In this document: positions 1 to 64,000 of the stretch, one piece after another | How the letters are laid out: each line of letters opens with the position of its first letter | Position numbering within the stretch: position 1 is the stretch's first letter | DNA from: Patescibacteria group bacterium | GTDB lineage: Bacteria; Patescibacteriota; Microgenomatia; Levybacterales; UBA12049 | Reading direction: 5' to 3' | DNA length: 64,000 nucleotides | Assembly (NCBI GenBank): GCA_026004395.1 | Contig: BPJB01000001.1 | Coordinates: forward strand, 841,226-905,225 | The notes under the pieces: generated by a model | What the model was told of the DNA's origin: nothing | The model's database searches: none | Seen by the model: the letters and a program-made list of their open reading frames with translations, nothing else | Position numbers and translations under genes: made by a program

Positions 1-778
1 ATACTTTTCAACTTCCGAGACGATCTGCTTAGCTTGCTCTTCTGTATTAATTAAGGTTTTAGTCGTGGTATATTTTCCATCATAAAGAGAAAATATTTCT
101 TGTGTTTCTATTTTTTGCTGTTTTATCTCGATTAAATCAAAGACCGCATCCACTTTCTCTCCACCGCTCTTAAGCATAACAGCATGTATAGTCCAATATT
201 TTTCTTTCTTAAATTTCTCGATCTCTCTTTCTCTTTCCACGATTAACCTCAGTGCTACGCTCTGTACCCTTCCTGCTGAGAGTCCACGTCTTACTTTCTG
301 CCAGAGAAGAGGTGATAATTTATATCCAACTAGTCTATCAAGAACACGCCGTGCTGTTTGAGCATCAACTAAATTGGTATCAACATCGCGTGGATTATTA
401 AATGCTTCTCTGATCGCCTCCTCAGTAATCTCATGAAAAACCACTCTAACAAATTTGTTATCCGCTTTTTTAGCTCCGTTCAAAATTTCTTTAATATTCG
501 CTGCGATTGCCTCTCCTTCTCGATCCGGATCTGTAGCAAGATACACTTTATCCGCCTTTTTTGCAGCAGATTTAAGCTCTGAGATAATTTGTTTCTTCCC
601 ACTGATGATTTCATATTGTGGGGTAAAATTATGTTCAATATCAACACCAAGTCTATTTTTGGGCAAATCCATTATATGCCCCATTGAAAATTTGATCTCA
701 TATCCATTGCCCAAATATCTACTAATTGTTCGAGCTTTTGTGGGTGATTCAACAATAACTAAGTTTTTCATAACCATT
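1..778 (-). CDS. topA: DNA topoisomerase I, N-terminal (Toprim) part; gene continues beyond the window start
   Basis: Reverse-strand translation from ATG at 778..776 gives [58 protein letters not shown]...[10 protein letters not shown]...[14 protein letters not shown], the canonical TopA N-terminus. It is not in the ORF track because it is truncated by the window edge. The listed plus-strand ORFs 455..799 and 810..1016 are antisense shadows. Confidence 0.85.
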
Positions 779-886
779 AAAAATAGCTACATGGTCTAAA
801 CTACATAGTTTGATGTCTGTAAGACTATGTAACCATGTAACTATTCCATTACAACAACAATTGTATCCTCAATTATACAATTTGTG

Positions 887-2011
887 TCAAGTGGGTAATT
901 TATCCTGTAAAGAATATCTTCCATCTTTAGTAACAAAGATTATCTGCTTTAGTTCCATCAATGTAAGAAGTGTACCAAGTGATCCTGCATCTTTATTGAG
1001 CTTTTCACTCAACTGATCAAATGTCAATTCTTCATTCTCTAAAAAAGCAATTATTTCTTGTTCATCTTTTGTTAGATTACCAAAGCGTGCGGAAGAAATG
1101 GAATTCTTTTTCAGACTAAGATAATCAAGTAACTGATCAGGACTTGTAACAAGAATCGCCCCATCTTTATGAAGTTTGTAAGGACCTTCTGAAAGCTTGG
1201 ATGTAATCGGACCTGGAACAACAAATACTTTTCTTTTTATCAACATTGCTTCTCGTGCAGTAATTAGCGCTCCGCTATCTTCACTTCCTTCAGTGACTAA
1301 CACAGCGTCTGCAAGTCCTGCAATAATTCGATTGCGCGAAGGAAAGGATCCTTTTGAAGGTGGTACTCCAAGTGGATATTCGCTGATGATTGTTCCTCCA
1401 GTATCAAGAATACGATCATAAAGCTTTTTGTTACTAAGTGGATAACAACAATCAACGCCGCATCCTAAAACGGCAATTGTTTTACCATCATTAGCTAAAG
1501 TCACACTATGAGCTATTGCATCCACACCCAAAGCTAAACCTGAGATAACTATACAACCTGCAGACACAAGATCAGCAGTAAACATACGTGTCACTTCCTC
1601 CCCATACACTGTTACTCTCCTCGTCCCCACCACCCCCACCTTTTTACTTCGATGATACGTATCATCGAAGTAATGATTACCTTTGATATAAAGAACGATT
1701 GGAGGATTTGGGAGTTGCTTAAGTAACGCAGGATAAGTTTCTTCATCTCTAGTGACGTAGAATACATTCTTTTCCTGAAGTTTTTTTTCGTAATCTTGAG
1801 GAGAAAATGCACTGCGGAATTGATCAAATTTTTGGACTAGTTTTTCTCCAAGTATAGTTTTCAAATCTTTAAAAGGTGCTTTCCAGGCAATTTGAGCACT
1901 ATCAAATTTATCAATAAGATTTGAAAAACGTTTTGGACCAATCCCTTGAAAAACAGAAAATCCTAACCAATACTGTTTATCATTCATAAAATTTATTTTT
2001 TTTAAAAACAC
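887..2011 (-). CDS. dprA: DNA processing protein DprA (Smf), Rossmann-like DNA-binding domain plus C-terminal wHTH
   Basis: Motifs GIGPKR, VVGTRR and SGLALGVDAIAH; conserved dprA-topA synteny. The first codon of the listed ORF is GTG; an in-frame ATG (MNDKQYW) at 1987 is an alternative start. Confidence 0.85.
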   Translation of the reverse strand: MFLKKINFMNDKQYWLGFSVFQGIGPKRFSNLIDKFDSAQIAWKAPFKDLKTILGEKLVQKFDQFRSAFSPQDYEKKLQEKNVFYVTRDEETYPALLKQLPNPPIVLYIKGNHYFDDTYHRSKKVGVVGTRRVTVYGEEVTRMFTADLVSAGCIVISGLALGVDAIAHSVTLANDGKTIAVLGCGVDCCYPLSNKKLYDRILDTGGTIISEYPLGVPPSKGSFPSRNRIIAGLADAVLVTEGSEDSGALITAREAMLIKRKVFVVPGPITSKLSEGPYKLHKDGAILVTSPDQLLDYLSLKKNSISSARFGNLTKDEQEIIAFLENEELTFDQLSEKLNKDAGSLGTLLTLMELKQIIFVTKDGRYSLQDKLPT

Positions 2012-2105
2012 TAAATTTATAATAACGCGTATTAGATAAAAATGATAATTACACCTCTACTTCTAGATTATTGACGATAGACATAATGCAGCGTAGAGTA
2101 AACTT

Positions 2106-3431
2106 ATGCACAAAAGTATTTTTCTCCTCTTCCTATTTGCAAGTATTATTGCATTTAATTTTCTAATCCAAAACGTCTCTTTTCCCAATACATATATTAA
2201 TTCTCTTTCAGTGGGACTATCAAGCAAGCAAAAAATTCGAGAGATACTTGATCAACAAAAAAAAAGATCAGTTGAACTTATTGTAAAAGATCGCCATTAC
2301 TCCCTACCCTTGAATAGATTAGGATTGACAGTCAACACCACTGAGACACTAAGACGAATATTCACAAGAAATACTCAACCATTTCCTCATAATTACCTTG
2401 CATTCTTTAAATCCTTTTTTACCAAACAAACGTATCTCCCAGCAATAGAATTTAGCAGTAATTTTTATCAATTAACACAACAGATGGTATTTGATCTCAC
2501 AACCAAACAAGATGAGATTTACTTTGACAATGAAAAAAAAGTTTTAGCCATGACAAGCAATCAGGAAAAATATCGAATGGATATACCGCTTTTTCAAATT
2601 AGTCTCATAAAAACATTTGGTGATAAAAAACTATTAATCCAACCACAACTTATAAAAATCACTAGTGATCTAGAATCAGAACAACATATCAATTCTCTAA
2701 ATGATAAACTGGAAATGCTTTATAAAACTCCAGTTACACTTTCAGTTCAAGATATCAACGAAAAATATGATATGACCATCACCAGCAATGATCTGAAAGA
2801 GATTTTGGGAGCAAGTTATAATCCTACAATAAAGGATATTGAGATTAATATCCAAGAAAAAAATTTACAACAAGTTATTGATCTTAAAAATTTTCCAATT
2901 AAGAGTACTGACAAAACAATAAATCTTACCCAAATCAAAAATTCTCTTGAGAGAATATTTCATGATCGCCTCATAGGCATACCATCCAACACGATTCTTG
3001 TTTCAACAACTCTTAAACCAAATACAGATGGAACCATTGCTGACAAATATATTGAAATTGATCTTTCTTCACAAAGAATGTATCTTTGGGAGAAAGGAAA
3101 CTTGATAGCTAATTATGTTGTCTCAACTGGACTCTACTATCCTACACCAACTGGCAAATTTCAAATTTTGAATAAAGCTAAAAATGCTTTTTCTGACATC
3201 TATAATGTCTGGATGCCATATTGGATGGCAATTTACTACGATCCAAAAATCAAAGCTTATATTGGTATCCATGAGCTCCCTTACTGGTATTCAGGAGGGA
3301 GAATTCAACGCAGACCCCGAGAATTTCTAGGAACACCGCGAACAGGAGGTTGTATTTCATTAGATGTAGGTATTGCACAGAAAGTACAGGAATGGGCAGA
3401 TATTGGCATGCCTGTTTACATTTTTAATTAG
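2106..3431 (+). CDS. L,D-transpeptidase (YkuD-domain) with long N-terminal membrane-anchored region
   Basis: N-terminal TM helix; C-terminal IGIHELPYWYSGG...TGGCISLD resembles the YkuD catalytic H...(S/T)xGC[IV] motif. Confidence 0.55.
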   Translation: MHKSIFLLFLFASIIAFNFLIQNVSFPNTYINSLSVGLSSKQKIREILDQQKKRSVELIVKDRHYSLPLNRLGLTVNTTETLRRIFTRNTQPFPHNYLAFFKSFFTKQTYLPAIEFSSNFYQLTQQMVFDLTTKQDEIYFDNEKKVLAMTSNQEKYRMDIPLFQISLIKTFGDKKLLIQPQLIKITSDLESEQHINSLNDKLEMLYKTPVTLSVQDINEKYDMTITSNDLKEILGASYNPTIKDIEINIQEKNLQQVIDLKNFPIKSTDKTINLTQIKNSLERIFHDRLIGIPSNTILVSTTLKPNTDGTIADKYIEIDLSSQRMYLWEKGNLIANYVVSTGLYYPTPTGKFQILNKAKNAFSDIYNVWMPYWMAIYYDPKIKAYIGIHELPYWYSGGRIQRRPREFLGTPRTGGCISLDVGIAQKVQEWADIGMPVYIFN

Positions 3432-5211
3432 ATTGAGATTGACCAAACCATGCCTCAAGAATTTTTTTGGCAATAGGACCTGCTTCTGATGAACCCTCTC
3501 CTTTTTCCTCAACAAGAACAGTCACAATAATCTCTGGATCGTACGCTGGTGCAAACAACGTTATCCAAGCATGAGGAAGTGATTCTTTTCCTCCATGTTG
3601 AGCTGTTCCTGTCTTGCAAGCAATTGTAACTCTCCTATAACTTTTCGCATTGGCCGATGACGTCGCACTAATATCTTCTAAAAAATTTTTTCCATCGACC
3701 TTAAGAGCAGAATTTTTAACTCTAAAATTAAACAATGGCCATGCTGTCCCACCCTCACTACACGCTTTAATCATCCCTTCTCTAATAAGCGAAACTGTCT
3801 TCTGAGTGAGAGAAAGATTAAAAACCACTTCTGAGTTATTGTTCATCAGTAGATGCGGACGGTAGATTTTGCCTTTATTAGCTATCGCTTGAGTCCAGGC
3901 ATTCACCTGCAGTGGAGTCGTCAAAAGATAACCTTGGCCAATCCCATAATGATAGGTATCGCCCAAATACCACGGCTCGCCTATTCTATTTTTCTTCCAC
4001 TCAGGGGTCGGAAGAACGCCTGATGCCTCCCCAGGCAAATCAATGCCTAGTTTTTTCCCTACTCCCATCTGTTCTGCTATATGGGACAAATTGGTAACAC
4101 CAACTTTTTCCGCAAGTTTATAAAAGAAAATATCGTTTGAACGACTGATTCCCTTTATCAGATCAACATCTCCATCTGTTTTACCATACTGTGTATAAAA
4201 CCAATTAGAGAATGAAAAGGATCCAATCTTCACTATTCCTGTATCTTGCACCTTAAATGATTCATCAATAATGTTTTTGTAAAGAGCTGCTACTGCTGTA
4301 ACTATTTTAAATGTTGAACCTGGAGGATATACTCCACTTATTGCTCGATTTAATAAAGGCTGTCTCTTGTTGTCAGTGATTATTTCCTCAACTGTTTGAT
4401 AACTACTCCTGGAGGCTTGATAAGTGTCATCTAGAGTAAAAAGATTGGGATCAAATGATGGTTTAGAAAGAAGTGTAAGAATTTCTCCTTTGGGAGTTGT
4501 GATCACCACTGCCCCACGCTCAACACCTTCCATTGCTTGATACGCTGCTTGTTGCAACTGTGCATCAAGAGTTAAAGTCAAATCTTGTCCGGGTATTGGA
4601 TCTGTTTGCCCTAGCATTCTGATTTCCTGACCTGTTGCATCAACCTCAAACAGTTGCTTTCCATTTACTCCTTTAAGAAATGCTTCATATTCATATTCAA
4701 TTCCTGTTTTTCCTACTAAATCAGTAAGGAGATAATCTCTGTATTTTTCAGATGCAAGCTCATCTTTAGTAATCTGACCTATATAGCCAAGTACATGTGC
4801 AAAAATCTCTTTATAAGGATAATTACGCAAAGAATCAATAGAGATATTATTTGCTCCATTTGCAATAAGATCCAGTGCTTTTTCACGGTTTAAAAGAATT
4901 GTTTTCTCTCCCTTGATCAAACGAAATCCAGGTAGATTATAGACAAGAGGTGTATGGTTCCTATCAAATATTACACCACGGGGTGCATAAATAATTTTCG
5001 TTCGAATCCTATTTGAGTCAGAGAGCATGCGGTAATATGAACCCTTCACTATTTGCAGTGTGAATAATCTAATAAGCAATACCCCACTCAAGATGACAAG
5101 AGAAAAAAGAAGAACTCCTCTACGAAAACTCAGTGAGCCTTCTATAAATGAACGGCGTTTGGGAATATTTTCTGTTCTTATATGATCCGAAAATGCAGCA
5201 CCTGTTTTCAT
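3424..5211 (-). CDS. mrdA: Penicillin-binding protein 2 (elongasome transpeptidase)
   Basis: N-terminal TM anchor; SXXK (STFK), SXN (SRSN) and KTG (KTGTAQ) transpeptidase motifs; lies directly downstream of mreBCD. Confidence 0.85.
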   Translation of the reverse strand: MKTGAAFSDHIRTENIPKRRSFIEGSLSFRRGVLLFSLVILSGVLLIRLFTLQIVKGSYYRMLSDSNRIRTKIIYAPRGVIFDRNHTPLVYNLPGFRLIKGEKTILLNREKALDLIANGANNISIDSLRNYPYKEIFAHVLGYIGQITKDELASEKYRDYLLTDLVGKTGIEYEYEAFLKGVNGKQLFEVDATGQEIRMLGQTDPIPGQDLTLTLDAQLQQAAYQAMEGVERGAVVITTPKGEILTLLSKPSFDPNLFTLDDTYQASRSSYQTVEEIITDNKRQPLLNRAISGVYPPGSTFKIVTAVAALYKNIIDESFKVQDTGIVKIGSFSFSNWFYTQYGKTDGDVDLIKGISRSNDIFFYKLAEKVGVTNLSHIAEQMGVGKKLGIDLPGEASGVLPTPEWKKNRIGEPWYLGDTYHYGIGQGYLLTTPLQVNAWTQAIANKGKIYRPHLLMNNNSEVVFNLSLTQKTVSLIREGMIKACSEGGTAWPLFNFRVKNSALKVDGKNFLEDISATSSANAKSYRRVTIACKTGTAQHGGKESLPHAWITLFAPAYDPEIIVTVLVEEKGEGSSEAGPIAKKILEAWFGQSQSN

Positions 5212-5648
5212 GTAAATAAAGTATCACGTCTTACTGAACTTGAACGAAAAATCTTTGCTGACAAGCTGTATACCAGCGTTACGATAATTATACTCAAAAT
5301 GAGTTGAAGAGTTATATGTGCAATACTAAAAATGACAGAATAAATTAATACTCCCACAAAGACTGCTGACAAAATAAATGGTAATGTACTTGTTTCATAC
5401 TTTCTCTCATAAAGAAATAATAAAAAGAGAAATACTATATAAAAAATCCCTGTTATACCTAGTGGACGAAGAGTAATTAGATCCAAAATCAATCCATTAA
5501 CAATAGCAAGAAAAAAAACTGAAACTTGTTTTCTTGTAGTAGCAAGAAAAATAAGACTAATAAAACTAAAGGGAAGAGAAATCACTGTTCCCTCAAGAAG
5601 AGGAAATACCACAATTATACTGCCTATACTCAGTAATCGTCTTATCAT
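5208..5648 (-). CDS. mreD: Rod shape-determining protein MreD (polytopic membrane protein)
   Basis: 146-aa multi-TM protein overlapping the mreC stop and the mrdA start; call rests on position in a canonical mreBCD operon. Confidence 0.6.
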   Translation of the reverse strand: MIRRLLSIGSIIVVFPLLEGTVISLPFSFISLIFLATTRKQVSVFFLAIVNGLILDLITLRPLGITGIFYIVFLFLLFLYERKYETSTLPFILSAVFVGVLIYSVIFSIAHITLQLILSIIIVTLVYSLSAKIFRSSSVRRDTLFT

Positions 5649-6463
5649 TTTTTAGGTAATATAACAAAAACAGTATCAATTTTTGTAATATCTGATAAAC
5701 TGACAATCTCCGCAGTCTGAAAAAGTGAGCTAGATTTTTTCTCAAATGAAAGAATCTTTCCCACTATTAGACCTGGTGGAATACCCACTCCATCTTCACG
5801 AACACTTCCTTTACTCAAAATTAGATCATCCTTTTCTAACTTATCAGAGATGACGACATTAGTAAGAATCATTCGCCCATTACCTTCTCCTCTTAAGACT
5901 CCTAATGCGTTTGTTTTACTTGTTCGAACAGTAAGAGAAAAGTTTTTCTTTGTTGTTAAATCAACAAGTGCCGTGTGTCTACTAGCAAATGAAACTTTAC
6001 CAAGAAGCATTGTTTTTACTATAACTGCACTTCCTTTTTTGACACCATCTTTTTCTCCTTTATCAATCACAATCTGCTCTGGGAGAGAAAATCCTGGAAT
6101 ATAGGACTTAAGACCAATAACTTGCGCTGGAAGAAGCGAATTAGAAGAGGGATCTGTCACCTGAAATTGATCATGCAGGGCAGTAATTTCTTTTTCTTGT
6201 AATTTGTATTTAACAATTTCTGAAGTTAAACGACGATTCTCATCCAAAAGCTGTCTAATCTGCTGATCTCTGTCACCTTTTAACACGCCGTAAAAAGTAT
6301 ATGTTCCTCTTTGCAAAGGATGTAAAGAGGATTGCAAGATGCCAGTCATTTTTTGACCAAAGTCTGTTTGAAAAAACGCGTACAATGTTATGAGTAAAAG
6401 TAATAAACCAATGAAAAAAATTGTAAGATTTTTTCTCTTTGTCATGGGATCATTGTAACACAA
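5645..6463 (-). CDS. mreC: Rod shape-determining protein MreC
   Basis: N-terminal TM, coiled-coil segment (LDENRRLTSEIVKYKLQEKE) then beta-rich domain; sits between mreB and mreD. Confidence 0.75.
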   Translation of the reverse strand: MCYNDPMTKRKNLTIFFIGLLLLLITLYAFFQTDFGQKMTGILQSSLHPLQRGTYTFYGVLKGDRDQQIRQLLDENRRLTSEIVKYKLQEKEITALHDQFQVTDPSSNSLLPAQVIGLKSYIPGFSLPEQIVIDKGEKDGVKKGSAVIVKTMLLGKVSFASRHTALVDLTTKKNFSLTVRTSKTNALGVLRGEGNGRMILTNVVISDKLEKDDLILSKGSVREDGVGIPPGLIVGKILSFEKKSSSLFQTAEIVSLSDITKIDTVFVILPKK

Positions 6464-6515
6464 AAGAAGGACTTCTCAGAGTCTAGAAAGCCAAATACAA
6501 GGCAATCTTTCGACC

Positions 6516-7682
6516 TTATTTAAGACCGCCAATAATTCTTACTCTCTGTAGTAATTCCTCGTTCTCAAGGACCACTCCTGCACCGCGAACTACTGATGTA
6601 AGGGGATCATCTGAGAGAATTACCGGCATGCGTGTTCTCTCTACGATAAATTGATCAAGACCTGCTAATTTAGATCCTCCACCTGTAACAAGAATTCCTC
6701 TTTCAAGAATATCAGAAATTAGCTCTGGTGGAGCTTCCTCAATGACATCCACAATTGCTTGGATAATCTGCGTGAGAACAGGTGCAAGAGCCTCTCTCAC
6801 TTCTGATTCAGTTATTTTAATACTTTTGGGAAGACCAGTTTCTATATCCCGTCCTCTAACAATTGCAACTTTCTCTCCTCTCTCTTCATTAATCTCTCCA
6901 TCATGGATCTCTTCTTGATGGTGTTTGGATTTTTGAGATTTATTCTTAGAGTTTGCATATGCACTTCCAATAGCAATTTTCAATTCTTCTGCTGTTCTTT
7001 CTCCTAGAATAATTCCGTGCCTTAGACGAATATAGTGAAGGATTGCCTGATCCATATCCTCTCCTGCAAGTTTAAGTGATTTTCCTACAACAATTCCACC
7101 CAGCGATATAACAGCAATTTCTGTTGTTCCCCCTCCGATATCAACAACCATCACTCCATTTGATGAAGAGACTGATATACCCTCCCCTATGGCTGCAGCC
7201 ATAGGTTCTTCGATAAGATATGCTTCTCTGGCACCTGCGCTAAGAGCTGCTTCCCACACCGCACGGCGCTGTACCTCAGTAACTGATGAAGGAATCCCTA
7301 TAACCACTCTGGGTCGTGCTAAAATAGATTGCAAAATATTTCCCATCTCATGAACTTGTTTGATGTAGTACGCAATCATTGCTTCGGTAGCATCAAAATC
7401 GGCAATAATACCTCCACGAAGTGGTCTTACTGTAACAATTGATGATGGTGTTTTACCTACCATTTTTTTTGCTTCTGATCCAATAGCGATAATCTGTTTG
7501 GATTTTTTTTGCATAGCGACAACAGATGGTTCACGAATAACAATGCCTTTTCCCTTGACAAACACCAAAGTATTGGCTGTACCCAAATCAATACCAATAT
7601 CGTGAGAAAAAATACTGAAAAAACTATCTATCATAAACACTCTTATTCTAGCAATTTGACCAAGAAAAACGCTAGTACTCAT
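6516..7682 (-). CDS. mreB: Actin-like rod-shape protein MreB (likely start at 7634, MIDSFF...)
   Basis: DIGIDLGTANTLVFVKGKGIVIREPSVVA, GGGTTEIAV and GGGSKLAGLD phosphate/adenosine motifs. Carries a ~25-aa insert (NSKNKSQKSKHHQEEIHDGEINEERGEK) before the VRGRD segment. Confidence 0.9.
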   Translation of the reverse strand: MSTSVFLGQIARIRVFMIDSFFSIFSHDIGIDLGTANTLVFVKGKGIVIREPSVVAMQKKSKQIIAIGSEAKKMVGKTPSSIVTVRPLRGGIIADFDATEAMIAYYIKQVHEMGNILQSILARPRVVIGIPSSVTEVQRRAVWEAALSAGAREAYLIEEPMAAAIGEGISVSSSNGVMVVDIGGGTTEIAVISLGGIVVGKSLKLAGEDMDQAILHYIRLRHGIILGERTAEELKIAIGSAYANSKNKSQKSKHHQEEIHDGEINEERGEKVAIVRGRDIETGLPKSIKITESEVREALAPVLTQIIQAIVDVIEEAPPELISDILERGILVTGGGSKLAGLDQFIVERTRMPVILSDDPLTSVVRGAGVVLENEELLQRVRIIGGLK

Positions 7683-7900
7683 TTTAACTTAAAAATATAC
7701 AATTCTCTCTGAAGATTTTTAGATTTTTAATAATCTTAAAAACTGCTCTTGCCGAGTTTAGTAACAATATGCTAGGATTAAAAAAACTTTGATTATCAAT
7801 TTACTCCCTAATATCTAAAAAAATGTTGTCTACGCTAGATCGTTAATTTGATAACTCATATTAGATATTAGGATAGGAGAGAAATTATTTTATTTTTCCG

Positions 7901-10282
7901 ATGAGGCTTATAAGTATCTGCAATAAAATTATTGAGTATTCCTTTTATGCGCTATTTCTTTTTGTACCTCTTATCTTTACCAACATTACCTCAGAGTTAT
8001 TTGAACTTAATAAAATATGGTTAACCTGGGGACTAACTATTCTCGTAGCTTGCGCATGGTTTACAAAGATGGCACTTACGCGCACATTTAAGATTCAGAG
8101 AACTCCCTTTGACATTCCACTATTTATTTTTCTTGTTTCACAACTTATTTCCACTATCTTTTCTCTGGATACTCGTGTATCTTTCTGGGGATACTACTCC
8201 CGTTTTAATGGAGGATTTCTTTCTCTTTTTTCCTATATTTTCCTTTATTTTGCCTTTGTTTCCAATCTTGAAAAACGTCATGCTCTAAGAATTATCTATA
8301 TCAGTCTTATAGCCGGCATGGCAGTTGTCTTGTGGGGGTTGCCTTCGCATTTTGGACATGATCTAACCTGTCTTATATTTAGAGGAACATACAATGTTTC
8401 CTGTTGGACAGATGCATTTCGCCCAACGATCCGAGCATTTTCATCACTTGGACAGCCAGCATGGCTTGCTGCTTATCTTGCACTTCTTATCCCACTTTCA
8501 ACGGCACTTTTACTCAGCGTTGTCCCTATTAAAAAAATTCCTTTCAAAACAGTTTTATTGATTAGTCTTATTGTGTTTTCTGCAGGATTTGTCGTCTTTG
8601 CAGCCTCAAGCGCATCTGTTCTTTTTTATATTCTTAGCATATGCATAGCAATTTTGGTTATTAGCCTACTATTCTATAAAAACAGACAAGATAATGATCG
8701 CTTTTCTGCTCTTATTGCAACAGCTTGGGGCATCGTTAGTTCTCTTTTTTATCTTATGCTCATCTTTGCTAATACAAGAGCAGGAATTATCGGCTTTTGG
8801 GCAGGAAATATCTTTTTTTGGGTAGTGTTATTCTTCCAAAAATATATTTCTAGATCAACACTCATCCGCTATGCTATTGGTCTCAATAGCATTTTTCTTC
8901 TAATTAGCTTTATTTTTGGAACAACAGTTGCACAGTTAGATAAATACACATTACCTGAACTTTTGAAAAAAAAGCCTCAATCTCTAAACACTCAACAAAA
9001 ACAAACTCCGGCAAATCAACCTTCTGAAAATATTCTCATTACAGATTCAGGTAAAATTCGTCTGTATGTTTGGCAAGGTGCAATTGATGCATGGAAAGCA
9101 AATCCCATTTTTGGAACGGGAGTTGAGACATTTGCTTTTGCCTACTACAAACATCGCCCAGCAGGACACAATTTGACATCAGAATGGGACTATCTTTACA
9201 ACAAGGCTCATAACGAATACCTGAACTATCTCACAACAACTGGTATTGTAGGTTTGGGTAGTTATATTTTATTTATTGCAACGTTTTTATTTCTTGTTAT
9301 TAAAAATATTTGTATTAAAAGTGAAAAATCAACAACTCTTCCACTAAGAGATAATCTTCTCTCTATGGCTCTTGTTGCTGGATTTATCACAATTCTGATT
9401 ACTAACTTTTTTGGTTTTTCTGTCGTAATTATTAATCTTTATTTTTTCTTCATTCCACTGCTGTATATTTTTCTTCGGGAAGCTATACCTCAAAAATATC
9501 TCTTAATTCCATTTGGTAAAGATAAAAAATATGCTGCTAATGATATTGGTCCCTATCAATGGACATTCATTGCACTTTTTGTCATCACTGGCTTCTATCT
9601 TTTATTACTTCTTTTGAGATTCTATCAAGCAGATGTTGCTTATGCGCTAGGATATAACTTCAACCGGGCGGGAGAAGTACAACAAGCATATTTGAAATTA
9701 ACTGAAGCGGTAAAAATGAGGCCTAGTGAACCAGTATTTAAGGATGAGTATGCAGTAAATTTGGCTACACTAGGAAGTGCGCTTATCCAAAATAATCAAG
9801 CAACTGCCGGAGCTCAACTTATTCAGCAGGCAATTTCTCTTAGTGATGAGATCACTACTAACCATCCAAATAATGTAGTTTACTGGAAAAGTAGAGTTAG
9901 GATATTTTATCTATTAAGCCAACTTGACCCTCAGTATCTTAAAGAAGCCTTAAGGTCCATAGAAAAAGCACATGAACTTGCTCCAACTGATGCTAAGATT
10001 AGCTATAACTTAGGCGTTATTGCGGGACAGAATAATCAACTGCAAAAAGCAGTCAATATACTCACCCAAACAATAAAAATGAAGCCTAACTACCGCGATG
10101 CTTACTTTGCCAGAGGTCTTTTTTATTATCAATTAGCAACGGATTCTACAGGAAAAGTAACTAATCCAAGTTACTATGAAAAAGCAGTATCAGATCTGCG
10201 ACATATTCTCCAATACATAGATAAGAATGATCAGACTGTGATAAAGACACTAGAAAGCTGGGGAGAAAAAATAAATTTCTGA
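7901..10282 (+). CDS. O-antigen ligase/polymerase-like (Wzy_C) polytopic membrane protein with C-terminal TPR repeats
   Basis: More than 10 TM helices; NKAHNEYLNYLTTTGIVGL resembles the Wzy_C signature; the C-terminal ~250 aa show TPR-like repeats (AYALGYNFNRAGEVQQAYLKLTEAV...DAYFARGLFYYQL). Confidence 0.6.
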   Translation: MRLISICNKIIEYSFYALFLFVPLIFTNITSELFELNKIWLTWGLTILVACAWFTKMALTRTFKIQRTPFDIPLFIFLVSQLISTIFSLDTRVSFWGYYSRFNGGFLSLFSYIFLYFAFVSNLEKRHALRIIYISLIAGMAVVLWGLPSHFGHDLTCLIFRGTYNVSCWTDAFRPTIRAFSSLGQPAWLAAYLALLIPLSTALLLSVVPIKKIPFKTVLLISLIVFSAGFVVFAASSASVLFYILSICIAILVISLLFYKNRQDNDRFSALIATAWGIVSSLFYLMLIFANTRAGIIGFWAGNIFFWVVLFFQKYISRSTLIRYAIGLNSIFLLISFIFGTTVAQLDKYTLPELLKKKPQSLNTQQKQTPANQPSENILITDSGKIRLYVWQGAIDAWKANPIFGTGVETFAFAYYKHRPAGHNLTSEWDYLYNKAHNEYLNYLTTTGIVGLGSYILFIATFLFLVIKNICIKSEKSTTLPLRDNLLSMALVAGFITILITNFFGFSVVIINLYFFFIPLLYIFLREAIPQKYLLIPFGKDKKYAANDIGPYQWTFIALFVITGFYLLLLLLRFYQADVAYALGYNFNRAGEVQQAYLKLTEAVKMRPSEPVFKDEYAVNLATLGSALIQNNQATAGAQLIQQAISLSDEITTNHPNNVVYWKSRVRIFYLLSQLDPQYLKEALRSIEKAHELAPTDAKISYNLGVIAGQNNQLQKAVNILTQTIKMKPNYRDAYFARGLFYYQLATDSTGKVTNPSYYEKAVSDLRHILQYIDKNDQTVIKTLESWGEKINF

Positions 10283-10290
10283 TCAAGCAT

Positions 10291-10848
10291 ATGTTGAAGA
10301 TTATCCAAGCACCTCATCCTGTCTTATCCAAAAAGGCTAAATCTATCGAAAAAATAGATGCTGCGATAAAACGTCTTATAGACGAGATGGCAAAAACTCT
10401 TGAGAATGCCAAAGATCCCGAAGGAGTGGGACTTGCTGCCCCACAAGTAGGAAAATCACTTAGACTTTTTATTGTCAAAGAATCAAATTCTGCTCCTCTT
10501 CGAGTTTTTATCAATCCTGAGGTAAAAATTATCAACTCTGAGGAAAAGCTTAAAACAAAACAAACAAAGAAAAAATCACAAGAGATAAAACTTGAAGGAT
10601 GTTTATCACTTAAAGACATTTGGGGGGTTGTGAAAAGGCATGATAAAATAGAAGTCTCCTATCTAGATGAGAAAGGAGAAAAGCACACTGAAATCTTTAA
10701 AGGTTTTATAGCCACTATTATTCAGCATGAGCAAGATCATCTGGAAGGCATTCTTTTCCCTCAACGAGTTCTCGAACAAAACGGTACAATCTATAAATCA
10801 AAAATAAATAAAAAAGGTGAGATGGAGTTTCATGAAATTTCAATCTGA
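10291..10848 (+). CDS. def: Peptide deformylase
   Basis: GVGLAAPQVG, EGCLS and QHEQDHLEG motifs; a ~12-aa Lys-rich insert precedes EGCLS. Confidence 0.9.
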   Translation: MLKIIQAPHPVLSKKAKSIEKIDAAIKRLIDEMAKTLENAKDPEGVGLAAPQVGKSLRLFIVKESNSAPLRVFINPEVKIINSEEKLKTKQTKKKSQEIKLEGCLSLKDIWGVVKRHDKIEVSYLDEKGEKHTEIFKGFIATIIQHEQDHLEGILFPQRVLEQNGTIYKSKINKKGEMEFHEISI

Positions 10849-10988
10849 GCTAGGTAATGAGTTTTGATCAAAGGTGCACAACTGTTGGTCTAGGTTGATT
10901 AATAAAGTTAAAAATTTTTTATTTTATTTCTTTATTAGAATACAGATCTAATAATTCGTGAAATAATATTCTATGCTACAATTGCAGC

Positions 10989-11858
10989 ATGAAAGCGCGA
11001 GTTGTATTTTTCGGCACTCCTGAATTTGTTATACCAGTCCTCAAATCGCTTTATCTAAATTTTGATCTCGTAGGCGTCGTGACAGCCCCAGATAGTATCC
11101 AAGGGAGAAAAAAGCTACTCACACCCTCTCCTGTTAAAAAATATTGTCTTGAAAGATCACTCTCTCCCATCTTTACTCCCGAGAGATTAGATCACCCAAC
11201 AGCTAAAGATTTAAAAACACTTCGTCCTGATCTTTTTATTGTTGCAGCTTATGGCAAAATACTACCTAAAATAATTCTTGATATTCCTACCCAAGGAGCG
11301 TTAAATATTCATCCATCACTTCTTCCCAATTATCGAGGACCATCTCCTATTCAATCTGCAATTCTTAATGGAGATTATAAAACGGGAATTTCAATCATAA
11401 AAATGGATGATCAAATGGATCATGGCCCTATTCTCAAACAATGGGTATTCCCTATATCAGAAAAAGATACCTCTGAAAGTCTTCATACAAATATGTTTGC
11501 TGATGCATCCAAAAAACTTCCTTCTATTATTGAAGATTATTTACAGGGATCGTTATCACCACAACCCCAAGATGACACTCAAGCAACATACTGTCCTCTA
11601 ATTACCAAAAAAAGTGGTTTTTTTTCGCTGAAAAATCCTCCATCTCCTGAAATACTGGATCGAATGATTCGAGCATACTATCCCTGGCCTACAGTATGGA
11701 CTACTCTAAAAATTAAAGAAAAAGAAGTACGCATTAAGTTCTTACCCGATTATAAACTACAAGTTGAAGGAGGTAAACCTTTAACTCTTAAAGAGTTTCT
11801 TAACGGATATCCTGAACTCAAAACAACAATACAAAAATTATTTAATTTACCTTCTTAA
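10989..11858 (+). CDS. fmt: Methionyl-tRNA formyltransferase
   Basis: MKARVVFFGTPEF start and ALNIHPSLLPNYRGPSPIQSAILNGD formyltransferase core; def-fmt operon. Confidence 0.9.
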   Translation: MKARVVFFGTPEFVIPVLKSLYLNFDLVGVVTAPDSIQGRKKLLTPSPVKKYCLERSLSPIFTPERLDHPTAKDLKTLRPDLFIVAAYGKILPKIILDIPTQGALNIHPSLLPNYRGPSPIQSAILNGDYKTGISIIKMDDQMDHGPILKQWVFPISEKDTSESLHTNMFADASKKLPSIIEDYLQGSLSPQPQDDTQATYCPLITKKSGFFSLKNPPSPEILDRMIRAYYPWPTVWTTLKIKEKEVRIKFLPDYKLQVEGGKPLTLKEFLNGYPELKTTIQKLFNLPS

Positions 11859-11871
11859 GGCTTGCAGTGGT

Positions 11872-12108
11872 CTAAACCGATAATTGTGCAGAAGATCCTT
11901 TGGCAGAAAGCACGTTTTGAGCAGCGGCAACTCTCTTATACATTCGAAGACACTTAGTACATAATTTCATCTTCTTTGCCGTTCCATCAATGACGATGCG
12001 TGCAGTATGCAGATTGGGGCGGAATTTTCTGAGAGTTCGACGCTTTGAATGAGACACATTGTGCCCATAAAGAATTCCCTTTCCGCATGATTCACATTTC
12101 ATAGCCAT
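11872..12108 (-). CDS. rpmB: 50S ribosomal protein L28 (78 aa); the listed 132-aa ORF is over-extended upstream
   Basis: MAMKCESCGKGILYGHNVSHSKRRTLRKFRPNLHTARIV matches the L28 family; AAGGAG Shine-Dalgarno 8 nt upstream of the ATG at 12108. Confidence 0.8.
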   Translation of the reverse strand: MAMKCESCGKGILYGHNVSHSKRRTLRKFRPNLHTARIVIDGTAKKMKLCTKCLRMYKRVAAAQNVLSAKGSSAQLSV

Positions 12109-12226
12109 AGACAAATACTCCTTAAGTTTATATACTATACCATAGATCAATTCAGATCTCAAGACTGTCAAAAGCTGAAAATTAAATTTAACATTAAAAA
12201 GGGTAATTAATTTTTTTTTATTTATT

Positions 12227-12889
12227 ATGGATCTACTCTTCAACCCAATTGTCGGCGCACTTATTACCATAACAATTCTTGTCTTCTCTGCTATTTTCCA
12301 TGAAATAGCTCATGGTTATGTCGCAGATAGATTTGGTGATCCCACTGCACGACTTATGGGCAGATTGACTCTGGATCCTAGAAAACACATTGATCCATTC
12401 TTAAGTATTATTCTTCCACTTCTACTTTTTCTCTCCAATACAGGCATTATTTTCGGCGGCGCAAAACCTGTACCTGTTGATCCTTTTAATCTTAGAGACG
12501 GAAGAAAAGATATTGCACTAGTATCTCTTGCTGGACCTATGACCAATATTCTTCTTGCAGTCCTTGGTACACTCATCATAAAATTACTCTTTCCGCAAAC
12601 ATCGCTTTTTCTTATTCAACATTCATCCTTTATTGGATTTATTCTAGGAACTACTGTACAAATCAACCTTTTGTTGGCTATTTTTAATCTTCTTCCTATA
12701 CCACCACTCGATGGATCAAAAATATTTGCAATGATTCTCCCAGAAAGAATTGCTGATGCTTATCTTTCTCTTAGCTCAGTTGGTACACTGCTTCTACTTA
12801 TTCTCCTTCTTTTTCCCATCGGAGGATTTTCTCTTCTTGGAGTAGTAGCAACACTTTTTGGTTATTCTCTAAAACTACTAGGTTTATAG
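12227..12889 (+). CDS. Site-2 protease family (peptidase M50) integral membrane metalloprotease
   Basis: HEIAHG (HExxH) in the first TM region, a later LDG motif, about 6 TM helices. Confidence 0.65.
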   Translation: MDLLFNPIVGALITITILVFSAIFHEIAHGYVADRFGDPTARLMGRLTLDPRKHIDPFLSIILPLLLFLSNTGIIFGGAKPVPVDPFNLRDGRKDIALVSLAGPMTNILLAVLGTLIIKLLFPQTSLFLIQHSSFIGFILGTTVQINLLLAIFNLLPIPPLDGSKIFAMILPERIADAYLSLSSVGTLLLLILLLFPIGGFSLLGVVATLFGYSLKLLGL

Positions 12890-13246
12890 CTAACTTTTCT
12901 CCGATATATTAACGAAAAAAAACTATAATCCTTGACACGTAGCTAAGACATGAATATACTGATCTTGCTCTTTGATACTTGAGTTGGTTGCAAATATTTT
13001 TTCTCTACAAATTCATTTGCAATGAGGTATTCCGCTTGCATGAGCAACGCGGGAGACAAGGTGGTTTTCAACTAGCTCGTGGGCTAGTTGACAGCCTTCC
13101 TAATTGTTATATCTCAGGGAAAATGAGCAACAATAAACTCGGTATTCAAAGAGCGAAGTTATTATCAATTTAACAATGCAAAAACCATACATTTGGTATC
13201 AATAATACTAGCAAGTATGGTTTTTGTTTTATTTTTTGCTTTAGTA

Positions 13247-13275
13247 TTGCCCCTGATCCTCTTGTTTGGTACAAT
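13247..13275 (+). promoter_or_regulatory. Putative sigma70-type promoter for the tRNA-Thr/tRNA-Tyr pair
   Basis: TTGCCC (13247..13252), 17-bp spacer, TGgTACAAT extended -10 (13270..13275); the first tRNA starts at 13298. Confidence 0.4.
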
Positions 13276-13297
13276 GATGCGAAGAAAATAAATAAAT

Positions 13298-13372
13298 GCC
13301 GAAGTAACTCAGCGGTAGAGTAGCTGTTTTGTAAACAGCAAGTCATGGGTTCGAATCCCATCTTCGGCTCCA
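13298..13372 (+). tRNA. tRNA-Thr (anticodon TGT), CCA encoded
   Basis: Acceptor GCCGAAG/CTTCGGC, D-stem ACTC/GAGT, anticodon stem GCTGT/ACAGC with loop TTTGTAA, T-arm ATGGG-TTCGAAT-CCCAT. Confidence 0.85.
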
Positions 13373-13456
13373 GCTGGGGTGGCAGAGCAGCAATTGCACG
13401 TGGCTGTAGACCACGCGTCCGAAAGGGCTACGGGGGTGCAAGTCCCTCCCCCAGCA
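13373..13456 (+). tRNA. tRNA-Tyr (anticodon GTA), type II with long variable arm; abuts tRNA-Thr with no spacer
   Basis: Acceptor GCTGGGG/CCCCAGC, anticodon stem CGTGG/CCACG with loop CTGTAGA, long variable arm, T-loop TGCAAGT. Confidence 0.8.
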
Positions 13457-14068
13457 CAAAAAATCGCTTCTTAAGAATTGTTTTTGTTGGCAAATTAACT
13501 ATCTGTTTCTTCCCCAAAAAATAACAAGCTTAATAAAATATTCTCAAAAAAGAATGAACTTTTTGCTATGTAAGAAAGATCCACGTTCCATTGACTAGAA
13601 TTAGACATAAAACCGTCTGTTAGATGAAAAGATATAAAATTATCAGAAAATCCAAACATGAAGCAAATAATCTTAAATTAAATCCTAAAGAAAATCCTTT
13701 CTCTATAGAGAGTGTTTTTCTATCCATCGAATCTTATCTACAAAATATATGCAATAAAAGAAAATGTCAGAAATTCTTTGAATATAGCTAATCTCTTTCA
13801 CTTGGCTGTATTTTCAAAAGTGCTCCAGAAAATATATTGCTTTCAAAGAGAAAATAAAATTGAGATTAATTTGCTTTAACTTTCCTAATTTTCTTGAAAA
13901 GCTACTAACCAAAAATACTTGAGATACTAGATGAAAAATTTGGTAAAATAATCCTCATTCCAACTAAAGGAAGCTAAGTATATATAAAAAGAAAATTACT
14001 TTCTAGTATTTACATATGTTGAACAACACAAACTTAAAGTTTGGATAATGAAATTAAAAATTTAAAAT

Positions 14069-14143
14069 GCCGATGTAGCTTAGTGGTAAAGCACACCCTT
14101 GGTAAGGGTGAGACCACGGGTTCGATCCCCGTCATCGGCTCCA
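14069..14143 (+). tRNA. tRNA-Thr (anticodon GGT), CCA encoded
   Basis: Acceptor GCCGATG/CATCGGC, D-stem GCTT/AAGC, anticodon stem CACCC/GGGTG with loop TTGGTAA, T-arm ACGGG-TTCGATC-CCCGT. Confidence 0.85.
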
Positions 14144-14539
14144 AAATCAAAATTTGAGAAGTTAAATGAATTTTTTAGCAACACTTTCATAGTATATAAA
14201 AAGTGTTCTAAAACTGAAAAATAGCTTTTATTATAATATTTTCCATATTGACATTTATATCATTCCTTAAGGTGAAGAGATCAAAACTACTGATCTCAGT
14301 TAGCAATTTCGAATCAAAAAATCAATATTGTAGTATGGATAAACTATTATTTATTTATTAAAGTAAAGTCGACAAAAGACCTTTATTTCTAAAAAATCAG
14401 ATACTTTATCAGAAAACATCTTACTTTATATTAGACTCTACAAAATCCTAAAAATTTATGTTAAAATGTAAAAACTTATCAAGCAGTTGTTTTTATTTTT
14501 ATAAAGATAAAATAACAAAAGCTGTTAGTTTTTAAATTT

Positions 14540-14716
14540 ATGGCAAAAAAAGGAGAACATCGTATCACAATTGGTCTTGTTTGTACTGTCTGCAAGAATA
14601 GAAATTACGTAACAACTAAAAATAAGATGGAGACACCAGAGAAGCTAGTCTTAAGAAAATTCTGCAAACATTGCCGCAAGGTCACAGAGCACAAAGAAGT
14701 CGAAAAGCTTAAATAA
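14540..14716 (+). CDS. rpmG: 50S ribosomal protein L33 (58 aa; below the ORF-track size cut-off)
   Basis: Translation MAKKGEHRITIGLVCTVCKNRNYVTTKNKMETPEKLVLRKFCKHCRKVTEHKEVEKLK carries the L33 CxxC...CxxC zinc-ribbon pattern and sits in the conserved position before secE-nusG. Confidence 0.8.
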   Translation: MAKKGEHRITIGLVCTVCKNRNYVTTKNKMETPEKLVLRKFCKHCRKVTEHKEVEKLK

Positions 14717-14980
14717 ACTATTTCTTAACTTACCACATTCGTGCTATTTTTTCTTGTTATTTTTTGCTATCTATTTTTGCTATCCAAAACCTTAACCCAA
14801 TAAAATTTTAAAATAAAATTAATTCTCTTCAGGGTAAGAATGTAAGTAATAAAATTCTTGACTATGGTATATGATACATTTGTGCCTCATGTTTCTTGAA
14901 ACAAACTGACCAAAACAGTAGAAAATCAGCTCACAACAACACTTGAGCTTGTTTTAGCAAGAATCGCTAAAGAAGAAGAG

Positions 14981-15286
14981 ATGAAAGACTTTCTTCTCTC
15001 TTTATTGACCCCAACCGAAAGGATTATGCTAGCCAAAAGACTCGCAATTATTATTCTTTTAAAAGAAGGGCTTCCAGAGTGGCGTATTGCTGATGCTTTA
15101 CACATGACGCGAATCACAGTATCCAGGATGCAACTTTTCCTGGAAGCAAGAGGCAAGGGTTATGAAATTGCTTTGCAAGTCCTGCAAAACGAAAAAGTTA
15201 TGCAAGATATAAAAACTTTACTTCTGAAACTCGCAGGTTACGCTGTAAGAGCAGCTGGCGGACGAGTTAAGCCCTCTATTATCTGA
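14981..15286 (+). CDS. YerC/TrpR-family helix-turn-helix protein
   Basis: LLTPTERIMLAKRLAIIILLKEGLPEWRIADALHMTRITVSRM matches the TrpR/YerC fold. The frame is open upstream to 14900 (…LARIAKEEE-M) with no ATG/GTG/TTG, so the N-terminus may be longer. Confidence 0.5.
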   Translation: MKDFLLSLLTPTERIMLAKRLAIIILLKEGLPEWRIADALHMTRITVSRMQLFLEARGKGYEIALQVLQNEKVMQDIKTLLLKLAGYAVRAAGGRVKPSII

Positions 15287-15412
15287 CAATCTATTTGACA
15301 ATCTACATCTTCTGTATCATAAGTTAATATATGATACAGGTAAAAAAATTGCGTTGAAGACAAAAACCAAGTATAATTTCTCTAATTTTGAGATTTCTTA
15401 AATTTTGTGTAA

Positions 15413-15483
15413 AGGGGTGTCGGTTAACGGTAAACCAGCGGTCTCCAAAACCGCGACTGGGGGTTCGATTCCCTCCGCCCCTG
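15413..15483 (+). tRNA. tRNA-Trp (anticodon CCA)
   Basis: Acceptor AGGGGTG/CGCCCCT, anticodon stem GCGGT/ACCGC with loop CTCCAAA, T-arm GGGGG-TTCGATT-CCCTC; canonical location upstream of secE. Confidence 0.8.
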
Positions 15484-15755
15484 CAGACATTGCTTCATTA
15501 ATTCGCTAACTCTGACTTCTCATTTTATTATTCTTTCACATTCTAAGATAAAAGTCATATAGGTATGTCTTAACGTTATCAACTTTGATAACACATTACC
15601 CCAATTACCTCTACTCTACATCCTAAAATACTCAAAAATAAAATTATGATGATTGTTAATGTCACTGCAAAAGCCCCAATATGTCGTGTTTGTCTCTAAC
15701 ACAATCACACCGGTAGTTAATACTTTTAAAGCAGTATATAAAGTTTACGCCAACA

Positions 15756-16607
15756 TCACCTGAATTTAAAAAAAAGTATATTCCCAATAAGAAGTGCACT
15801 AATTAAGATATCAGGTGGTCTTGAGATTGGCAATTTATTTAATAGAAAAACAAAACTTATGATCAATACCGCAATCATCAACCCATAAAGTATTTGTCTT
15901 GTTTTCATAACTGGCGATGTTTGTGGCTCTGGAAGCATTACTAATGCATAGAACAGACTGCCGGGATTAATTAGAGTTTGTAATAATCCAATGGTAGAAG
16001 TGCCGTTTACAAGCTCTATAATACTGTAGAATAAAAGGTATGCTAGAATGGTCCCAAACCTTCTTAATCTTAAAGCTGAAACATAGGCGATTCCTATTAA
16101 AGGAATATAAAGTAAAATCTGAAGAAGAGTATTATCCACAGGAAGAGTTAATCCCCACCATGAAGGATTAATCCCAAGAATAATCCATCCGACAAAAAAC
16201 CCTGATGCTGCTGGATTAAATACATGTCTTCCACCTATTCGAACAAAGTTTTTAATCCCCATCGCAATAATACATATCAAAAAAAGCTGGTACCACTTAA
16301 TAGATGGATCAACAATTAAGGTAATGATTAAGCTAGTAACAACTGCAGCGTAAGGAATAAATAGCTTTCTTCTAAGAAGGTAAGTAAAAAAAAGATCAGA
16401 TAACACACAGTAACCAAGACAACTTATGAAAAGATAAACTGCTAATTGAAAACCAATGAGAGGATAAGCTGTAAGCAAAAGAAATAACAAAAGAAGAATA
16501 ATCTGTACCTTAGGAATTCTAATAATCTCTCTCATCTTTTTTGAATAAACTCCAATTATTATCACAATAACAAAGTTTTGTTGTGTATACAATATAATTG
16601 TGCGCAA
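15756..16607 (-). CDS. Standalone RnfD/NqrB-family-like polytopic membrane protein (probable start at 16535, MREII...)
   Basis: GGRHVFNPAASGFFVGW resembles the RnfD GGLGQNPFNPAMIGY segment, and LVMLPEPQTSPVMKTRQILYG resembles RnfD ILTDPVTASTTNRGRLIFG. No other rnf/nqr genes are nearby. Confidence 0.4.
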   Translation of the reverse strand: MRTIILYTQQNFVIVIIIGVYSKKMREIIRIPKVQIILLLLFLLLTAYPLIGFQLAVYLFISCLGYCVLSDLFFTYLLRRKLFIPYAAVVTSLIITLIVDPSIKWYQLFLICIIAMGIKNFVRIGGRHVFNPAASGFFVGWIILGINPSWWGLTLPVDNTLLQILLYIPLIGIAYVSALRLRRFGTILAYLLFYSIIELVNGTSTIGLLQTLINPGSLFYALVMLPEPQTSPVMKTRQILYGLMIAVLIISFVFLLNKLPISRPPDILISALLIGNILFFKFR

Positions 16608-16746
16608 AAAATTATATATTTACAAAAGTTTAGATAAAAATTTTTTTAGAATAACCCTTAACCGATTGCTCAAACCAATTGACATAGCAATCAATATTGA
16701 TAGTAAAAATGCTTATTTAAATTTTTCATTTAAAGTCCTATAACAC

Positions 16747-16798
16747 AAATCACAAAATACCGCTCGAGTGTGAATTTGTGATTTGCTCTTACAATTCT
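16747..16798. repeat. REP-like palindromic element, copy 1 of 4
   Basis: aaatcacaaaataccgCTCGAGtgtgaatttgtgatttgctcttacaattct: 8-bp terminal stems (atcacaaa/tttgtgat, 16749..16782), a CTCGAG centre and a conserved 3' tail. Confidence 0.85.
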
Positions 16799-17523
16799 TT
16801 ATTCCAGCAATTAAAGTAATTAACTTATTTAACTTAATATCAATCTAAATTAGATAAACATGTTAAATAAGGTAGATTTTTTTATCTAGTAGTAAATTTG
16901 TTCTCCACGTTTCTGCTGTATTATAAAGACAGTTGTTGCCTGAGATTAATTTACCTCTTTTTGATTGCAAACATCTTTTTATAAAACTAAAATCCTAACT
17001 CTCTTGTACAATCTGAGGTATTTCAATATTCACCAAAAAATTATTAATTATGCTCAGCTCTTAAATCTTAAAAAAGTTTTGAATGTAATATATATACACT
17101 TATTCTTTCAGCCTCTAACACCTTACAGAAAAGTTACTCAGCCAGTCCCTATAGCTTGATAATAAACAAAAATAATTATAAGAATAGCTTGAATATATAG
17201 ATGGATTATCATTACGTTGATTATTCTTAAAAAAATATTATACTTTTCTCATGAAAGACGCTCAAAGAAAACAATTTTTCACTTCCACTGAACTTAGAAT
17301 TATCGCCTTAAGTTTGAGTATTCTATCTTTGGGCTTGGCGATTGCCTACATTGGTTTTATGCTCTTTCTTAAATCAAAATGAGAATTTACCAAGTTAAAA
17401 GTCAGCTTAATGATAAGTATTAATGAAAAAATCTATCTCTCCTTAAATTCACAATTTCAATAAATCTGGCAGAGATTTTTCAACTTTTAAGCATGAGAAG
17501 TTTAAAGAATAAAATATATTATT

Positions 17524-19698
17524 TTAATTATTTTTGGGTAGCTCTACAGTAAAAGTAGTCCCTTCTTTAGGTTTACTAACAAGCGAAATTTTACCACCAT
17601 GAGCCTGTACGATTTGATTGACGATATAGAGCCCAACTCCTAGCCCCTTGTATTTACCTTTTATAGACCCTCTTTCAAAACGATCAAAAACCTTTTGTTG
17701 TTGATCTTGAGGAATACCTATACCATGATCACGGACTATGAGAATTGCGTTATACTTACTATCTTTTACCAGCACCTCAATTGGCTTTCCTGCACCGTAT
17801 TTTATGGCATTAGTTATCAAGTTTGTCACTACTTGTTCCAATCGTACACGATCCCAATTACCTGTAACGGAGTTCTCCGAAAAAAGATTAATAGGAGTGC
17901 TTGTTTTTTTTGCTTGTTCAGTAAACCTTGATACCACATCTGAGGCTATCTTATCTAATTGTGTTTTTTCTTTTTCAAGTTGCAGTCTTCCTGTTGAAAT
18001 AAGAGAGTAATTCAATAAATCATTGACTAGTTTACCTAATCGTTTGCTTTGATTAATAGTACTCTCCAACATTTGCATTGTACGTTCAATGGAAAATGTT
18101 GCCAATGACTGATTTTTAATACTATGAAGTACACTCTGAAGTTGAAGAAGCATAGAAGTTAATGGTGTCTTCAACTCATGAGATGCAATTGATAAAAATT
18201 CATCGCGTGCTTTTACCGCCTCCCGTGTCTCTTGATAAAGCATAGCGTTATCTATAGCAACAGCAATACGCTCTGCAATTTCTTTTGCAATTCTAAAATC
18301 TCTCTCTCTAAAAATCCTCCCCTTCTGAAAATTCCCAAATGTCACAACACCAATTATCCTCGAACGAATCCTAAGTGGAATTGCGATAACTGACTGAAGC
18401 CTTAAACTTCTTTGCAGTTGCAAATGCTGCTCATCTGCTGCCACTTCCTCCTCCAATCTAGAAGTTATGTAGGGAATAAACTTTGGTTTATTACTATGTA
18501 AAACAGATGCACTTATGCTCTTTGTTTTGCTGGTAGGTGGATATCTTTTAGCAAGTTCTTGTAATATTCGTTGTTTTTCACGACTTTTAGACTCAATTTC
18601 CAACAATTCAACTTTTCTCTTTGCATGAGTGATATAAACTTCACAAAAATCAGCAAAAAGAGGTACAATAAGCCTGACAAGACCACCTAATATTTTTTGA
18701 GGATCAAATGTTGCTACCTTATAGGTACTAAGCACTGCCAAAAGCTCCAAAGCTTGTCTTGATTCATATCGTTCAATAGCAGCTGCAATAACATTGGCAA
18801 TTGTTTGCAAAAACTCTACATCATGCCTAGAAAAATCTCTGCGTGTTTTGGTAAAAATACTTAGTATTCCATAGGGGCCATTTGTTCCTGGTATTAAAAC
18901 ATTAATACCACTAACTACTCCCATATCAACAAAAATAGAAGATTGCCGAAATCTCCGATCCTTAACTAGATCTTTTATAATAATAGGTTTTCTTGCACTA
19001 AGAGTATAATCCAAAAGAGTATCATCTTCTGCACTAAGCACTGCTTTTCTTAGAATATCCTTCTTCAAACCAAACCCAGACTGCAGACGCATCCTCTTTC
19101 CATCAGGCAAAACCTCAAAAAGCTGACAAAAATCTGCATTGAGTGTATAAGCAATTGAGCGAACAACTTTATCTAAAAACGATGTCAGATTCCTCTCAAC
19201 GCCATACTGACTAATAGTTGCAATAATTGATTGTTGAGCGGCACGAAGACTAAGAGCTGAATAAGCTTTATTGCGCCAATGTACAACAAGAATTACAATC
19301 GTTGCTTCAATTATATAGACAGTAAGCTCTAAAAGATCAGTAAATTTAATCAGTTGAAGTTGTCTCCCCGGAGCTAAGAAAAAGTAAGCAATCCCCAGAA
19401 CAGTCAATAGAGTTGCGACAGCACCGGGTCCTATTCCTCCAAACCATGCACTGATTAACACAGCCGGAAAAAGAAAGATAAAAGGAGTCAAGCTGCCGAT
19501 AAGCGGATCGAGACTAATTTTAAGAAAAATAAAAAAAATACTCAGTAAGAGAGCTAAACTATAGTGTGTAACTCTGGAATGCACGCGTGTAAGAGATATT
19601 ACCTTTTCTAGTCTATCACTGAGGACATTTTTTTGCCTGCTTGGGAAAACAAAACTTATAAGCTTGTTATCCACGGTAAACATGTCTGTATTATACAA
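17524..19698 (-). CDS. Sensor histidine kinase: KdpD-like N-terminal membrane domain, two GAF-like domains, HisKA, HATPase_c
   Basis: 4-TM N-terminus; H-box SHELKTPLTSM; N-box LITNAIKYG; G-boxes DHGIGIP and GLGVGLYIV. No response regulator is adjacent. Confidence 0.8.
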   Translation of the reverse strand: MYNTDMFTVDNKLISFVFPSRQKNVLSDRLEKVISLTRVHSRVTHYSLALLLSIFFIFLKISLDPLIGSLTPFIFLFPAVLISAWFGGIGPGAVATLLTVLGIAYFFLAPGRQLQLIKFTDLLELTVYIIEATIVILVVHWRNKAYSALSLRAAQQSIIATISQYGVERNLTSFLDKVVRSIAYTLNADFCQLFEVLPDGKRMRLQSGFGLKKDILRKAVLSAEDDTLLDYTLSARKPIIIKDLVKDRRFRQSSIFVDMGVVSGINVLIPGTNGPYGILSIFTKTRRDFSRHDVEFLQTIANVIAAAIERYESRQALELLAVLSTYKVATFDPQKILGGLVRLIVPLFADFCEVYITHAKRKVELLEIESKSREKQRILQELAKRYPPTSKTKSISASVLHSNKPKFIPYITSRLEEEVAADEQHLQLQRSLRLQSVIAIPLRIRSRIIGVVTFGNFQKGRIFRERDFRIAKEIAERIAVAIDNAMLYQETREAVKARDEFLSIASHELKTPLTSMLLQLQSVLHSIKNQSLATFSIERTMQMLESTINQSKRLGKLVNDLLNYSLISTGRLQLEKEKTQLDKIASDVVSRFTEQAKKTSTPINLFSENSVTGNWDRVRLEQVVTNLITNAIKYGAGKPIEVLVKDSKYNAILIVRDHGIGIPQDQQQKVFDRFERGSIKGKYKGLGVGLYIVNQIVQAHGGKISLVSKPKEGTTFTVELPKNN

Positions 19699-19746
19699 TA
19701 CCTGACAAAAACAATATTTTATTAAATTTAAAAAATATAAATAGTC

Positions 19747-20427
19747 CTAAGAAAATCTTTTATCTTTTTTTCGTTGTCTCTCAAATGCAAATAATTGGAC
19801 CGACAAAAAGCTATAAGACAAGAAAAAAATAGCTGCTCCTAATAAAGATCCACCCACTACATCTGTTAACCAATGCTCTCCCAAATACACTCTCGATAAC
19901 AACATAGCTATATCAAAGAAAATAACCAATATTGTCAATAATTTTTTTAACCTCTTATGCATGCTTGAAGTTAATATTAGAGAAATGATAATCAAAGAAA
20001 GAAAAATAGTTCGCCCGCTATGTCCTGATGGATAAGAAAACTCAGATCTCACATGAAATTGAGGAAAGCTGATATACCTTTCTGTCCTTAGCATAAACTC
20101 AGGAGGCGGAGGATGATGAATAAAAGTCTTTCCTAAAATCTCTATAATATGGAAAACAATATATCCCCCCACAAAGAGAATGCTTGTTATAAACTTGCGA
20201 AGCAAAATCAATAAAACAATTAATAAGGAAGTTAAAATCTCAAAATTCCCAATTATACTTAGCAAAGAAAAGTAAGGATCAACACGTCGTGTGAGATTAT
20301 CTTGCAATCTCACAGTAGTATCAAAATCCAATTGATTAAGTATGTCTTTATGAACAAGATATGAAAGGAGAATAAAACCAAGGAAAAACACTATACCAGT
20401 CAGAAAAAGAAGAGGATTTTTTATCAT
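19747..20427 (-). CDS. PAP2-family membrane phosphatase (undecaprenyl-PP / lipid phosphatase-like)
   Basis: PSGHSGR and SRVYLGEHWLTDVVGG PAP2 motifs; multiple TM helices. Confidence 0.65.
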   Translation of the reverse strand: MIKNPLLFLTGIVFFLGFILLSYLVHKDILNQLDFDTTVRLQDNLTRRVDPYFSLLSIIGNFEILTSLLIVLLILLRKFITSILFVGGYIVFHIIEILGKTFIHHPPPPEFMLRTERYISFPQFHVRSEFSYPSGHSGRTIFLSLIIISLILTSSMHKRLKKLLTILVIFFDIAMLLSRVYLGEHWLTDVVGGSLLGAAIFFLSYSFLSVQLFAFERQRKKDKRFS

Positions 20428-20571
20428 TCAATTATAATACCTCAAATATTAAGCAGATTAAAGGTCACTAGGATAATTCTGATAATTTTATACTTTTGAT
20501 AAGGAAAAAATTACTTTACTGAAAATCTATCTAAATTATTGAAAAATGAATTTTTCAATACTCCAAAAATT

Positions 20572-21468
20572 TTATTCAATATTTAGACTCTTCAAATATT
20601 CTTTAAATTTACTATTGATCTCAGGATGCTCAAAGGCAAACTCAACCACTGTTTTAAGGTATTCTAATTTATTGCCTGTGTCGTAGTATTTGCCATTTTT
20701 AATTTCTGCAGCAATAACGCGTTTACCATCTTGGATCATAAGCTTAAGAGCATCGTTATAATAGAGTTCATGTCCTTCCTGAAGAGCGACAAGCGCTTTT
20801 TGGATATACTCAAAGATATCAGGTGTAAGTACAAATCCGCTAACATTAGCAAGATTTGAAGGTGCATTTGCTTTACCCGGCTTTTCAATAATTGTCTCAA
20901 CATCTATAAGACCATCTCCAATCTCGCGGCCACCGGCAAACCCATAACGATCGTAATCCTCATCTTTAGTTGCTTTGATACTAGCCAATATTGAACAACC
21001 ATACTCTTCATAGATCTCAATAAGTTGTTTGAAACGAGTAGGTGTAGCCTTGATAAAATCATCGCTCCAAGTATAGATAAATGGCTCATTGCCCACAATA
21101 TGCCCCACATTCAAAAGTGGTGTGCCATTACCATATGGTCCTTTCTGTCTCACATAAACAAAGTTAGCCATTTCTGAGATACGCTCAGTCTCCCTAAGAA
21201 GCGGCAATTTCTTCTCACCACCCATCCTCAGATTCTCAATCAACTCTAGACTCGGTCTGTCAAAATGGTCTTCAATACTTCGTTTATGATAGCCGGTTAC
21301 GATAACTATATCCTCTATTCCTGCATCCACGAGTTCCTCAACAATATGTTGGATAATTGGCTTATCCACAATCGGAAGCATTTCTTTGGGCATTGCTTTT
21401 GTCTGAGGTAGAAAACGCGTCCCAAACCCAGCAGCAGGAATAACTGCTTTGCGAATTCTAGTAGGCAT
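20572..21468 (-). CDS. galU: UTP--glucose-1-phosphate uridylyltransferase
   Basis: N-terminal KAVIPAAGFGTRFLPQTKAMPKEMLPIVDKPIIQ; 298 aa. Confidence 0.85.
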   Translation of the reverse strand: MPTRIRKAVIPAAGFGTRFLPQTKAMPKEMLPIVDKPIIQHIVEELVDAGIEDIVIVTGYHKRSIEDHFDRPSLELIENLRMGGEKKLPLLRETERISEMANFVYVRQKGPYGNGTPLLNVGHIVGNEPFIYTWSDDFIKATPTRFKQLIEIYEEYGCSILASIKATKDEDYDRYGFAGGREIGDGLIDVETIIEKPGKANAPSNLANVSGFVLTPDIFEYIQKALVALQEGHELYYNDALKLMIQDGKRVIAAEIKNGKYYDTGNKLEYLKTVVEFAFEHPEINSKFKEYLKSLNIE

Positions 21469-21839
21469 AAATTACCTCCTTAATATTGGCAAAAATAACT
21501 ACAACCTTCAATACTTCAGACTGAATCCCACCTAGAATAATCAAAGAAGTTGCTTTAGCGCTGGTAAAGGGGGAAAGCCTTTTTTGTATTCTGGATATCA
21601 TAGTTGTTGAGTTATTATATCATATCTTGAATGTTGCCATTGTATCGCTTTTAAGAGAATGCAATTGCCAATCTCTAAAGCATGCTAGCCAATCAATTTT
21701 TCATATTATTTATATTATTATACTGTTTTCTAGTTCCAATCTAGTGCTCTTTACATGACACCTCTGATTTGCTACAATTGAGTCTGTTATCCTACTCTCA
21801 GAGATGAGAGGAAGGATTTTTTTGACATAATAAAAGTTT

Positions 21840-22028
21840 ATGACAGGACCACTCACATTCTTTCAGGAAACATACGACGAGTTAAAAAAAGTGACGTGGC
21901 CATCCAAAGAAGAACTTATTCGTTTGACAGTAATTGTCATAACACTTAGCGTGATAGTTGGTATTTATATTGGAGGGATAGACCTGGCGCTCACCAAAAT
22001 AACAGAGACTTTGTTATTAAAAAAGTAA
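21840..22028 (+). CDS. secE: Preprotein translocase subunit SecE
   Basis: 62-aa single-TM protein (ELKKVTWPSKEELIRLTVIVI...) immediately upstream of nusG. Confidence 0.75.
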   Translation: MTGPLTFFQETYDELKKVTWPSKEELIRLTVIVITLSVIVGIYIGGIDLALTKITETLLLKK

Positions 22029-22045
22029 AATTTATATAATTAACC

Positions 22046-22627
22046 ATGGATCAAACGATACACACACCAACAGAAGAAGAGATAAAAAAAGCCTCTCAGT
22101 CACCCGAGGCTAAATGGTATATTATCCATACTTATGCAGGACATGAGAATAAAGTTGCTCGCTCTCTTAAACAGCGCGTTGAAACAATGGGCTTTCAAAC
22201 CCGTATATTTGATATCATTGTCCCAACAAGAAACACAATCAAAGTACATGGTGGCAAAAAGGAAGAGGTCCAAGAAAAAATCTTTCCGGGATACGTTCTT
22301 GTCAAAATGATTTTGGATGATGAATCCTGGCTTCTTGTTAGAACAACTCCAGGAGTCACAGCATTTATTGGTGCAGGCAACAAACCTACTCCCATCTCTG
22401 AAAAAGAAGTTGAAGCAATTCAACAGTTTATGAAGCAAGAAGAGCCATTGTATAAAACATCATTTACAGTTGGAGAGGCAGTCAAAATTATTGATGGTCC
22501 TTTTGCAGATTTCTTGGGCACAATTGAGCATATAGATGATACTCGAGGAAAATTGCGTGTCCTAGTAAGCATCTTTGGTAGAGAGACACCCGTAGAATTA
22601 GATTTTTTGCAAGTTCAGAAAATCTAA
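22046..22627 (+). CDS. nusG: Transcription termination/antitermination factor NusG
   Basis: KWYIIHTYAGHENKV NGN domain and C-terminal KOW (FTVGEAVKIIDGPFADFLGTIE). Confidence 0.9.
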   Translation: MDQTIHTPTEEEIKKASQSPEAKWYIIHTYAGHENKVARSLKQRVETMGFQTRIFDIIVPTRNTIKVHGGKKEEVQEKIFPGYVLVKMILDDESWLLVRTTPGVTAFIGAGNKPTPISEKEVEAIQQFMKQEEPLYKTSFTVGEAVKIIDGPFADFLGTIEHIDDTRGKLRVLVSIFGRETPVELDFLQVQKI

Positions 22628-22740
22628 ATTGTTTTTCTTAAACTTAAGATGAGAGAAATAATTGGATATCTCACTTCATTTAAACTGTGAAGGAAGATAT
22701 AACGCTGAGAAATTAGCATTTAAAGAAAACAAAAGTAACT

Positions 22741-23163
22741 ATGGCAAAAAAAGTAAAAACAATCATCAAACTTAACATCCCAGCAGGAGCAGCAACTCCT
22801 GCTCCACCTGTTGGACCAGCACTTGGTCAACATGGAGTTCCTATTATGGAGTTTGTCAAAGCCTTCAATGATAAAACTGCTGATCAAAAAGGCAATATTC
22901 TTCCTGTTGTGATTACTGTTTATGAGGATAGAACTTTTTCTTTTGTTACCAAAAAACCTCCAGTTGCTGAAATGATTAAAAAACTGATTGGTCGAGGAGG
23001 CGCTCAAAAACCCGGGAGAGAAAAAGCTGGTACACTGACACGAGCACAAGCTGAGGAAATTGCCAAACAAAAAATGGAAGATCTGAACACTGATGATCTT
23101 GAGATGGCAACTCGTATCGTGATGGGAACAGCACGATCAATGGGAATAGAGGTCAAAGAATAA
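22741..23163 (+). CDS. rplK: 50S ribosomal protein L11
   Basis: [33 protein letters not shown]. Confidence 0.9.
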
Positions 23164-23233
23164 ATTTTTAAAACAGTGAAGTAAATTTAAATTCAAAAAT
23201 AAAAATTTTAAATAATCTCAAAAGGAGATAATT

Positions 23234-24025
23234 ATGGGCAAAATAAGAATCAAAACAATCGGAGACGAAGAATTGGAAAAACAACAAGCTGAAGAAGCTA
23301 AAAAGCGTAGTGAAACAAAGAGAACTGAATCTGAAGAAGCTAAGGATACTCTAAGTTCTCCAAAAGAAAAAAAGGAAAAGAAAGAAAAATTTAAGAAAAG
23401 AACTAGAGGAGCTTCCCGCTCAAAATCTTATCTTATTAAAGCAGAGCTTGTTGATAAAAATAAAAAATACACTCTTGAAGAGGCTATCAAGCTTCTGCCT
23501 CAACTCAAAAGAGCAAAGTTTGATGAAACTGTGGAATTACATTTTACACTCACTGATGGAAGTATGTCAGGAAGTGTAGTACTACCCCACGGAACAGGCA
23601 AACAAATAAAGGTTGCTATTGCAGATGGTAAAAATCCTCAAGAGCTTGATGCGCTAATTAAAAAAATTGAAAGTGGCAATATTGATTTTGATATATTAGT
23701 AGCAACACCGGATGCAATGCCACGACTGGCACGCGTTGCACGCATCTTAGGACCCAAAGGACTTATGCCCAATCCTAAAGCAGGAACTGTAACTACTAAA
23801 CCAGAAGAGGTAGCACAAAAATATCAAGGCGGACAAATCAATTTCAAAACTGAAGCAAAATTTCCTCTCTTGCATATTGCAGTGGGTAAAGTATCATTTG
23901 GAGAAGAAAAAATCAAAGAAAATATCATGGCAATTTTGAAAAGTATTGATCATAAAAAGATCAAAAACGCAACACTTAAAAGTACGATGAGTCCTGCAAT
24001 CCCTCTTGACATAGCATCTTTATAG
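23234..24025 (+). CDS. rplA: 50S ribosomal protein L1 with a ~60-aa Lys/Glu-rich N-terminal extension
   Basis: The L1 core begins near residue 63 (SKSYLIKAELVDKNKKYTLEEAIKLL...DILVATPDAMPRLARVARILGPKGLMPNPKAGTVT); residues 1-60 are low-complexity KE-rich. Confidence 0.85.
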   Translation: MGKIRIKTIGDEELEKQQAEEAKKRSETKRTESEEAKDTLSSPKEKKEKKEKFKKRTRGASRSKSYLIKAELVDKNKKYTLEEAIKLLPQLKRAKFDETVELHFTLTDGSMSGSVVLPHGTGKQIKVAIADGKNPQELDALIKKIESGNIDFDILVATPDAMPRLARVARILGPKGLMPNPKAGTVTTKPEEVAQKYQGGQINFKTEAKFPLLHIAVGKVSFGEEKIKENIMAILKSIDHKKIKNATLKSTMSPAIPLDIASL

Positions 24026-24120
24026 AAGATAAAAAGTTAAAAAAAATAAATTTGAATCTTCTGCAGATCTCAAAAGGTTAATTAATAAGTAAAAAATCTT
24101 TATCTTCTTCATAGATAATT

Positions 24121-25365
24121 ATGCTTAACTGGCAAACATGTTTTTCTCAAATCTTTTATCTTTGGAAAAAACCTTATACTATAAATAATAGAACTATGAT
24201 CTTCAATCAAGTAAAAAAATTTTTGCTATTACAAGGATCTGGCGAAATTTATATTATCTTTATATTAGGATTGACAATGATTGCTGCAGCTCTAATCTCA
24301 GGGGGAATTGAAGAAAAAAAGGATTATCCAACAAAAACAAAACCGACTTCACGCATTACTGGGATACCAGCAAATGACAATCCAGACACTTATGAACTAG
24401 ATGTAAGTGAAGATCAAAAAAAACAAGCAACTCCTTCTCCTCTACTAACTCCTTTAGCATCAGAGAGTGCTCTAGCAGACCTTGCTGTACCCTCACTTAG
24501 GCTAACGGATATCAATGGTAATGAAAAGACTATTTTTGATCCAGGTGAGCGCATATATCCAAAAGTAACATTTACAAACCAAGGGACAAAACGTATTTAC
24601 TCAAGTACAGGCTTTATTTTTAGCCAAATCTATGCCCATCAACCCCAACCGGCAACGCAAGGACAAAAATCAGATGTAAAAATATGGATGAAAAACGGAC
24701 TTTATGCTGCAGGATCAACTAAAACATATGAGGCTCGACCCAACGGAATTAATGATTGGTTCTTTAGAGAAAATCATTTTTGGACTCTCTCTACTCCCGG
24801 TACTTACACTGCTCGAGCATATATTAATTATGACCACGACGGAATTGAGAGTGATTACACCAATAATCAAACAACCATTACCTACCGAATTACTAATAAA
24901 CCAACTCCCACGCCAACCGCTAAACCAACACAGACAACTAACACTCAATCCAGTGGTGTTGGGAATATCAATACACCACCTAATGGAAATACCTGCGGAA
25001 AATATAGTCTTAATAATCCAATAGGAAAAAACTTTGGCGATCCAAACTGCAACTTTACCAAAGATAAACTTTATTCATGGCTTAAAACGCAGGATGCAGC
25101 TAATGCTGATTACTGGTTTTATACCGTAATTCCCTGTGAAGCTCCAGGTTATAATCCCAACACTTATTACCGCTGTGGAGCAGCAGGCTGCACACCAGAT
25201 CCTGCGGGTGCATGGGGACTTTTTCAAATGGGCAGAGGTAGGAATGGTCCGTATGATCATGGAGATGTCAACTGGCCAGCACAGGTTATCAATGCTACTA
25301 CGTATAGACGCAATCTTGGCTGGCATGGATGGACATATTGGGCTTGTGCAAAATCACGTTGGTAA
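24121..25365 (+). CDS. Membrane-anchored secreted muralytic protein: CARDB-like beta-sandwich, PT linker, C-terminal Rpf/transglycosylase-like lysozyme-fold domain (likely start at 24196)
   Basis: Signal anchor IIFILGLTMIAAALISGG. The C-terminus (PCEAPGYNPNTYYRCGAAGC...WGLFQMGRG...GWHGWTYWAC) parallels the Rpf domain (ECESGGNW...YGGVQF...GWGAWPLC). Confidence 0.5.
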   Translation: MLNWQTCFSQIFYLWKKPYTINNRTMIFNQVKKFLLLQGSGEIYIIFILGLTMIAAALISGGIEEKKDYPTKTKPTSRITGIPANDNPDTYELDVSEDQKKQATPSPLLTPLASESALADLAVPSLRLTDINGNEKTIFDPGERIYPKVTFTNQGTKRIYSSTGFIFSQIYAHQPQPATQGQKSDVKIWMKNGLYAAGSTKTYEARPNGINDWFFRENHFWTLSTPGTYTARAYINYDHDGIESDYTNNQTTITYRITNKPTPTPTAKPTQTTNTQSSGVGNINTPPNGNTCGKYSLNNPIGKNFGDPNCNFTKDKLYSWLKTQDAANADYWFYTVIPCEAPGYNPNTYYRCGAAGCTPDPAGAWGLFQMGRGRNGPYDHGDVNWPAQVINATTYRRNLGWHGWTYWACAKSRW

Positions 25366-25376
25366 TATAATCAGAG

Positions 25377-25928
25377 GTGAAACCTCTAAAATTAGTCATG
25401 AATCTATTATTGAATATTAGAAACAAACTAACCAATATTAATCCGGGCATAATTATTGTCATACTTTTTTTACTAACATCAGGACTGCTTGCACTAACTT
25501 TCATTAAAAAAGAAACTCCGCAGAAAGAGACGCCATCTCCCTCTGCTACTCCTACTATTACACCAACTGTGGAAAAATTCAGTTACCTGCCGGAAGAGAC
25601 AGATCGCATGCTTGAATATGTAAAAAAAGAATTACCCCTTTCTCAAGCGGATACAACTATCAGACGTCGCCTTATCGCTGAGGTGAATAATGAAAGCGGT
25701 GTACTCTACGAAACACAAGACTTCATTATAGAGTACGTTAAAACACCCGACGTATTTATGGTGGGGGTAAAGTCAGAAAATATTGAAAATGCAAGAAAAG
25801 ATGCAACAGAGTGGTTTCTCAAGCAAGGTATAAGTAATGAGGGCATCTGTCGTCTCCCTGTTGTGTTCTATCCTCAGTTCGTTCCTCTTAAGAAAACTCC
25901 CTTCAATCCCTTGCCAATCGGATGTTAA
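25377..25928 (+). CDS. Hypothetical membrane-anchored protein with PT-rich linker
   Basis: Single N-terminal TM, PSPSATPTITPT linker, ~110-aa C-terminal domain with no recognised motif. Confidence 0.4.
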   Translation: MKPLKLVMNLLLNIRNKLTNINPGIIIVILFLLTSGLLALTFIKKETPQKETPSPSATPTITPTVEKFSYLPEETDRMLEYVKKELPLSQADTTIRRRLIAEVNNESGVLYETQDFIIEYVKTPDVFMVGVKSENIENARKDATEWFLKQGISNEGICRLPVVFYPQFVPLKKTPFNPLPIGC

Positions 25929-26002
25929 TCCTCTAGATTTTACGCATCAGATAAGCTATACTATAGCTAAATTGGTATTTATTTTAAAAATAGAATAATA
26001 GA

Positions 26003-26644
26003 ATGCGCAATTCTTTTGAACATCCTTCTTTTTATCCTGAAAAACTTGAATTAATTCAAAAGGCACCTCTTATTGGTAAATTTCTATCAATAGATCATAT
26101 TGGACAAATGCTAGATACATCTGATAAGTATCTCCAATCTATCCTTTCTCAGATATCTACCAACAAAGATACTTTCTCTCTCTTAGCTTCATCTCTTGCA
26201 GCAATGGGAGTACACCTCGATCTCCTCAACAGAGAATCTCCCGGTGATGAGTTGATCCTGACAACGACATCTCTACTCATAATCGGGTATCATGTCAGAG
26301 AACAACAACTTCCTTGTTTTAAGATCTTTGATATCTTTCAAGAAGATTTTAGAAAAAAATTACAAGAACTGCGTCTTACCTCACCTGATACTCGTCTTTT
26401 TTCAGATAAGTCTGATCAACTTGATGCCTGGATTGGTAATGCTCTTGGTGTAGGAAGCAGACTAAAACAAATCTTTACCCAAAACAACGATCAAACGATT
26501 CTGTCTCAAAGAGATACGAACAAAGATCTCTCTCATACCCTGTATCCCAAAGAAGAATATCTAAATGGAGAAGAACCCCCTGAGATTCCTCAAGCATTTC
26601 AAAAATTTCTAGCAACTCTTAATCTTGATGATTTTAATAAATAA
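26003..26644 (+). CDS. Hypothetical cytoplasmic protein (213 aa)
   Basis: Long ORF with coding-like composition; no recognisable motifs. Confidence 0.4.
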   Translation: MRNSFEHPSFYPEKLELIQKAPLIGKFLSIDHIGQMLDTSDKYLQSILSQISTNKDTFSLLASSLAAMGVHLDLLNRESPGDELILTTTSLLIIGYHVREQQLPCFKIFDIFQEDFRKKLQELRLTSPDTRLFSDKSDQLDAWIGNALGVGSRLKQIFTQNNDQTILSQRDTNKDLSHTLYPKEEYLNGEEPPEIPQAFQKFLATLNLDDFNK

Positions 26645-26810
26645 ATATACATTTTGAAGTTAAAAAAATTAAAGTTGGAGATACACATCCTCTAAGAGTA
26701 GATTCTTTGACAAAAATAAATTTGTAATATGTAATATATTATAATATAATAATATTTAATTTTTTAATAAAAATTTTATAATTTTATAATTTTATAATTT
26801 TTATTAATCT

Positions 26811-28139
26811 ATGTTTTCCGAGTCTGTATTTTCAGAATCATCTAAAAATATAAAAGAAAACACTGCCCCACAGCCGGCTTTCGATACCCCATTTGTCACT
26901 ATAAACTTCATCTCTACCAATCCAGAAGGCATTGAAGTAGCAACGCGTTATGTCCAAAGACGCAGTGAAGGCTTTGATTCACTTCCTCTCACTGATGAGC
27001 AAAAAGACGCCGCAAAACAAGAAATGCGAAATGAAGTTGCTTTTGTCCTAAAAAGAAAAGGTCTTTTCACAGAGGAAATGAAAAATGAAAAAGATCCTGA
27101 AAGACGCTGGGAGTTAATGCGTAAAGCAATAAAAGACAATAATATTGATTTGACTAGGGAGATGGCATACAAACTAGCTATTAGAAATCAAGAACTTATA
27201 GGAGATACGCTTCTTGTAGATGCAAAGTCTATACCATATCCAATGTACACTATTGGTAGCAGTCCAGATCAGAGCAAAGAAAGTCAGGAATTCACCTCAA
27301 TTGCTGCTGTTGCCGGTGCTTTGGTTACTAAAGATGGAAAGCTTATCATTCAGATGCGATCGGGTAATCGCCTTTTTGATCAAGTCTTAGGAGCAAGCGC
27401 TGCGGGGATGTTTGATAGTGAACATCTAAGAATTAATCTTGGTAAAGATCCCGCAACTGGTCAGACTAACTACCTTAAAGGATATCCGCAGCCAATTAAT
27501 ACAGATACTGTTAAAGGAAAATTTCTTGAGGAGGCATATCAAGAAATTGCTGTAAGATCAGATGATATTGCAAATCTAAGAATATTAGGTACAGCTTTAG
27601 ATCATACATTTGTACATGATGAATTTCTGCTTCTTGGTGAACTAAATCTTACATCAAGTGAACTTGAGGAACGCGCATTATCAGCTCCACGCAGCAAACG
27701 TAAAGAAGGTGATTTTCATTTTGAGGAAAAATTTGTTTTTATAGATGCAACACCTGATGCAATTAAAAAGCTTCTTACTGAAGTTAAAAATCCGCTTCCT
27801 CCTACGCATTTAGCTGCTTTTGTAGCTGCAGGTTATACATTGATCCTTGATGAAGGCCGAGGGAAAGAGGGATACAATAGAGAAGCTAATCTAAAGAAAG
27901 CTGAAGAATGGAAGAAAGAAGTTGAGGAAGGAGTGAGACGCAACTACTCTGAAATCAATAGAATGGTAAAAGAAAATACCTTGCGCAAGAATGGTATTAC
28001 AAATCCAGAAAATATTGCTCGGGTGATTGACTCAGTAGCCGGTTATGACCCTAAAATTCCTGCAACACAGCAAGGCTTACCTGAAATGCTCTCTGAACTT
28101 TATAGGTGTGGATTGATTACAGAGAAACATCATGCATGA
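26811..28139 (+). CDS. Hypothetical protein (442 aa), translationally coupled to the downstream HAD phosphatase
   Basis: 8-nt overlap with the next gene; no confident domain call; an AT-rich promoter-like region with ttttataa x3 lies upstream. Confidence 0.45.
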   Translation: MFSESVFSESSKNIKENTAPQPAFDTPFVTINFISTNPEGIEVATRYVQRRSEGFDSLPLTDEQKDAAKQEMRNEVAFVLKRKGLFTEEMKNEKDPERRWELMRKAIKDNNIDLTREMAYKLAIRNQELIGDTLLVDAKSIPYPMYTIGSSPDQSKESQEFTSIAAVAGALVTKDGKLIIQMRSGNRLFDQVLGASAAGMFDSEHLRINLGKDPATGQTNYLKGYPQPINTDTVKGKFLEEAYQEIAVRSDDIANLRILGTALDHTFVHDEFLLLGELNLTSSELEERALSAPRSKRKEGDFHFEEKFVFIDATPDAIKKLLTEVKNPLPPTHLAAFVAAGYTLILDEGRGKEGYNREANLKKAEEWKKEVEEGVRRNYSEINRMVKENTLRKNGITNPENIARVIDSVAGYDPKIPATQQGLPEMLSELYRCGLITEKHHA

Positions 28140-29067
28140 ATCTCTTACAACACCTGAATCAGTGTTACGATCAGTTCAACGGATGTACATCTTCGATGTA
28201 GATGGACCAATTGTTGAGCCAACATCTGAGACTATTACTCATCCTGAGATCCTCAGTAATATCATTGATGAGCTAAGTGCTGACCGACCAGTTGCATTGA
28301 TTACTGGCCGTGGAATAGACTGGTTGATTAACGGAAAAGAATATACGCACAGCAGCATCCTCTCTGGAGTTGTTGGGTTGATTGAACAACAAATAAATGA
28401 TAAATCCGTACTTGATAATTTTTTTGTATCAGCAGAGTTTGGCGGATGCACGATTACTTATCGCGATGGTGAAAGGATAGTCCATATTCATGAAACCACC
28501 TCTCTTCCTCAACATCTTCTTCAAAAAGCTGAACAATTGATCCAAGAAAAATACTCTGAGACGATGATGGTTGAACCAAAGCTTACTCATTTTACTGCTA
28601 AAATCGAGTCTGTAGATGAGTTAGCTAAACGAGGTAAAACATTTGTTGATTTCAAAAATGAACAAAATAAACTAGTCAAAGATTTAGAAGCACTTCTTAA
28701 ACAAGAAGGACTTTCTAATCAACTTGAGATACATCAAGATAGAATAGCTACAAACATTAGATATAAAAACATTAACAAGTCATTTGCAACAAAGGAAGTC
28801 CTCAGATGGCTGCGTGAAAAAAGAATCGATCCACAACTTTTTGTAGTGTTTGGTGATAGTAGAGGTGATTTTGAAATTTCAGATGCTCTTGCATCTGACT
28901 CTGAAATTCAAGAAAGAAAAAGAAAAATAAAGGTAGTTTATTTAGGATCAGAAAACCAAATAAGAGAAATTATAGACTCACATCCGCAGTATGAGATTGA
29001 GATCCGTCATCACGACGATCTCACGCAAGGTACAGCAGATTTTCTCCAAGAACAAAAATTAAGTTAA
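28132..29067 (+). CDS. HAD-superfamily (subfamily IIB-like) phosphatase
   Basis: Motif I FDVDGPIVEP, motif II LITGRG, motif IV VVFGDSRGDFE. Confidence 0.6.
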   Translation: MHESLTTPESVLRSVQRMYIFDVDGPIVEPTSETITHPEILSNIIDELSADRPVALITGRGIDWLINGKEYTHSSILSGVVGLIEQQINDKSVLDNFFVSAEFGGCTITYRDGERIVHIHETTSLPQHLLQKAEQLIQEKYSETMMVEPKLTHFTAKIESVDELAKRGKTFVDFKNEQNKLVKDLEALLKQEGLSNQLEIHQDRIATNIRYKNINKSFATKEVLRWLREKRIDPQLFVVFGDSRGDFEISDALASDSEIQERKRKIKVVYLGSENQIREIIDSHPQYEIEIRHHDDLTQGTADFLQEQKLS

Positions 29068-29241
29068 CAAACAATCTAAATCACGCGAATTATCTCTTGA
29101 CAACTTAAAATCACAGCCATATAATCCCCTTATGCTGCGATTTTCTCTTAAACTCAATCTTATTACCAAGACCATCCTCTACTCTGTAAGTGAGAGGAGA
29201 TTGGTATAGGAAAAGAGCCAGCAAAAATAATTTTCAAAACC

Positions 29242-29266
29242 AATCTCCTCGCAAGAGGAGATTTTT
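29242..29266 (+). terminator. Rho-independent terminator-like hairpin
   Basis: AATCTCCTC-GCAA-GAGGAGATT perfect 9-bp stem followed by TTTCG; the same GAGGAGATTGG half-site recurs at ~29203. Confidence 0.5.
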
Positions 29267-29449
29267 CGTATATGGCCACTAATTCTAAAGTAATATTGCT
29301 AATACAACAAAAAAAACTCTACATATTGATTCACTCTTTCTTGACAAAAATCAAGCCTGGTGATAATCTCGTGAATAAAAAAAATTAGAAAATGTAAGCC
29401 AATAATTGGCTTTTAAATAAGAGGAAAATATTAAAAAAAACAAAACATT

Positions 29450-30469
29450 ATGGAACATAAAATACACGACCCACTAACAGCTATACTTCTTGATCCTGAA
29501 TTCCATAGAGCAGTAGAAGAAAACAGAGCTGCTGAATTTATTGCTAAAAGATTGGGTGTTACACCTGAAGAAGCTTCTCGCATGACTGACGGAAGAACAA
29601 AAACAAATTCTCCCTCCCCTCAGTCAGACGAAAAAGCCAACCCTGCCCAAAAAGAAGCTATTCAAATAGCATCTAACTCCTCAGAACTACAAAATACTCC
29701 TTCTTTTGAAGATTACTGGACGCGTGTAAGAGGAGGTGTAGGAGACGTTGTGCCGCTAAACTTTGCCAGAGCGCATGAAGAATACCCACAAAATTACCAA
29801 CAATCAGAGAAAAGAGCTAGAGAAAAATATCAGATAGGAGAGCAACCTCATTATTACTCTCAAACCTCATCTAAAGATACCAGGATATTGCAAGCAGAAG
29901 GAATGCAAAATCAATCTCTCCTGCGAAAAAATCCTTCTACCTCAAAGGATATCATTTACTACACCCCACCTCAAAGACGTGCTGGATTGTTATTAACAGG
30001 TGGATTACTAATCGGTATCGTTGCAGGCGCAACAGGAGTCATTTTTACAAAAGACACATTAGATCCCACAAAAACTTCTAATTTACCTTCTGGGCAGTCA
30101 CCCTATACCTACTCTTCTAGTGGTCCTCTGGAACATGGTAGAAATACAACTGAGGAAAATAAAAAAATGTTAGAAGCAATGTCAACAATGGTAATTAATG
30201 TTGCAGAAGAAGTAGATAAAAGACTTAATCCTTCTCCTACACCAACAAGTACTCCAAATCCTATACCTACGCCTACACCTGATCTTGCACAACAAACTTC
30301 ATTCTGCACAACTCCTGAGCCTGGAAAACTCTGCCGCATTCCCCCTCCTCCTCCACCCACCCCTACACCCTATCCCTCATGTGAAAAAATGAATGAGCTT
30401 AGGCCGGGAGACTGGTGTGTCTGGCCAACTGCGGATCCTCGTGGACCGTACGCTGCTTCTTTTGAATGA
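29450..30469 (+). CDS. Hypothetical single-pass membrane protein with Pro/Thr-rich and poly-Pro C-terminal region
   Basis: TM GLLLTGGLLIGIVAGATGVIF; PSPTPTSTPNPIPTPTPDL and PPPPPPTPTPYP tracts; Cys-containing C-terminal tail. Confidence 0.45.
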   Translation: MEHKIHDPLTAILLDPEFHRAVEENRAAEFIAKRLGVTPEEASRMTDGRTKTNSPSPQSDEKANPAQKEAIQIASNSSELQNTPSFEDYWTRVRGGVGDVVPLNFARAHEEYPQNYQQSEKRAREKYQIGEQPHYYSQTSSKDTRILQAEGMQNQSLLRKNPSTSKDIIYYTPPQRRAGLLLTGGLLIGIVAGATGVIFTKDTLDPTKTSNLPSGQSPYTYSSSGPLEHGRNTTEENKKMLEAMSTMVINVAEEVDKRLNPSPTPTSTPNPIPTPTPDLAQQTSFCTTPEPGKLCRIPPPPPPTPTPYPSCEKMNELRPGDWCVWPTADPRGPYAASFE

Positions 30470-30738
30470 AAAACTAAAATATCAGCTTAAATAATACAAG
30501 GATTAATTATTATGATTATTAGTTGCTTCAATAGAATAAATATTAATCATCAAGATTATTAAATTAAAATTATTTTAAACACATTCTCAACTACTGTTAA
30601 ATTAATGCATGTAGGACAATTTTTACACCTTTATAATTTATCTTTATTCTAAATCTTTTGTCAGAATATTAAATTCGATAAATTAAAAAAACGATAAAAC
30701 TTACTCTAATTTATCTTAATTAATTTCATTACTAATCA

Positions 30739-30790
30739 AAATCACAAAATACCGCTCGAGTGTGAATTTGTGATTTGCTCTTACAATTCT
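30739..30790. repeat. REP-like palindromic element, copy 2 (between convergent gene ends; likely bidirectional terminator)
   Basis: Identical to copy 1 over 52 nt (hairpin 30741..30774, CTCGAG at 30755..30760). Confidence 0.85.
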
Positions 30791-30825
30791 AAAATGATTC
30801 CCGAATAAAGAATAACTATAGATTT

Positions 30826-31494
30826 TTAAGCTAAGCCAAAATAAGTTTTGTAAGCTGCGTCATCTTCAATTTTCTCCACCAAAAGATACTTCAAATACCT
30901 TCCTACTCCATAATATTCACGTAAAAATTCTATTTCATCGTAACAAGGATAGGGAATTAGATAGACACTTTCTTGTATTGATAAAAATCCCAGATTTTTA
31001 AGTATGTGCGATAAAAGCTCTTGCAGCCGTTTTTGCTGTTGAGGAATATCATACATAACAACTCTCCATTTACCATCCCATCTATGAGGTTTTTTAATTA
31101 TTAACTCTTCAAGAGCATAGGTGAGAATTCTTTTTCTACCATCTTTTGTGATGATGATTGTCTGTTTGCCGTTGACATACTTTCTTTGAATTAGTTTTTG
31201 TTTTTCAAGCCTCTTAAGTGTTTGACGCAGATAACCATGGTTAAATTTCTTCCATTGTTCCCATTCGTTATTATTCTTTTCCAAAGATTTTGCCATGAGA
31301 AATGCTGCACGTGGGGCAAAAAATGCTGCTGGAATTAAAATTCCCATTCCCAGGAATGTAAGCACTGTCTTAATTTGAGCATAACGCTTTCTACCATCTT
31401 CGTGGCTAATTCTTTGATATAATAAACGAGCTATTTTTTCAATTTGTGCATCTGACGGAATTCTATCTATCATAAGTGAAAATAATAAAATCAA
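30826..31494 (-). CDS. PaaX-like architecture: hydrophobic segment, winged-HTH, C-terminal Cas2/VapD-like domain; bracketed by REP-like repeats
   Basis: wHTH-like LRQTLKRLEKQKLIQRKYVNGKQTIIITKDGRKRIL. C-terminal WRVVMYDIPQQQKRLQELLSHILKNLGFLSIQESVYLI fits the Cas2/VapD beta-alpha-beta signature (V-V-x-YD[IV]...R-L...G...[IV]Q-x-SV[YF]). Confidence 0.4.
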   Translation of the reverse strand: MILLFSLMIDRIPSDAQIEKIARLLYQRISHEDGRKRYAQIKTVLTFLGMGILIPAAFFAPRAAFLMAKSLEKNNNEWEQWKKFNHGYLRQTLKRLEKQKLIQRKYVNGKQTIIITKDGRKRILTYALEELIIKKPHRWDGKWRVVMYDIPQQQKRLQELLSHILKNLGFLSIQESVYLIPYPCYDEIEFLREYYGVGRYLKYLLVEKIEDDAAYKTYFGLA

Positions 31495-31571
31495 ACCTCT
31501 TATTTATCCTAACATAAAAAAATAATAAATAAATAATTAATGTTAAATTAATAGCATTATAACCTATAGTC

Positions 31572-31622
31572 AAAATCACGAAATGCCGCTCGAGTGTGAA
31601 TTTGCGATTTTTCTTACAATTC
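31572..31622. repeat. REP-like palindromic element, copy 3 (diverged; in the divergent promoter region between 30826..31494 and rplJ)
   Basis: aaatcacGaaatGccgctcgagtgtgaatttgCgattttTcttacaattct; 4 substitutions relative to copies 1 and 2. Confidence 0.8.
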
Positions 31623-32045
31623 TAACTAAATTCAAACTAAATTGAATATAATGAAGTATTTATGAAAATAGACTTTAAGTTTTATTTGACTTTAAAATAT
31701 TTATTAATTAAGTCTGTTTTTAAAAATAATTTGAGAAAAATATTTTCCTTTTTACCTACTTTTAATTTTTCACAAAGAATGTATCCCATATGTTTTAATG
31801 CAATTCGAAGCCTTGCATTTTACTAATTTATTTGCTAGAATGTTTTTATCCAGAGACAGCTGGTTCTGATAAACAGAATAAATCCAGCCGAGGAGAAAAT
31901 ACACGACGCGTTTGAGGAAAGCAATACCTTTACTTCGAACGAAGAAGATACACTCCTTGGCGAGTGTTTTTTTACGACAAAACAGTTTATTGTTTGTTAG
32001 ATAGACTTCAGAACCAAGTAGAAAATTCTGGAAGATATTACACAT

Positions 32046-32606
32046 ATGGCAAAAACAGCTGCGGTATCACATCAGGCAACTCCCTATACAGGACGCGCAA
32101 GAAAAGAAGCAATTGTCAAAGAACTTTCTGAAAAAATTCAAAAAGCAAAAGCATTTGTGTTCACCAATTATCAAGGTCTTACGCATCAACAGCTCGAAGG
32201 GTTAAAGAAAGCAGTTAAAAAAATTGATGCAGAGTTTGTGGCTGTTAAAAATACTCTTATACTTAGAGCACTAAAGGACTATCCTCTATCAGAGGAAGAC
32301 AAGTCATATTTTAAAAATCCAACAGCTGTACTTTTTATCTACAGCGACATAGTAGAACCACTAAAACATTTAGCCAAAACAATAAAAGATCTTGGTCTTC
32401 CAGTAGTAAAGTTTGGTATTTTAGACAAAAAATCAATTACCGCTGAACAAGTTCTCAACCTAGCTACACTACCGCCACTTCCTGTACTTCGAGCGCAACT
32501 TTTAGGACAGATGAAATCGCCTATTCAAGGTTTACATCGAGCATTGCAATGGAATATTCAATCTTTAGTGATGACATTAAACGCTATTGCACAGAAAAAA
32601 TCTTAA
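32046..32606 (+). CDS. rplJ: 50S ribosomal protein L10
   Basis: KEAIVKELSEKIQKAKAFVFTNYQGLTHQQLEGLKKAVKK; followed by rplL. Confidence 0.85.
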   Translation: MAKTAAVSHQATPYTGRARKEAIVKELSEKIQKAKAFVFTNYQGLTHQQLEGLKKAVKKIDAEFVAVKNTLILRALKDYPLSEEDKSYFKNPTAVLFIYSDIVEPLKHLAKTIKDLGLPVVKFGILDKKSITAEQVLNLATLPPLPVLRAQLLGQMKSPIQGLHRALQWNIQSLVMTLNAIAQKKS

Positions 32607-32681
32607 CGTTTGTCCTTGCGACAAGCAAAGCGAGGAGAAATCTCCTCTAAACAAAAATCAAGGAAAGGTGGTGAATGAAAA

Positions 32682-33077
32682 ATGGCAAAACTTTCTAAAG
32701 AAGAATTAATTGAAGCAATTGAGCAGATGTCTGTTCTTGAGCTCTCAGATCTGGTGAAAGCACTTGAAGAAAAGTTTGGAGTAAGTGCGGCTGCGATGGC
32801 CGTTGCTGCTGCTCCTCAACCAGCGGCAGGAGCACAAGCTGAATCTGCTCCAGCTGAAGAACAAACAGTTTTCAATGTTGTTCTTACCAATCCTGGAGCC
32901 AACAAAATAGCTGTAATTAAAGCAATACGGGAATTAGTTCCAACACTGGGGCTTAAAGAAGCTAAAGATCTTGTCGATACTGCTCCAAAAGAAATCCTAA
33001 CGCAGGTCAACAAAAAAACAGCAGAAGAAGCAAAAGAGAAGTTAACGGCTGCAGGTGCAACTGTAGAACTCAAATAA
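32682..33077 (+). CDS. rplL: 50S ribosomal protein L7/L12
   Basis: [38 protein letters not shown], Ala/Pro hinge, C-terminal [12 protein letters not shown]...[12 protein letters not shown]. Confidence 0.9.
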
Positions 33078-33103
33078 GCTTTCTTCTTTGTTTCTAAAAA
33101 AGT

Positions 33104-33163
33104 ATCTAGTATCAAGTAAATTGTATTTGGCAAATCCATTGCATACTTGTACTAGATATTTTT
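33104..33163 (+). terminator. Long imperfect hairpin plus T-run downstream of rplL (terminator/attenuator-like)
   Basis: ATCTAGTAtCAAGTA (33104..33118) pairs with TACTTGTACTAGAT (33144..33157) with a 1-nt bulge, ~25-nt loop, followed by ATTTTT. Confidence 0.4.
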
Positions 33164-33275
33164 AGTTAAACGATGTTCTCTTTGTTGAGTGTAAAAAATT
33201 CATGCCCTAACGGTTTTTACTCCATAAGGAAAATTTGCTCTTGACAGAGATCATTTTCTCAACTACGCTGAAGTT

Positions 33276-36200
33276 ATGGGGTTTCTATCACCCATCACAT
33301 TACTTTATCAACAGCTTTCTTTGAAAAAAAGATATATCTTACTTACTCTTTTACTTTTCATACTCCTCCCACTTTTTCTTCTTGTAGCTTTTCGATCAAC
33401 AGAACTTCGCAATCGTGCATCCACCACAGCTTCTCTTGAAGCGGAGGACGGTACAGTTGTAGGTGATGTCCAAATCATATCCGATGCCAGTGCCTCCTCA
33501 GGAAAATACATTGAATTTTCCAAATCAAACACAGCAATCATTGGAACAAAATATTATGTAGATTGTGTAAATGGCAATGATAATAACAGTGGCACATCAG
33601 AAAACTCAGCTTGGAAATCATTAACAAAAGCCAGTCAAGCCAATCTTTCACCGGGAGATGGGTTACTCCTCAAACAGGGATGTGTATTCTCTGACTCTTT
33701 AAGCATCCCTTGGCAAGCAACTGATACAGCTCCTATTGTTATTTCATCTTATGGACAAGGAAATCCTCCTATTATCAGAACATCGGTCAATAACTCAGCA
33801 GGTGTAAAAATTAGCGGATCTTATATCATCATACAAAATATAACAGCCGAGGGTATAGCTCCAACAATTGATCCGGGTTGTTCGGATAATTCTAAAGGCT
33901 ATATAGTCGGTTTTCAGTTAGAGGATGGCTCTCATCATATAACCTTAAGAAACGTAAAGGCAACAGGAAACTATGCAGGAGTATATATCAAAACAAACTC
34001 GTCATTCAACAAAATTCTCAACAGTACATTTGCAAATAACCGTATGATGAACCCACTTGATACAGCAAGTGATAATGACGCAGGCGCATTTGGTATCCTT
34101 ATTCATGGAAAAGATAATGAAATTGCTTATAATACTCTCTCTGGACAGGATGCGTGCTCATATGATTATGGTAGAGATGGTGCGGACATTGAGGTATATA
34201 AAGGACAAAGAAATAACATTCATCATAATATAGGCAGTAATAGCGATGCATTTACTGAACTAGGTGGTGACAGTAGCATAAAGGCTGCAGATAATATATA
34301 TGCCTATAATGTCTTCACATCTTCTCTAAATAAATCAATTTTTCTTGTAACTCGTGGATCAGGAGTAAAATACGGTCCCGTGTATAGGACAAAGCTTTAT
34401 AACAACTCAGTGTACCTAACTGGCGGATCATCGCAAGGATTTGTCTGCCATGCAGGCTGCAGTAGCGAAATTCTCACTATGCGCAACAATATCATCAAAG
34501 CTGGTCAAAAAGATGGCTACGCTGATGGTACATTTGATGAAAATTATAATCTTTATGGAGGAACATCCCAACAATTTACTCTTGGACCAAATAGCAAAAA
34601 AGCAGACCCTCGATTCACTAGTACAATCAATCTTCATCTTCAAGCGGGCAGTCCAGCCATTGACGCTGGCAGCCAAGACTCAATATCAGCAGGATATCGA
34701 AATGATTTAGACAATACTCCTGTTCCACAAGGTAGTGCTGTTGATATGGGTGCATATGAATATAGATCAGTACTTGGAGCCAAAACACAGGCAATTGGAG
34801 GACAAGTTCTGCAAGCATCTTCAAAGCCAATAACTATCGCGGCAGTTGGCGATATGAATCCAGATGGCAACACTAGCACCACCTCACCCTCTGGTAAGAA
34901 CGCTGCGGCAATAGCAGCAGGATTGGCAAATGGATCAATTGATGCATTTTTAGGTCTTGGCGATTTTCAATACAGCATTGGCAACTGCTCATCATTCGTT
35001 AATTATTGGAATCGTTTATGGAGTGGCACCAAATCTAAACTCTATTGGATAAGTGCTCCTAACCATGACTGGGAGCCAGGACGAAATGAGGATTTGGATG
35101 ATTTTATGAATGGAGCCTGCCCCGGTGATAACGTAAAAAGTGCTATTAATGCTCAGCGTGGATTTATCGGCAATGGTGATCCGTATTCTTTTGATATTGG
35201 TAATTGGCATTTTGCGATGCTTAGCACTGCCTTATGGCGTTATGATACAACCAAAGCAAGACAAGTAACTACATGGCTTGATAACGACCTCGCGCAAGCA
35301 AAAGCTGCTGGCAAATTTCTTGTCGTTGCCTACCATGATCCCTATTTTACCAGCAACACCTCTTCCCACAGCCGGGAGACAGCTGTGAAACCTTGGATAG
35401 ATATTATGGACAAATATGATGTACGATTGACATTGTCAGGTTCTCAACATAACTATGAGAGATCCTGTCCTGTCACCAAAGATGATATCTGTGCTGCAGA
35501 GAACGATCCGAATGGCATGACAGCATTTCAAGTCTCAACTGGCGGAATTGGACTACGTTCATTTACAAGCTCACCCTCCTATATTGTCAAAAGGTTTTCC
35601 GATACATGGGGCTGGCTTAAATTATCTCTTTATCCTGACGGATCTTTCTCATGGCAATTTAATCCCGTACAAGGATCAAGCACCGACTCCGGATTTCGAC
35701 CTGCTCCGGGAAGCAGTATCTCCCCTGCTCCAACATCCACTCCGACTCCATCTCTGACACCTACACCCCTTCCTTCACCAACACCAACTGCTTCTCTTTC
35801 AACACCTACTCCAACAGCCACTCCATGCCCAGTTATACCCCAAAATGCTGGATCAGTAGTAACATCTATTACAATTCCTACAGAGGGAACATATGCTGTC
35901 TGGTCTAGAATCAAAGCGAACGATGAATTTAACAACTCTTACTTTCTGCAGATAGATGACTCCTGTCCATATGTTGTGGGTGATGCATCTTTGATCTCTA
36001 AAGATGCATGGAGTTGGGTGAATTACCAAAATGGTAATCCGCAACAAAAGATTGAAATTAACCTTAAGCAGGGAACACATATTATTAAACTAATAGCACG
36101 TGAAACTGGGGTCAAAGTTGATAAACTCCTCTTTCTCTCTGATAGCAGCTGCATACCAACTGATTTAGGAGATAACTGTACTGCATCTACTCTTCCTACA

Positions 36201-37304
36201 CCCACGAATACCCCAACTCCTACACCAACATCTACTCCAACTCCTATTTCTACACCAACACCTACACCATCACCTACGCCAACAAGCACTAATACTCCCA
36301 CTCCACATCCAACCTCTTCAACTACACCTACACCGATTTTAGGACAAACCATAGATCTTTTACCTTTGGCTGATACTTTTGTACGAAAAGACCATCCAAC
36401 CCGCAACTATGGATCATCTACTCATCTTGAATCAGACGGTGATACAAGAGCGATCTCATATCTTAAATTTGATCTTAGAGCACTTGCTGGTAAATCTTTA
36501 ACAACTGCCCAATTATCACTAACAATAACCAATCCGTCTAAACAAGCGCACTATATTTATCTTTTGACCAATACAGCATGGGAAGAATCTACTATAAACT
36601 ATGCAACACGCATAGAACCTACAAACTCTCCTATCGCTTCAATTCCTCCTTCAGACAAAGGCAAAAAGCTTACAATCAATCTTACACCTGCTCTTAAAAA
36701 CCACTTAGGTGAAATAATCACTTTAGCAATTACTTCATCATCTAGCGATGGAATGGACTTCTACTCCAAAGAAGCAGCATCAGGCAAACCACTACTCTCC
36801 ATAGCAACAGATACTCAATCTGTTAGTACATTAAAAGAAGAAGTATTCTTACCTATTGATGATACATTTGTCCATAAAGACAACCCCCAAACCAATTATG
36901 GTTCATGGAAATCATTGGAAGTTGATGGGGATCCACAAAAAATTATATATATGAAATTTGATCTATCAAAGTTAGCAGGAAAAATAATTCGTCATGCAGA
37001 ATTAAGATTTCGTGTTAAAGATACTTCATACTCAACACAGATTATTCGTTTTGTTGAAAATCATCAATGGGATGAGCACACTTTAAATTTTGTAAAACGA
37101 TACCAACCCTCACTACCAATTCGAACAATTCATGGAGGTAAAAAGGATACTTATCTTAACATTGACGTTACCTCAGTTGTACAGCTTAAAGCAGGCACTA
37201 TTTTTTCTTTTTTGATTGAATCAAACGGTAGTGATGGACTTGATATCTACTCCAAAGAGATACCCAATCCTGACTATCGTCCCGCACTGATAGTATCCTA
37301 CTAA
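33276..37304 (+). CDS. Giant secreted multidomain protein: signal anchor, right-handed beta-helix region, purple-acid-phosphatase-like metallophosphoesterase, PT linkers, two tandem DNRLRE-like C-terminal domains
   Basis: Metallophosphatase motifs GDMNPDG, GDFQY, NHDWEPG, YHDPYF, GSQHNYERS. Two ~150-aa internal repeats (LPLADTFVRKDHPTRNYGSS...YLKFDL / LPIDDTFVHKDNPQTNYGSW...YMKFDL) match the DNRLRE domain pattern. The minus-strand ORFs inside are frame shadows of the PT linkers. Confidence 0.6.
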   Translation: MGFLSPITLLYQQLSLKKRYILLTLLLFILLPLFLLVAFRSTELRNRASTTASLEAEDGTVVGDVQIISDASASSGKYIEFSKSNTAIIGTKYYVDCVNGNDNNSGTSENSAWKSLTKASQANLSPGDGLLLKQGCVFSDSLSIPWQATDTAPIVISSYGQGNPPIIRTSVNNSAGVKISGSYIIIQNITAEGIAPTIDPGCSDNSKGYIVGFQLEDGSHHITLRNVKATGNYAGVYIKTNSSFNKILNSTFANNRMMNPLDTASDNDAGAFGILIHGKDNEIAYNTLSGQDACSYDYGRDGADIEVYKGQRNNIHHNIGSNSDAFTELGGDSSIKAADNIYAYNVFTSSLNKSIFLVTRGSGVKYGPVYRTKLYNNSVYLTGGSSQGFVCHAGCSSEILTMRNNIIKAGQKDGYADGTFDENYNLYGGTSQQFTLGPNSKKADPRFTSTINLHLQAGSPAIDAGSQDSISAGYRNDLDNTPVPQGSAVDMGAYEYRSVLGAKTQAIGGQVLQASSKPITIAAVGDMNPDGNTSTTSPSGKNAAAIAAGLANGSIDAFLGLGDFQYSIGNCSSFVNYWNRLWSGTKSKLYWISAPNHDWEPGRNEDLDDFMNGACPGDNVKSAINAQRGFIGNGDPYSFDIGNWHFAMLSTALWRYDTTKARQVTTWLDNDLAQAKAAGKFLVVAYHDPYFTSNTSSHSRETAVKPWIDIMDKYDVRLTLSGSQHNYERSCPVTKDDICAAENDPNGMTAFQVSTGGIGLRSFTSSPSYIVKRFSDTWGWLKLSLYPDGSFSWQFNPVQGSSTDSGFRPAPGSSISPAPTSTPTPSLTPTPLPSPTPTASLSTPTPTATPCPVIPQNAGSVVTSITIPTEGTYAVWSRIKANDEFNNSYFLQIDDSCPYVVGDASLISKDAWSWVNYQNGNPQQKIEINLKQGTHIIKLIARETGVKVDKLLFLSDSSCIPTDLGDNCTASTLPTPTNTPTPTPTSTPTPISTPTPTPSPTPTSTNTPTPHPTSSTTPTPILGQTIDLLPLADTFVRKDHPTRNYGSSTHLESDGDTRAISYLKFDLRALAGKSLTTAQLSLTITNPSKQAHYIYLLTNTAWEESTINYATRIEPTNSPIASIPPSDKGKKLTINLTPALKNHLGEIITLAITSSSSDGMDFYSKEAASGKPLLSIATDTQSVSTLKEEVFLPIDDTFVHKDNPQTNYGSWKSLEVDGDPQKIIYMKFDLSKLAGKIIRHAELRFRVKDTSYSTQIIRFVENHQWDEHTLNFVKRYQPSLPIRTIHGGKKDTYLNIDVTSVVQLKAGTIFSFLIESNGSDGLDIYSKEIPNPDYRPALIVSY

Positions 37305-38468
37305 AAAGATTGTTAAAAATTTACAAAAATTTGTTCTTAACCAATATTATTTCTTCTCAGTCATACCAAATAATATTCGACCTATTGATGACTACTAAAC
37401 AGCAAAAAAATTAAATAAAATAGCCTAAAACCAAAATAATTTATGGCTTGGCAATATATTCCAATTTTTGGAAATCATTTCATTTTTAATAAGATCTAAG
37501 CAATTTTTATGATTATGGTAAAAATTAAGTCAAGATATACAAACTTTCTAACAAAGATCAAGGCTTTATTTAAAAACGACTAAACTCTATAACATCAATT
37601 AATAAATCTCTTTATTTAAAGATACTCAAAGTTATTTTCAGATGCAGAAATTGTTGTACTTTTTATTTGTGTAAATATATTAGGATTATTTTGATAATCT
37701 AATCTTATTTAATGAATAAAAATAATATACAAGAATCATTCTTATTAAAATGTTGAACAAATTTAGAATGCAGATTAGACAGCAATCTTAAAATCCATTG
37801 TTCTGTAAAAACCATTCCTGTAAAAACTCTAATTCTATTATGAAATATCGCAGTTTATAAAAGTATGTGGATATCCCCCAAAAATCCACATACTTTAGGA
37901 TGTAGATAAACTACCTTATAATGGCATACTATAGGAAAAATAAAATGCAAAATTAAATCTTATAGCAAAAAATAAAAGGATTATAAAATAAAATTAATTA
38001 AAACAAATCTTCTAAAGTCAAACTGTATACTGATAGAAAATTTACTATTTTTTTAATTTATTAAAATAATAAATCTTTATAATAATTAGCACTTAAGATC
38101 TATTAATGCTTATTGTTTAATACACTGCTTGCAAATAATTAACGGTCGATGCCTAAGAAGCTTTGACTTAATAGATTAATTATCTTAGTAGTTTTCAGGT
38201 AAAAAAAATTTTTTATTCTTCAAATTAGTCGGAGTAAAAAACAATACTTCACTGCTTAAGTAGAATATCAGGAAAAAAAATTCTTCTAAAAGCTGAAGAT
38301 TCTCTAAGCTCTGATTAATAAAATTAATTTACCCTATTGGGTGATTCAAGATTTAGCATCATCTCATACTTATCTGAATTCAACTTTTATTTTTTTATTT
38401 TTATTGTTTTCTTTAAGTTCTTCCATCAATTGAAATTCACAACTGCTTGTGGATGTATTTTAGAAGCA

Positions 38469-39047
38469 TTATTGACTACCGGTATTTACCTCACCAGTGG
38501 TATCTGTATTGTGCCCACCGGTATTGTTTTCTAATAAACTTGGAATTCTTAACCCATTTTGATCGAATTTAAATCCAAATAATGTGCCCAAAACCAGATT
38601 AAGAATCAGGAATGAGCCAAAGACTACAATCAAGCCGATTATGGCACCGATAATCGTATAACGTGCTGACTCGACTTTGGTCTTATCACCACCTGATGTG
38701 ATCCATTTGATCCCTCCCCAGATGAGGAAGATAATAGCTACCAATGCACCTGCTATCAGCAAATAGGTGAGAATAGTTTTGAAAAGTGTATCAGCACTAG
38801 TAGTGGTGCAGAGTACTTGTAGCTTCCCATCTTTTGGACATAAAGAAATACTCTGTTGATCAGTTGTTGATGTACTGGGTGTGGGAGTAGGCTGTGAAGA
38901 TTGAGAAAAATCAAATGCAGACCAAGCGGCAAGTGCTTGAGGAGCTGAAGTAAAGTAAAGTGAAAAAATTAGTACTGCGGAAAGCAATTTTCTACGAGAA
39001 GAAATCATAGCTAATTTAGCATAAGCATATAAAAAATGAAATGTCAA
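38469..39047 (-). CDS. Small secreted 2-TM protein, possibly VirB2/TrbC-like pilin or holin-like (probable start at 39005, MISSRR...)
   Basis: Signal peptide (SAPQALAAW), PT tract, then helix (LLIAGALVAIIFLIWGGIKWI), charged loop (TSGGDKTKVESARYT), helix (IIGAIIGLIVVFGSFLILNLVL): the VirB2/TrbC topology. No other T4SS genes are nearby. Confidence 0.3.
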   Translation of the reverse strand: MTFHFLYAYAKLAMISSRRKLLSAVLIFSLYFTSAPQALAAWSAFDFSQSSQPTPTPSTSTTDQQSISLCPKDGKLQVLCTTTSADTLFKTILTYLLIAGALVAIIFLIWGGIKWITSGGDKTKVESARYTIIGAIIGLIVVFGSFLILNLVLGTLFGFKFDQNGLRIPSLLENNTGGHNTDTTGEVNTGSQ

Positions 39048-39560
39048 ATTAATTTTTAAAAAAAATCAATACATTGGCGCTATTTTTCATTTTTCATAAT
39101 AAAATAGTTTATGGCAGAAATATTTTCAAGTTTATGTACTGCAGTATTAAAAAAATAGCAGATCATGATCACTAGAATATCTAATTAGATTCGAAGATGA
39201 CTATTGGATCAGTCTTATTACTTTGTTCATCATGTTGCTGTTGGTAATAATAATTATGGGTTTTTATATCTTCTAATTTTTCTCTACCCCGCTTGTCTTC
39301 TGATTTTATGATGCAATCCCTTAATAGTTGCTTTCTTCCAAACTATATAATTCTTTTCTATATTACCACCCCACCACTCTTTTACAACTCACTCTTTGAG
39401 AGTGTGATAAAAGTTTCCAACTAGAGAGATCTTATTTATCAAGCTATGATATTCGTTAAAAACGAAGATCTTAGTACATCTTAGAGCAAAATATGAACTC
39501 TAGGTTTTCTCTCTATAAACATTTTTAAAGTCATTTGTAAAAAAACATATTTTATTTTTT

Positions 39561-40337
39561 GGTAATTATGTAAAAATCGATACAATTCTAGTAAATGTTA
39601 CAAATAATGGATCGATTTAACTGTCTGTTTTGCATTTATGGACGACTCAAAACAAATTCTGAGAGTGCGATGCAAAAGGAGATACTCGTATGAGCGTACA
39701 AACGTATCAAGAAGATCCTTGAATATTCCACGTTGGAGATACCTACACACCGTGTAGCAAAGTTTATGAAGATTAACCACAGAACTGTTTTGAACATATA
39801 CCAAAAGCTTCGAAAATTGCTTGCTGATGAATCTCACAAGGAGCGGAAGAAAGTGCTTTCTGGTGAGATCGAGATTGATTGATGATGCCTACTTTGGCAA
39901 ACGAAAAGGACAACGAAGGAGAGCTGTGCTGAGGAGGTGCTTGTTTTGGGCATGCTTGAAAGACATGGAAAGGTGTTTACTACTCTTCCTGAGAAATTGG
40001 GAGTTCCCCAAGTTGCAAAGATCATTCAACGGTAGTCTGAAAAAGGTAGTATCTTTTACACGGACAAGTACCGTTCCTAAAATTCGCTGGTATTCTTCGG
40101 AAAACACCTGAGACTTGATCATCCAAAGGAGTTTGTGAGAGAGGGAAACATTCATCTTAACGGACTGGAAGGCTTTTGAAGTTTTGCCAAAGAAAGAATC
40201 CTCCAATACCATGGTGTTTCGAGAAGATACTTCTTCTATTATCTGAAAGAGCTTGAGTTTTGGTACAACCATAGACAAGAAAACCTCTACCCTACTTTGA
40301 CAAATTTTTATTTTATGTCGAAAAGTACATAATTACC
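39561..40337 (+). mobile_element. Degraded IS1595-family insertion sequence (~777 bp) with terminal inverted repeats and an inactivated transposase
   Basis: IRL ggtaattatgtaaaaatcga (39561..39580) matches the reverse complement of IRR (40318..40337) at 12/12 then 4/8 positions. The internal ORF from ATG 39607 reads MDRF...GEIEIDDAYFGKRKGQRRR [frameshift] ...LGMLERHGKV...GSIFYTDKYRS*NSL...VREGNIHLNGLEGF*SFAKERILQYHGVSRRYFFYYLKELEFWYNHR, matching the IS1595 DDE transposase consensus. One frameshift and three stops fall at conserved Y, Y and W positions. Confidence 0.7.
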
Positions 40338-40388
40338 AAAATAATTATTATTTGTATAAAATGAAATGATATAATTTAATAGTCTCAT

Positions 40389-41603
40389 ATGGATGATACA
40401 AGTAATGAAATTGAAATAATTGATGGTGGGTCAAAAGTTGATTTTTATGAAGCAGACACAGGAGAGTCCGCTGTTGGGTTTTCAGCACAAGCTCAGCGTG
40501 ATAAATTTTTAGGTGGAAGTGCAAATGAAACTACAAATACTATGCTTGAAGAAAAGAAGCCAATCTTACCACCAATTGATGAAGTTAAATCACACGTACT
40601 ACGCTGGTCTGATCCAAATGTCAGAAGACAATATGCTGATGCTGTCCAATCATTGTATCGAGCTGAAGAGGTAGATACGCCTGAAGGAAAAAGAATAAAT
40701 ATGGTCAGAACAAGCATCATGGATTTAACTCATTCTGTTCAAGGAACACAACAGAAAATTCACAACATTGGTACTGCACATGATAAAAATCCTAACTCGG
40801 AAATGAATGTAATATTAAGGGAAAGAGTACAAAATTATATTGAACAAACACCTCGTGAACAACGATATTTTATGTTAGAAGGCTGGAACGCACCAGAAGG
40901 ACAAGATCTACCTAAGGAGTACAGAGACTTACTGGATAGTGTCAAACAGCAAGAAGGTGAAACAGAGGAGGATGCATATCAAAGAGTGGTACAAAGATTT
41001 GGTGAACAGGGAATAGGATTATTCTATGCAATGAAGTTGGGTATTCCAGTAGACTTTCATACTGAGATCTCACAAGAAAAAGAAGTTGAAGCATTTAAGG
41101 CAGCAGGACTATCGGAAACAGATATTGCTGCGTTTTTACTGCCAAAATATTTAGATATTTACAAACAAGGAAATGAGTTTAATCCTGATGATCAATTTAC
41201 TCAGCAACAAATTCTTGAGGCAATATCTAAAATAGCGAAGGTAACTGGTTGGAAAAAAGACGAACTTGAGACATTATCACCTGATCAACAAAGAAAATTT
41301 ATTGCACAAGCTGTAGCAGAAGTAAATCAAGTTACTCAGAAAGAAATTGGTAGAGTTATTATTAGTTCTGATTATCGACCTCAATATAAATTTGCCAATG
41401 AGATAGCAAGTTATCGAGATAGATCACGTGTTGCATCTACAATGTTTAGTGTAGGAATCGATACTAGAGATTTACATGTTACTGAGCGTGCTTATAAAGC
41501 AGTCCAAGAAGGTAAAAGTCCATTCCTAATATTTGGAGACTCACATACTTACAAGATTGATCCAGCGCTTACATACCTATCCTCACAAGCAAAAGCTGCC
41601 TAA
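40389..41603 (+). CDS. Hypothetical cytoplasmic protein (404 aa) sandwiched between IS remnants
   Basis: Long ORF in the local low-GC context with no signal peptide and no recognised motif. Confidence 0.4.
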   Translation: MDDTSNEIEIIDGGSKVDFYEADTGESAVGFSAQAQRDKFLGGSANETTNTMLEEKKPILPPIDEVKSHVLRWSDPNVRRQYADAVQSLYRAEEVDTPEGKRINMVRTSIMDLTHSVQGTQQKIHNIGTAHDKNPNSEMNVILRERVQNYIEQTPREQRYFMLEGWNAPEGQDLPKEYRDLLDSVKQQEGETEEDAYQRVVQRFGEQGIGLFYAMKLGIPVDFHTEISQEKEVEAFKAAGLSETDIAAFLLPKYLDIYKQGNEFNPDDQFTQQQILEAISKIAKVTGWKKDELETLSPDQQRKFIAQAVAEVNQVTQKEIGRVIISSDYRPQYKFANEIASYRDRSRVASTMFSVGIDTRDLHVTERAYKAVQEGKSPFLIFGDSHTYKIDPALTYLSSQAKAA

Positions 41604-41685
41604 TTGCCTACGCTGTTGCAAAAATTAACCATATTTACTTCTTGTGCACGCAAATTAAAGTTGTGTATTAAGGTCTCCAAATAGG

Positions 41686-42027
41686 GGTATCGTCACCTGG
41701 AAGGTGAAACACAGCTGATGAAACAATTGCCTCCTACAGAAAACGTTTCCAGATTGAGGAATGGTTTAAGGATCTAAAACACCAGTTAGGAATTGCAGAG
41801 ATTCAAACAAGACATCTCGCTCGTGTTGAAACTATGCTGTTTCTCCTATGGAGTTTTGCTGGTGGTTGGAAGAGTATAGTCGATGCTTCCAAGTCTCTCA
41901 AAGACAGACTGATTACTGGTGGGAGACAGGTTGCTTCTCTTATCTGGTCTGCCATACGGATTATCAAACACAAAATGATGGGAAAAAACTTCTGGAAAGA
42001 GGTTATCCAGTTGGCTATAGGACCGTA
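41686..42027 (+). pseudogene. 3' fragment of a DDE transposase gene (IS4/IS5/IS701 superfamily C-terminal signature)
   Basis: Translation DETIASYRKRFQIEEWFKDLKHQLGIAEIQTRHLARVETMLFLLWSFAGGW contains the Y-x-x-R-[WF]-x-IE-x-x-F-K-x-LK motif that carries the catalytic E. It is truncated upstream with a frameshift after IVTWKVKHS. Confidence 0.6.
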
Positions 42028-42199
42028 GCTACCAGCCTTAAGATTCTATCCTGCCCAGAGAAATACTGGATGCGGGAGTTTTGTGGTGGGAAGATCACGG
42101 AAAAACCCACCGCATACACTACACTTAGCAAAGTTTCTAAAAATCAGCACTATTGTACCAATTTTCAGCGATGAAAATATCAAAGTGGGGTAATCTCAG

Positions 42200-43720
42200 G
42201 CAATTGCCGGCAGAAGAGGAGACGGGCGAGCGAACGGCACGATTGCCCTTCGCATTCTGGGCGCGTCGGAGAAGACGATTCACTTCTCCGAAGAGAGCGT
42301 CCGCGACTTGATTCGCCCTTTCCTCGACGAATCTGCCAAACGCCTCATCAGTATCGTCGATGAGATGGAGTACTAGGTTGACCACGTTCAGGAACTCAAA
42401 ATCGTTGGCTCCGATCGTGATCGAGACCAGCGTTCGCCGGCCAGCGGCCGATCTCGGTCGGTCGCCGATGACCTTGAGCACCTCGGTTACCTGGTTCCCC
42501 AGCGACTTCGACGGCGGCTGCTGTCTGCACAACCCCAATGCCCTGTTCCTCCAAGCGGTCGCGCCAGAACAGATCATATCGTAGAAGTTAACCTTCTCGT
42601 GCCGTTTCTGAAGCATGCGGGAGAACCCGTCGGGGGTACGAATCCAGAGACTGCCGGCACTGCTCGCCGCTGTCCCGAAGGCCATGGCCCAAGGCGATCG
42701 AGTCGCCGAGAGCGAAGTAATCGATCTCGCTCTGTGCCGACGAACAGGTGCCATTCACGCATCTTTGCTTACTTTCGCAGACGTTGCCACACGCCCCTCA
42801 GTTCTGGGGGTCGGAGGACGTGTCGACGCAGATGCCGGCGCACGGCTTCTTGCCGCTCAAGCAGCGCCTGCATTTGCCTTCGATGAAAACCGTCCCGCAG
42901 CGGCAGGCCTCGATGTCCATCCCCGAGTGCCACCATTCTTCGTCTCCCTCAGCGGGGATTACTCCCCACCTCTTCACCCATTCCTCCCACGGTTCCACGG
43001 TCGGATTCGCTTCTGGTTCCACGGCGTAACTCTCCTGTAAGAGTCTGTTTCAAAACCTCTCGGGAGCTCGGTGTGCATCTGAACGTTAACCACATCTTGG
43101 AAAACGATAGGTTCGGGGGGGTTCATACTTCAGGTTCTTCGGATATCGTCGCTCGTTGACGTCGCCGGAAAGTGTTTTCTGTGGTATAATTTACTTCGGC
43201 AGGGGCGAAACGGCGTTAGATCGCCGTCACGGCTGGGAGTGATCGCCAGCCGTCCGAAAGCTTGCGGGTAATCGGCCGGGATTCCTAGGAAAGCTTGGAC
43301 CCTTCTGGGTAAAACGAGCCGCAAGACGGCAGGTGCAGCATGATGGGCGCACGTCCCATCCACCCCGCCTAAGAGAAGCAGCCCACCGAGTTGGCTCGTG
43401 GGCTGCCGCCTAGATCCTTATTCGGTTACTTGCGCGGAATGTACTTGCTCGGGATGATGATGTCCTGCCGGCCGAACGGACCGCCCCTACATCATGCAGC
43501 GTCCCATGGACGCCCCAGATTTGGTCGCCACGGCGGTCATAGCACATGTGCGCACCGTCGGTGAAGATGCTCACGTGTTGCCAGCCGCCCGGCCTGAATT
43601 CGATCTGCCCGCCCTTTGCCCCTGGAGGAAGAAGGTTCCCTCCGAAGGAAGCGTTTTGACCTGAGCCAGCCATTTCCCGACTCCTGCGGAAAAGGGATGT
43701 GACCCCGGCGGTTTATGGAA
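42200..43720. other. GC-rich (~60% vs ~35% background) foreign island with only fragmentary coding potential
   Basis: Abrupt composition shift; ORFs open in nearly all six frames. The minus strand encodes a GDSL/SGNH-hydrolase-like fragment (LVSITIGANDFEF) and a fragment ending PGGWQHVSIFTDGAHMCYDRRGDQIWGVHGTL, resembling the C-terminal H-X9-DG signature of Planctomycete DUF1559 prepilin-type proteins. Confidence 0.6.
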
Positions 43721-43742
43721 TCGTCACCTGGATGGTGAAACA
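43720..43742. repeat. Direct repeat copy B of atcgtcacctgga(a/t)ggtgaaaca; copy A is at 41689..41711
   Basis: 22/23 identical. Both copies mark the start of the IS4-like transposase fragment sequence (IVTW.VK) and bracket the GC-rich island. Confidence 0.7.
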
Positions 43743-43794
43743 GATTCGCTACCTGACAATTTGATAAATGAACTAGATGCGTAAATATAGATAA

Positions 43795-44881
43795 GAGAAG
43801 GGTAATAATGGAGCAAAATTCTCTTTTTCACTCAGATTTTGTAATCCTTCCGCAAAACATATTGCTATTCCACAGAAGTGGACGTTTTTAAGAGGTGTTG
43901 GAAAAGATATTCTTTCAGAAAAAGCACGGGACAAGCTGGAATGGATAATCTACTATAATACCATTGCCAAAAAGCATGCTTTATATACAGCATCATATTT
44001 TGGGATTAGTCCTAAAACATTACATAAGTGGCTGACACGATTTGATGAAAAGAATCTTTCCTCTTTGGAAGAACAAGCCAGAAGACAGCAGAAGGTGAGA
44101 TCCTGGATAGTCACCAAAGAGGAAGAAATAAATATTATGAAGTTGAGACAAAGAAATCTAGAACTAGGAAAGAAAAAACTGCAGGTTCTTTATCGGAAAG
44201 AATACGGAGAATATATTTCTACCTGGAAGATTGAGAGAGTAATTAGAAAACACAAGCTCTATTGGGATTAAGTTAAACATGATTACCTGGTTGAAAAAAG
44301 AAGTAAATCTGAACCTAAGATCAGAATCCATACAATCAAGGAACAACTACAACAAATCAAAGAGTTTGGTTTCCTCTGGTATATTGATGCCATCATTATC
44401 TGGTGGTATGGACAAAGAAGGATCATATTTACAGCGATTGAGGAGATAACCAGGATTACCTTCGTCAGATGCTACAAAACCAATACCCTCTGGATTTGCA
44501 GAAGACTTCTTAAAAAGATTGCTGTATTTATCCAATGGAAAGATAAACATCATGTATCAGGATAATGGTAGTGAGTTTAAGGGAGCATCTCAGAGAGCAT
44601 GTCAAACACTTGGCATTATTCAAATCTACTCAAGGCCACATACTCCTCAGGATAATCCTGTCCTTGAGAAGTTTAATGACACAATTCAAAAAGAATGGCT
44701 GGCATTATCTGCTGTGGGGATTGATGACATTGATGAAGCAAACAAAGATCTAACCAACTGGTTGGTCAAATACAACATCTACCGTCTTCATCAAGCCCTT
44801 GATTACAAGATTCAATTGGAGTATGATCAAGAGCACTTCTTTCAAGTATTACCGATGTGGTCAGCCAGAACATCCCCTTGA
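43795..44881 (+). pseudogene. IS481/IS3-type (rve integrase-core) transposase remnant, disrupted by an in-frame stop and a +1 frameshift
   Basis: Frame 1 gives the HTH part (...FGISPKTLHKWLTRFDEKNLSSLEEQARRQQ...KHKLYWD), a TAA at 44269, then the DDE core (EFGFLWYIDAII ... ). A shift to frame 2 gives IMYQDNGSEF...RPHTPQDNPVLEKFNDTIQKE...YNIYRLHQALDY (rve D, D, E). There is no in-frame ATG for the full-length product. Confidence 0.6.
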
Positions 44882-44975
44882 CATCTTTGTTATAGTTTGT
44901 TACTTTATTATTAGTTAATCATTAAAATGTTTCTCTATAAATAGGAATGATTAACTAAGACATACTTCCGAGCTT

Positions 44976-45191
44976 ATGGCTGATCAAAAGATATCAATCA
45001 ATGACCTTCCAGATCTACTCACTGTACGTGAGGTAGCAGAAGTGCTACGAGTTTCTCCTCTTACTATCAAGCGCTGGGGTAAAAGAGGCAAACTTCCAGC
45101 AATCCGTATAAACTCTCGCGGTGACCGCCGTTATAAAAAAGAAGCTGTCCTCTGGTTATTAGGCATTCAAGAAAAAAACAATAACCTTTAA
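44976..45191 (+). CDS. Excisionase/MerR-type helix-turn-helix DNA-binding protein (Xis-like)
   Basis: LLTVREVAEVLRVSPLTIKRWGKRGKLPAIRINSRGDRRYKKEAV fits the excisionase-family HTH_17 pattern; adjacent to IS remnants. Confidence 0.55.
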   Translation: MADQKISINDLPDLLTVREVAEVLRVSPLTIKRWGKRGKLPAIRINSRGDRRYKKEAVLWLLGIQEKNNNL

Positions 45192-45275
45192 TTTTTCTTT
45201 TAACTCCTTTTATTCTTCGTATTTTTTCATCTGTTTTGCTATAATTGCAGCCAACTGCTGAGCAATATTTACAAG

Positions 45276-46067
45276 ATGATAATCGAAAGAAAAATAAACA
45301 GACGAGAAGCTATTACCTACCTAGCAGGCAGTATTGTCTCAACCCAAAATTACATTGACAATCGCTATGAGCCAAAAGAACAACTTGAACAGCGATCTTT
45401 TGAGGTAGTGTCAATCACATTCCATGAAGTTGCAAACAGCGATCAAATGCTTCAGATTATTTATCCCCTGCTTAATGAAGGGTATATTCCTATCTCTATC
45501 AGAGATGTTCTAAAGGCTATCAATAATCAAGTAGATCTTTCCAAGACCAAATCTTTATTGATCACTCTTGATGATGGCTTGAAAAGCCAAAAAAATGCAG
45601 TATTGGCAGCAACTCAGGCTGAAAAATCATGGGGTGTTACTCTCCCTCTTCTTTTTGCTGTGATGACGCAGTTTAATTATTATAACGACGATCAAATTCC
45701 TCTACATACTCCATCGTACAATGATCATGTGCATGAATACTTAACCAAAAAAGACATTCTGCAAATCATCGAAAATCCATCTTTTGATCTAGCTAATCAT
45801 ACGCTCAATCACGCTGATCTGACTAAACTTAATGATGACGATCTTATCGGAGAGTTAACAATTGCGCAGAGAAGGCTATCTATTCTCTATAGCGAAGCAG
45901 GAAGACAAAACACACCAAGAATACTTATCTATCCTTTTGGAAAATATAATCAGCATGTTTTACAAACTGTCTCAGATCTTGATTTTGAAGCAGCTTTCAC
46001 CACCAAAAATGATACATTGTATTCGGCTAAAAAAAGATTGCGTTTGGGAAGAATAGGAAAAACTTAA
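45276..46067 (+). CDS. Polysaccharide deacetylase (CE4 / NodB-homology domain)
   Basis: ITLDDG (the TFDDG-type motif), ANHTLNHADL His motif, YPFG. Confidence 0.6.
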   Translation: MIIERKINRREAITYLAGSIVSTQNYIDNRYEPKEQLEQRSFEVVSITFHEVANSDQMLQIIYPLLNEGYIPISIRDVLKAINNQVDLSKTKSLLITLDDGLKSQKNAVLAATQAEKSWGVTLPLLFAVMTQFNYYNDDQIPLHTPSYNDHVHEYLTKKDILQIIENPSFDLANHTLNHADLTKLNDDDLIGELTIAQRRLSILYSEAGRQNTPRILIYPFGKYNQHVLQTVSDLDFEAAFTTKNDTLYSAKKRLRLGRIGKT

Positions 46068-46086
46068 GGGAAAATACACTCAATAA

Positions 46087-48204
46087 CTATTTAACGTAGG
46101 TTAATCTGATATAAAAAGCTCCACTCTTCCAAGATGGACTATTCACATAAGTAGAATATTTCAGAAAATCCAAATCTGAGTAACTAGTCTGTGTCGTCCC
46201 ATAAAAAACAGGTGCAGCAGAATTATCAAACCTTAAGATATAATAAGCATTTGCTTTCAAAGCAAGATTGACAGTTGCATAATACCACGAAGATGATACA
46301 CCAGCTGAGGTTGTATTGGCAATTTCACGACCAAATGTACCTGTGCTATCTGACTCATACAGCACAAAACGTGTACTGCTGCCACAACGATAGCACTCAA
46401 CTTTTTTAAGAGTCATATCATTTTTAACTCTAAAAAGAGTGCGTTTAGAATCGTATGTATTAAAGTACGAAAGATTGGTCAGGCTAGGATAGGAACTCTG
46501 AACAAAAGTTTGTTGGACAGACGTTGTAGGTGTTGGGGTGGGAGTTGGTGTTGGTGTAGGCATAGGTGTAGCTGTAGGCGTTGGTGTTAATGTAGGTGTT
46601 GGTGTCGGTGTTAGAACAACTGTAGGTGTTGGTGTCGGTGTCGGTGTTGGAATAATTGTTGGTGTTGGAGTAGGAGTTACTTGTGCTGAGCCGGAAGAAA
46701 TAGTATAGACAACTGTTGCCTGATTGTTGCCGTATGTTGCCTCTTTACCTGTTTGTCCGTTATTAAGATAAATTCTTGCTGTATATGTACCCTCGATATC
46801 CTTAGACCATGATTTACCATTGGGAAAGAAAGATCTATCAGCACTTACTGGACTAGCATCAAACGAAACAGTACTAAATCCGGGAATTTCTGCCACTTTA
46901 AGATATACATTCACATCCGAGGAAGTATTTTTCAGAATAGGATCTGGCGCATCAGACATGACAGGTGATGTCATTGTACCGCTGACGACGCGCACCGGGC
47001 GATAACCAAGGTTACGTACTTTAATACGAGGATAGATCTGTCTTCCCGGAGGAAATACTGTCCTCTCTACTCCATCGCTATCTGTAAGTGCAAATTTTTC
47101 TACCACTAAATCTCCATAGCTATCTCCTGATGGAAGAGGTATCTCAACACCTGCTTTAATCGGTTTTCCAAAAACAGGAGCACCAGTTGATCCCCAAGTA
47201 AATTTTTGAGCTCTGATTGTCCTTTTCTCAGAAGAGCTAGTAGTATTGCGGGCATGATAAATAATCCAATCCTCTGTACCATCTGGTGACTTGGTAAATG
47301 CATTGTGTCCCGGACCATATACCCCATCTGTTTGCTTGAAAACAGGAGAAGATCTTTTGGACCAAGATGAAGGATTTAGCACCTTACCATTACTATTGGT
47401 GATCATCCCTAAACAATAATCAGGAGTAGCAAAAAAACTAGCTGAGTAAGTAATAAATGTTTTGCCATTTCTCTGGAGTACAGCTGGTCCTTCAACTATA
47501 CCAAATGTTGTACCATTCCATCCCTTCTTCTCCCAAGAATAAGTAGCCTGTACTATTGATACACGATTGCCACTTATAGTATAGGGATTGCTCATGGGCG
47601 CTATATAAATTTGTTGCCATGCTGTCAGATCCGTCCCCGGTCGTCCCGACCAGACGAAATACAGTTTGCCATCAGTGTGTCGAAATACTGTACCATCAAT
47701 AGCCCAAGCATTAGGAGCATTGGGTGGAGCGATTTTGCCTTTAAATGTATATGGACCCTGTGCATCCTGAGTCTGTGATTCCAAAACGTACATCCTATGA
47801 TAATGATCATCCCCATTATCAGCTGCAAAGTAAATATACCATCTGCCATCTAGATAATGAATTTCAGGTGCCCAGACATTGCAGCAATACATCGTTCCTG
47901 CCGGAGCAGTCCAGACGACTACTGGTTTGGCATATTTTAGATCAACTGGCGATTCTGTCTTCCAAACTGTTATTTTGCTACCTTCTGTTTTGACAAAGTA
48001 ATAATAACCATCTTTATAAAATATGTGTGGATCAGCGCCAGTCATTAGAGGATTAGTAAATGTCTGAGTTGATGCCTGAACAGGATGAGTTGAATTTCCT
48101 ACGGCAGATACCCCCAAGATAAGTAGGGCAAGAGAAAGAAAAAAGATAATTCCTTTTTTAGTAAACATATAAATCTGCTTAAATTCCCAAGGATTATATA
48201 ACAA
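46087..48204 (-). CDS. Secreted GH43-family glycoside hydrolase with CARDB-like domain, long PT linker and C-terminal beta-rich domain (probable start at 48168)
   Basis: GADPHIFYKDGYYYFV and WAPEIHYLDGRWYIYFAA five-bladed-propeller GH43 signatures. The CARDB-like segment (RQIYPRIKVRNLGYRP...TYTARIYLNNGQ...NNQATVVYT) is paralogous to the one in 24121..25365. 50-aa TPTPTP linker. Confidence 0.65.
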   Translation of the reverse strand: MLYNPWEFKQIYMFTKKGIIFFLSLALLILGVSAVGNSTHPVQASTQTFTNPLMTGADPHIFYKDGYYYFVKTEGSKITVWKTESPVDLKYAKPVVVWTAPAGTMYCCNVWAPEIHYLDGRWYIYFAADNGDDHYHRMYVLESQTQDAQGPYTFKGKIAPPNAPNAWAIDGTVFRHTDGKLYFVWSGRPGTDLTAWQQIYIAPMSNPYTISGNRVSIVQATYSWEKKGWNGTTFGIVEGPAVLQRNGKTFITYSASFFATPDYCLGMITNSNGKVLNPSSWSKRSSPVFKQTDGVYGPGHNAFTKSPDGTEDWIIYHARNTTSSSEKRTIRAQKFTWGSTGAPVFGKPIKAGVEIPLPSGDSYGDLVVEKFALTDSDGVERTVFPPGRQIYPRIKVRNLGYRPVRVVSGTMTSPVMSDAPDPILKNTSSDVNVYLKVAEIPGFSTVSFDASPVSADRSFFPNGKSWSKDIEGTYTARIYLNNGQTGKEATYGNNQATVVYTISSGSAQVTPTPTPTIIPTPTPTPTPTVVLTPTPTPTLTPTPTATPMPTPTPTPTPTPTTSVQQTFVQSSYPSLTNLSYFNTYDSKRTLFRVKNDMTLKKVECYRCGSSTRFVLYESDSTGTFGREIANTTSAGVSSSWYYATVNLALKANAYYILRFDNSAAPVFYGTTQTSYSDLDFLKYSTYVNSPSWKSGAFYIRLTYVK

Positions 48205-48471
48205 ATCGTAATTATATGCAAGAGCTTAATCTAGCTAAGAAGCGGCAACATTTACTGAATTCTTGCTCAATATAATCTAATGTTTAAAAGAATCAATCAA
48301 CAAGATGAATGCCGTAGAATTAATACTTTAAAGACAAATTACTGAAGTATTTATTTTTGAGTATTTTACAATTACAAACTTAAAACAATTACACTTTTCT
48401 TATATTTACATACTAAATTAAAAGAGAAATTGAAAATCAATTTCTAAATTTGAAAGATTAAAATTTAAAGG

Positions 48472-49905
48472 TTGCTTAATATTATAGGATATAATATAAT
48501 TGTAATAAATATGAGTAGTGAACTTGGACGATTTTTCCATGATCAGGAGAGAATACTCCACCGCACAGGAGAGTATGCGCAAGCCTTGCGATTGCATACA
48601 AATCGATTTATTGGTTATATCTCTAAGTATCCAGAAGTCACTGGCGTTGTGGGTCTAGGATTCCCTTTCTATCTGCCTCGCAATATCTCAGATAGCGTAC
48701 AAATTACAGAAATGAACCGTTTTACTCAAGAAAAGAAAAGTACTCTTACTGCAGAATCTTTGCAGAATTGGAGATGTCCAACCTGTTTTAGTGAAAATGA
48801 ACTTCAAGGCACACGCAATCAGCAATGCAAAAACTGTGCCCTAGAAAAATTTAAGCCTAGCGATATCCAAAAAACATATATTGACCTTGACTTGCTTTGT
48901 TTAATCTCAGGCGATGAACAATCCTGTCGCAAGACTGCAGAAAAAATTGCTTTTGATATGAGAATGGGTCTTTTCCCTCCCTTAGATTTAGATCTCAATG
49001 CCAGTCTTTCACAGTATTCTGCTTTTACTCAATCTCCCTATGAAGTTCCACCCCCTCTTGATCTGCATTTTGTTAGAGCTGAAGAATATTTAGAGGTGAT
49101 AAAAAATATTGGAGATAATCAACCAACAAGTCTGAACGTACTTTCTGCATACGAGAGCCTTAAGTCAGATAATATGCCTTTTGGGATGGGGAGCCTATTT
49201 CTTAGCGAACCAGTAATTTTGGATCAAGAGTTTCTGCAAGCTGTCAATGAGAAACGTAATCAACTTCTTGATCAACATGAAGGTGCGCAACAAGTCTTGG
49301 AAAAGATTAAAATTTCATCAGGACAGGTACGTAGAATGTTCTCGCAAAAGGATATGCAAGAAGCAATCATCGAAAAAATTGCCTCTCCTCTTCATCTTGC
49401 AGAAAAAACAATTTTGGTATTTGGGACAACAATGCCCAAAAACAGCAAACTTGATGATCAGGATTTACGCAAAACTGAGGCTTTATGGAGGATCATAACC
49501 GCTATTGATCTTGCCAAAAAAACTAATTATCCTATTCTTTTTACAGGATTTGAAAGTGAAGAAATGGCTTCGTGGCTCATAGCTCAAGAACCAAATCTTG
49601 CAGCTAACGTATTTATTGAACCCTTTTCTCACTCAACAGAAGAAAACATCAGAAATGTTGTCTTTTTTGAAAATAAATTAATGACAGATAGATGGATAGG
49701 CGTCTCCAACTCATGGCATCTTGAGAGAATCCGCTGGGTAATACAGCCTAGAACAGGATTTAGATTTACTCCCTATCCAATAGAACAAACAATGCGCACT
49801 CAGGGAGTATCCCAAGATAGAATTCTTAATTTTCAAAAGATACGTTATGAAGAAGAAGCCACAAGAATCCAACAAATGACCGGATATCGCCCATCGTTTG
49901 TTTAA
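48472..49905 (+). CDS. Hypothetical protein with internal CxxC...CxxC zinc ribbon and C-terminal DUF218 (YdcF/SanA/ElyC)-like domain
   Basis: CPTCFSENELQGTRNQQCKNCA; C-terminal ILFTGFESEE...EPFSHSTEENI resembles the DUF218 E..S.NT.EN motif. Confidence 0.4.
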   Translation: MLNIIGYNIIVINMSSELGRFFHDQERILHRTGEYAQALRLHTNRFIGYISKYPEVTGVVGLGFPFYLPRNISDSVQITEMNRFTQEKKSTLTAESLQNWRCPTCFSENELQGTRNQQCKNCALEKFKPSDIQKTYIDLDLLCLISGDEQSCRKTAEKIAFDMRMGLFPPLDLDLNASLSQYSAFTQSPYEVPPPLDLHFVRAEEYLEVIKNIGDNQPTSLNVLSAYESLKSDNMPFGMGSLFLSEPVILDQEFLQAVNEKRNQLLDQHEGAQQVLEKIKISSGQVRRMFSQKDMQEAIIEKIASPLHLAEKTILVFGTTMPKNSKLDDQDLRKTEALWRIITAIDLAKKTNYPILFTGFESEEMASWLIAQEPNLAANVFIEPFSHSTEENIRNVVFFENKLMTDRWIGVSNSWHLERIRWVIQPRTGFRFTPYPIEQTMRTQGVSQDRILNFQKIRYEEEATRIQQMTGYRPSFV

Positions 49906-50094
49906 AATTAATGTTCTCTATTGAAACATTTTTAATAGTAGAACAATGCAAATATTTATTTCTGATTTTAACAGAAAAGTTTTTTTTAAGTTCACAACCA
50001 TAAAACATTTCTTGATAAATAAGAAGACTAAAAAAACGCTCTCCAATAACTTTCGAAAACAGATATTTATAACGACAAAAAAATATTTTCTAAG

Positions 50095-50143
50095 AAATCA
50101 CAAATTCACACTCGAGCGGCTTTTTGTGATTTTCTCTTACAAG
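50095..50143. repeat. REP-like palindromic element, copy 4, with inverted hairpin core (between convergent gene ends)
   Basis: aaatcacaaattcacaCTCGAGcggctttttgtgattttctcttacaag. The hairpin arms equal the reverse complement of copy 1's arms, while the 3' tail (t.ctcttacaa) keeps the same orientation. Confidence 0.75.
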
Positions 50144-50194
50144 TTGGTTTTGAGAGATAAAAATTGATAAAGATAAATAGTTTTTGATATGTTT

Positions 50195-51091
50195 TTATAC
50201 TGTAAGGTGGTATTCTGCCTGATGCTCTTTGAGTATTTTCTCAAAATTAGGTTTGTGGAAATGTTCTTTTATAAACTTGATTGTTTCCTGAGGATTTTGG
50301 GTATTAACAAAGACATTTGTCCCAACCTCAAATCCTCCCAGCGTTTTGTTGCGTGGAATTATTCGCAGATACCAATCTCCTCCGGGGTAGATATAAAAAT
50401 TATATGGAAAATCATTACCATGACGTACATCAAAAATTTTAACAAGTCGAGACAGGATATCTGCAAGATCGTGAATTTGTTCATCAGTTATCTCACCAAA
50501 TATCTGACCATCTTTGCGCGGTGCAATCCATACTTCATCTGGCCAATTAGATGTTTTGGGACAAAAAATTCTAAAATACTCAGTTTTAATACCATCTGGA
50601 ATATCTGATGAAACATACTGAAGACAGGGAATATCAAGAAATACTTTTTCTGGTATTACAACAAGCTGAGTGTGAGGATGAGGAAGACTCTCACCTGCTT
50701 TCTGACCGCGATTGTGAAAAATATAGACCTGACCTTTATAATAATATTCATTAAATTGATGTCTATATACTCCCAACAACAGCTCTATTTGATGCAGATC
50801 TAAACTCTCAAATCCTTTGTGATGATCCGGTGAGTTGATAATCACCTCGTGTATTGGAGCAAAAGGAAATTTATTGGGAATAACTCTAACTTTCCAGTTT
50901 GAGTCAGGATATTTACCCCCAATCCTAAAAATTTCTCTCTCAAGATGCTCGCGGCCAGGACAAAACGGACAAGGAGGCTCAATACCATTGGCAATGTCTG
51001 GACGTTTTGCGCGTCGCGGTGCTGATATGACCCAGCGCTTGGAAAGTGAATTTTTGATGAAAGTAAAATCAGGCATTATAAAAAATTGCAA
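50195..51091 (-). CDS. galT: Galactose-1-phosphate uridylyltransferase (HIT-family GalT)
   Basis: CPFCPG zinc site and HPHTQ active-site His-Pro-His; 298 aa. Confidence 0.75.
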   Translation of the reverse strand: MQFFIMPDFTFIKNSLSKRWVISAPRRAKRPDIANGIEPPCPFCPGREHLEREIFRIGGKYPDSNWKVRVIPNKFPFAPIHEVIINSPDHHKGFESLDLHQIELLLGVYRHQFNEYYYKGQVYIFHNRGQKAGESLPHPHTQLVVIPEKVFLDIPCLQYVSSDIPDGIKTEYFRIFCPKTSNWPDEVWIAPRKDGQIFGEITDEQIHDLADILSRLVKIFDVRHGNDFPYNFYIYPGGDWYLRIIPRNKTLGGFEVGTNVFVNTQNPQETIKFIKEHFHKPNFEKILKEHQAEYHLTV

Positions 51092-51172
51092 ATTATAATA
51101 CTAAGATAGAATTAGCAATCTCCTACTGTTTTTATTAAAAGTAATATTTGCAAAAAATGCAAATAACTCAAG

Positions 51173-51982
51173 TTACTCTGAAGGTGTTGGTGTATTGACT
51201 GCTGCAGGTGTAGGATTTAATGCAACATATGATTTACCAAGAATTATCAGAATATCCGCTCCTTCTGGTTTAATCTCTTCTTTTGGCAAAGAGCCAACTG
51301 CACCCTTAACATATGTTGCCAGCTGTTTGGCAGCATTACTATTTTTTCCTGTTAGATCAACAACTATTGAGTCTGCATAGTTATCTTTTGAGGCATTTTC
51401 TTTGGCAATAACTTCTGCATTCAAGGATGAGATTTTAAGTAGCGATGCCTCAACCCGTTTGGTAAGTCCAACAGTAGTTGTCCCATTGTAAAGTGCGATC
51501 TTTAGTGGCTGAGATGAGGTAGCCGCTCCTGCAACTTGAGTGTTTACGCTGTTGTCAACATCTACAGGACCAACTTCGATAATTTTATCTATCTCTGGTC
51601 TATAAAGAATTGCTTTTTTTGCTCGTGTATAGATTAGAACCCGGTCTCCATTTTTTGCCCGGGCAAAAAGTTTATTTCCCGAAAGTTGGGTGACATCAGA
51701 GACTGTTGCTGGAATCGGCACCTCTCCTGTTGGCAGGTCAATATGCCGTCCGACTTTGCTTAACAACTGCTGTACTTCATTACTTACAACACTGCCAGCA
51801 AGAAGATTTTTAGTCTGAGTATATTTATAATAAAAATAAACCGCTGTTACTAATAAACCCAAAATAATAATTGTTATGACACTCACCAAAAAATACCTTT
51901 TAATTTTCCAACCATTGTCAGTGTTGTTAGACTTTTCAGATTGTATTATTGGCTTATGATCTGAAGAAGATTTGTTCTTCAT
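51173..51982 (-). CDS. Membrane-anchored LytR_C (LytR/CpsA/Psr C-terminal) domain protein
   Basis: Single TM (LVSVITIIILGLLVTAVYFYY); C-terminal LKIALYNGTTTVGLTKRVEASL...ADSIVVDL...ADILIILGKSY follows the LytR_C pattern. Confidence 0.5.
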   Translation of the reverse strand: MKNKSSSDHKPIIQSEKSNNTDNGWKIKRYFLVSVITIIILGLLVTAVYFYYKYTQTKNLLAGSVVSNEVQQLLSKVGRHIDLPTGEVPIPATVSDVTQLSGNKLFARAKNGDRVLIYTRAKKAILYRPEIDKIIEVGPVDVDNSVNTQVAGAATSSQPLKIALYNGTTTVGLTKRVEASLLKISSLNAEVIAKENASKDNYADSIVVDLTGKNSNAAKQLATYVKGAVGSLPKEEIKPEGADILIILGKSYVALNPTPAAVNTPTPSE

Positions 51983-52078
51983 AGATCTATCATAAAGCTA
52001 TATTGACAAAACAGTCAAGAGAATACCAAGAAAATTTACTTCTGCTTTCTGTTTTCTAAATTATGCTACGATGAGTAT

Positions 52079-54412
52079 ATGAGAAAATTTATCCTTATCT
52101 TACTGATAATATCAATTCTTTTAACACCAGTATTTAACATCTTTAATTTCAGTTTTGCATCAGATTTGTCAGTAACTGCAACTATTCCCGCAGATGAAAA
52201 TGACTTTCAACTGCAGATTGCATCTTCAGCCACATCTCCACTCCAGGAACAAAAAGTTTATTCATACACTATAACATATGGTAGTTATCTTAATCATCAG
52301 ATAAATTTCTCCATAGTCGCAAGCTGGAGTGAGGATACGGCAGAAGGACTGGATTCTCAAATTACAGCAGTCGAGTATGTACACGGAAGTGCCAGCAAAG
52401 GTGAAGGTAACATCAGCCCTATTATTGATCTGACTAACAAAACCATAACATGGGAATTTGACTCTTTTCCCGCTCAGACAACTGATAAAACACTGACATT
52501 CCAACTGAAAACCAAATCCTCATCTTTAACTAACAAAAAGATCAATTTTTCAGTGTCTGCTTCTCTGAACGGACCCGGTGTCACAGTGAATAAAAGTATC
52601 AATCAGTATCTCATAATCGAAGGTACATCAGAAAGTACAGCTGTACCCACCTCAACTCCTACCCCAGCCCAAAGACTATTACCTACTCCCTCAGAATCAT
52701 TGGACAAAAAGAAATTAGATTTTCAAATAGTCGATCTTCGACAGCTGACAGCAAATGAAGTTACACTTTTTATCCAGACCACCAGTGCCTCTAAAATCAA
52801 GCTGGAATATGGAAAAACTTTATCTTTTGATAACATCATCTACAGAAATGTATCTGACACAAAACATCTGCTAACACTCGCCAATCTCAATGAGCAAACA
52901 AAATATTATTTCAGAATAACTATTTTTGACGATAAAAACGAAAAACAATCAGAGATATATACACTGAAAACACCAAAAAAAACAGAACTTACAACAATTG
53001 AAAAAAACAATATCATATTCCTCAGCAATAATATTATTCTGAATAATTTTTCTTTACCAAAAACAGAGACAAAACAAAAATCAGATCAGCACAAGATTTT
53101 ACTGCCTACTGCAACAGATTATCAAATACAAATCCCGTTTAAAAACAAAAATCAAATCAAAAAAGCTGAAGTCTTTGTTAGAAATGATTCTGTTTTGGGA
53201 ATATCACTTTTTCAAAAAGTAGATGCTCTCAGCAAAATGCATCCTGATACTGCTTATGGAGAGTTAGTGCAGCTCTCTGATGGTTTATATTATGTAAGAC
53301 TTAAAGTTCCTGAAGAAAAAGGAATTTATGCTGTTTTTCTGCGTATTACAGATATCTACGGCAATATCACTGAGGAAAAAATAGGCACTGTAATTGCCTC
53401 TCATCCGATACGCATCATCAACTCACAGGATCAAAAAGGTATAGAGGCGGCACGCGCTGTATTATCCATATATGATGAAAAGAGGAAAAAATATATCCTC
53501 ATCACACCTTCGATTATCTCAATACCCAACCCTTCATATTCTAATTATAAAGGAGAAATAAGTCTTGTTCTACCGCCAGCAAAATATCAGATTACAATCA
53601 ATCATCCAGAGTATTTTGAGAAAACCGTTGTCTTTGCAATAGACAGTACTACTACAGAATACCCGCAAATACAGCTTGAGAGAAAACCATTTGACATTAA
53701 ATTTATTCTTTTAAATTACAAAGAAACAATACAGAGCATGATCATCAATCCGGTTCAAAGATATCTAAACCTGATTACCTCTTCACAAAGAATGTTAGAT
53801 CTAACGAGAAATCTCATAATTATTATTTTTATCCTGCTCTCAATCTTCGGCTTTGCCAAGCGCATTCAGATATCTCCTCTCGCTCTACCACTATTTATAC
53901 CTCAAATTCTTCTTGCCAAAATCAAGAATAAAAGCAAACTCAAGAATTATTTAAAAGGAAAAATTACTGATGACAATGAGCACACCATTCCTGACGTCAA
54001 TGTATATCTTTTTGATACGCAAAAAAATGTTATCGATCACACTCTGACCAATAAAAATGGTCTTTTTCTTCTCAAAAATATTGCTGCTGGAAATTATATC
54101 CTTGCCATTTTAAAAGAAGGATATGAAGCCTTTTATTTTTCAATCAAAATACCTCTTACAAATCCTGTTTTGCATTTAGCAATCACCCAAAAATCTCCTG
54201 CCCAAACCAAAAGTGAAAAGATTAAAAGACTACTGTCTTATTCTCTGTCTTTGATCTTTGAAGTATTAATTGGCATTAGTTTTGCCCTGATTATATTAGA
54301 AGGATTAATATGGGGTATAAAAACTATTTTCCCCTATGTTCTTCTAAACAGTATCAATATAGTATTGTGGATTATCTATCAAAAAAACAAAACTCATAAT
54401 ACTCTTTTTTGA
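52079..54412 (+). CDS. Large surface/membrane protein (777 aa) with carboxypeptidase-regulatory-like beta-sandwich domain and C-terminal TM helices
   Basis: Signal peptide; GKITDDNEHTIPDVNVYLFDTQKNVIDHTLTNKNGLFLLKNIAAGNYIL fits the CarboxypepD_reg fold; 3-4 TM helices in the last 200 aa. Confidence 0.45.
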   Translation: MRKFILILLIISILLTPVFNIFNFSFASDLSVTATIPADENDFQLQIASSATSPLQEQKVYSYTITYGSYLNHQINFSIVASWSEDTAEGLDSQITAVEYVHGSASKGEGNISPIIDLTNKTITWEFDSFPAQTTDKTLTFQLKTKSSSLTNKKINFSVSASLNGPGVTVNKSINQYLIIEGTSESTAVPTSTPTPAQRLLPTPSESLDKKKLDFQIVDLRQLTANEVTLFIQTTSASKIKLEYGKTLSFDNIIYRNVSDTKHLLTLANLNEQTKYYFRITIFDDKNEKQSEIYTLKTPKKTELTTIEKNNIIFLSNNIILNNFSLPKTETKQKSDQHKILLPTATDYQIQIPFKNKNQIKKAEVFVRNDSVLGISLFQKVDALSKMHPDTAYGELVQLSDGLYYVRLKVPEEKGIYAVFLRITDIYGNITEEKIGTVIASHPIRIINSQDQKGIEAARAVLSIYDEKRKKYILITPSIISIPNPSYSNYKGEISLVLPPAKYQITINHPEYFEKTVVFAIDSTTTEYPQIQLERKPFDIKFILLNYKETIQSMIINPVQRYLNLITSSQRMLDLTRNLIIIIFILLSIFGFAKRIQISPLALPLFIPQILLAKIKNKSKLKNYLKGKITDDNEHTIPDVNVYLFDTQKNVIDHTLTNKNGLFLLKNIAAGNYILAILKEGYEAFYFSIKIPLTNPVLHLAITQKSPAQTKSEKIKRLLSYSLSLIFEVLIGISFALIILEGLIWGIKTIFPYVLLNSINIVLWIIYQKNKTHNTLF

Positions 54413-54436
54413 AGATTACATTTTGACTGGTCAAAA

Positions 54437-57400
54437 TCAGAGTCTAAAAGGAGCTATTTCACCAGCTCGGAATTGTTTGCCATGTCGCATAAGCTTATCC
54501 AAACCATCAGAAATCATAGAGCTATAATCAACAATAGTATTCCCCTCAATAGAGGGAGAACTAGTTCCATTCTTTTCTAACCAGGTTACATAAATTCTAC
54601 CAGAGGATAAGATATTAGCTCGAGCACCAACAATATCATCTTGTGAGGTGTTTAAAGGCCCTTGCTCATTACTCCAAGTCCTCATTCCATCTGTTGATTT
54701 CTTCCAGTAAATATTCATAGTAGCAGTATTAGAAGGTGTGGTAGCTGCAGTATAGAAATAATAAATATCACCAGTATTTTCATCGAGTGCAACTTTGGCA
54801 TTGGTCAATCCTCTATCGTTACATCCAGTACCGCTGGAACAGCTATCAGTAATTACGTTGGATGTCAGAGTCCATACCCCGTTACTATAGACGGCACTGC
54901 GCGCATCATCGTTAGAACCCAAAGTAGAGTTATCAGTAATATATCCAAGATAAATTTTATATGTTTTTGGATCCTGAACAACTCCCCACTGAGCTTCATA
55001 CGTAGCATTATCTGGGCAGGTTCCACCACAGTCATCAATAGTTACCCAACCTGACCAAGTAGATGTTGTATCTGTAAAGATATTAGAAAGAAAACGAAGA
55101 TTGGTATCATCAAAACGAATAACCATTATATCTCCATTTTCTAATGGTAGGATTGCAATCTCATCATCGTTATCTGTACCCAAAGGATTAGAGGGGACAT
55201 TGCTCCAGTTAGAAGCATTAGTGCAGTTGCTGTTTACCGCATCACATCTCACAAAAAGTGAAATATCATCGCTAACAGCAACATAAAGTTTACCATTTGT
55301 TGATTTGCTAATAAAAGGTATACTACTTGCTGAAGAATATGTAGCCCCATTTGCAATAGAAATAGTGGTTGAGGCTGAATCATTGGAAGTATCTAAACGA
55401 GTGTAATATAAATCATCAGCGCCATTATCCTTTGTTAAAACATGGATATAATTCCCCGTATCATTGGGTGTCCAACGATCATACCAGACAACAACTTGTA
55501 TGCAATCTGTACTATTTACTGAGTCAATTGTCACTGGTGATCCCCAAGTAACACCTCCATTGGTAGTTTTTTTATAGACACAATTACCAGATGAGTCCCT
55601 ATAAAAGGTATAACCTATGTTTTCATCAAGAAAAACAGTATCTGCTCCTACTCCATCTTTTGCGGAAGTTGTAGTATGAACTTGGTTATCAATTTGTGAC
55701 TGAGCATCGATAGCAAGCTGCCAGAATCTAGGCTCGGTGTAAATTAAGTTAAATTTTGCTGACTCGGAAGACATGCTCAAGGTTGTACTAGATAATTCCT
55801 CATTGGGAAGTGCGGATATAGCTGATTGTGATGCAGATTTATTTTTATCAGTGTGAGAAGCTGAAGAAAATTCAGAGTATGAGCTGTCATTAGAAAAAGA
55901 TTGACCTAAAACTATAGATTTTCCAGTTGTGGATTCGTAAAACCTTAAATGTCCAAGAAGATAAAATTGAGGGCTTTCCGAAGGAACCTTATATCTATAT
56001 CCCAAAGTCTTCGACTCTCCTTTTTTAAGAACCACATCCCATATAATTAACTGCACAGATTCCTTAAGATAACTGTTTTGCTCAATTCCCAATAATGGTA
56101 GTGGGTCTATTTTGCCGAAAAAACCATTATTTATATCATTATCATTTAATTTGATACCGAAATGAAGATGTGGGCCAGTTGAGAGACCAGTATTACCTGA
56201 CAAGCCAATGATCTGCCCTTTCGCTACTGAATCTCCCTCCTTAACTAAAAGCTTACTTAGATGTCCATAATATGATCTACCCCAGAGGTGTTCAATCACA
56301 ATAGTAGTGCCATAATCCCAATTCTCTTTTGCTATAAGCACCTTACCTTCATCAACTGAAAGCACATCAGTACCATAAGGAAGAGCAAAATCAACTCCAT
56401 CATGTCCCTTAACACCAAAGTCTAAATATTTCTTTTTAAGCAAAGGGTCTATTTCTTCACTACCGAAAGCTTGAGTTAGAGGATAAAACCCTTTGAAAGG
56501 AAGTAACAAACTTGAAGAAGCTGAAAGGACTGATGCGTTGGAAAAACCCTCTGTATTCTTGGGAGAGATAATTTTTAGATTGGTAAATTGCAAACTCCCA
56601 TCATCTGGTGGAAATATACCAAAATTATTAGGTACTACCTCTACTACTTTTCCTTCAAAATCTTGACTTGCTGTTATTACTATTGACATAGGATATAATA
56701 ATGGTGGATATATTCTTGTGGCACTTTTTCTTTCAATTGTAAAATTATCCTCTTGACTTTTGGAGATAAAATTATCTTGAATACTATATGTTCCATTTTG
56801 GGTTTTGGCTATTAACCTGACATTAAACACTCCTTCATTTGGTACAGTATATTCTGCCTCATAGTCAGGAGATAGAGTAAATTCTTTTTGTCCGCATACA
56901 GGGTTAACTCGTATTTTTCCATTTTTGGTTGAGAGCTCCTCTTGAATTTGACCATTCTGCTGAGTAATAAACAATGTAACATCAGCATCACAGACTATTT
57001 CTCCTCTTTCATCAAGCACAGCAATAGAAAAATTAACTTTCTCAGAAGGTTTATAAACTGCTTTGTCAGTATTTAATGCAAGTACACCCCAAGTGAAATC
57101 CTGTTCAAAAGTATTTCCTCCTTGTTCTGTAACAATTATTTTGTATTTCCCTGGCCTAAGTTTTTGAGATGGCTTAATTGTGACCAGTTGGGAATTATCG
57201 TGAGTAACAACTTCAGGTTTAATTTCCGTAGTATTGCCTTCAGAATCTACCACATTAATTTCTAAATTTGTATCACTAGCATTTTCAATAACAACATCTA
57301 CTTCCTCATCTGCCCGATAATCTTTTTTAACTAATTTTTTAATAAACACACTTTTCTTAATAAGTGCAGATTTAAGTTCTGCAAAACTATTATCTATCGT

Positions 57401-57622
57401 AAGCTGCTGCGACACTGAAGCTGTTGGTTGCAAAGAGTTTATAATCTCAGTAGCTACAGGCTTAGTAAAAATAGTCTCTGATATACTATCTTCTTGGGCA
57501 AAAACGAAGTTACTCTGACTATCAAATAAGAGCTTCAGTATCAACATCGCAGAAAATACAAGTATTCTGCGCTGTAACATCCTTTTAAACTCATTTTTAA
57601 GCAAAAACATCAAAACATTCAT
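54437..57622 (-). CDS. Giant secreted protein with central M23 (LytM-type) peptidase domain, N-terminal Ig-like regions and C-terminal beta-propeller/sialidase-like region
   Basis: HDGVDFALPYGTDVLSVDEGKV...HLWGRSYYGHLSK...GLSGNTGLSTGPHLHFGI gives the M23 HxxxD and HxH motifs. Signal peptide. Its start overlaps the stop of the upstream fibre gene. Confidence 0.65.
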   Translation of the reverse strand: MNVLMFLLKNEFKRMLQRRILVFSAMLILKLLFDSQSNFVFAQEDSISETIFTKPVATEIINSLQPTASVSQQLTIDNSFAELKSALIKKSVFIKKLVKKDYRADEEVDVVIENASDTNLEINVVDSEGNTTEIKPEVVTHDNSQLVTIKPSQKLRPGKYKIIVTEQGGNTFEQDFTWGVLALNTDKAVYKPSEKVNFSIAVLDERGEIVCDADVTLFITQQNGQIQEELSTKNGKIRVNPVCGQKEFTLSPDYEAEYTVPNEGVFNVRLIAKTQNGTYSIQDNFISKSQEDNFTIERKSATRIYPPLLYPMSIVITASQDFEGKVVEVVPNNFGIFPPDDGSLQFTNLKIISPKNTEGFSNASVLSASSSLLLPFKGFYPLTQAFGSEEIDPLLKKKYLDFGVKGHDGVDFALPYGTDVLSVDEGKVLIAKENWDYGTTIVIEHLWGRSYYGHLSKLLVKEGDSVAKGQIIGLSGNTGLSTGPHLHFGIKLNDNDINNGFFGKIDPLPLLGIEQNSYLKESVQLIIWDVVLKKGESKTLGYRYKVPSESPQFYLLGHLRFYESTTGKSIVLGQSFSNDSSYSEFSSASHTDKNKSASQSAISALPNEELSSTTLSMSSESAKFNLIYTEPRFWQLAIDAQSQIDNQVHTTTSAKDGVGADTVFLDENIGYTFYRDSSGNCVYKKTTNGGVTWGSPVTIDSVNSTDCIQVVVWYDRWTPNDTGNYIHVLTKDNGADDLYYTRLDTSNDSASTTISIANGATYSSASSIPFISKSTNGKLYVAVSDDISLFVRCDAVNSNCTNASNWSNVPSNPLGTDNDDEIAILPLENGDIMVIRFDDTNLRFLSNIFTDTTSTWSGWVTIDDCGGTCPDNATYEAQWGVVQDPKTYKIYLGYITDNSTLGSNDDARSAVYSNGVWTLTSNVITDSCSSGTGCNDRGLTNAKVALDENTGDIYYFYTAATTPSNTATMNIYWKKSTDGMRTWSNEQGPLNTSQDDIVGARANILSSGRIYVTWLEKNGTSSPSIEGNTIVDYSSMISDGLDKLMRHGKQFRAGEIAPFRL

Positions 57623-60600
57623 TAGAATTTGGCAAGATAATTAAGGATAATATCTCCTACCTGAACATAATTATTGTTTTTAGAATACATTTTCAGATAA
57701 ATCACCATAGTTTCACCCCCAGTATCGATATCACGATTAGCTCCAGAATCCAATTCAGATGCGGAAATTGTAATCTCGCTCCACGTCTTCTGAGTAGATG
57801 AAACATTTGCCTGACGATAAACAACAGGCGTTGCTTGATCAACAGCGCTTAAAGAGATATCAGTGTTATAGATCAGAACATCCAGTTTATTAGAATCTGT
57901 AGTCGTTAACTCTGTATTAAATTTGATTTTAATTGCAGAATCAGTTGTTGCCCAAGCAGAAAAATCACGAGGGAGAGTCACTCTAACAGCAATCGTATAA
58001 TCATTAAGAGTACTCTGAGAAGAACTCCACTCATAATAATTTTGAAAGTTAGATAAAGCAGCAGAAGGCGAAGCATCGGAGATCATTGTGCCAATAGTTG
58101 TTGCCGATCCGGAAGCTGTTAGGATAGCACCCGGATATTCAGCTGAAAGGGTAATTGTTTTGAGAGGACGTCCAGCACCAGTGTATACAAAACCTTCTCC
58201 AGTTGACCCACCAGATTCAATAACTATTCCCCTCTCCCAACCTGTTCCAATACGAAGCGCTGTTGTAGTCACATTAGCATGATCACCACCTCCTAAATCA
58301 CCTATGTAAATTCCCTCGAGTGTTGATGATGATCCCGTATTTCCCCGAGTGATATTAACCCTTAGTCCAGAATTATCAACACTTACCGTAGTCCCAGAAG
58401 TTTGAAAATCAATCTGCAAACCATCAACGTTAGATGAAGAAGTTCCTGTAGTATTTGAAATATGCGAAAGATCAACAGTTGAATCTGATACAGAAACAAC
58501 ATCAAGCAAATTGGATGGAACTGTAGTCCCGATGCCGACGTTGCCGTTGTTGTCAATGAGGAACTTAGTTAATCCTGACTTACTGGCAGTGAAGATGGCC
58601 TGATCACCAGTTTCATCAAAGATGGCAAGGGCTTTGCCAGTTTTGGCTCCTTGGACTTTAAACAATCCCTCAATTGAGTTCGTGCCGATACCAACATTGC
58701 CGTAAGTACCAGCTCCACTTCCCGGACCAACAAAAAGAGTTCCAACAGTTGAGTTAAATCCAATAGTTAAAGAATTGGCTACAGTGCTATTAAGATGGTT
58801 GAGAGTATTAACACCAGTACCAATAACAATCGCATTATTAGCATTGGAATCAGCTCGTTCCCCAATGACAATACTACCCGCATTATTCGCCGTACTGAGA
58901 TTACCAAGCACCAATGAATTACTCCCAGCTGCCGTGCTGTTATTACCTCCGGCAACAAAAGCATAAGTACCCGATGCAGTATTGCCATAGCCAAATGCCG
59001 CTGAGTAATTACCTGATGCTACTGTAAAATTACCTGTTGCAAAAGAATGTGTACCACTTGCTCTTGCTGATTCACCAAAAGCCACAGAATAACTGCCAAT
59101 ATTACTGTCATCCCAATGTGTACCACCTGCTCTTCCGGCTCTAAATGCTGCTTTGGCTGGAATCCACATCATCCGATTTCCAGCACCTGATGTTGGAGTA
59201 GTGCCAAAAGTAGTATTACCAGTTGCCAAAATTGATCCTCCTTTGGTGATTTGCAAAGCATCAGCAAGTCCTGTGTCTCCACCGGGAGAAATCCTGATTG
59301 TAAGACTACCACCATTCAAAAGATTGAGTTGATTGGCAGGAGTTGCACCTGTTGGTACAGCTAGAGAAAGATTACCTGAGATGGAGGCTGTTGGTATACC
59401 GGAGTTGATATTCAGAAAACCAAACTTGGCGCTACTGGTTGCTGTACCGCCCAAAAGAATATCTAAGGTATTATTAATTGGGAAAAGTACTCCGTTTGCT
59501 GAATCAAGCGTCCAATTTGATGATCCTCCACCTCCAACCGGACATGCGCTCCATGAAGGAGCGTATCCTCCTCCACCTGAGAGAAGACATAACCCACTAG
59601 TGCTTGTCGTAGCAGCACTTAAGACTCCTGTACCAGCAGTGGCAAAAAGTACTGCATTGTTGCCTGTAAAGGCAGGAAGCGTAAGTGTACCCCCTGCTTT
59701 TCCCAATGTTACACCTGTTGTATTTGCTCCACCGCCTAGAATGATAGTTCCTGATGTCAGAGAATCTATCCCAGAGCCTGCCGCAAGCAAAATATTTCCT
59801 GAATTAGATAAGACAAATTTTGTTATCCCGGATGATGAAGCTGTGAATAAATCCTGTGCCTCATACTGATCAAAAATTACCAATGCTTTACCTATTGCTG
59901 TTTGAGAAGCGTTAGAGACTGCGAATTTGCCAACAGGATTGGTCAGACCAATACCTACATTACCTGTACCATTGGGTATAATTGCCAAATCCTGATTGGA
60001 GACTGTAGTAATATCTGTTGAGGCTGATGAGAAGACAAGTCCTGTTGAACCAATAGTCTTATTCGTCAAAGTCTGTGCCAAATCTAAAACCACAACAGTA
60101 TCATTGGCATTAGGAAAAGTAATGGTTGTACCATCAGTACCCGAAAAAGTAATACTGTTGTTAAGTACTACTGTCTTTCCATCTCCAATCTTAAGAGTTG
60201 TTGTTGATGAGAAAGGATTATCTGCAGTATTAGTTACAGTCAATCCATTGACCTTTTGAGAGTTGAAAGCATAAGGAGTGGCTGTTAAGCGAATAAATGG
60301 ACTCATCTCACCATCCCAGCTAGGTGTTGTTCCAGTACCGCCTACATTAATTGAGAGCCAAAGAGTATCTTGATTCCAATCTACATTTGTTCCAAATGCT
60401 GTCACAGAGCCAAGATTTACACGAAAAATCCCATCTGTTACAGCAACTTTATTAGACCCTGTTCGCGTCTCTGTCCATTTAAGCGTCTCATCACCTCCAC
60501 CGGGGACACCATCTCCTCCCTGATAAATTTTAAACTCCAGATTATAATCGCCGTTTGCCACATTGGTACCATCACTATTAACCAGTTTGCCCTGAAAGCT

Positions 60601-60726
60601 AACTGTTTGATTAATACCTACGGCAGCGATAGCAATCTCTGGCAATAAAAAAATACAAGTTAAAATAATGAATGCGCAAAATATTACTAAAAATGATTTT
60701 AAACGGATAAAGATAAACATAAACAA
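57622..60726 (-). CDS. Giant Gly/Ser/Thr-rich tail-fibre-like / YadA-head-like repeat protein (putative adhesin fibre)
   Basis: Signal peptide. Repeated ...GNVGIGTTVPSNLLDV... and SGTHSFATGNFTVASGNYSAAFGYGNTASGTYAFVAGGNNSTAAGSNSLVLG motifs are typical of trimeric fibre/head repeats. Duplicated module KALVIFDQYEAQDLFTASSSGITKF / KALAIFDETGDQAIFTASKSGLTKF. Confidence 0.5.
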   Translation of the reverse strand: MFMFIFIRLKSFLVIFCAFIILTCIFLLPEIAIAAVGINQTVSFQGKLVNSDGTNVANGDYNLEFKIYQGGDGVPGGGDETLKWTETRTGSNKVAVTDGIFRVNLGSVTAFGTNVDWNQDTLWLSINVGGTGTTPSWDGEMSPFIRLTATPYAFNSQKVNGLTVTNTADNPFSSTTTLKIGDGKTVVLNNSITFSGTDGTTITFPNANDTVVVLDLAQTLTNKTIGSTGLVFSSASTDITTVSNQDLAIIPNGTGNVGIGLTNPVGKFAVSNASQTAIGKALVIFDQYEAQDLFTASSSGITKFVLSNSGNILLAAGSGIDSLTSGTIILGGGANTTGVTLGKAGGTLTLPAFTGNNAVLFATAGTGVLSAATTSTSGLCLLSGGGGYAPSWSACPVGGGGSSNWTLDSANGVLFPINNTLDILLGGTATSSAKFGFLNINSGIPTASISGNLSLAVPTGATPANQLNLLNGGSLTIRISPGGDTGLADALQITKGGSILATGNTTFGTTPTSGAGNRMMWIPAKAAFRAGRAGGTHWDDSNIGSYSVAFGESARASGTHSFATGNFTVASGNYSAAFGYGNTASGTYAFVAGGNNSTAAGSNSLVLGNLSTANNAGSIVIGERADSNANNAIVIGTGVNTLNHLNSTVANSLTIGFNSTVGTLFVGPGSGAGTYGNVGIGTNSIEGLFKVQGAKTGKALAIFDETGDQAIFTASKSGLTKFLIDNNGNVGIGTTVPSNLLDVVSVSDSTVDLSHISNTTGTSSSNVDGLQIDFQTSGTTVSVDNSGLRVNITRGNTGSSSTLEGIYIGDLGGGDHANVTTTALRIGTGWERGIVIESGGSTGEGFVYTGAGRPLKTITLSAEYPGAILTASGSATTIGTMISDASPSAALSNFQNYYEWSSSQSTLNDYTIAVRVTLPRDFSAWATTDSAIKIKFNTELTTTDSNKLDVLIYNTDISLSAVDQATPVVYRQANVSSTQKTWSEITISASELDSGANRDIDTGGETMVIYLKMYSKNNNYVQVGDIILNYLAKF

Positions 60727-60946
60727 AACAATAAATCACAGAGAAGTTTTGAAATTTTTAATACCTATATTAATTAGAAAATTTTCTCAGGATGAGGTCA
60801 AATTTTTACAAATATTGCATAAAATGATTTAATATTGCATATTTTTGCATATTTAATTAATGCATAAAATTTTTATTTCAACACAAAATCTCTTCCACTT
60901 GCCATAAATTGGTAATTTTTTTAAACTGATTTTAAAGGAGATTAAA

Positions 60947-62026
60947 ATGCCAGAACAACTCCTCAAAAGATTTTTTTTAATTTTTATGATGATTTTATTA
61001 ATCAACATTACTTTTTTTTCTACTATTGTTTTTGCCGGTCCAACAAGTACCAACTTCAAACTCGAAAGCTATACTTTTGGAGGAGGCGGATCAGAAGCTA
61101 CATCAACAAATTACAAAATTCAGGGAACGATAGGAGAAATCTCAGGAAAATCCAACTCTACAACATTTAAAATGGGTGCAGGATTGACTTTTCTTCTGAA
61201 TGCTCATACACCTCCTGCACCGACTCTTAGCAATCCCGGATCAAACTACGATCGTCTGAAGATAATTATCAATCAAGGTGGAAATGCTCCAGATGTCACC
61301 TATGCACTTGCTATTAGTACTGATAATTTTGTCTCTGATATAAAATACATCAAAAGTGATGCCACAGTTGGCACTACACTTTCAGCAAGTGATTTTCAAA
61401 CTTACTCCAGTTGGGGAGGCGCTTCCGGGTTTTATGTTACTGGACTTTCACAAAATACCACATATTACGTTAGAGCCAAAGCACGACATGGAACAGTAAG
61501 CTATACTGAGTCCGAATGGGGACCTGCAACAAGTGGTGTGACAACTTCAGTACCCACCCTAACATTTAGCGTCAGCTCCAGTACTGTTACCTTTGATAAT
61601 CTCAACGCAGGCAATTCCTATACTGATAGTAGCAAAACAACCGTGCTTACTGTATCAACCAATGCATACAACGGATATGTTGTCAACGCTAGATCAACAG
61701 GTCCTCTAACTAACGGATCCAATACCATTGCTGACTATTCAAGCCCCAACTCAGCCCCAACCGTCTGGAGTGGAACAGGATTTGGTTATACCACCAATGA
61801 CAACGATCTCTCAGGTGGAACAAACAACAGATTTGCATCAGGGACAAAGTATGCAGGATTTACTACCGCATCTCCCGGAGATCCCGTAGCTGATCATCAA
61901 GGACCAGTTACATCTCCTATTAATAATGAACAATTTACTATTAGCTATAGAGTTACAGCTGACTCATCAACAAAAGCAGGCACCTACACAACTACTGTTC
62001 TTTATAACGTAGTACCAGAGTATTAA
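60947..62026 (+). CDS. Secreted surface protein, WxL-domain-like C-terminus (paralogue of 63057..)
   Basis: Signal peptide; C-terminus ...SSTKAGTYTTTVLYNVVPEY resembles the WxL-domain end (KAG.YT.T..W.L...P); shares TNA.NGY.V.A and PT.WS..GF.GYTT.D blocks with 63057..64000. Confidence 0.4.
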   Translation: MPEQLLKRFFLIFMMILLINITFFSTIVFAGPTSTNFKLESYTFGGGGSEATSTNYKIQGTIGEISGKSNSTTFKMGAGLTFLLNAHTPPAPTLSNPGSNYDRLKIIINQGGNAPDVTYALAISTDNFVSDIKYIKSDATVGTTLSASDFQTYSSWGGASGFYVTGLSQNTTYYVRAKARHGTVSYTESEWGPATSGVTTSVPTLTFSVSSSTVTFDNLNAGNSYTDSSKTTVLTVSTNAYNGYVVNARSTGPLTNGSNTIADYSSPNSAPTVWSGTGFGYTTNDNDLSGGTNNRFASGTKYAGFTTASPGDPVADHQGPVTSPINNEQFTISYRVTADSSTKAGTYTTTVLYNVVPEY

Positions 62027-62045
62027 TTTAAAACAATATCTTTAT

Positions 62046-62984
62046 ATGTCGAAATATATCTTAAGGATAATTAATCATACAATAATAACTTTATGTTCTT
62101 TTTGGGTACTGTTATTTATTTTGTCATCCAATGTGCAGGCTATTTCTCCTGCTGATCAAAGATACACTATTCGCGTATCTCCGCTTATTATTCCTCTCTC
62201 ACTTTCTCCTCAAAAAGTAATCAAACAAGAAATAATAGTAGAGAATTTAAGCAGCAAACCCTACCCACTAAAAGTTAATTTTTCAGATTTTATCTCAACA
62301 GAAGATGGTGGATATGTTTTCCCTGAAAGAAACACCTCGCCTCTTATATCTTGGATCAGTGTAAAACCTACAGAGTTTATCATACCTGCAAAAGCAAAAC
62401 AAAAAATACTTGTTACTATCAAAACACCCCGCGATATACCTGTTGGAGGATATTATGGAATGCTTTTTTTTGAGCCGGTACTTCCTATCTCGAGTACAAA
62501 GTCAACACAGATCATCAGCCGTGTTGGAGTCCTTTTACTAGGAACAGTAGGGGTGATCAATGAAAAATCTCAAAAAGCTCAAATTGTAACATTTAGTCTT
62601 CCTCATCTGATTTTTGATCGCAAAACAACACTGCTCTTGCGTGTAAAAAATATTTCACTGCATCATTTTACAGGAAAACCTATTTTCTCACTATCTCCAC
62701 TTTTTGGAGAAGAAACCAAACAATTTCTTGAAGAAAAAATAGTCTTCCCCGGTAAGATAAGGCGCTGGGAAATACCAATTGAGGTCTCAAAATACCCCAT
62801 AAACTTTGTAAAAGTGAAGCTTGATCTATCAACTGGTGGAGGCAATATAGTTACTGCTCAGACGTTTGTTGTCGTCTTCCCTTTCACTACTATTATAGTA
62901 ATAGCAATAATAATTTTAATTGCTCTTTTAGCTTTAAAAAGAAGGCGTCAGCTGATCAAGGCGCTGCATATTCTCATCCGATAA
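62046..62984 (+). CDS. DUF916/DUF3324-like cell-surface protein: signal peptide, chaperone-like beta domain, C-terminal TM anchor with basic tail
   Basis: N-terminal signal peptide; C-terminal IIVIAIIILIALLALKRRRQLIK anchor; size and topology match the membrane-anchored partner in Gram-positive WxL clusters. Confidence 0.4.
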   Translation: MSKYILRIINHTIITLCSFWVLLFILSSNVQAISPADQRYTIRVSPLIIPLSLSPQKVIKQEIIVENLSSKPYPLKVNFSDFISTEDGGYVFPERNTSPLISWISVKPTEFIIPAKAKQKILVTIKTPRDIPVGGYYGMLFFEPVLPISSTKSTQIISRVGVLLLGTVGVINEKSQKAQIVTFSLPHLIFDRKTTLLLRVKNISLHHFTGKPIFSLSPLFGEETKQFLEEKIVFPGKIRRWEIPIEVSKYPINFVKVKLDLSTGGGNIVTAQTFVVVFPFTTIIVIAIIILIALLALKRRRQLIKALHILIR

Positions 62985-63056
62985 AAAACTCAAGTTTTAT
63001 TATTTTATTACTTTTATTACTTGACAAATAATATCAAAACTCATATTGTTAAAATA

Positions 63057-64000
63057 TGCCTGTCCTATATAGAATCTTAACAAAAAAACAGTTGCTGCAG
63101 CAACTTAAGCGTTATTTAGTACTTCTTCTAGTTCTGCTTCTTATACTTCCACCATTCTCTCCTTTAACTGTCTTGACAGCGAATGCAGGCACACTCAGCA
63201 ACGCAAAAGTACTGATTAATAACTCTCAAGCTAGTGCAACCAATGTCAGTTATAACTTCAGGTTTACAACTCCGGCAACAACAGCCATTGGTAAAGTAGT
63301 CATCCAATTCTGTACTACCGCTTCGGGTTCATGCACTACTCCAACAGGAATGACGACTACAGGAGCCACGCGTGTCAATGATAATATTGCTGGAACTGGA
63401 CGAACAGATACATTTACCACCAACGGCACAATTTCAGTAGATATCACGACCCCAGCGGCACAATCTGCACAAAATGTAGTCATGGATTTTACAGGTATTA
63501 CTAATCCCTCAACTACCAATACATCACACTTTGCTCGTATCACTACCTATCAATCAGATGACACAACAGTACTTGATACTGCAACAGTTGCTTTTGCTAC
63601 TCTAGACACTAGCTCCATAGCAGTCTCAGCAACAGTTGATCCAACACTCACTTTTACAGTGGCAGGGGTTACAGGAGATGGTTCAGCAACTGTCAATGGT
63701 GCTACGATAACCAACGGACTTGCAACTACAGCCACCACAATACCATTCGGTACGCTCACTGTAGGCACACCTAAGATTGCTGCCCATGATGTAACGATAA
63801 CAACCAATGCAGTAAATGGCTATACAGTTACAGCCTCCCACTCTGCTACATCTCAAACAGGAAATCCACCTCTTGTCTCTGGTACATCCAATAACATTGA
63901 CAGCTTCACTGGGACCAATGCATCTCCTACCACATGGTCATCTCCAGCTGGAACAAGCGCTAATGTCAATACAGGTTTTTTTGGATACACAACGGAGGAT
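63057..64000 (+). CDS. Secreted surface protein, partial (runs off window end); paralogue of 60947..62026
   Basis: ATG at 63057 (MPVLYRILTKKQLLQQLKRYLVLLLVLLLILPPFSPLTVLTANA signal peptide); Thr/Ala-rich beta domain; absent from the ORF track because no stop lies within the window. Confidence 0.45.

Follow-up and report, generated by a model that had tools for sequence, protein, structure and literature searches.

The 8-kb stretch that separates rplA from rplJ in the genome of an uncultured Levybacteria-type bacterium (candidate phyla radiation, Patescibacteria) is probably a native, mostly vertically inherited interval, whose gene content has accumulated, and is still changing, at a permissive site. 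There is good reason to regard that site as the boundary of two separate transcription units, rplK-rplA and rplJ-rplL. Related genomes carry between 0 and 8 genes at this operon boundary, which argues for an old and slowly changing interval rather than a recent foreign insertion. The sequence analysed, here called the window, comprises 64,000 nucleotides of this genome. The homologues of its L10 protein carry the names Levybacteria or Patescibacteria.

Within the window, rplK and rplA form the left anchor of the interval (22741..24025, plus strand), and rplJ (32046-32606) and rplL (32682-33077) form the right anchor (32046..33077, plus strand). Pfam searches confirm all four genes, with Ribosomal_L11 at 22741-23163, L1 at 23234-24025, and L10 and L12 matched by rplJ and rplL, respectively. 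The split between the two pairs, which had been recognised in an earlier note on this DNA, is real: rplA stops at 24025 and rplJ starts at 32046, leaving a gap of 8,020 nt. Upstream, secE (21840-22028) and nusG (22046-22627) are contiguous with rplK-rplA, and this block is common to all relatives examined. Downstream of rplL lies a gene for a 1,342-aa CBM96 protein, not rpoBC. Seven open reading frames (ORFs) occur between rplA and rplJ, six of them on the plus strand and the last (ORF7) on the minus strand.

Genes also lie between rplKA and rplJL (Rv0651-52) in Mycobacterium tuberculosis. The two pairs are likewise reported to be separated by genes in Bradyrhizobium diazoefficiens and Actinomyces israelii (10.1101/2025.04.14.645983). 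The split as such is thus already known in other bacteria, and contiguity of rplK-rplA-rplJ-rplL is not universal. As in the window, the known splits have unrelated genes between rplA and rplJ and leave each ribosomal pair intact. The window differs from them in that its interval has been traced over related uncultured CPR genomes, with 0 to 8 genes and recurring modules. In addition, its cargo has no relation to the genes found in those taxa, and rplL is separated from rpoBC as well.

Only about 14 related loci were sampled, with the homology of interval genes assigned by tblastn and blastp. Across these relatives, the rplA-rplJ gap ranges from 289 to 8,804 nt and holds 0 to 8 genes. L095 has no interval genes and a gap of 289 nt, L087/88 has a single methyltransferase gene on the minus strand, and L097 and L092/93 have an ORF4 homologue alone. 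An ORF4-like gene is accompanied by a 510-aa gene in L090/91, and an ORF4-HAD fusion by a 239-aa gene in L100. L099 carries homologues of ORF1 and ORF2 plus a 630-aa gene, and L094 carries three unrelated genes. The modules that recur at the site in varied combinations are the ORF1-ORF2 pair, ORF4 (alone or together with HAD), and a protein of 565-630 aa. Relatives at 78-82% core identity have homologues of ORF1/ORF2 or ORF4 at the same site, as subsets.

The closest relative, L096 (97% core-protein identity), has ORF1-6 of the window and a 565-aa gene, that is, the same interval without the PaaX-like gene (ORF7) and with one extra gene. L084, whose L10 is 92% identical to that of the window, shares the whole interval. 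Two clean indels distinguish the window from L096. One is a 1.7-kb gene that L096 carries and the window is missing; the other is about 0.9 kb that is extra in the window, namely the PaaX-like gene together with an additional copy of a 38-nt palindrome. The ORF5-ORF6 spacer (29097..29326, plus strand) contains a perfect sigma70 consensus (29097-29125), a hairpin (29191-29253), and a breakpoint (29314/29326) at which L096 and L084 carry an extra gene of 565/578 aa.

The cargo includes three putative envelope proteins with membrane anchors, ORF1, ORF2, and ORF6. ORF1 (389 aa, 24196..25365, plus strand) begins with a membrane anchor, continues with a beta-sandwich domain, and ends in a Cys-rich lysozyme-like domain; the longest frame opens at 24121, and homologues and gene calls start at 24196. 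The C-terminal motif CE[SA]...GAWGLFQM has a nearly invariant Glu in CE[SA] and a conserved GLFQM. An AF2 model of residues 276-414 has a pLDDT of 89, and its top Foldseek matches are all c-type lysozymes, although weak (E 0.04-0.5, TM ~0.5). Pfam SLT is matched weakly by 4 of 30 ORF1 homologues (best E 0.001), and the domains that partner the lysozyme-like domain in homologues are VanY, M15_4, glucosaminidase, and CHAP. ORF1 itself matches neither PF06737 (Rpf) nor PF01464 (SLT). Consequently, its former description as an Rpf-like muralytic protein stands at the level of a lysozyme-like domain and not at that of the Rpf/SLT family. With weak fold scores, the domain is a putative cell-wall domain.

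The translation of ORF2 (183 aa, 25377..25928, plus strand) shows a membrane anchor at the N-terminus and a Pro/Thr linker, and the protein matches no Pfam or NCBIfam family. It travels with ORF1, and its homologues come after ORF1 homologues in L096 and L099. ORF3 (213 aa, 26003..26644, plus strand) has homologues only in the closest relatives. ORF6 (339 aa, 29450..30469, plus strand) is the most diverged cargo gene, with 58-59% identity to close relatives. Its translation has a single hydrophobic segment in the middle and a C-terminus rich in Pro, in agreement with its initial annotation as a Pro-rich membrane protein.

The most widely shared resident of the interval is ORF4 (442 aa, 26811..28139, plus strand), a NUDT22-like protein of two domains, in which both the Nudix fold and a NUDT22-type N-terminal domain are present. 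The canonical Nudix box GX5EX7REUXEEXGU is absent, and there is no match to PF00293 or any other Pfam or NCBIfam family. Instead, the family alignment conserves G194-A-S-x-A-G-M-x-D202 and, on a helix, E241/E245. ORF4 shares only about 16% sequence identity with human NUDT22 (PDB 5lor/5lou), and differs from it in having about 100 additional residues of helical structure at the C-terminus and in being coupled or fused to a HAD-IIB phosphatase. We are aware of no such coupling or fusion for NUDT22.

The description of ORF5 (311 aa, 28132..29067, plus strand), which overlaps the ORF4 stop by 8 nt, as a HAD-IIB phosphatase is supported: the protein has HAD motifs I (DVDG, residue 22), II (TGR, residue 58), and IV (GDSRGD, residue 241), and aligns to the HAD half of ORF4-HAD fusion proteins. 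The HAD halves of such fusions pass Hydrolase_3 (up to 38.3 bits vs 20.9); the matches of ORF5 itself to Pfam and NCBIfam HAD models are all below threshold (Trehalose_PPase, 20.2 bits vs 27). Among the best 150 of 267 representatives of the ORF4 family, 50 have at least 600 aa, and 38 of these 50 have an hDxDG motif. Hydrolase_3 was found in 7 of 10 representatives tested, at either the N- or the C-terminus. The two proteins may act in sequence. ORF4 would split an NDP-sugar, or an NDP-X of related type, into NMP and a sugar phosphate, which ORF5 would then dephosphorylate.

ORF7 (222 aa, 30826..31494, minus strand) was described as a wHTH plus Cas2-like gene, and this is borne out by a PaaX_M match of 66.2 bits (threshold 24, E 2.9e-18). 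Like members of the PaaX family, it has a winged helix followed by the Cas2-like PaaX_M domain. Unlike them, it has an extra N-terminal hydrophobic segment, no paa genes nearby, and no PaaX C-terminal domain (no PaaX_C match; 32.3 vs 264.55 bits for TIGR02277, full-length PaaX). An assignment to Cas2 was rejected, with PF09827 at 23.3 vs 23.8 bits and TIGR01573 at 23.0 vs 24.5, each over only about 35 residues. No cas genes are present among the seven ORFs of the interval. ORF7 is best regarded as a putative PaaX-like DNA-binding regulator. It is present in the window, L084, and L086 and absent in L096, and, judged from these sequences, it is a recent gain or loss.

The gene is indeed bracketed by two REP-like palindromes, as first noted. 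These lie at 30733..30776 and 31567..31610 as direct repeats on the plus strand, 91% identical over 44 nt, with the core AAATCAC-N-GCTCGAGTG-N-GTGATTT. The 38-nt palindrome family has four copies in the 64-kb window, where none is expected by chance. Among the fetched loci it occurs only in the closest relatives, and at the corresponding position of L096 (15675-15715) there is just one copy. The palindrome resembles REP/BIME elements in being short and imperfect, with several intergenic copies (4 in 64 kb), and in its association with assembly breaks and a local indel. It differs from them in being A/T-rich with a central CTCGAG and in forming only a weak hairpin when folded as RNA, and no RAYT-type transposase was seen. 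The copies flanking ORF7 are candidate binding or recombination sites, and the palindrome may just as well serve the neighbouring PaaX-like regulator as its operator.

The interval was originally interpreted as an accessory insertion. Part of this interpretation stands, as the canonical rplKAJL block is split, its content is variable, and rplA and rplJ are adjacent in at least one of the more distant relatives, L095. What does not stand is a discrete or recent insertion of foreign origin. That a discrete accessory island was recently acquired by horizontal transfer into a contiguous rplKAJL cluster is quite improbable, even though the cargo varies among relatives, is largely of the envelope/surface type that is typical of flexible genome regions, and includes in the PaaX-like gene a true presence/absence polymorphism between direct repeats. 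The synteny comparison suggested in the earlier note goes against such an island, since L096 and L084 carry the same content at the site. Furthermore, ORF1-3 differ from those of L096 no more than the adjoining ribosomal genes do (~90% nucleotide identity, in one collinear block at 22737-26641), and homologous modules are found at the same site at 78-82% core identity. Presence/absence of the whole interval is not seen among the close relatives L096 and L084, where polymorphism is limited to the PaaX cassette and a single gene of 1.7 kb. Composition gives no sign of foreign origin either: the cargo does not stand out from the rest of the window in GC (0.34-0.42, vs 0.365 for the window), GC3 (0.24-0.34), or codon usage, whose correlation with the background falls in the range of the flanking genes. 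Aside from the Cas2-like domain, no integrase, transposase, phage, or defence genes were detected in the seven ORFs (Pfam, NCBIfam, PHROG, PADLOC). There is no tRNA between 15484 and 64000, and no att-like repeat pair bounds 24.0-31.8 kb, within which repeats bracket the PaaX-like gene alone. A recent island is thus largely refuted for the region as a whole. A chimeric contig, joined at 24.0-24.1 kb or 31.6-32.0 kb, has next to no probability. The palindromic repeat does break assemblies, with contigs L001, L085, and L086 terminating at or close to a copy. However, the left junction and the sequence from rplA to ORF6 are identical in the 14-kb Logan contig L001, L096 (from another sample) is collinear across both junctions, and L084 and L086 show the right junction again, together with the PaaX-like gene. 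Independent assemblies have therefore already refuted the mis-assembly for which the earlier note allowed.

Another explanation is that the interval is not just a permissive site, and that ORF4-ORF5 stay near ribosomal-protein genes because their substrate is connected with translation, for instance an alarmone, an RNA nucleotide cap, or a compound of nucleotide salvage linked to ribosome synthesis. This would fit the occurrence of ORF4 homologues in the rplA-rplJ interval of at least seven different loci, one of them in fused form, and a fused homologue in L098 that begins 13 nt after the gene for the ribosome-associated GTPase bipA/typA. Similarly, at least 8 of 24 ORF4 homologues found by word search are on contigs equal in length to contigs with L10 homologues. 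Such a linkage is nevertheless rather unlikely. ORF4 has been lost here in L087/88, L099, L094, and L095, whose loci as fetched show no sign that it was replaced, and shared ancestry may alone explain the linkage among related genomes. In addition, the sole characterised structural relative, human NUDT22, is a UDP-glucose/UDP-galactose hydrolase (PMC10101856).

Under the preferred reading of a native interval, several genes would already have been at the site in the common ancestor of the window and its relatives at 78-82% core identity, with modules later lost or exchanged in individual lineages. Homologous recombination anchored in the conserved ribosomal flanks is a possible route for such exchange, and recombination between short repeats is a possible route for the PaaX cassette. 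In a neighbour-joining tree of five core proteins (845 columns), the window and L096 are sister to a group of L099, L092, L088, L091, and L097. As this tree is without support values and has an arbitrarily picked outgroup, it fits both an ancestral interval with differential loss and repeated gains at a hotspot.

In the window and in all relatives examined, every cargo gene sits downstream of the rplA stop and upstream of the rplJ promoter. The rplJ control region (31813..31981, plus strand) was delineated by Rfam, a terminator scan, and comparison of loci. It comprises a predicted promoter (-35 TTGCAT at 31813-31818 and -10 TAGAAT at 31836-31841), the L10 leader motif AGACAGCUGG...CCAGCCGAGG at 31854-31893, and a predicted attenuator hairpin with a T-run at 31950-31973. 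The Rfam L10_leader model (RF00557) aligns over its full length (1-138) at 31832-31981 with 35.7 bits at an E of 0.0075; the gathering threshold is 44, and a search in gathering mode does not return it. A sigma70-type promoter, L10 leader, and attenuator lie directly before rplJ in all 12 loci compared, each with the AGACAG...CCGAGG motif followed by a hairpin and T-run. In each of 11 loci the 5-bp helix of the leader keeps its pairing, and three of the pairs show changes on both sides (covariation). The window thus resembles the E. coli-type L11 and L10 (beta) operons in its separate rplJ promoter, and the E. coli-type leader in its motif, helix, and terminator-like hairpin. It differs in its sub-threshold Rfam score, in the lack of rpoBC downstream, and in an rplA-rplJ distance of 8 kb rather than a few hundred nt. 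The leader had been said to abut a REP copy. In fact, the nearest palindrome ends 203 nt upstream of the -35 element, and promoter, leader, and attenuator are intact. Since these elements are kept in all 12 genomes, the regulation of rplJL is expected to be independent of the cargo. The target of L10-L12 autoregulation is the leader, which moves together with rplJ, and the cargo would therefore leave ribosomal-protein regulation undisturbed.

The rplA stop codon and the rplJ start codon of the window are separated by 8,020 nt holding seven ORFs, which bears out the earlier note's description of rplKA and rplJL split by about 8 kb with seven inserted ORFs. According to the ORF listing and Pfam, secE (21840-22028), nusG (22046-22627), rplK (22741-23163) and rplA (23234-24025) lie upstream of this gap, and rplJ (32046-32606) and rplL (32682-33077) lie downstream. 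The cargo comprises ORF1 (24121/24196-25365, 414/389 aa), ORF2 (25377-25928, 183 aa), ORF3 (26003-26644, 213 aa), ORF4 (26811-28139, 442 aa), ORF5 (28132-29067, 311 aa) and ORF6 (29450-30469, 339 aa) on the plus strand, and ORF7 (30826-31494, 222 aa) on the minus strand. The closest named homologues of L10 belong to Candidatus Levybacteria or to Patescibacteria group bacteria. Ribosomal protein L1 has a Lys/Glu-rich N-terminal extension of ~90 aa, with the Pfam L1 domain starting at residue 92, and relatives (loci L002, L087, L090, L092, L094 and L095) encode L1 proteins of 263-289 aa with a similar extension.

Mis-assembly at the junctions, named in the earlier note as a possible refutation, is ruled out as the source of the rplA-rplJ layout, since the junctions are reproduced in other assemblies. 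An identical 14-kb contig (L001), taken from a Logan assembly, runs from rplA through ORF6; L096, a close relative from another run, is collinear across both junctions; and two loci from NCBI assemblies (L084, another close relative, and L086) cross the right junction, ORF7 included.

The canonical supercluster, secE-nusG-rplKAJL-rpoBC with tRNA-tuf-rpmG-secE as its upstream order, is interrupted at more than one place in the window. A 6.3-kb stretch encoding an RnfD-like protein, a GAF histidine kinase, PAP2 and GalU, all on the minus strand, keeps secE apart from rpmG (14540-14716) and tRNA-Trp (15413), and rplL is followed by a gene for a 1,342-aa CBM96 protein, not by rpoBC. Breaks upstream of secE and downstream of rplL are also found in relatives. 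In relatives the histidine kinase-PAP2-GalU block is likewise found upstream of secE. Between 13298 and 21840, tRNA-Thr/Tyr/Thr, rpmG and tRNA-Trp are present but tuf is absent, and a small 101-aa ORF with the look of a helix-turn-helix protein (14981-15286) sits between rpmG and tRNA-Trp. A second variable site occupies the other side of rplJL, downstream of rplL. There, rpoBC never follows directly in the window, L087, L092, L095 or L097, and each genome has a different giant surface-type protein, with CBM96, F5/8 type C, Laminin_G or Peptidase_S74 domains (window 33276-37304; L087 4265-8998; L092 12267-15260; L095 12158-17434; L097 13702-21099).

Loci retrieved through exact-protein look-ups with homologues of L10 and ORF4 carry very different content between rplA and rplJ. 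No gene lies in the 289-nt gap of L095. Short gaps hold a single minus-strand methyltransferase gene (884 nt, L087/88), a frameshift-split ORF4 homologue that is 68% identical (1,545 nt, L092/93), an ORF4 homologue that is 67% identical (1,582 nt, L097), or a methyltransferase and a 308-aa gene (2,002 nt, L002). Longer ones hold a 765-aa ORF4-HAD fusion and a 239-aa minus-strand gene (about 3,200 nt, L100), an ORF4-like gene (38% identical) and a 510-aa gene (3,371 nt, L090/91), homologues of ORF1 (59%) and ORF2 (45%) with a 630-aa gene (4,188 nt, L099), or a 176-aa gene, a beta-helix protein and a polysaccharide lyase (5,152 nt, L094). The gap of L096 reaches 8,804 nt, with homologues of ORF1-6 and a 565-aa gene but no ORF7, and L084, whose L10 is 92% identical, has homologues of ORF2-7 and a 578-aa gene; the 565/578-aa gene is homologous to the 630-aa gene of L099. 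On two short contigs with a more distant L1 (L082, L083), a minus-strand ORF other than rplJ lies directly 3' of rplA. As to the synteny comparison suggested in the earlier note, the close relatives L096 and L084 share the interval, and rplA and rplJ are adjacent in L095, a more distant relative.

A neighbour-joining tree of NusG, L11, L1, L10 and L12 (845 columns, drawn with an assumed rooting and no support values) pairs the window with L096 (97% identical) and makes this pair the sister of a group formed by L099, L092, L088, L091 and L097, which are 78-82% identical to the window over these five core proteins. Outside these groups fall L094 and L095, at ~70% identity. Because homologous modules occupy this site both in the window-L096 pair and in its sister group, the multi-gene interval, on this sequence comparison, most likely predates the split between the two; individual lineages would subsequently have lost, retained or exchanged modules. 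The main uncertainty is whether the site has instead been filled by repeated gains, rather than by ancestral content followed by losses.

Composition and divergence also bear on the origin of the interval. The seven cargo ORFs have a GC content of 0.34-0.42 and a GC3 of 0.24-0.34, the window as a whole has a GC content of 0.365, and their codon usage agrees with that of the rest of the window. From rplK through ORF3, the window and L096 form a single collinear block of ~90% nucleotide identity, and the adjoining blocks are 89% identical upstream and 87% from rplJ onwards; the divergence of ORF1-3 is therefore in step with that of the ribosomal genes. No integrase, transposase, phage or defence family was matched among the seven ORFs in Pfam, NCBIfam, PADLOC and PHROGs, except for a short Cas2-like stretch of ORF7, which together with one weak hydrolase match was all that PADLOC and PHROGs returned. 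No match to phages was found for ORF7, and the plasmid collection gave two remote PaaX-like proteins only. Consequently, of the accessory insertion proposed in the earlier note, the split and the variability of the site stand, but a recent origin does not, given the modules shared with relatives and the native composition. The interval is probably old and native, remodelled in place at an operon boundary.

The region upstream of rplJ defines this boundary. In 12/12 aligned loci, whatever the cargo, there is a -35/-10 pair, predicted in the window as TTGCAT (31813-31818) and TAGAAT (31836-31841) with a 17-nt spacer. An AGACAG-helix-CCGAGG motif ~10 nt beyond the -10 element and a hairpin with a T-run shortly before the rplJ start codon (31950-31973 in the window) are likewise found in all 12 loci, and the 5-bp helix adjoining the leader motif is paired in 11/11 loci, with both-sided changes at three pairs. 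At its gathering threshold, Rfam reported tRNAs only; the L10 leader was recovered in E-value mode at 31832-31981, with 35.7 bits (under the gathering score of 44) and an E-value of 0.0075. Since promoter, leader motif and hairpin are kept whatever the cargo, variable DNA is limited to the stretch from the rplA stop to the rplJ promoter, which, as judged from these predicted elements, separates two transcription units. In the L11 and L10 operons of Escherichia coli, L10-L12 autoregulation acts on the L10 leader. By analogy, this autoregulation should be indifferent to DNA upstream of the leader. The leader, which the earlier note described as abutting a REP copy and a divergent regulator-like gene, is intact and conserved.

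The stretch from rplA to ORF1 showed nothing resembling a terminator, and rplA transcripts may therefore continue into ORF1-3. Candidate promoters lie ahead of ORF4 (26722-26750) and of ORF6 (29097-29125), the latter a perfect sigma70 consensus (TTGACA-17-TATAAT). In the ORF5-ORF6 spacer, this consensus is followed by a hairpin with 23-nt arms (29191-29253) and a terminator-like site (29242-29263), and all three lie just upstream of the point where the additional 565/578-aa gene stands in relatives.

Two clean differences separate the window from L096. The 1.7-kb gene (565 aa) of L096 is absent from the window, with its breakpoint at 29314/29326, and ~0.9 kb between 30762 and 31787 is extra in the window, corresponding to ORF7 and one more palindrome copy. 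The two palindromes that the earlier note saw bracketing ORF7 are indeed there, as a 44-nt direct repeat that is 91% identical (30733-30776 and 31567-31610). Its 38-nt palindromic core, AAATCAC..GCTCGAGTG..GTGATTT, occurs between genes four times within the 64 kb (16747-16784, 30739-30776, 31573-31610 and, on the minus strand, 50095-50132), against none expected by chance. One palindrome is found at the homologous position in L096 (15675-15715), resembling the right-hand copy of L084. Recombination between direct repeats, as a deletion or as the gain of a cassette, would leave just this pattern, a single palindrome in one genome and ORF7 with two in the other. The fetched loci show the family in the closest relatives only, and contigs L001, L085 and L086 terminate at or near a copy. 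As RNA, the palindrome forms a weak A/U-rich hairpin only. A role as intrinsic terminator was not adopted, the hairpins being weak (-7 to -14 kcal/mol, z +0.1 to -3.7) and without a proper T-tract. A REP-like element, an operator for ORF7 and a recombination site are all candidates.

Several cargo products appear directed to the cell envelope. ORF1 combines a membrane anchor, a beta-sandwich domain and a Cys-rich C-terminal domain. The beta-sandwich (aa 111-259; 24451-24897) is 35% identical to a segment encoded at 46693-47139 on the minus strand, and appears to be a surface-protein module common to proteins of this genome; that segment belongs to a 705-aa GH43 protein (46087-48204). The Cys-rich domain is common to about 80 CPR proteins, and CPR homologues join it to VanY, M15_4, glucosaminidase, CHAP or DUF11. 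Its AF2 model (pLDDT 89) matches lysozyme-like folds exclusively, but weakly; Pfam SLT is touched by 4/30 homologues, and a CE[SA]...GAWGLFQM motif is conserved. The predicted structure may fairly be called a lysozyme-like cell-wall domain. The "Rpf-like muralytic" label given to ORF1 earlier is supported as far as a lysozyme-like domain, and not as far as a place in the Rpf family. Both ORF2 and ORF6 have a membrane anchor and Pro-rich segments. ORF7 has a winged helix-turn-helix followed by a Cas2-like PaaX_M domain (66 bits); its identification as a full PaaX or Cas2 was rejected on the Pfam, NCBIfam and PADLOC results.

One widely shared part of the cargo is the pair ORF4-ORF5, whose reading frames overlap by 8 nt. 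ORF4 had no sequence match in Pfam, NCBIfam or PDB, and a PDB search with its profile gave nothing meaningful; its likeness to NUDT22, a Nudix-fold protein, comes from fold comparison only. NUDT22 cleaves UDP-glucose into UMP and glucose-1-phosphate (PMC10101856). The canonical Nudix box is absent from ORF4; the residues conserved in its family include G194-D202 and, on a predicted helix, E241/E245. A word-based search returned 24 homologues, each either without a name or assigned to Patescibacteria, and a full profile search 267 cluster representatives. ORF5 has HAD motifs I, II and IV and weak T6PP/HAD matches. Homologues in which ORF4 is fused to a HAD domain make up about a third of the family representatives: among the 150 best of the 267 representatives, 50 have at least 600 aa, and 38 of these 50 contain an hDxDG motif. 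Hydrolase_3 was detected in 7 of 10 tested proteins, mostly as the C-terminal part but in two as the N-terminal part. That the two are fused in either order argues strongly for joint action of ORF4 and ORF5, and from this a two-step reaction is predicted: ORF4 would cleave an NDP-sugar (or NDP-X) to NMP and a phosphorylated product, which the ORF5 phosphatase would then dephosphorylate.

Some genomes naturally encode ORF4-family proteins in two parts, with the break between the N-terminal and the Nudix domain (~aa 175-190). The homologue in L084 (1384-2709) has an in-frame stop and a restart, that in L092/L093 (8501-9815) is frameshifted in two assemblies, and the profile search also recovered stand-alone N-terminal (177-190 aa) and C-terminal (about 260-290 aa) proteins. 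In locus L098 (8159-11944), a 647-aa ORF4-HAD fusion lies 13 nt 3' of bipA/typA, a ribosome-associated GTPase gene, on the same strand, and not in the rplA-rplJ gap of that genome. It is conceivable, though improbable, that the pair is an undescribed bifunctional family kept near ribosomal-protein or ribosome-GTPase genes because it ties ribosome synthesis to the turnover of nucleotides or nucleotide sugars (or to the removal of alarmones or RNA caps) in organisms of minimal metabolism. If so, the rplA-rplJ gap would be a functional neighbourhood, not merely a tolerated one.

Separation of rplKA from rplJL is itself a known exception. In Mycobacterium tuberculosis the two pairs are also apart (Rv0640-41 ... 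Rv0651-52). For Actinomyces israelii and Bradyrhizobium diazoefficiens, genes between rplKA and rplJL are reported (10.1101/2025.04.14.645983). Gene order and ribosomal proteins in Levybacteria were looked for in the literature, and no paper listed mentions Levybacteria. The arrangement is thus another example of this exception, here followed across a set of CPR relatives; what it adds is the coincidence of the break with an operon boundary and the wide sharing of one enzyme pair at the site. Neither a new kind of mobile element nor a new regulatory mechanism is revealed.

What emerges is one CPR lineage in which secE-nusG-rplKAJL-rpoBC is broken at each transcription-unit boundary. Annotation, synteny-based binning and quality-control tools that assume a contiguous rplKAJL should tolerate such a split. 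The interval has also brought to light a candidate enzyme pair, a NUDT22-like Nudix protein and a HAD-IIB phosphatase. It offers a clean case of a permissive site set by operon architecture: genes for envelope and sugar-nucleotide functions have long been able to dock between rplA and rplJ, and the L10 autoregulatory leader has remained joined to rplJ.

Follow-up and report, generated by a model that had tools for sequence, protein, structure and literature searches.

A probable recent, non-functional capture of GC-rich foreign DNA between two copies of a short repeat in a Patescibacteria genome

The chromosome of the Patescibacteria (CPR) MAG KatS3mg089 carries a GC-rich island that we regard as a genuine, recent, and non-functional capture of DNA from another phylum at a recombination-prone locus. 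Our preferred explanation, which we consider quite probable, is the fairly recent insertion of a single ∼1.5-kb fragment of non-CPR, GC-rich DNA, functionless in its new place, between two copies of a short repeat termed R. The island is located at 42200-43719 of the 64-kb stretch of DNA analyzed here (the window), within a 3.2-kb region of broken mobile elements (41689-44872).

Composition and authenticity of the GC-rich island

An earlier note on this DNA had described a jump in GC content from ∼35% to ∼60% between ∼42200 and ∼43720, and the GC profile bears this out. Values of 0.56-0.63 were obtained for the island, compared to ∼0.35-0.42 in its flanks. Over the full 1520 bp the GC content is 0.59, as opposed to 36% for the genome, and lies 7.5 standard deviations above the window mean (z = 7.5). 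A two-breakpoint maximum-likelihood fit placed the boundaries at 42187 and 43711, with a GC content of 0.593 inside and 0.369 outside. The island aside, the next-highest 1520-bp stretches of the window do not exceed 0.443. At third codon positions, the island ORFs have a GC3 of 0.66-0.79 versus 0.20-0.32 (mean 0.262) for all 29 long host ORFs. The closest relatives of the island genes come from contigs that are GC-rich and unlike those of CPR bacteria; no CPR homologues of these genes were found, and the island did not match any annotated plasmid or phage at the DNA or protein level. Judged from its sequence, the island is foreign to its CPR host, because both its GC and GC3 are far off those of the host and its nearest relatives reside on GC-rich, non-CPR-like contigs.

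The MAG was assembled with metaFlye from PacBio HiFi reads with an N50 of 10.5 kb; it comprises five contigs at most and has an estimated contamination of 0%. A Logan contig of run DRR290133 is 100.000% identical to the window over positions 38729-56067, including both island junctions and both frameshifts described below. The two assemblies probably stem from the same read set (run DRR290133) and hence do not represent independent data. On the evidence of these two assemblies, probably of one read set, the island junctions are real. A chimeric joint is very unlikely because of the long HiFi reads and the second, k-mer-based assembly with the same junctions; read coverage and the passage of individual reads across the junctions are what we infer from the assemblies.

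Two alternatives would do away with a foreign insertion altogether. If the island were an artefact, a GC-rich piece of another hot-spring organism would have been spliced in by mis-assembly or by a chimeric library molecule. This would fit the abrupt change of composition at both island ends, the richness of the hot-spring community in high-GC taxa, including Planctomycetota, and the probable origin of the window and the Logan contig from one run. But switching in and out within 2 kb for a 1.5-kb piece is unlike overlap-based mis-joins of reads of this length, and the de Bruijn assembly (k = 31) reproduces the junctions, so that junction-spanning k-mers must be repeatedly present in the reads. 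Moreover, the sole border repeat is a mismatched 23-mer, and neither assembler could be bridged by a repeat of such small length and imperfect match. A protein collection that includes the DRR290133 assembly did not contain any near-identical intact version of the SGNH gene or of the small gene of the island (see below); therefore, no co-assembled donor was at hand for making a chimera. Two of the three island genes carry frameshifts, which would not be expected in the DNA of a living donor. Taken together, we consider an artefact highly improbable. The probability that the island is instead a native CPR region of unusual composition, such as a conserved gene under special constraint, is virtually negligible. 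Its presence in the assembled genome is all that agrees with this idea, which is contradicted by the GC3 gap to every long host ORF, by the truncated or frameshifted state of the island genes, and by the restriction of their relatives to non-CPR-like contigs.

The island provides a clean, HiFi-supported case of a streamlined and probably episymbiotic CPR bacterium that incorporated DNA of a distant GC-rich phylum, the composition of which has not yet drifted. A survey of subsurface Patescibacteria/CPR described islets of horizontally transferred genes with donors inferred from diverse phyla and reported recent cross-phylum events to be rare (PMC12455944). Like these islets, the island consists of compositionally foreign DNA of another phylum, located beside mobile-element debris in a streamlined genome. 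In contrast to them, it is very short and unameliorated (59% versus 36% GC), has no function, and has become pseudogenized already.

Gene content and possible donor

The island contains a frameshifted SGNH gene piece, an intact ORF of 74 aa, a non-coding stretch, and a frameshifted gene of ∼82 aa. The previous description of "only gene fragments" therefore applies to the truncated and frameshifted SGNH gene, but not to the intact ORF or to the small gene, which is of full length except for one frameshift. The island genes are pseudogenized, as read from their sequences. In principle, the two frameshifts in this unameliorated DNA could be consensus errors if local coverage were low; both are located in runs of just 3-4 bases.

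The presence of a piece of an SGNH/GDSL-type hydrolase gene, as proposed earlier, was confirmed on the minus strand (42200-42758, GTG start at 42758). Membership in this family is indicated by the GDS of block I with its catalytic Ser, the Gly of block II, and the GxND of block III, while function requires the DxxH of block V. Blocks I-III of the pseudogene (YFALGDS, CSGATA, and ITIGANDF) are invariant in an alignment with the relatives P0002 and P0003. A +1 frameshift, checked against intact relatives, was found at the GGG run 42619-42621. About 130 C-terminal residues are missing, including the catalytic block V; in P0002 this block (DCFHPN) follows ∼130 residues later. One stitched version of the protein scored 23.9 bits against PF00657 (cut-off 23.6) and 30.1 bits against PF13472 (cut-off 32.9), and another remained slightly under both cut-offs, which P0002 clears. 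The reading frame continues through an AT-rich spacer (42101-42199, GC 0.385, no detectable homology) that separates the island from an insertion sequence (IS) remnant, and ends with a stop codon at 42137. A chimeric gene with block V in this AT-rich tail was considered and rejected, since the profile match ends at 99/178 and the 21-codon tail does not add anything to it.

The cysteine-rich ORF of 74 aa (42798-43022, minus strand) is located 40 nt upstream of the SGNH gene and co-directional with it. Its similarity to MXAN_6577-like cysteine-rich proteins is weak and stays below the threshold. The ORF is followed by the non-coding middle of the island (43023-43425, features given for the plus strand), which contains an extended -10 element (TGgTATAAT, 43182-43190), a possible structured RNA, and a hairpin. 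A textbook σ70 promoter at 43155-43190 was dismissed, as the promoter scanner did not make a call and the spacer would be 23 nt long, which leaves the extended -10 element alone. The possible RNA would comprise ∼180 nt (43196-43375), and its final 28 nt (43338-43365) are conserved in another contig (L006). Its fold z-score is -1.67, and an Rfam search did not yield any match even at E = 10. ARAGORN calls in the island appeared solely at relaxed thresholds and were judged not credible. The hairpin (43378-43406) lies between the convergent units of the island.

The small gene (43426-43673, minus strand) retains its ATG start at 43673 and a ribosome binding site. It carries a frameshift, again checked against intact relatives, at the C4 run 43484-43487 and would encode ∼82 aa if repaired. 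It belongs to an unnamed family of stand-alone proteins; aligned from its start, its product shares 75% identity with P0004, a complete protein of 75 aa that is encoded on a contig with 50.5% GC. An exhaustive HMMER search of 1.84 billion representatives recovered stand-alone proteins of 64-76 aa and repeat noise, with no DUF1559 protein among these relatives. DUF1559 proteins (PF07596) are recognized by a profile match, a C-terminal H-X9-DG motif, a length of ∼250-350 aa, and an N-terminal prepilin-type signal. The small gene did not match any Pfam or NCBIfam model even at E = 0.1-1, and its motif reads H-X5-DG (HVSIFTDG). Hence, what had been called a DUF1559 (H-X9-DG)-like C-terminus is a complete small gene of a different kind.

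The layout of the island appears native: the cysteine-rich ORF and the SGNH gene are co-directional, the GC content dips between genes, and convergent units share a hairpin. Because of this layout, and because the small gene adjoins the 28-nt downstream motif in L006 as well, the island has the appearance of a single continuous piece from a GC-rich bacterium. As to its identity, Planctomycetota would be a weak guess from gene relationships. The SGNH relatives are only 39-41% identical, and one of them is encoded on a contig with 64.6% GC that also carries a PSCyt1 gene. Of the "Planctomycete-type" character assigned to the island before, this single ∼40%-identical neighbor of a PSCyt1 gene is what is left, the DUF1559 call being wrong, and the combined "DUF1559/Planctomycete" label should be corrected in catalogues as unsupported. 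If the donor could be matched, the fragment might mark a physical association of the CPR cell with its host or a neighbor.

The flanking repeat R and the neighboring IS remnants

The 23-mer ATCGTCACCTGGA[A/T]GGTGAAACA is found on the plus strand at 41689-41711 and 43720-43742. Further copies were not detected in the window, even with up to three mismatches allowed, and none occurred in 100 shuffles. Copy A (41689-41711, nhmmer 32.9 bits) consists of the 23-nt core alone (ATCGTCACCTGGAAGGTGAAACA), and neither of its flanks is related to the sequences around other copies. Copy B (43720-43754, plus strand, 39.1 bits) carries one substitution in the loop of the core (A14 to T) and a tail (..TCGCTACC) common to the copies in two other contigs, followed by unrelated AT-rich DNA. 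The core shows partial dyad symmetry with a 5-bp stem (TCACC/GGTGA) and a 5-nt loop; it forms a weak hairpin, with z values from -1.4 to -2.0.

These two other contigs (L002 and L010) also derive from CPR bacteria, so that R is known from three independent genomes from different sites. In a reference set of 185,579 representative genomes, the exact core is found at one locus per genome. It is 100% conserved in 7/8 copies carrying the searched 23-mer, whose flanks differ on both sides, and two more strong nhmmer copies have 1-2 substitutions in the core. R is arranged in arrays, as the sequences of these loci indicate: the copies form same-orientation clusters with distances of 0.3-2 kb, in which they separate small accessory cassettes of toxin-antitoxin pairs and small ORFs. 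The copies surround HicBA, and VapBC-like and AbiEii genes occur in their neighborhood. Usually, the reverse complement of R is found 0-18 nt past a stop codon. Synteny between the window and the L002 or L010 locus was not observed. A conserved gene flanking R in L002 and L010 was also considered and discarded, the two ∼310-aa proteins being unrelated. Viral contigs do not contain the 23-mer, and its occurrence in a Bacteroidetes MAG (L001) is a chance match, since it lies within a PAS-domain coding sequence (NRHLDGET).

The earlier note had taken the near-identical repeats to be derived from a transposase fragment and to mark its beginning. Both repeats are present, and a transposase fragment indeed adjoins copy A, with the DDE_Tnp_1 match right after it; marking the start of such a fragment is true of copy A alone. 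A derivation from the transposase has to be abandoned, because R occurs in L002 and L010 without an IS4-like gene nearby and because the transposase relatives differ at this position. They read PWFLITNLTNKE and PWWLVTNLPRVA where the window has the 23-mer (LITNLTNKE and LVTNLPRVA versus IVTWKVK), and DNA similarity is lacking upstream of 41717. By these comparisons, R exists independently of the transposase and represents a short element of the host lineage; catalogue entries should not list the flanking repeats as IS-derived. A collinear arrangement of R with the C-terminus of an IS481-like transposase (FHLPGDD versus RLHQALD) was likewise rejected. The IS481-like 3′ pieces that adjoin R in L002 and L010 are cut ∼58 and ∼78 nt from the tip, with unrelated filler in between, and represent junctions rather than collinear coding sequence.

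The fragment next to copy A (41712-42028, plus strand) comprises the last ∼106 codons of an IS4/IS701-group DDE transposase gene, with the stop codon at 42026-42028. It matches DDE_Tnp_1 (PF01609) at 41708-42028 with 24.8 bits (cut-off 23; profile positions 152-194 of 200) and contains the Y-(2)-R-(3)-E-(6)-K signature in the region YRKRFQIEEWFKDLK. The top NCBIfam matches (IS701_3, IS4_2, and IS4_1) are all far under their cut-offs, because only ∼106 residues remain. Homology to relatives starts at 41717, and the 5′ two-thirds of the gene are absent together with the left IS end; the N-terminal part was not found anywhere in the window. The non-coding right-end region (42029-42100, plus strand) is conserved with the relatives L007 and L008 (CCTGYCCA...TGCGGGAGTTTTGT...TGG.AGA), which places the probable right end of the element at ∼42095-42103. 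A complete IS4/IS701 element with both inverted repeats, a full gene, and a target-site duplication is not present. The GC content of this remnant (42%) and that of the contigs carrying its relatives (38-49%) indicate that it is not an element of the donor type.

On the other side of the island, a degraded IS481-family element (43885-44872, plus strand) encodes HTH_32 and rve/rve_3 domains. It is interrupted by an in-frame stop codon (44269-44271) and a frameshift near 44550. Its right tip (...ACCGATGTGGTCAGCCAGAACA) was located at 44872, and a left inverted repeat was not found. The two remnants thus belong to different families (IS4/IS701 and IS481); both are degraded and host-like in GC content, and spacer or R DNA lies between each of them and the island.

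Possible routes of integration and related systems

In the history that we favor, the block 41712-43719, consisting of the IS4-like 3′ fragment, the 100-bp spacer, and the foreign DNA, would fill one slot between two R copies. It would most likely have arrived, or have been assembled, through a recombination event at R, which may have been site-specific or illegitimate, with DNA taken up by competence or with some vector as possible sources. The route of integration and the part played by R in it are what we infer from this arrangement, and since no recombinase gene adjoins R, an R-mediated integration has to be called a conjecture. Natural competence has been demonstrated in Saccharibacteria (PMC10633639), which is a lineage different from that of mg089. 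Combined with illegitimate recombination, it would account for a random chunk of DNA, reaching from a promoter into the middle of a gene, without any mobility genes.

Transposition of the neighboring IS is not a likely cause. Horizontal transfer between phyla, as suggested before, is supported by composition and relatives; the proposed delivery by an IS is not, since the IS4-like remnant has lost its left end and terminates at ∼42100, ∼100 bp short of the island. For such a delivery, an IS4/IS701-like element would have mobilized the donor DNA next to it, either through read-through in the manner of ISEcp1/IS1380 or within a composite transposon, and the 23-bp repeats would be a long target duplication as known from IS1634. 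The locus does resemble these systems in that a DDE transposase fragment is located beside captured DNA within one block bordered by direct repeats, and the fragment weakly matches the IS1634 and IS1380 models, among others. In contrast to these systems, copy A meets the interior of the transposase gene instead of an IS end, AT-rich DNA separates the right IS end from the island, and the truncated gene is the single IS4-like copy in the window. A composite transposon or another IS-mobilized unit would have its cargo between two IS copies, or between an IS end and a surrogate end, inside a target duplication; the island block has neither such a structure nor a target-site duplication around it. 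R already occurs in genomes other than this one, as a border of unrelated cassettes, and is therefore not a duplication produced by insertion of the island. With a remnant that is not of the donor type either, delivery by the IS is improbable, although an IS-linked history on an earlier replicon may have contributed, the IS4-like fragment being part of the block between the R copies.

A more specific version of the favored history can be put forward tentatively, as possible but unlikely to be correct in full: an undescribed recombinase system, comparable to integrons, dif modules, or IMEX elements, would use R as its core site. A circle of 2,031 bp, made up of R, IS fragment, spacer, and island, would have entered the genome by recombination between two R sites, and the arbitrarily truncated ends would have been generated earlier by recombination of R with secondary sites. 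Several properties of R agree with such a role. The 23-nt core is sharply delimited on both sides, does not vary among the three genomes, and has partial dyad symmetry, and the sole difference between copies A and B falls into the central loop. The single-locus arrays of uniform orientation with their toxin-antitoxin cassettes, and the position of R just behind stop codons, point in the same direction, as do the edges of R, which meet DNA cut at varied points (the IS481-like 3′ ends in L002 and L010, the interior of the IS4-like gene and the island in the window). On the other hand, recombinase genes do not adjoin R at any of the three loci. Two Phage_integrase genes are encoded 8-10 kb from R in L010, behind housekeeping genes, and recombinase or integrase genes were not found at 26-57 kb of the window. 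The weakness of the hairpin, the small number of only three genomes, the lack of a terminus-like GC-skew switch at the locus, and the lack of a known match to the attC or dif consensus also argue against this role. Going one step further, the R core might be the invariant recombination site of a hitherto undescribed cassette-exchange system of Levyibacteriota-like CPR bacteria, comparable in function to integron attC sites or Xer/dif modules, with a recombinase encoded elsewhere. The island would then show this system in the act of capturing arbitrary foreign DNA, possibly from the host or a neighbor of the episymbiont; we regard this as rather unlikely. R is nevertheless the more promising lead, because it is invariant across CPR genomes from hot springs and groundwater and organizes accessory and toxin-antitoxin cassettes. 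Should it prove to act as a site of recombination, it would reveal a way for ultra-small genomes to maintain a flexible gene pool.

The comparison with known site-specific systems revealed both similarities and differences. Integrons, Xer dif modules, and IMEX elements share with the R loci integrated units between direct copies of a site, and short, directly oriented sites located just 3′ of ORFs that separate small cassettes, often encoding toxin-antitoxin pairs. An intI gene and attI site beside an attC array would define an integron, whereas neither an IntI- nor a Xer-type gene or other integrase adjoins any of the R arrays. R measures 23 nt (23-35 nt with its tail) and is invariant in sequence, in contrast to attC sites of 55-140 nt, which are conserved in structure rather than sequence. 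R is also not known to resemble the attC consensus, the dif consensus or its arms, or the GTTRRRY core. The pdif sites of Acinetobacter flank their modules in inverted orientation, whereas the R copies are direct. Chromosomal dif sites occur once per replicon, at the terminus, with 28-nt XerC/XerD arms, and direct dif copies flank IMEX elements. For R, a single locus in each genome of the reference set and direct repeats around inserts were observed. Over the 64 kb of the window, the GC skew does not show a terminus-like switch near 42 kb, which speaks against a dif site at the terminus. REP/BIME elements are, like R, short, hairpin-capable intergenic repeats near gene ends. Unlike them, the exact R core is not dispersed but restricted to a single locus in each reference genome, has one orientation per cluster, and is not accompanied by a RAYT-type gene nearby. 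Separate from R, the window contains a dispersed palindromic repeat at 16747, 30739, 31573, and 50095.

Composition and authenticity of the GC-rich island

In 200-bp windows, the GC content rises from 0.39-0.45 to 0.56-0.63 across ~42200 to ~43700 and is then 0.35-0.39; every other kilobase of the 64-kb window stays at or below 0.44. A two-breakpoint likelihood fit placed the island borders at 42187 and 43711, and the segment 42200-43719 (1520 bp; GC 0.591) lies 7.5 SD over the mean of all other 1520-bp stretches. The GC island described in the earlier note is therefore real and sharply bounded. GC3 amounts to 0.66-0.79 in the island ORFs, compared to 0.262 (range 0.20-0.32) in 29 long host ORFs, a difference large enough to indicate that the island DNA is essentially unameliorated. 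This DNA is of foreign origin, and its GC and GC3 values support the horizontal gene transfer (HGT) proposed in that note.

The 205-aa island ORF corresponds to NCBI KatS3mg089_0875, a protein of a Patescibacteria MAG encoded on a 1,084,101-bp contig. The source study assembled PacBio Sequel II HiFi reads (>Q20, N50 10,544 bp) with metaFlye and lists MAG mg089 as Patescibacteria with ≤5 contigs and an estimated contamination of 0% (Kato et al. 2022; PMC9671151). A Logan contig from a separate assembly of run DRR290133 begins at position 38729 and matched the window at 100.000% identity throughout the 17,339 bp retrieved, spanning both island borders and both frameshifts of the island genes. 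An assembly chimera, the other option of the earlier note, is thus very improbable: a 1.5-kb foreign excursion with the original genome resuming 2 kb on would be an implausible mis-join with 10-kb HiFi reads, a k-mer assembler reproduced the same junctions, and the borders have only one mismatched 23-mer in common. Moreover, for neither island gene did the protein collection, which includes the assembly of that run, yield an intact copy of near-identical sequence. Strong, albeit indirect, evidence hence establishes the junctions as real.

Gene remnants and the donor

All coding features of the island lie on the minus strand. The SGNH/GDSL hydrolase gene starts at 42758, and its blocks I-III (YFALGDS, CSGATA, ITIGANDF) are invariant relative to its sole relatives, P0002 and P0003 (37-41% identity). 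A GGG run (42619-42621) is the site of a +1 frameshift in this gene, and the profile match stops at position 99 of 178, ~130 residues before block V of the relatives. The frame extends a further 21 codons through AT-rich DNA before ending at a stop (42137); a block V suspected in this tail was not supported when tested. The neighboring 74-aa Cys-rich ORF (42798-43022) is intact; its only match, to MXAN_6577-like proteins, is below threshold. It is separated by ~400 bp of non-coding DNA from a small gene (43426-43673), which still has an RBS and a start codon of its own and is disrupted by a single frameshift in a C4 run (43484-43487). The SGNH/GDSL gene and the small gene have lost their function.

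The small gene is what had been taken for a DUF1559 C-terminus. It has no Pfam or NCBIfam match, and it aligns over its full length with the complete 75-aa protein P0004 (75% identity). Searched exhaustively with HMMER, 1.84 billion representatives gave only eight hits at E < 1e-3, none of them DUF1559; half are stand-alone proteins of 64-76 aa, and the remainder is repeat noise (WD40, Laminin_G, and other repeat-rich proteins). Together with P0004 and P0007-P0010, the small gene belongs to a very small, as yet unnamed family of proteins (stand-alone, 64-76 aa) with the pattern GGNLLPPGA...GWQHVSI[FY]TDGAH.SYDR.GD...HGT.HDV.GGG. With the DUF1559 assignment wrong, the proposed Planctomycete source is left with only a hint, namely that one SGNH relative is encoded on a 64.6% GC contig together with the Planctomycete-type cytochrome PSCyt1.

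The mid-island non-coding DNA contains an extended -10 element (TGgTATAAT) followed by a ~180-nt GC-rich stretch, within 43182-43406 (+), and possibly a structured RNA. The last 28 nt of this stretch (43338-43365) form a hairpin (ATGGG-7 nt-CCCAT) and recur, 93% conserved, downstream of the P0004 gene on an unrelated contig. The stretch has no Rfam match, and its folding signal is not significant (z-score -1.67); it may be a small RNA of the donor lineage. Since small gene and motif occur together on both contigs, this arrangement supports the view that the island is probably one contiguous piece of donor chromosome.

The bracketing repeat element

The repeat ATCGTCACCTGGA(A/T)GGTGAAACA is present at 41689-41711 (copy A) and 43720-43742 (copy B), as reported in the earlier note. 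These are the only matches in the window with ≤3 mismatches, and none occurred in 100 shuffles. Among 185,579 representative genomes, we found a single true locus of this element (R), in a groundwater MAG of Candidatus Levyibacteriota (L002), where 564 bp separate two exact copies; the other match lies inside a PAS-domain gene and is a chance hit. A metagenome scan added one contig (L010), of which L009 is a 100% sub-sequence; its two exact copies are spaced 612 bp from each other. When a profile search was used to include diverged copies, L002 yielded three strong copies and two weak ones, L010 three copies, and the window two. Of the eight copies having the searched 23-mer, seven share an identical 23-nt core, and two additional strong copies carry one or two substitutions. 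The flanking DNA varies between copies on both sides, except that four of them share a loose ..TCGCYACC tail. Copies of one cluster share the same orientation at distances of 0.3-2 kb, and no genome of the reference set has the exact core at more than one locus. R contains a 5-bp stem (TCACC/GGTGA) of only modest folding stability, and its reverse complement usually lies 0-18 nt past a stop codon.

The arrays of L010 (9366-12617) and L002 (2470-5517) are both located in toxin-antitoxin/defense islets (AbiEii, RHH+PIN, HicBA). One R pair of L010 encloses a HicB/HicA pair, in an islet with RHH+PIN and AbiEii genes, while a coiled-coil repeat protein is encoded between two copies in L002; both contigs code for small coiled-coil proteins in which short peptides recur in tandem (ELSKLATKE in L010, LSSKID in L002). 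In L002, the 3' half of a HAD hydrolase gene is also present as a truncated duplicate of 391 bp (89% identity), which ends 3 nt before an R copy. One R copy each in L002 and L010 adjoins an IS481-like 3' tip, with a different cut point in the two genomes. This conserved right end (...FF.VLPMWSA.T, tip TGTNCTGGCWGACCACATCGGTAA) is common to three CPR genomes (L002 3072-3134, L010 12030-12092, window 44780-44872) and has been reduced to stubs of 60-90 nt, each immediately beside an R copy, in L002 and L010. This suggests a recurrent association of this IS481-like type with R.

In the window, copy A adjoins the interior of an IS4-like gene and copy B the island. Relatives of the IS4-like transposase have no counterpart of the 23-mer and R occurs in other genomes, so that, given its other properties, the repeats are neither transposase-derived, as had been assumed, nor a target-site duplication. 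R is independent of the IS and arranged in arrays; the bracketing repeats, copies A and B, belong to an element that pre-existed in the host lineage, and a single slot between them is filled by the IS fragment and the island. The initial observation was largely correct regarding the island and the 23-mer pair, but not in the DUF1559 label and the transposase origin of the repeats. R resembles integron attC arrays, Xer/dif modules, and IMEX arrays in organization, but lacks the defining features of integrons and would match those of dif modules and IMEX arrays only in part. R also differs from REP elements, which are dispersed. A distinct 38-52-nt palindromic repeat (AAATCACAAAATACCGCTCGAGTGTGAATTTGTGATTT) is dispersed in four copies (16747-16798, 30739-30790, 31573-31624, 50095-50146), two of them 100% identical, and looks REP- or terminator-like; two copies flank a 221-aa PaaX_M/Cas2-like gene (30826-31491).

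Surrounding debris and arrival of the island

The entire region 41689-44872 is mobile-element debris. An IS4/IS701-group DDE transposase is represented at 41712-42028 by its C-terminal ~106 residues, including the YREK signature, and ~70 nt conserved after the stop codon in two distant relatives (43-49% identity) place the right end of this element at ~42095-42103; no further piece of it was found elsewhere in the window. AT-rich DNA (42101-42199) follows, so the remnant does not touch the island. Behind copy B, a 130-bp spacer precedes a degraded IS481-family element (43885-44872) with an in-frame stop and a frameshift.

We consider a genuine insertion of dead foreign DNA to be the likely explanation. 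For its entry we infer that a random chromosomal fragment would have been captured from a GC-rich bacterium and fused with AT-rich DNA at R, a locus prone to recombination, through an illegitimate or site-specific event, and would have decayed since. Natural competence has been demonstrated in Saccharibacteria (PMC10633639) and would be a plausible entry route here. In a more specific version, which we regard as possible but rather unlikely, R is a recombinase core site that received a circular unit of 2,031 bp. Edges that are sharp on either side, the invariant core, the co-orientation of the copies, the cassette content, and the truncated neighbors would all fit, but no recombinase gene adjoins R and the comparison covers three genomes. 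Delivery by an IS, as originally suggested, is disfavored and improbable given the geometry, with AT-rich DNA keeping the IS remnant off the island. Patescibacteria are documented recipients of HGT from other phyla, with recent events called rare (PMC12455944). The inserted fragment is a further instance of this process, unusual just in being fresh and clearly junk; the part of the locus worth following up is the R element.

The host genes left of the debris are a 404-aa gene without family match and, farther out, a T4SS (VirB2-type) pilin gene (38469-39047, minus strand), 2.6 kb from the locus. To the right are a polysaccharide deacetylase gene and, just beyond the IS481 remnant, an excisionase-type HTH_17/MerR-like gene of 71 aa (44976-45191, plus strand). 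Both the pilin and the excisionase-type gene are typical of mobile or conjugative contexts. A tRNA cluster (13298-15484, plus strand; Thr(TGT)-Tyr(GTA)...Thr(GGT)...Trp(CCA)) and, farther downstream, L10 and L7/L12-like genes (32046-33077) represent the classic bacterial tuf/secE-nusG-rpl neighborhood, confirming an ordinary chromosomal context. The strongest direct and inverted repeat families of the window are due to long Pro-Thr-rich linker repeats (35720-36335 and 46507-46690) within a 1342-aa CBM96 and a 705-aa GH43 protein.

Follow-up and report, generated by a model that had tools for sequence, protein, structure and literature searches.

A locus of a Microgenomatia bacterium with a probable variant Pam-type pilus operon, a divergent MAT-like fibre gene and an M23 endopeptidase gene

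We analysed a stretch of 64,000 nt from the genome of an ultra-small Patescibacteria/CPR bacterium (contig BPJB01000001.1, GCA_026004395.1, positions 841,226 to 905,225, forward strand; hereafter the window) that includes a group of genes for large secreted and membrane-anchored proteins (Table 1). All open reading frames noted in a preliminary description were confirmed at their coordinates. The minus strand carries the genes for a fibre protein and an M23 metallopeptidase, and the plus strand those for a putative pilin, a chaperone and a second putative pilin. The triad of the preliminary description is real as far as these three plus-strand genes are concerned, but they are only the first three of a five-gene operon. 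This operon is complete on contig L001, which is identical to this part of the window (0 mismatches over 11,922 bp) and where pilin 2 reaches its full length of 382 aa (11011-12159), followed by chaperone 2 (314 aa, a paralogue of chaperone 1) and a small N-anchored protein of 139 aa. The order pilin, chaperone, pilin, chaperone, 139-aa protein is repeated in most of roughly 50 Microgenomatia-type loci. Additionally, a 777-aa protein with an Ig/FnIII-like region, three transmembrane (TM) segments and a CarboxypepD_reg domain (Pfam and TM prediction) is encoded in the window, and about 20 related loci have a homologue immediately before or after the operon.

Table 1 Features of the locus, with positions in the window and residues of the respective protein
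Feature	Position (nt)	Residues	Strand	Remarks
777-aa secreted and membrane protein	52079..54412		+	Beyond the range first described; recurrent pilus-operon neighbour
M23 metallopeptidase, 1061 aa	54437-57622		-	Mosaic protein
M23 protein, BNR/sialidase-like C-terminal module	54440-55714	~637-1061	-	Pfam BNR_2
M23 protein, catalytic domain	56129-56407	406-498	-	PF01551
M23 protein, Ig-like/MG2-like module	56570-57364	~87-351	-	Pfam MG2
Fibre protein, 1034 aa	57622-60726		-	TTG start
Fibre, C-terminal module	57625-58569	~720-1034	-	
Fibre, trimeric-autotransporter-head-like repeats in stalk	58789-59127	534-646	-	
Fibre, stalk			-	Variable, Gly/Thr-rich
Fibre, MAT-like N-terminal module	59917-60651	~26-270	-	Conserved
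Intergenic region, 220 bp, AT-rich	60727..60946		.	Separates divergent fibre gene and pilus operon
Pilin 1, 359 aa	60947-62026		+	Pam-type C-terminal domain
Pilin 1, signal peptide		1-31	+	
Pilin 1, N-terminal segment		32-84	+	Low confidence; three STN[FY]K repeats
Pilin 1, FnIII-like beta-sandwich	61214-61546	~90-200	+	AF2, Foldseek
Pilin 1, Pam-type C-terminal pilin domain	61559-62023	205-359	+	NF058581
Chaperone 1, 312 aa	62046-62984		+	WxLIP/PapD-like
Chaperone 1, Ig-like domain 1		42-168	+	AF2
Chaperone 1, Ig-like domain 2		178-277	+	AF2
Chaperone 1, C-terminal TM helix		280-298	+	Followed by cytoplasmic KRRR tail
Pilin 2	63056..64000		+	Open reading frame runs past window end

The stop codon of the fibre gene and the start codon of the M23 gene share one base (TAATG). 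The annotated M23 start lies 11 nt downstream of this overlapping start, and the two genes are co-transcribed whichever start holds. The region between the fibre gene and pilin 1 is presumed to be the site of divergent promoters; promoter-like hexamers are present at 60899-60948 (+), in a count not above that in shuffled sequences. The divergent arrangement of fibre and pilin genes was found in 45 of 46 related loci, with a median gap of 962 bp.

The two proteins flanking chaperone 1 had been described as paralogues with WxL-like C-termini. Paralogy extends only over the C-terminal domains, which are 36% identical (E 2e-14), and the WxL assignment was not supported. Neither the proteins of the window nor 23 diverse C-terminal domains matched Pfam WxL (PF13731) at E<=10, and inspection of the flanking proteins revealed no W-x-L motifs. 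In hhalign, the C-terminal domains scored 25.8 against WxL (P 0.003), a value equal to that of unrelated beta-rich families; there was also a weak collinear similarity, and reciprocal HMM searches gave a weak rank enrichment (p about 1e-6 to 1e-8). Judging from profile matches, the name Pam-type pilins suits these proteins better. Pilin 1 matched the NCBIfam model NF058581 (CPR_Pam_pilin_C) with E 5.7e-13 and 49.2 bits, and pilin 2 with E 4.2e-6 and 26.9 bits, both below the cut-off of 55, and the model was matched by all 43 pilin 1 family members (E<=0.01). The PamT model NF058579 matched the N-terminus of pilin 1 alone (first ~70 residues). An AF2 model of pilin 1 (pLDDT 78) includes an FnIII-like domain (Foldseek searches of the PDB returned FnIII matches only) and a beta-rich C-terminal domain, while pilin 2 consists of a signal peptide, a Thr-rich (22%) N-terminal domain and a Pam-type C-terminal domain. 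Of 602 homologues of pilin 1, the top 120 have at least 56% identity, and the mean column identity of 58% is unusually high, which is what a polymerising structural subunit would show. As in WxL clusters, 'large' versions also exist (L072, L074), in which an extended N-terminal region is combined with this C-terminal domain.

The middle protein had been called a DUF916-like, membrane-anchored and chaperone-like protein, and this call holds, because its best structural matches are WxLIP proteins and profile comparison gives a probability of 99.2%. Chaperone 1 carries a signal peptide, and its AF2 model (pLDDT 89.7) comprises two beta-sandwiches and a TM helix. The best Foldseek matches in the PDB were Enterococcus faecium WxLIP (9i1y, 9i25_C; E 7e-12 to 5e-11), followed by CfaA, Caf1M, FimC, CsuC and PapD (E 1e-9 to 1e-7). 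The comparison of the chaperone 1 family with six genuine DUF916/WxLIP proteins (hhalign, E 1.3e-19) spans both domains over 233 columns, as do the Foldseek alignments with 255-260 aligned columns. PF06030 (DUF916) was matched by 23 of 39 family members (best 2e-12); chaperone 1 itself had no Pfam match, staying below the PF06030 threshold with PF11797 (DUF3324) likewise not detected by Pfam, and chaperone 2 reached 25.6 bits against a PF06030 cut-off of 27.3. An HMM built from six monoderm WxLIPs matched chaperone 1 at 5e-11 and a total of 147 open reading frames in 76 of 81 CPR pam loci, while the NCBIfam PamC and PamD models matched neither chaperone. The chaperones are homologues of the Gram-positive WxLIP (DUF916/DUF3324) with a two-domain PapD-like fold.

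The fibre protein carries a Sec signal peptide and is, as described earlier, rich in Gly (13.2%, with 12.6% Thr and 10.5% Ser). Its N-terminal fragment matched the NCBIfam model NF053851 (Bdello_MAT_N) with E 1.4e-4 and 21.7 bits, below the cut-off of 60, and the model was matched by 19 of 20 family members, at best with 8e-10. Additionally, a phmmer search against the PDB returned BpaC (7o23, E 3.7e-5), and a Pfam YadA_head match was found. Head repeats of the YadA/BpaC type form obligate trimers in known proteins, and the fibre is probably trimeric. Conservation is limited to the N-terminal ~240 residues and the rest is mosaic; in a coverage map of 117 homologues the N-terminal module was present in about 100, the middle in ~40 and the C-terminal module in about 55-65. 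Homologues bear exchanged tips with S74, CBM_4_9, Kelch or M23 domains.

The assignment of the 1061-aa protein to peptidase family M23 was confirmed with 96.6 bits against PF01551 (cut-off 28.7). The zinc and catalytic residues are intact (H407xxxD411, H454, H485xH487), and the protein, which carries a Sec signal peptide, is predicted to be an active-type peptidoglycan endopeptidase. In a representative search, its module 80-565 has 40-50% identity among the matches listed, while the C-termini of homologues vary from 490 to 3325 aa. The fibre/M23 pairing is rarely kept in relatives, as M23 adjoins the fibre in just one other locus (L015) of about 50; in L024, the BNR module alone adjoins the fibre. 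Elsewhere in CPR, the fibre N-terminal module is fused to M23 (P0240, P0242, P0287), a Pam C-terminal domain occurs together with M23 and the Ig module in a single protein (L064), and the Ig module recurs in seven further giant proteins with Pam C-terminal domains. A functional link between fibre, M23 protein and surface operon is supported, because the fibre and pilin genes are so consistently divergent and M23 is fused, in other CPR genomes, with the fibre N-terminal module and with a Pam pilin domain. The overall interpretation given in the preliminary description thus retains its WxLIP-type chaperone and the link between fibre, M23 protein and operon, but loses the WxL C-termini.

With the gene content, domain homologies, folds, synteny and fusions documented here, we consider it likely that the locus represents a Microgenomatia-type variant of the Pam pilus combined with a divergent MAT-like fibre and an M23 endopeptidase. 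Two pilins, each made up of a beta-sandwich at the N-terminus and an incomplete Ig-like domain at the C-terminus, would be exported by Sec and held by their two cognate chaperones, whose C-terminal helix would anchor them in the producer's own membrane. From their homology to the Pam pilins PamA/PamB, we infer that donor-strand exchange could then link the subunits, head to tail, in a thin filament without an usher. The secreted fibre, presumably as a trimer, would be docked through its conserved N-terminal module, either to the cell surface or to the pilus, and its mosaic distal parts may recognise the surface of a partner or host. The endopeptidase, with its Ig-like stalk and glycan-binding-type propeller, would most likely cut peptidoglycan locally at the contact site. 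Whose wall is cut can at present be inferred only, and the same applies to the opening of a host cell wall suggested in the preliminary description, an attack that is plausible but unproven.

The part of this reading most exposed to an alternative concerns the target of the peptidase. The M23 protein might remodel the producer's own peptidoglycan for passage of pilus or fibre or for division, with no attack on a host, and the fibre may likewise serve the cell's own envelope. Dedicated wall hydrolases are found with many trans-envelope machines, small M23 proteins are encoded near the pilus operon in six loci (L005, L006, L008, L009, L015, L020), and adjacency of fibre and M23 genes is not conserved. 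The conserved N-terminal M23 module is also extremely widespread in CPR (1049 clusters at E<=1e-30), so the protein may have a general envelope role. Against this, an M23 domain fused to the far end of a fibre or to a giant Pam-type pilin, as seen elsewhere in CPR, would sit off the producer's own wall, and the BNR/sialidase-like propeller is typical of glycan-binding modules. We regard a purely own-envelope role as possible but on balance doubtful. An unlikely alternative for the operon is a non-filamentous complex of the WxL type, in which wall-bound monomers are each stabilised by a strand of the WxLIP-like protein and no pilus is formed. It would agree with the WxLIP homology of the middle protein, with a gene order that is the same as in the commonest WxL cluster, and with published AF2 models in which a WxLIP strand completes the WxL sandwich; but it is the Pam pilin C-terminal domain, and not Pfam WxL, that the flanking proteins match, members of the Pam family form filaments in cryo-EM, and pilin 1 is conserved to an unusual degree.

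The remaining alternatives concern the fibre. It could be a housekeeping S-layer or envelope protein with no tie to the pilus, as its N-terminal module occurs in nearly all relatives examined, but this is very improbable given the trimeric-adhesin head repeats and a mosaic with exchanged tips beyond the conserved module, which fits adhesins under diversifying pressure and not lattice-forming proteins. Both the preliminary description and the Pam preprint used the term tail-fibre-like, and the M23 domain matches many PHROG endolysin and tape-measure families, which might indicate a prophage or tailocin remnant with a tail fibre and a tail-associated lysin. The fibre has neither a PHROG match nor a tblastn match among 50,697 phage genomes, though, and no phage genes lie nearby; fibre and M23 protein both have Sec signal peptides, and in related genomes the fibre gene almost always accompanies the pilus operon as its divergent neighbour. 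A phage origin is therefore hardly credible, and the term itself is imprecise, as the resemblance is to MAT fibres and trimeric autotransporter adhesin heads.

Among known systems, the peptidase shares with M23 enzymes of the LytM/lysostaphin type the full catalytic domain (HxxxD, catalytic His and HxH), but this domain is embedded in a large secreted mosaic whose Ig-like stalk is shared with giant pilins and which ends in a BNR-like propeller. The fibre is comparable to the MAT fibres of Bdellovibrio bacteriovorus, a bacterium living on other bacteria (Caulton et al. 2024, PMC10769870), in its conserved N-terminal module, long repetitive stalk, exchangeable C-terminal tips and, in some family members, an S74 intramolecular chaperone domain. 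It differs in its MAT N-domain match below cut-off, in the YadA-like head repeats of its stalk, and in its origin from a monoderm CPR bacterium with the gene fixed beside a pilus operon. Chaperone-usher pili (Pap/Fim, Caf1, CFA/I, Csu) have the same chaperone fold according to Foldseek and donor-strand complementation and exchange as the presumed assembly chemistry. Here, in contrast, an outer membrane is absent, the chaperone is held in the membrane and the pilins have two domains; no usher-like gene was found in the operon or its neighbours, and no relationship to these pili was detectable at the sequence level. The locus is related to them in fold and mechanism only and is not a member.

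The closest counterpart is the Pam system, a donor-strand pilus of CPR for which cryo-EM showed that homologous pilins (PamA/PamB) build donor-strand filaments, with PapD-like membrane-anchored chaperones (PamC/PamD), a co-localised tail-fibre-like gene and ATP synthase genes in the neighbourhood (Troman et al., 2026 preprint, bioRxiv 10.64898/2026.03.03.709456). Both have a CPR source and an operon that encodes two pilins and two chaperones but no usher. In both, the Sec-secreted pilins consist of an N-terminal beta-sandwich, a linker and a Pam-type Ig-like domain at the C-terminus, the chaperones are PapD-like with a C-terminal TM helix, and a fibre-like gene lies nearby. The window differs in pilin scores under the NCBIfam cut-offs, in an FnIII-like pilin N-terminal domain, in a fibre gene that is a fixed divergent partner co-transcribed with an M23 peptidase, and in the additional conserved 139-aa anchored and 777-aa membrane proteins, which match no Pam model. 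No PamR-, PamE- or PamT-type gene was recognised at the locus, and none of the neighbours examined, out to about 10 kb, is an ATP synthase gene; the Pam filaments seen by cryo-EM come from members other than those of Microgenomatia.

WxL/Csc clusters consist of WxL proteins and a WxLIP (DUF916-DUF3324-TM), most commonly one WxLIP and two WxL (Siezen 2006; Hassan & Williamson 2023, PMC10599100). The locus departs from them in its flanking proteins, which neither match Pfam WxL nor carry the paired W-x-L motifs. In the operon and its immediate neighbours, no LPXTG partner was noticed, without a dedicated search. WxL systems are envisaged as complexes bound to the wall and not as filaments. The order small secreted protein, WxLIP, secreted protein is the same in both, and the middle protein likewise combines two Ig-like domains with a TM helix at its C-terminus. 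This kinship between the pilus chaperone and WxLIP joins two surface systems that have until now been described apart.

All open reading frames (ORFs) of the preliminary description are present where it placed them, in a metagenome-assembled genome of Patescibacteria (CPR; KatS3mg089, ~35% G+C), and the locus they form is best placed within the Pam pilus system, the donor-strand pilus of CPR bacteria, as a Microgenomatia variant. What had been described as a triad, with two secreted proteins flanking a chaperone-like protein, consists of real genes, but these are only the first three of a five-gene operon, as seen on the public contig L001, which is identical to the window across 11,922 bases and on which pilin 1, chaperone 1, pilin 2 and chaperone 2 are followed by a 139-aa N-anchored protein. 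Over the C-terminal ~140 residues the pilins are paralogous, with 36% identity (E 2e-14), and the two chaperones are paralogues as well (24% identity, E 1e-10). On the opposite strand, the fibre and M23 genes overlap by one base, which is shared by the stop codon of the former and the first ATG of the latter (TAATG). Promoter and terminator counts across the locus were not above those in shuffles.

Features of the pilus locus and of other parts of the window (window positions unless contig L001 is named)
Feature	Position	Strand	Description
CBM96 protein	33276-37304		1342 aa; envelope/glycan gene
Type IV secretion system pilin domain protein	38469-39047	-	192 aa; PF18895
G+C-rich island	42100-43750		~1.6 kb
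Polysaccharide deacetylase	45276-46067		envelope/glycan gene
GH43	46087-48204		envelope/glycan gene
777-aa protein	52079-54412	+	secreted; three transmembrane segments, CarboxypepD_reg domain
M23 protein	54437-57622	-	1061 aa
Fibre	57622-60726	-	1034 aa
Pilin 1	60947-62026	+	359 aa, secreted
Chaperone 1	62046-62984	+	312 aa, C-terminal transmembrane helix
Pilin 2	from 63056, past window end	+	382 aa on L001, secreted
Chaperone 2	on L001, after pilin 2	+	314 aa, C-terminal transmembrane helix
139-aa protein	L001 13112-13531, just past window end		N-anchored, closes the operon

The operon-closing protein is kept in most Microgenomatia-type loci and matches no family. Additionally, a homologue of the 777-aa protein directly adjoins the pilus operon in ~20 related loci; recognised by no Pam model, this protein is a candidate for an anchoring or assembly role.

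A 2026 preprint introduced the Pam pilus from cryo-EM of filaments of the CPR parasite Ca. Mycosynbacter amalyticus (10.64898/2026.03.03.709456). According to this work, the two-domain pilins are linked via donor-strand exchange, PapD/FimC-like chaperones bearing a transmembrane helix at the C-terminus are encoded in the operon, which has no usher, the conserved neighbourhood includes a 'tail fibre-like' gene, and distant homologues occur in Microgenomatia (10.64898/2026.03.03.709456). For the window pilins, Pfam detected nothing in either protein, and neither pilin 1 nor the C-domain profile matched a PDB sequence. The NCBIfam model NF058581 ('Pam pilus system pilin subunit') matches pilin 1 (E 5.7e-13) and pilin 2 (E 4.2e-6), both under its curated cut-off, and is matched by all 43 aligned relatives of pilin 1. 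The AlphaFold model of pilin 1 (pLDDT 78) comprises a signal peptide, an FnIII-like domain at residues 90-200, with which Foldseek agrees, and a beta-rich C-terminal domain (205-359). Residues 32-84, modelled with low confidence, hold three STN[FY]K-type repeats that match the N-terminus of the NCBIfam PamT tip-pilin model, and are possibly a donor or recognition segment.

The chaperones relate this system to the WxL-interacting proteins (WxLIP). The AlphaFold model of chaperone 1 (pLDDT 89.7) has two beta-sandwich domains between a signal peptide and a C-terminal helix (280-298), which is followed by KRRR, and its best matches among solved structures (Foldseek) are Enterococcus faecium WxLIP chains, PDB 9i1y and 9i25 (E 7e-12 to 5e-11), the latter being WxLIP 'bound to long WxL'. 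Chaperones from chaperone-usher systems, CfaA, Caf1M, FimC, CsuC, EcpB, PapD and CupB2, follow (E 1e-9 to 1e-7), and the same WxLIP chains were the top matches of the CPR chaperone profile in a PDB sequence search (E 0.02). Pfam PF06030 (WxLIP_PGBD, formerly DUF916) is matched by 23 of 39 chaperone family members (best E 2e-12), with chaperone 2, at 25.6 bits, falling short of the 27.3-bit gathering score, and in tblastn one family member matched plasmid-encoded proteins annotated as DUF916 in Streptomyces, Arthrobacter, Clavibacter, Paenibacillus, Enterococcus and Deinococcus. When the CPR family was compared profile to profile with six plasmid DUF916 proteins, the probability was 99.2% (E 1.3e-19) over 233 columns across both domains, and an HMM of these six matched 147 ORFs in 76 of the 81 CPR pam loci (best E 4e-26), including those of Saccharibacteria, WWE3 and Woesebacteria. 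Since structure and sequence evidence agree, the earlier call of a DUF916-like, membrane-anchored chaperone-like protein was correct, and the WxLIP homology holds for Pam chaperones generally.

As defined, the WxL cluster family nevertheless excludes the locus, since WxL domains were looked for and not found. The C-termini of the secreted proteins had been called WxL-like, which was not borne out: Pfam WxL (PF13731) has no match at E<=10 in the window proteins or in 23 diverse CPR pilin C-domains (alignment A4), which likewise matched no PDB sequence, and the flanking proteins contain no W-x-L motifs. For comparison, genuine WxL-domain proteins encoded beside DUF916 genes were gathered from plasmids. 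The hhalign score of the pilin C-domain against seven WxL domains was 25.8 (P 0.003), covering the last two strands only and far exceeding column shuffles (9.0 +/- 1.5, maximum 13); we do not count this score as homology, because beta-rich families taken to be unrelated reach 18-28. A PDB sequence search with an E. faecium WxL protein gave no match. The remaining, weaker evidence that pilins and WxL proteins may be related lies in motif resemblance (TNAxNGYxV in pilins and D-x-RG-x-x-GW-x-L in WxL; AGxYttTvxY...P-x-Y and AGTYksvfTYtlTsGI) and in reciprocal HMM searches, which gave rank enrichment with individually insignificant scores: four of five small WxL-type ORFs ranked sixth or better among 269 plasmid ORFs (p 3e-7), and 16 Pam ORFs ranked 50th or better among 2479 CPR ORFs (p 5e-8).

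Small secreted proteins annotated 'hypothetical' lie directly upstream of DUF916 genes in the Actinobacteria Arthrobacter (L084, 4251-4760) and Clavibacter (L087, 4248-4874). They resemble WxL domains that have diverged, one matching Pfam WxL at E 5.5e-4 and the other not at all, so that clusters of the WxL type seem to be more widespread and more divergent than Pfam indicates. The Clavibacter cluster adjoins GH43 glycosidase genes, and a Streptomyces DUF916 cluster (L088) a glycoside hydrolase.

The fibre carries a signal peptide, is rich in Gly, Thr and Ser, and at residues 534-646 matches the head repeats found in trimeric autotransporter adhesins (BpaC 7o23, E 3.7e-5; Pfam YadA_head). A phage origin was rejected, as the fibre matched nothing in PHROG or in 50,697 phage genomes. 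Each of its 598 homologues shares only parts of it; in 117 homologues, the N-terminal region (~40-260) is covered in ~100, the middle in ~40 and the C-terminal region (~720-1034) in ~55-65, and alternative modules among the homologues include Peptidase_S74, CBM_4_9, Kelch and M23. Of 20 family members, 19 have an N-module that matches NCBIfam NF053851, the N-domain of the mosaic adhesive trimer (MAT) fibres of Bdellovibrio (E down to 8e-10), with the window fragment under the cut-off (E 1.4e-4). In Bdellovibrio, the invariant N-domain is thought to bind a predator surface element and swappable adhesive tips recognise prey (PMC10769870). Among Microgenomatia-type loci having at least 1.5 kb upstream, the N-module is encoded divergently just upstream of pilin 1 in 45 of 46 (median gap 962 bp), which suggests that the docking partner of the fibre belongs to the pilus system. 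This divergent pairing is a tighter link than the proposed fibre-M23 pair, whose adjacency was repeated, among the related loci compared, only in L015. As a whole, the preliminary description, made without tools, was largely on target.

The catalytic domain of the M23 protein is complete (PF01551, 96.6 bits; H407xxxD411, H454, H485xH487). Among 1.84 billion cluster representatives, 1049 relatives were found at E<=1e-30; in the best 150, a conserved unit with 40-50% identity covers residues ~80-565 (Ig-like module plus M23) and is joined to varying C-termini (lengths 490 to 3325 aa), and the BNR-like propeller (637-1061) is found independently as well. This search shows the protein to belong to a modular family of very wide distribution and not to be an enzyme specific to the locus. 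Three fibre homologues (P0240, P0242 and P0287) combine the fibre N-module at the N-terminus with an M23 domain at the C-terminus (52% identity to that of the window in the first two, 39% in the third), and in Woesebacteria an ORF of at least 3575 aa (L064, 2-10726) joins an M23 domain (Pfam 88.8 bits) and the Ig-like module to a C-terminal Pam pilin domain. The Ig-like module recurs in seven further giant proteins with this C-terminal domain (1795-3023 aa) from Woesebacteria, WWE3 and Saccharibacteria-type loci. From these domain architectures, it is plausible that M23 sits at the tip of a surface appendage and would hence act on a foreign wall; action in the producer's own wall is a serious rival.

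Besides L064, giant proteins ending in the Pam C-domain, spanning 1795 to at least 3575 aa in all, are encoded in L072 (4415-10504), L074 (4361-10684), L068, L070, L071, L075, L078 and L081. Further, small M23 proteins (333-395 aa) occur 6-9 kb downstream of pilin 1 in six loci (L005, L006, L008, L009, L015 and L020), their genes lying on the opposite strand, a few kb past the 777-aa homologue and convergent with it. The window likewise reads 777 -> <- M23, and because of this shared layout the 777-M23 pairing may be older than the fibre-M23 pairing.

Elsewhere in the window, the island stands out with 58-62% G+C and holds two overlapping ORFs (205 and 141 aa); the Pfam scan of the 205-aa one and an Rfam search of the island even at E<=0.1 gave no match, and the island may be DNA gained by horizontal transfer, a chimera from the assembly or a structured RNA of a kind not yet described. 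The PF18895 protein has the three envelope/glycan genes of the table nearby. Many contigs among L002-L081 carry this CPR-type operon under titles naming 'uncultured Gammaproteobacteria', Methylomirabilota, Limisphaerales, Acidimicrobiia or Bacteroidia, which from their gene content is probably placeholder taxonomy or bin contamination.

CPR bacteria may represent a large share of bacterial diversity and apparently live attached to other microbes, and here three parts adjoin in a single genome, namely a pilus, an adhesive fibre of mosaic build and an enzyme that cuts cell walls. The fusions in other CPR genomes indicate that such parts have been recombined repeatedly, and together with the locus they offer concrete, testable candidates for host capture and entry. 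WxL clusters are involved in virulence and colonisation in enterococci, listeriae and lactobacilli; the Pam chaperone-WxLIP homology connects these poorly understood clusters with a CPR system solved by cryo-EM and suggests a different mechanism for them. This connection is absent from the literature searched: the Pam preprint (10.64898/2026.03.03.709456) nowhere mentions WxL or DUF916, and no paper was found coupling WxL with donor strands or with CPR. New relative to the same literature are also the MAT-like nature of the conserved fibre with its fixed place beside the operon, and the M23 fusions.

Two broader readings, rated together at just under an even chance, are that Pam pili and the WxL/Csc clusters of Firmicutes and Actinobacteria both descend from a single ancient monoderm system that pairs a membrane-anchored chaperone with a strand-complemented subunit and, separately, that CPR bacteria breach the host envelope with exchangeable payloads on this scaffold. 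The WxL authors themselves view WxLIP as a bridge with its helix inserted into the host membrane; in the AF2 models of the WxL literature, a WxLIP strand fills in the WxL beta-sandwich, which amounts to donor-strand complementation in all but name. If there is one ancient system, WxLIP would instead be an assembly chaperone in the producer's own membrane, and donor-strand exchange might assemble or polymerise WxL proteins. Among the payloads would be wall-cutting M23 domains, joined to pilin or fibre modules in fusion proteins.

Compared with the Pam system, the window locus matches the curated models only below threshold, its pilin has an FnIII-type N-domain, PamR, PamE and PamT are not recognisable at the locus, and the ATP synthase genes of published Pam loci, looked for near the operon, were not found; the 139-aa and 777-aa proteins are extra conserved partners. 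The giant Pam-C-domain proteins of CPR bacteria have analogues in the 'large WxL proteins' of Firmicutes, and to chaperone-usher pili the locus is related in fold and presumed mechanism only.
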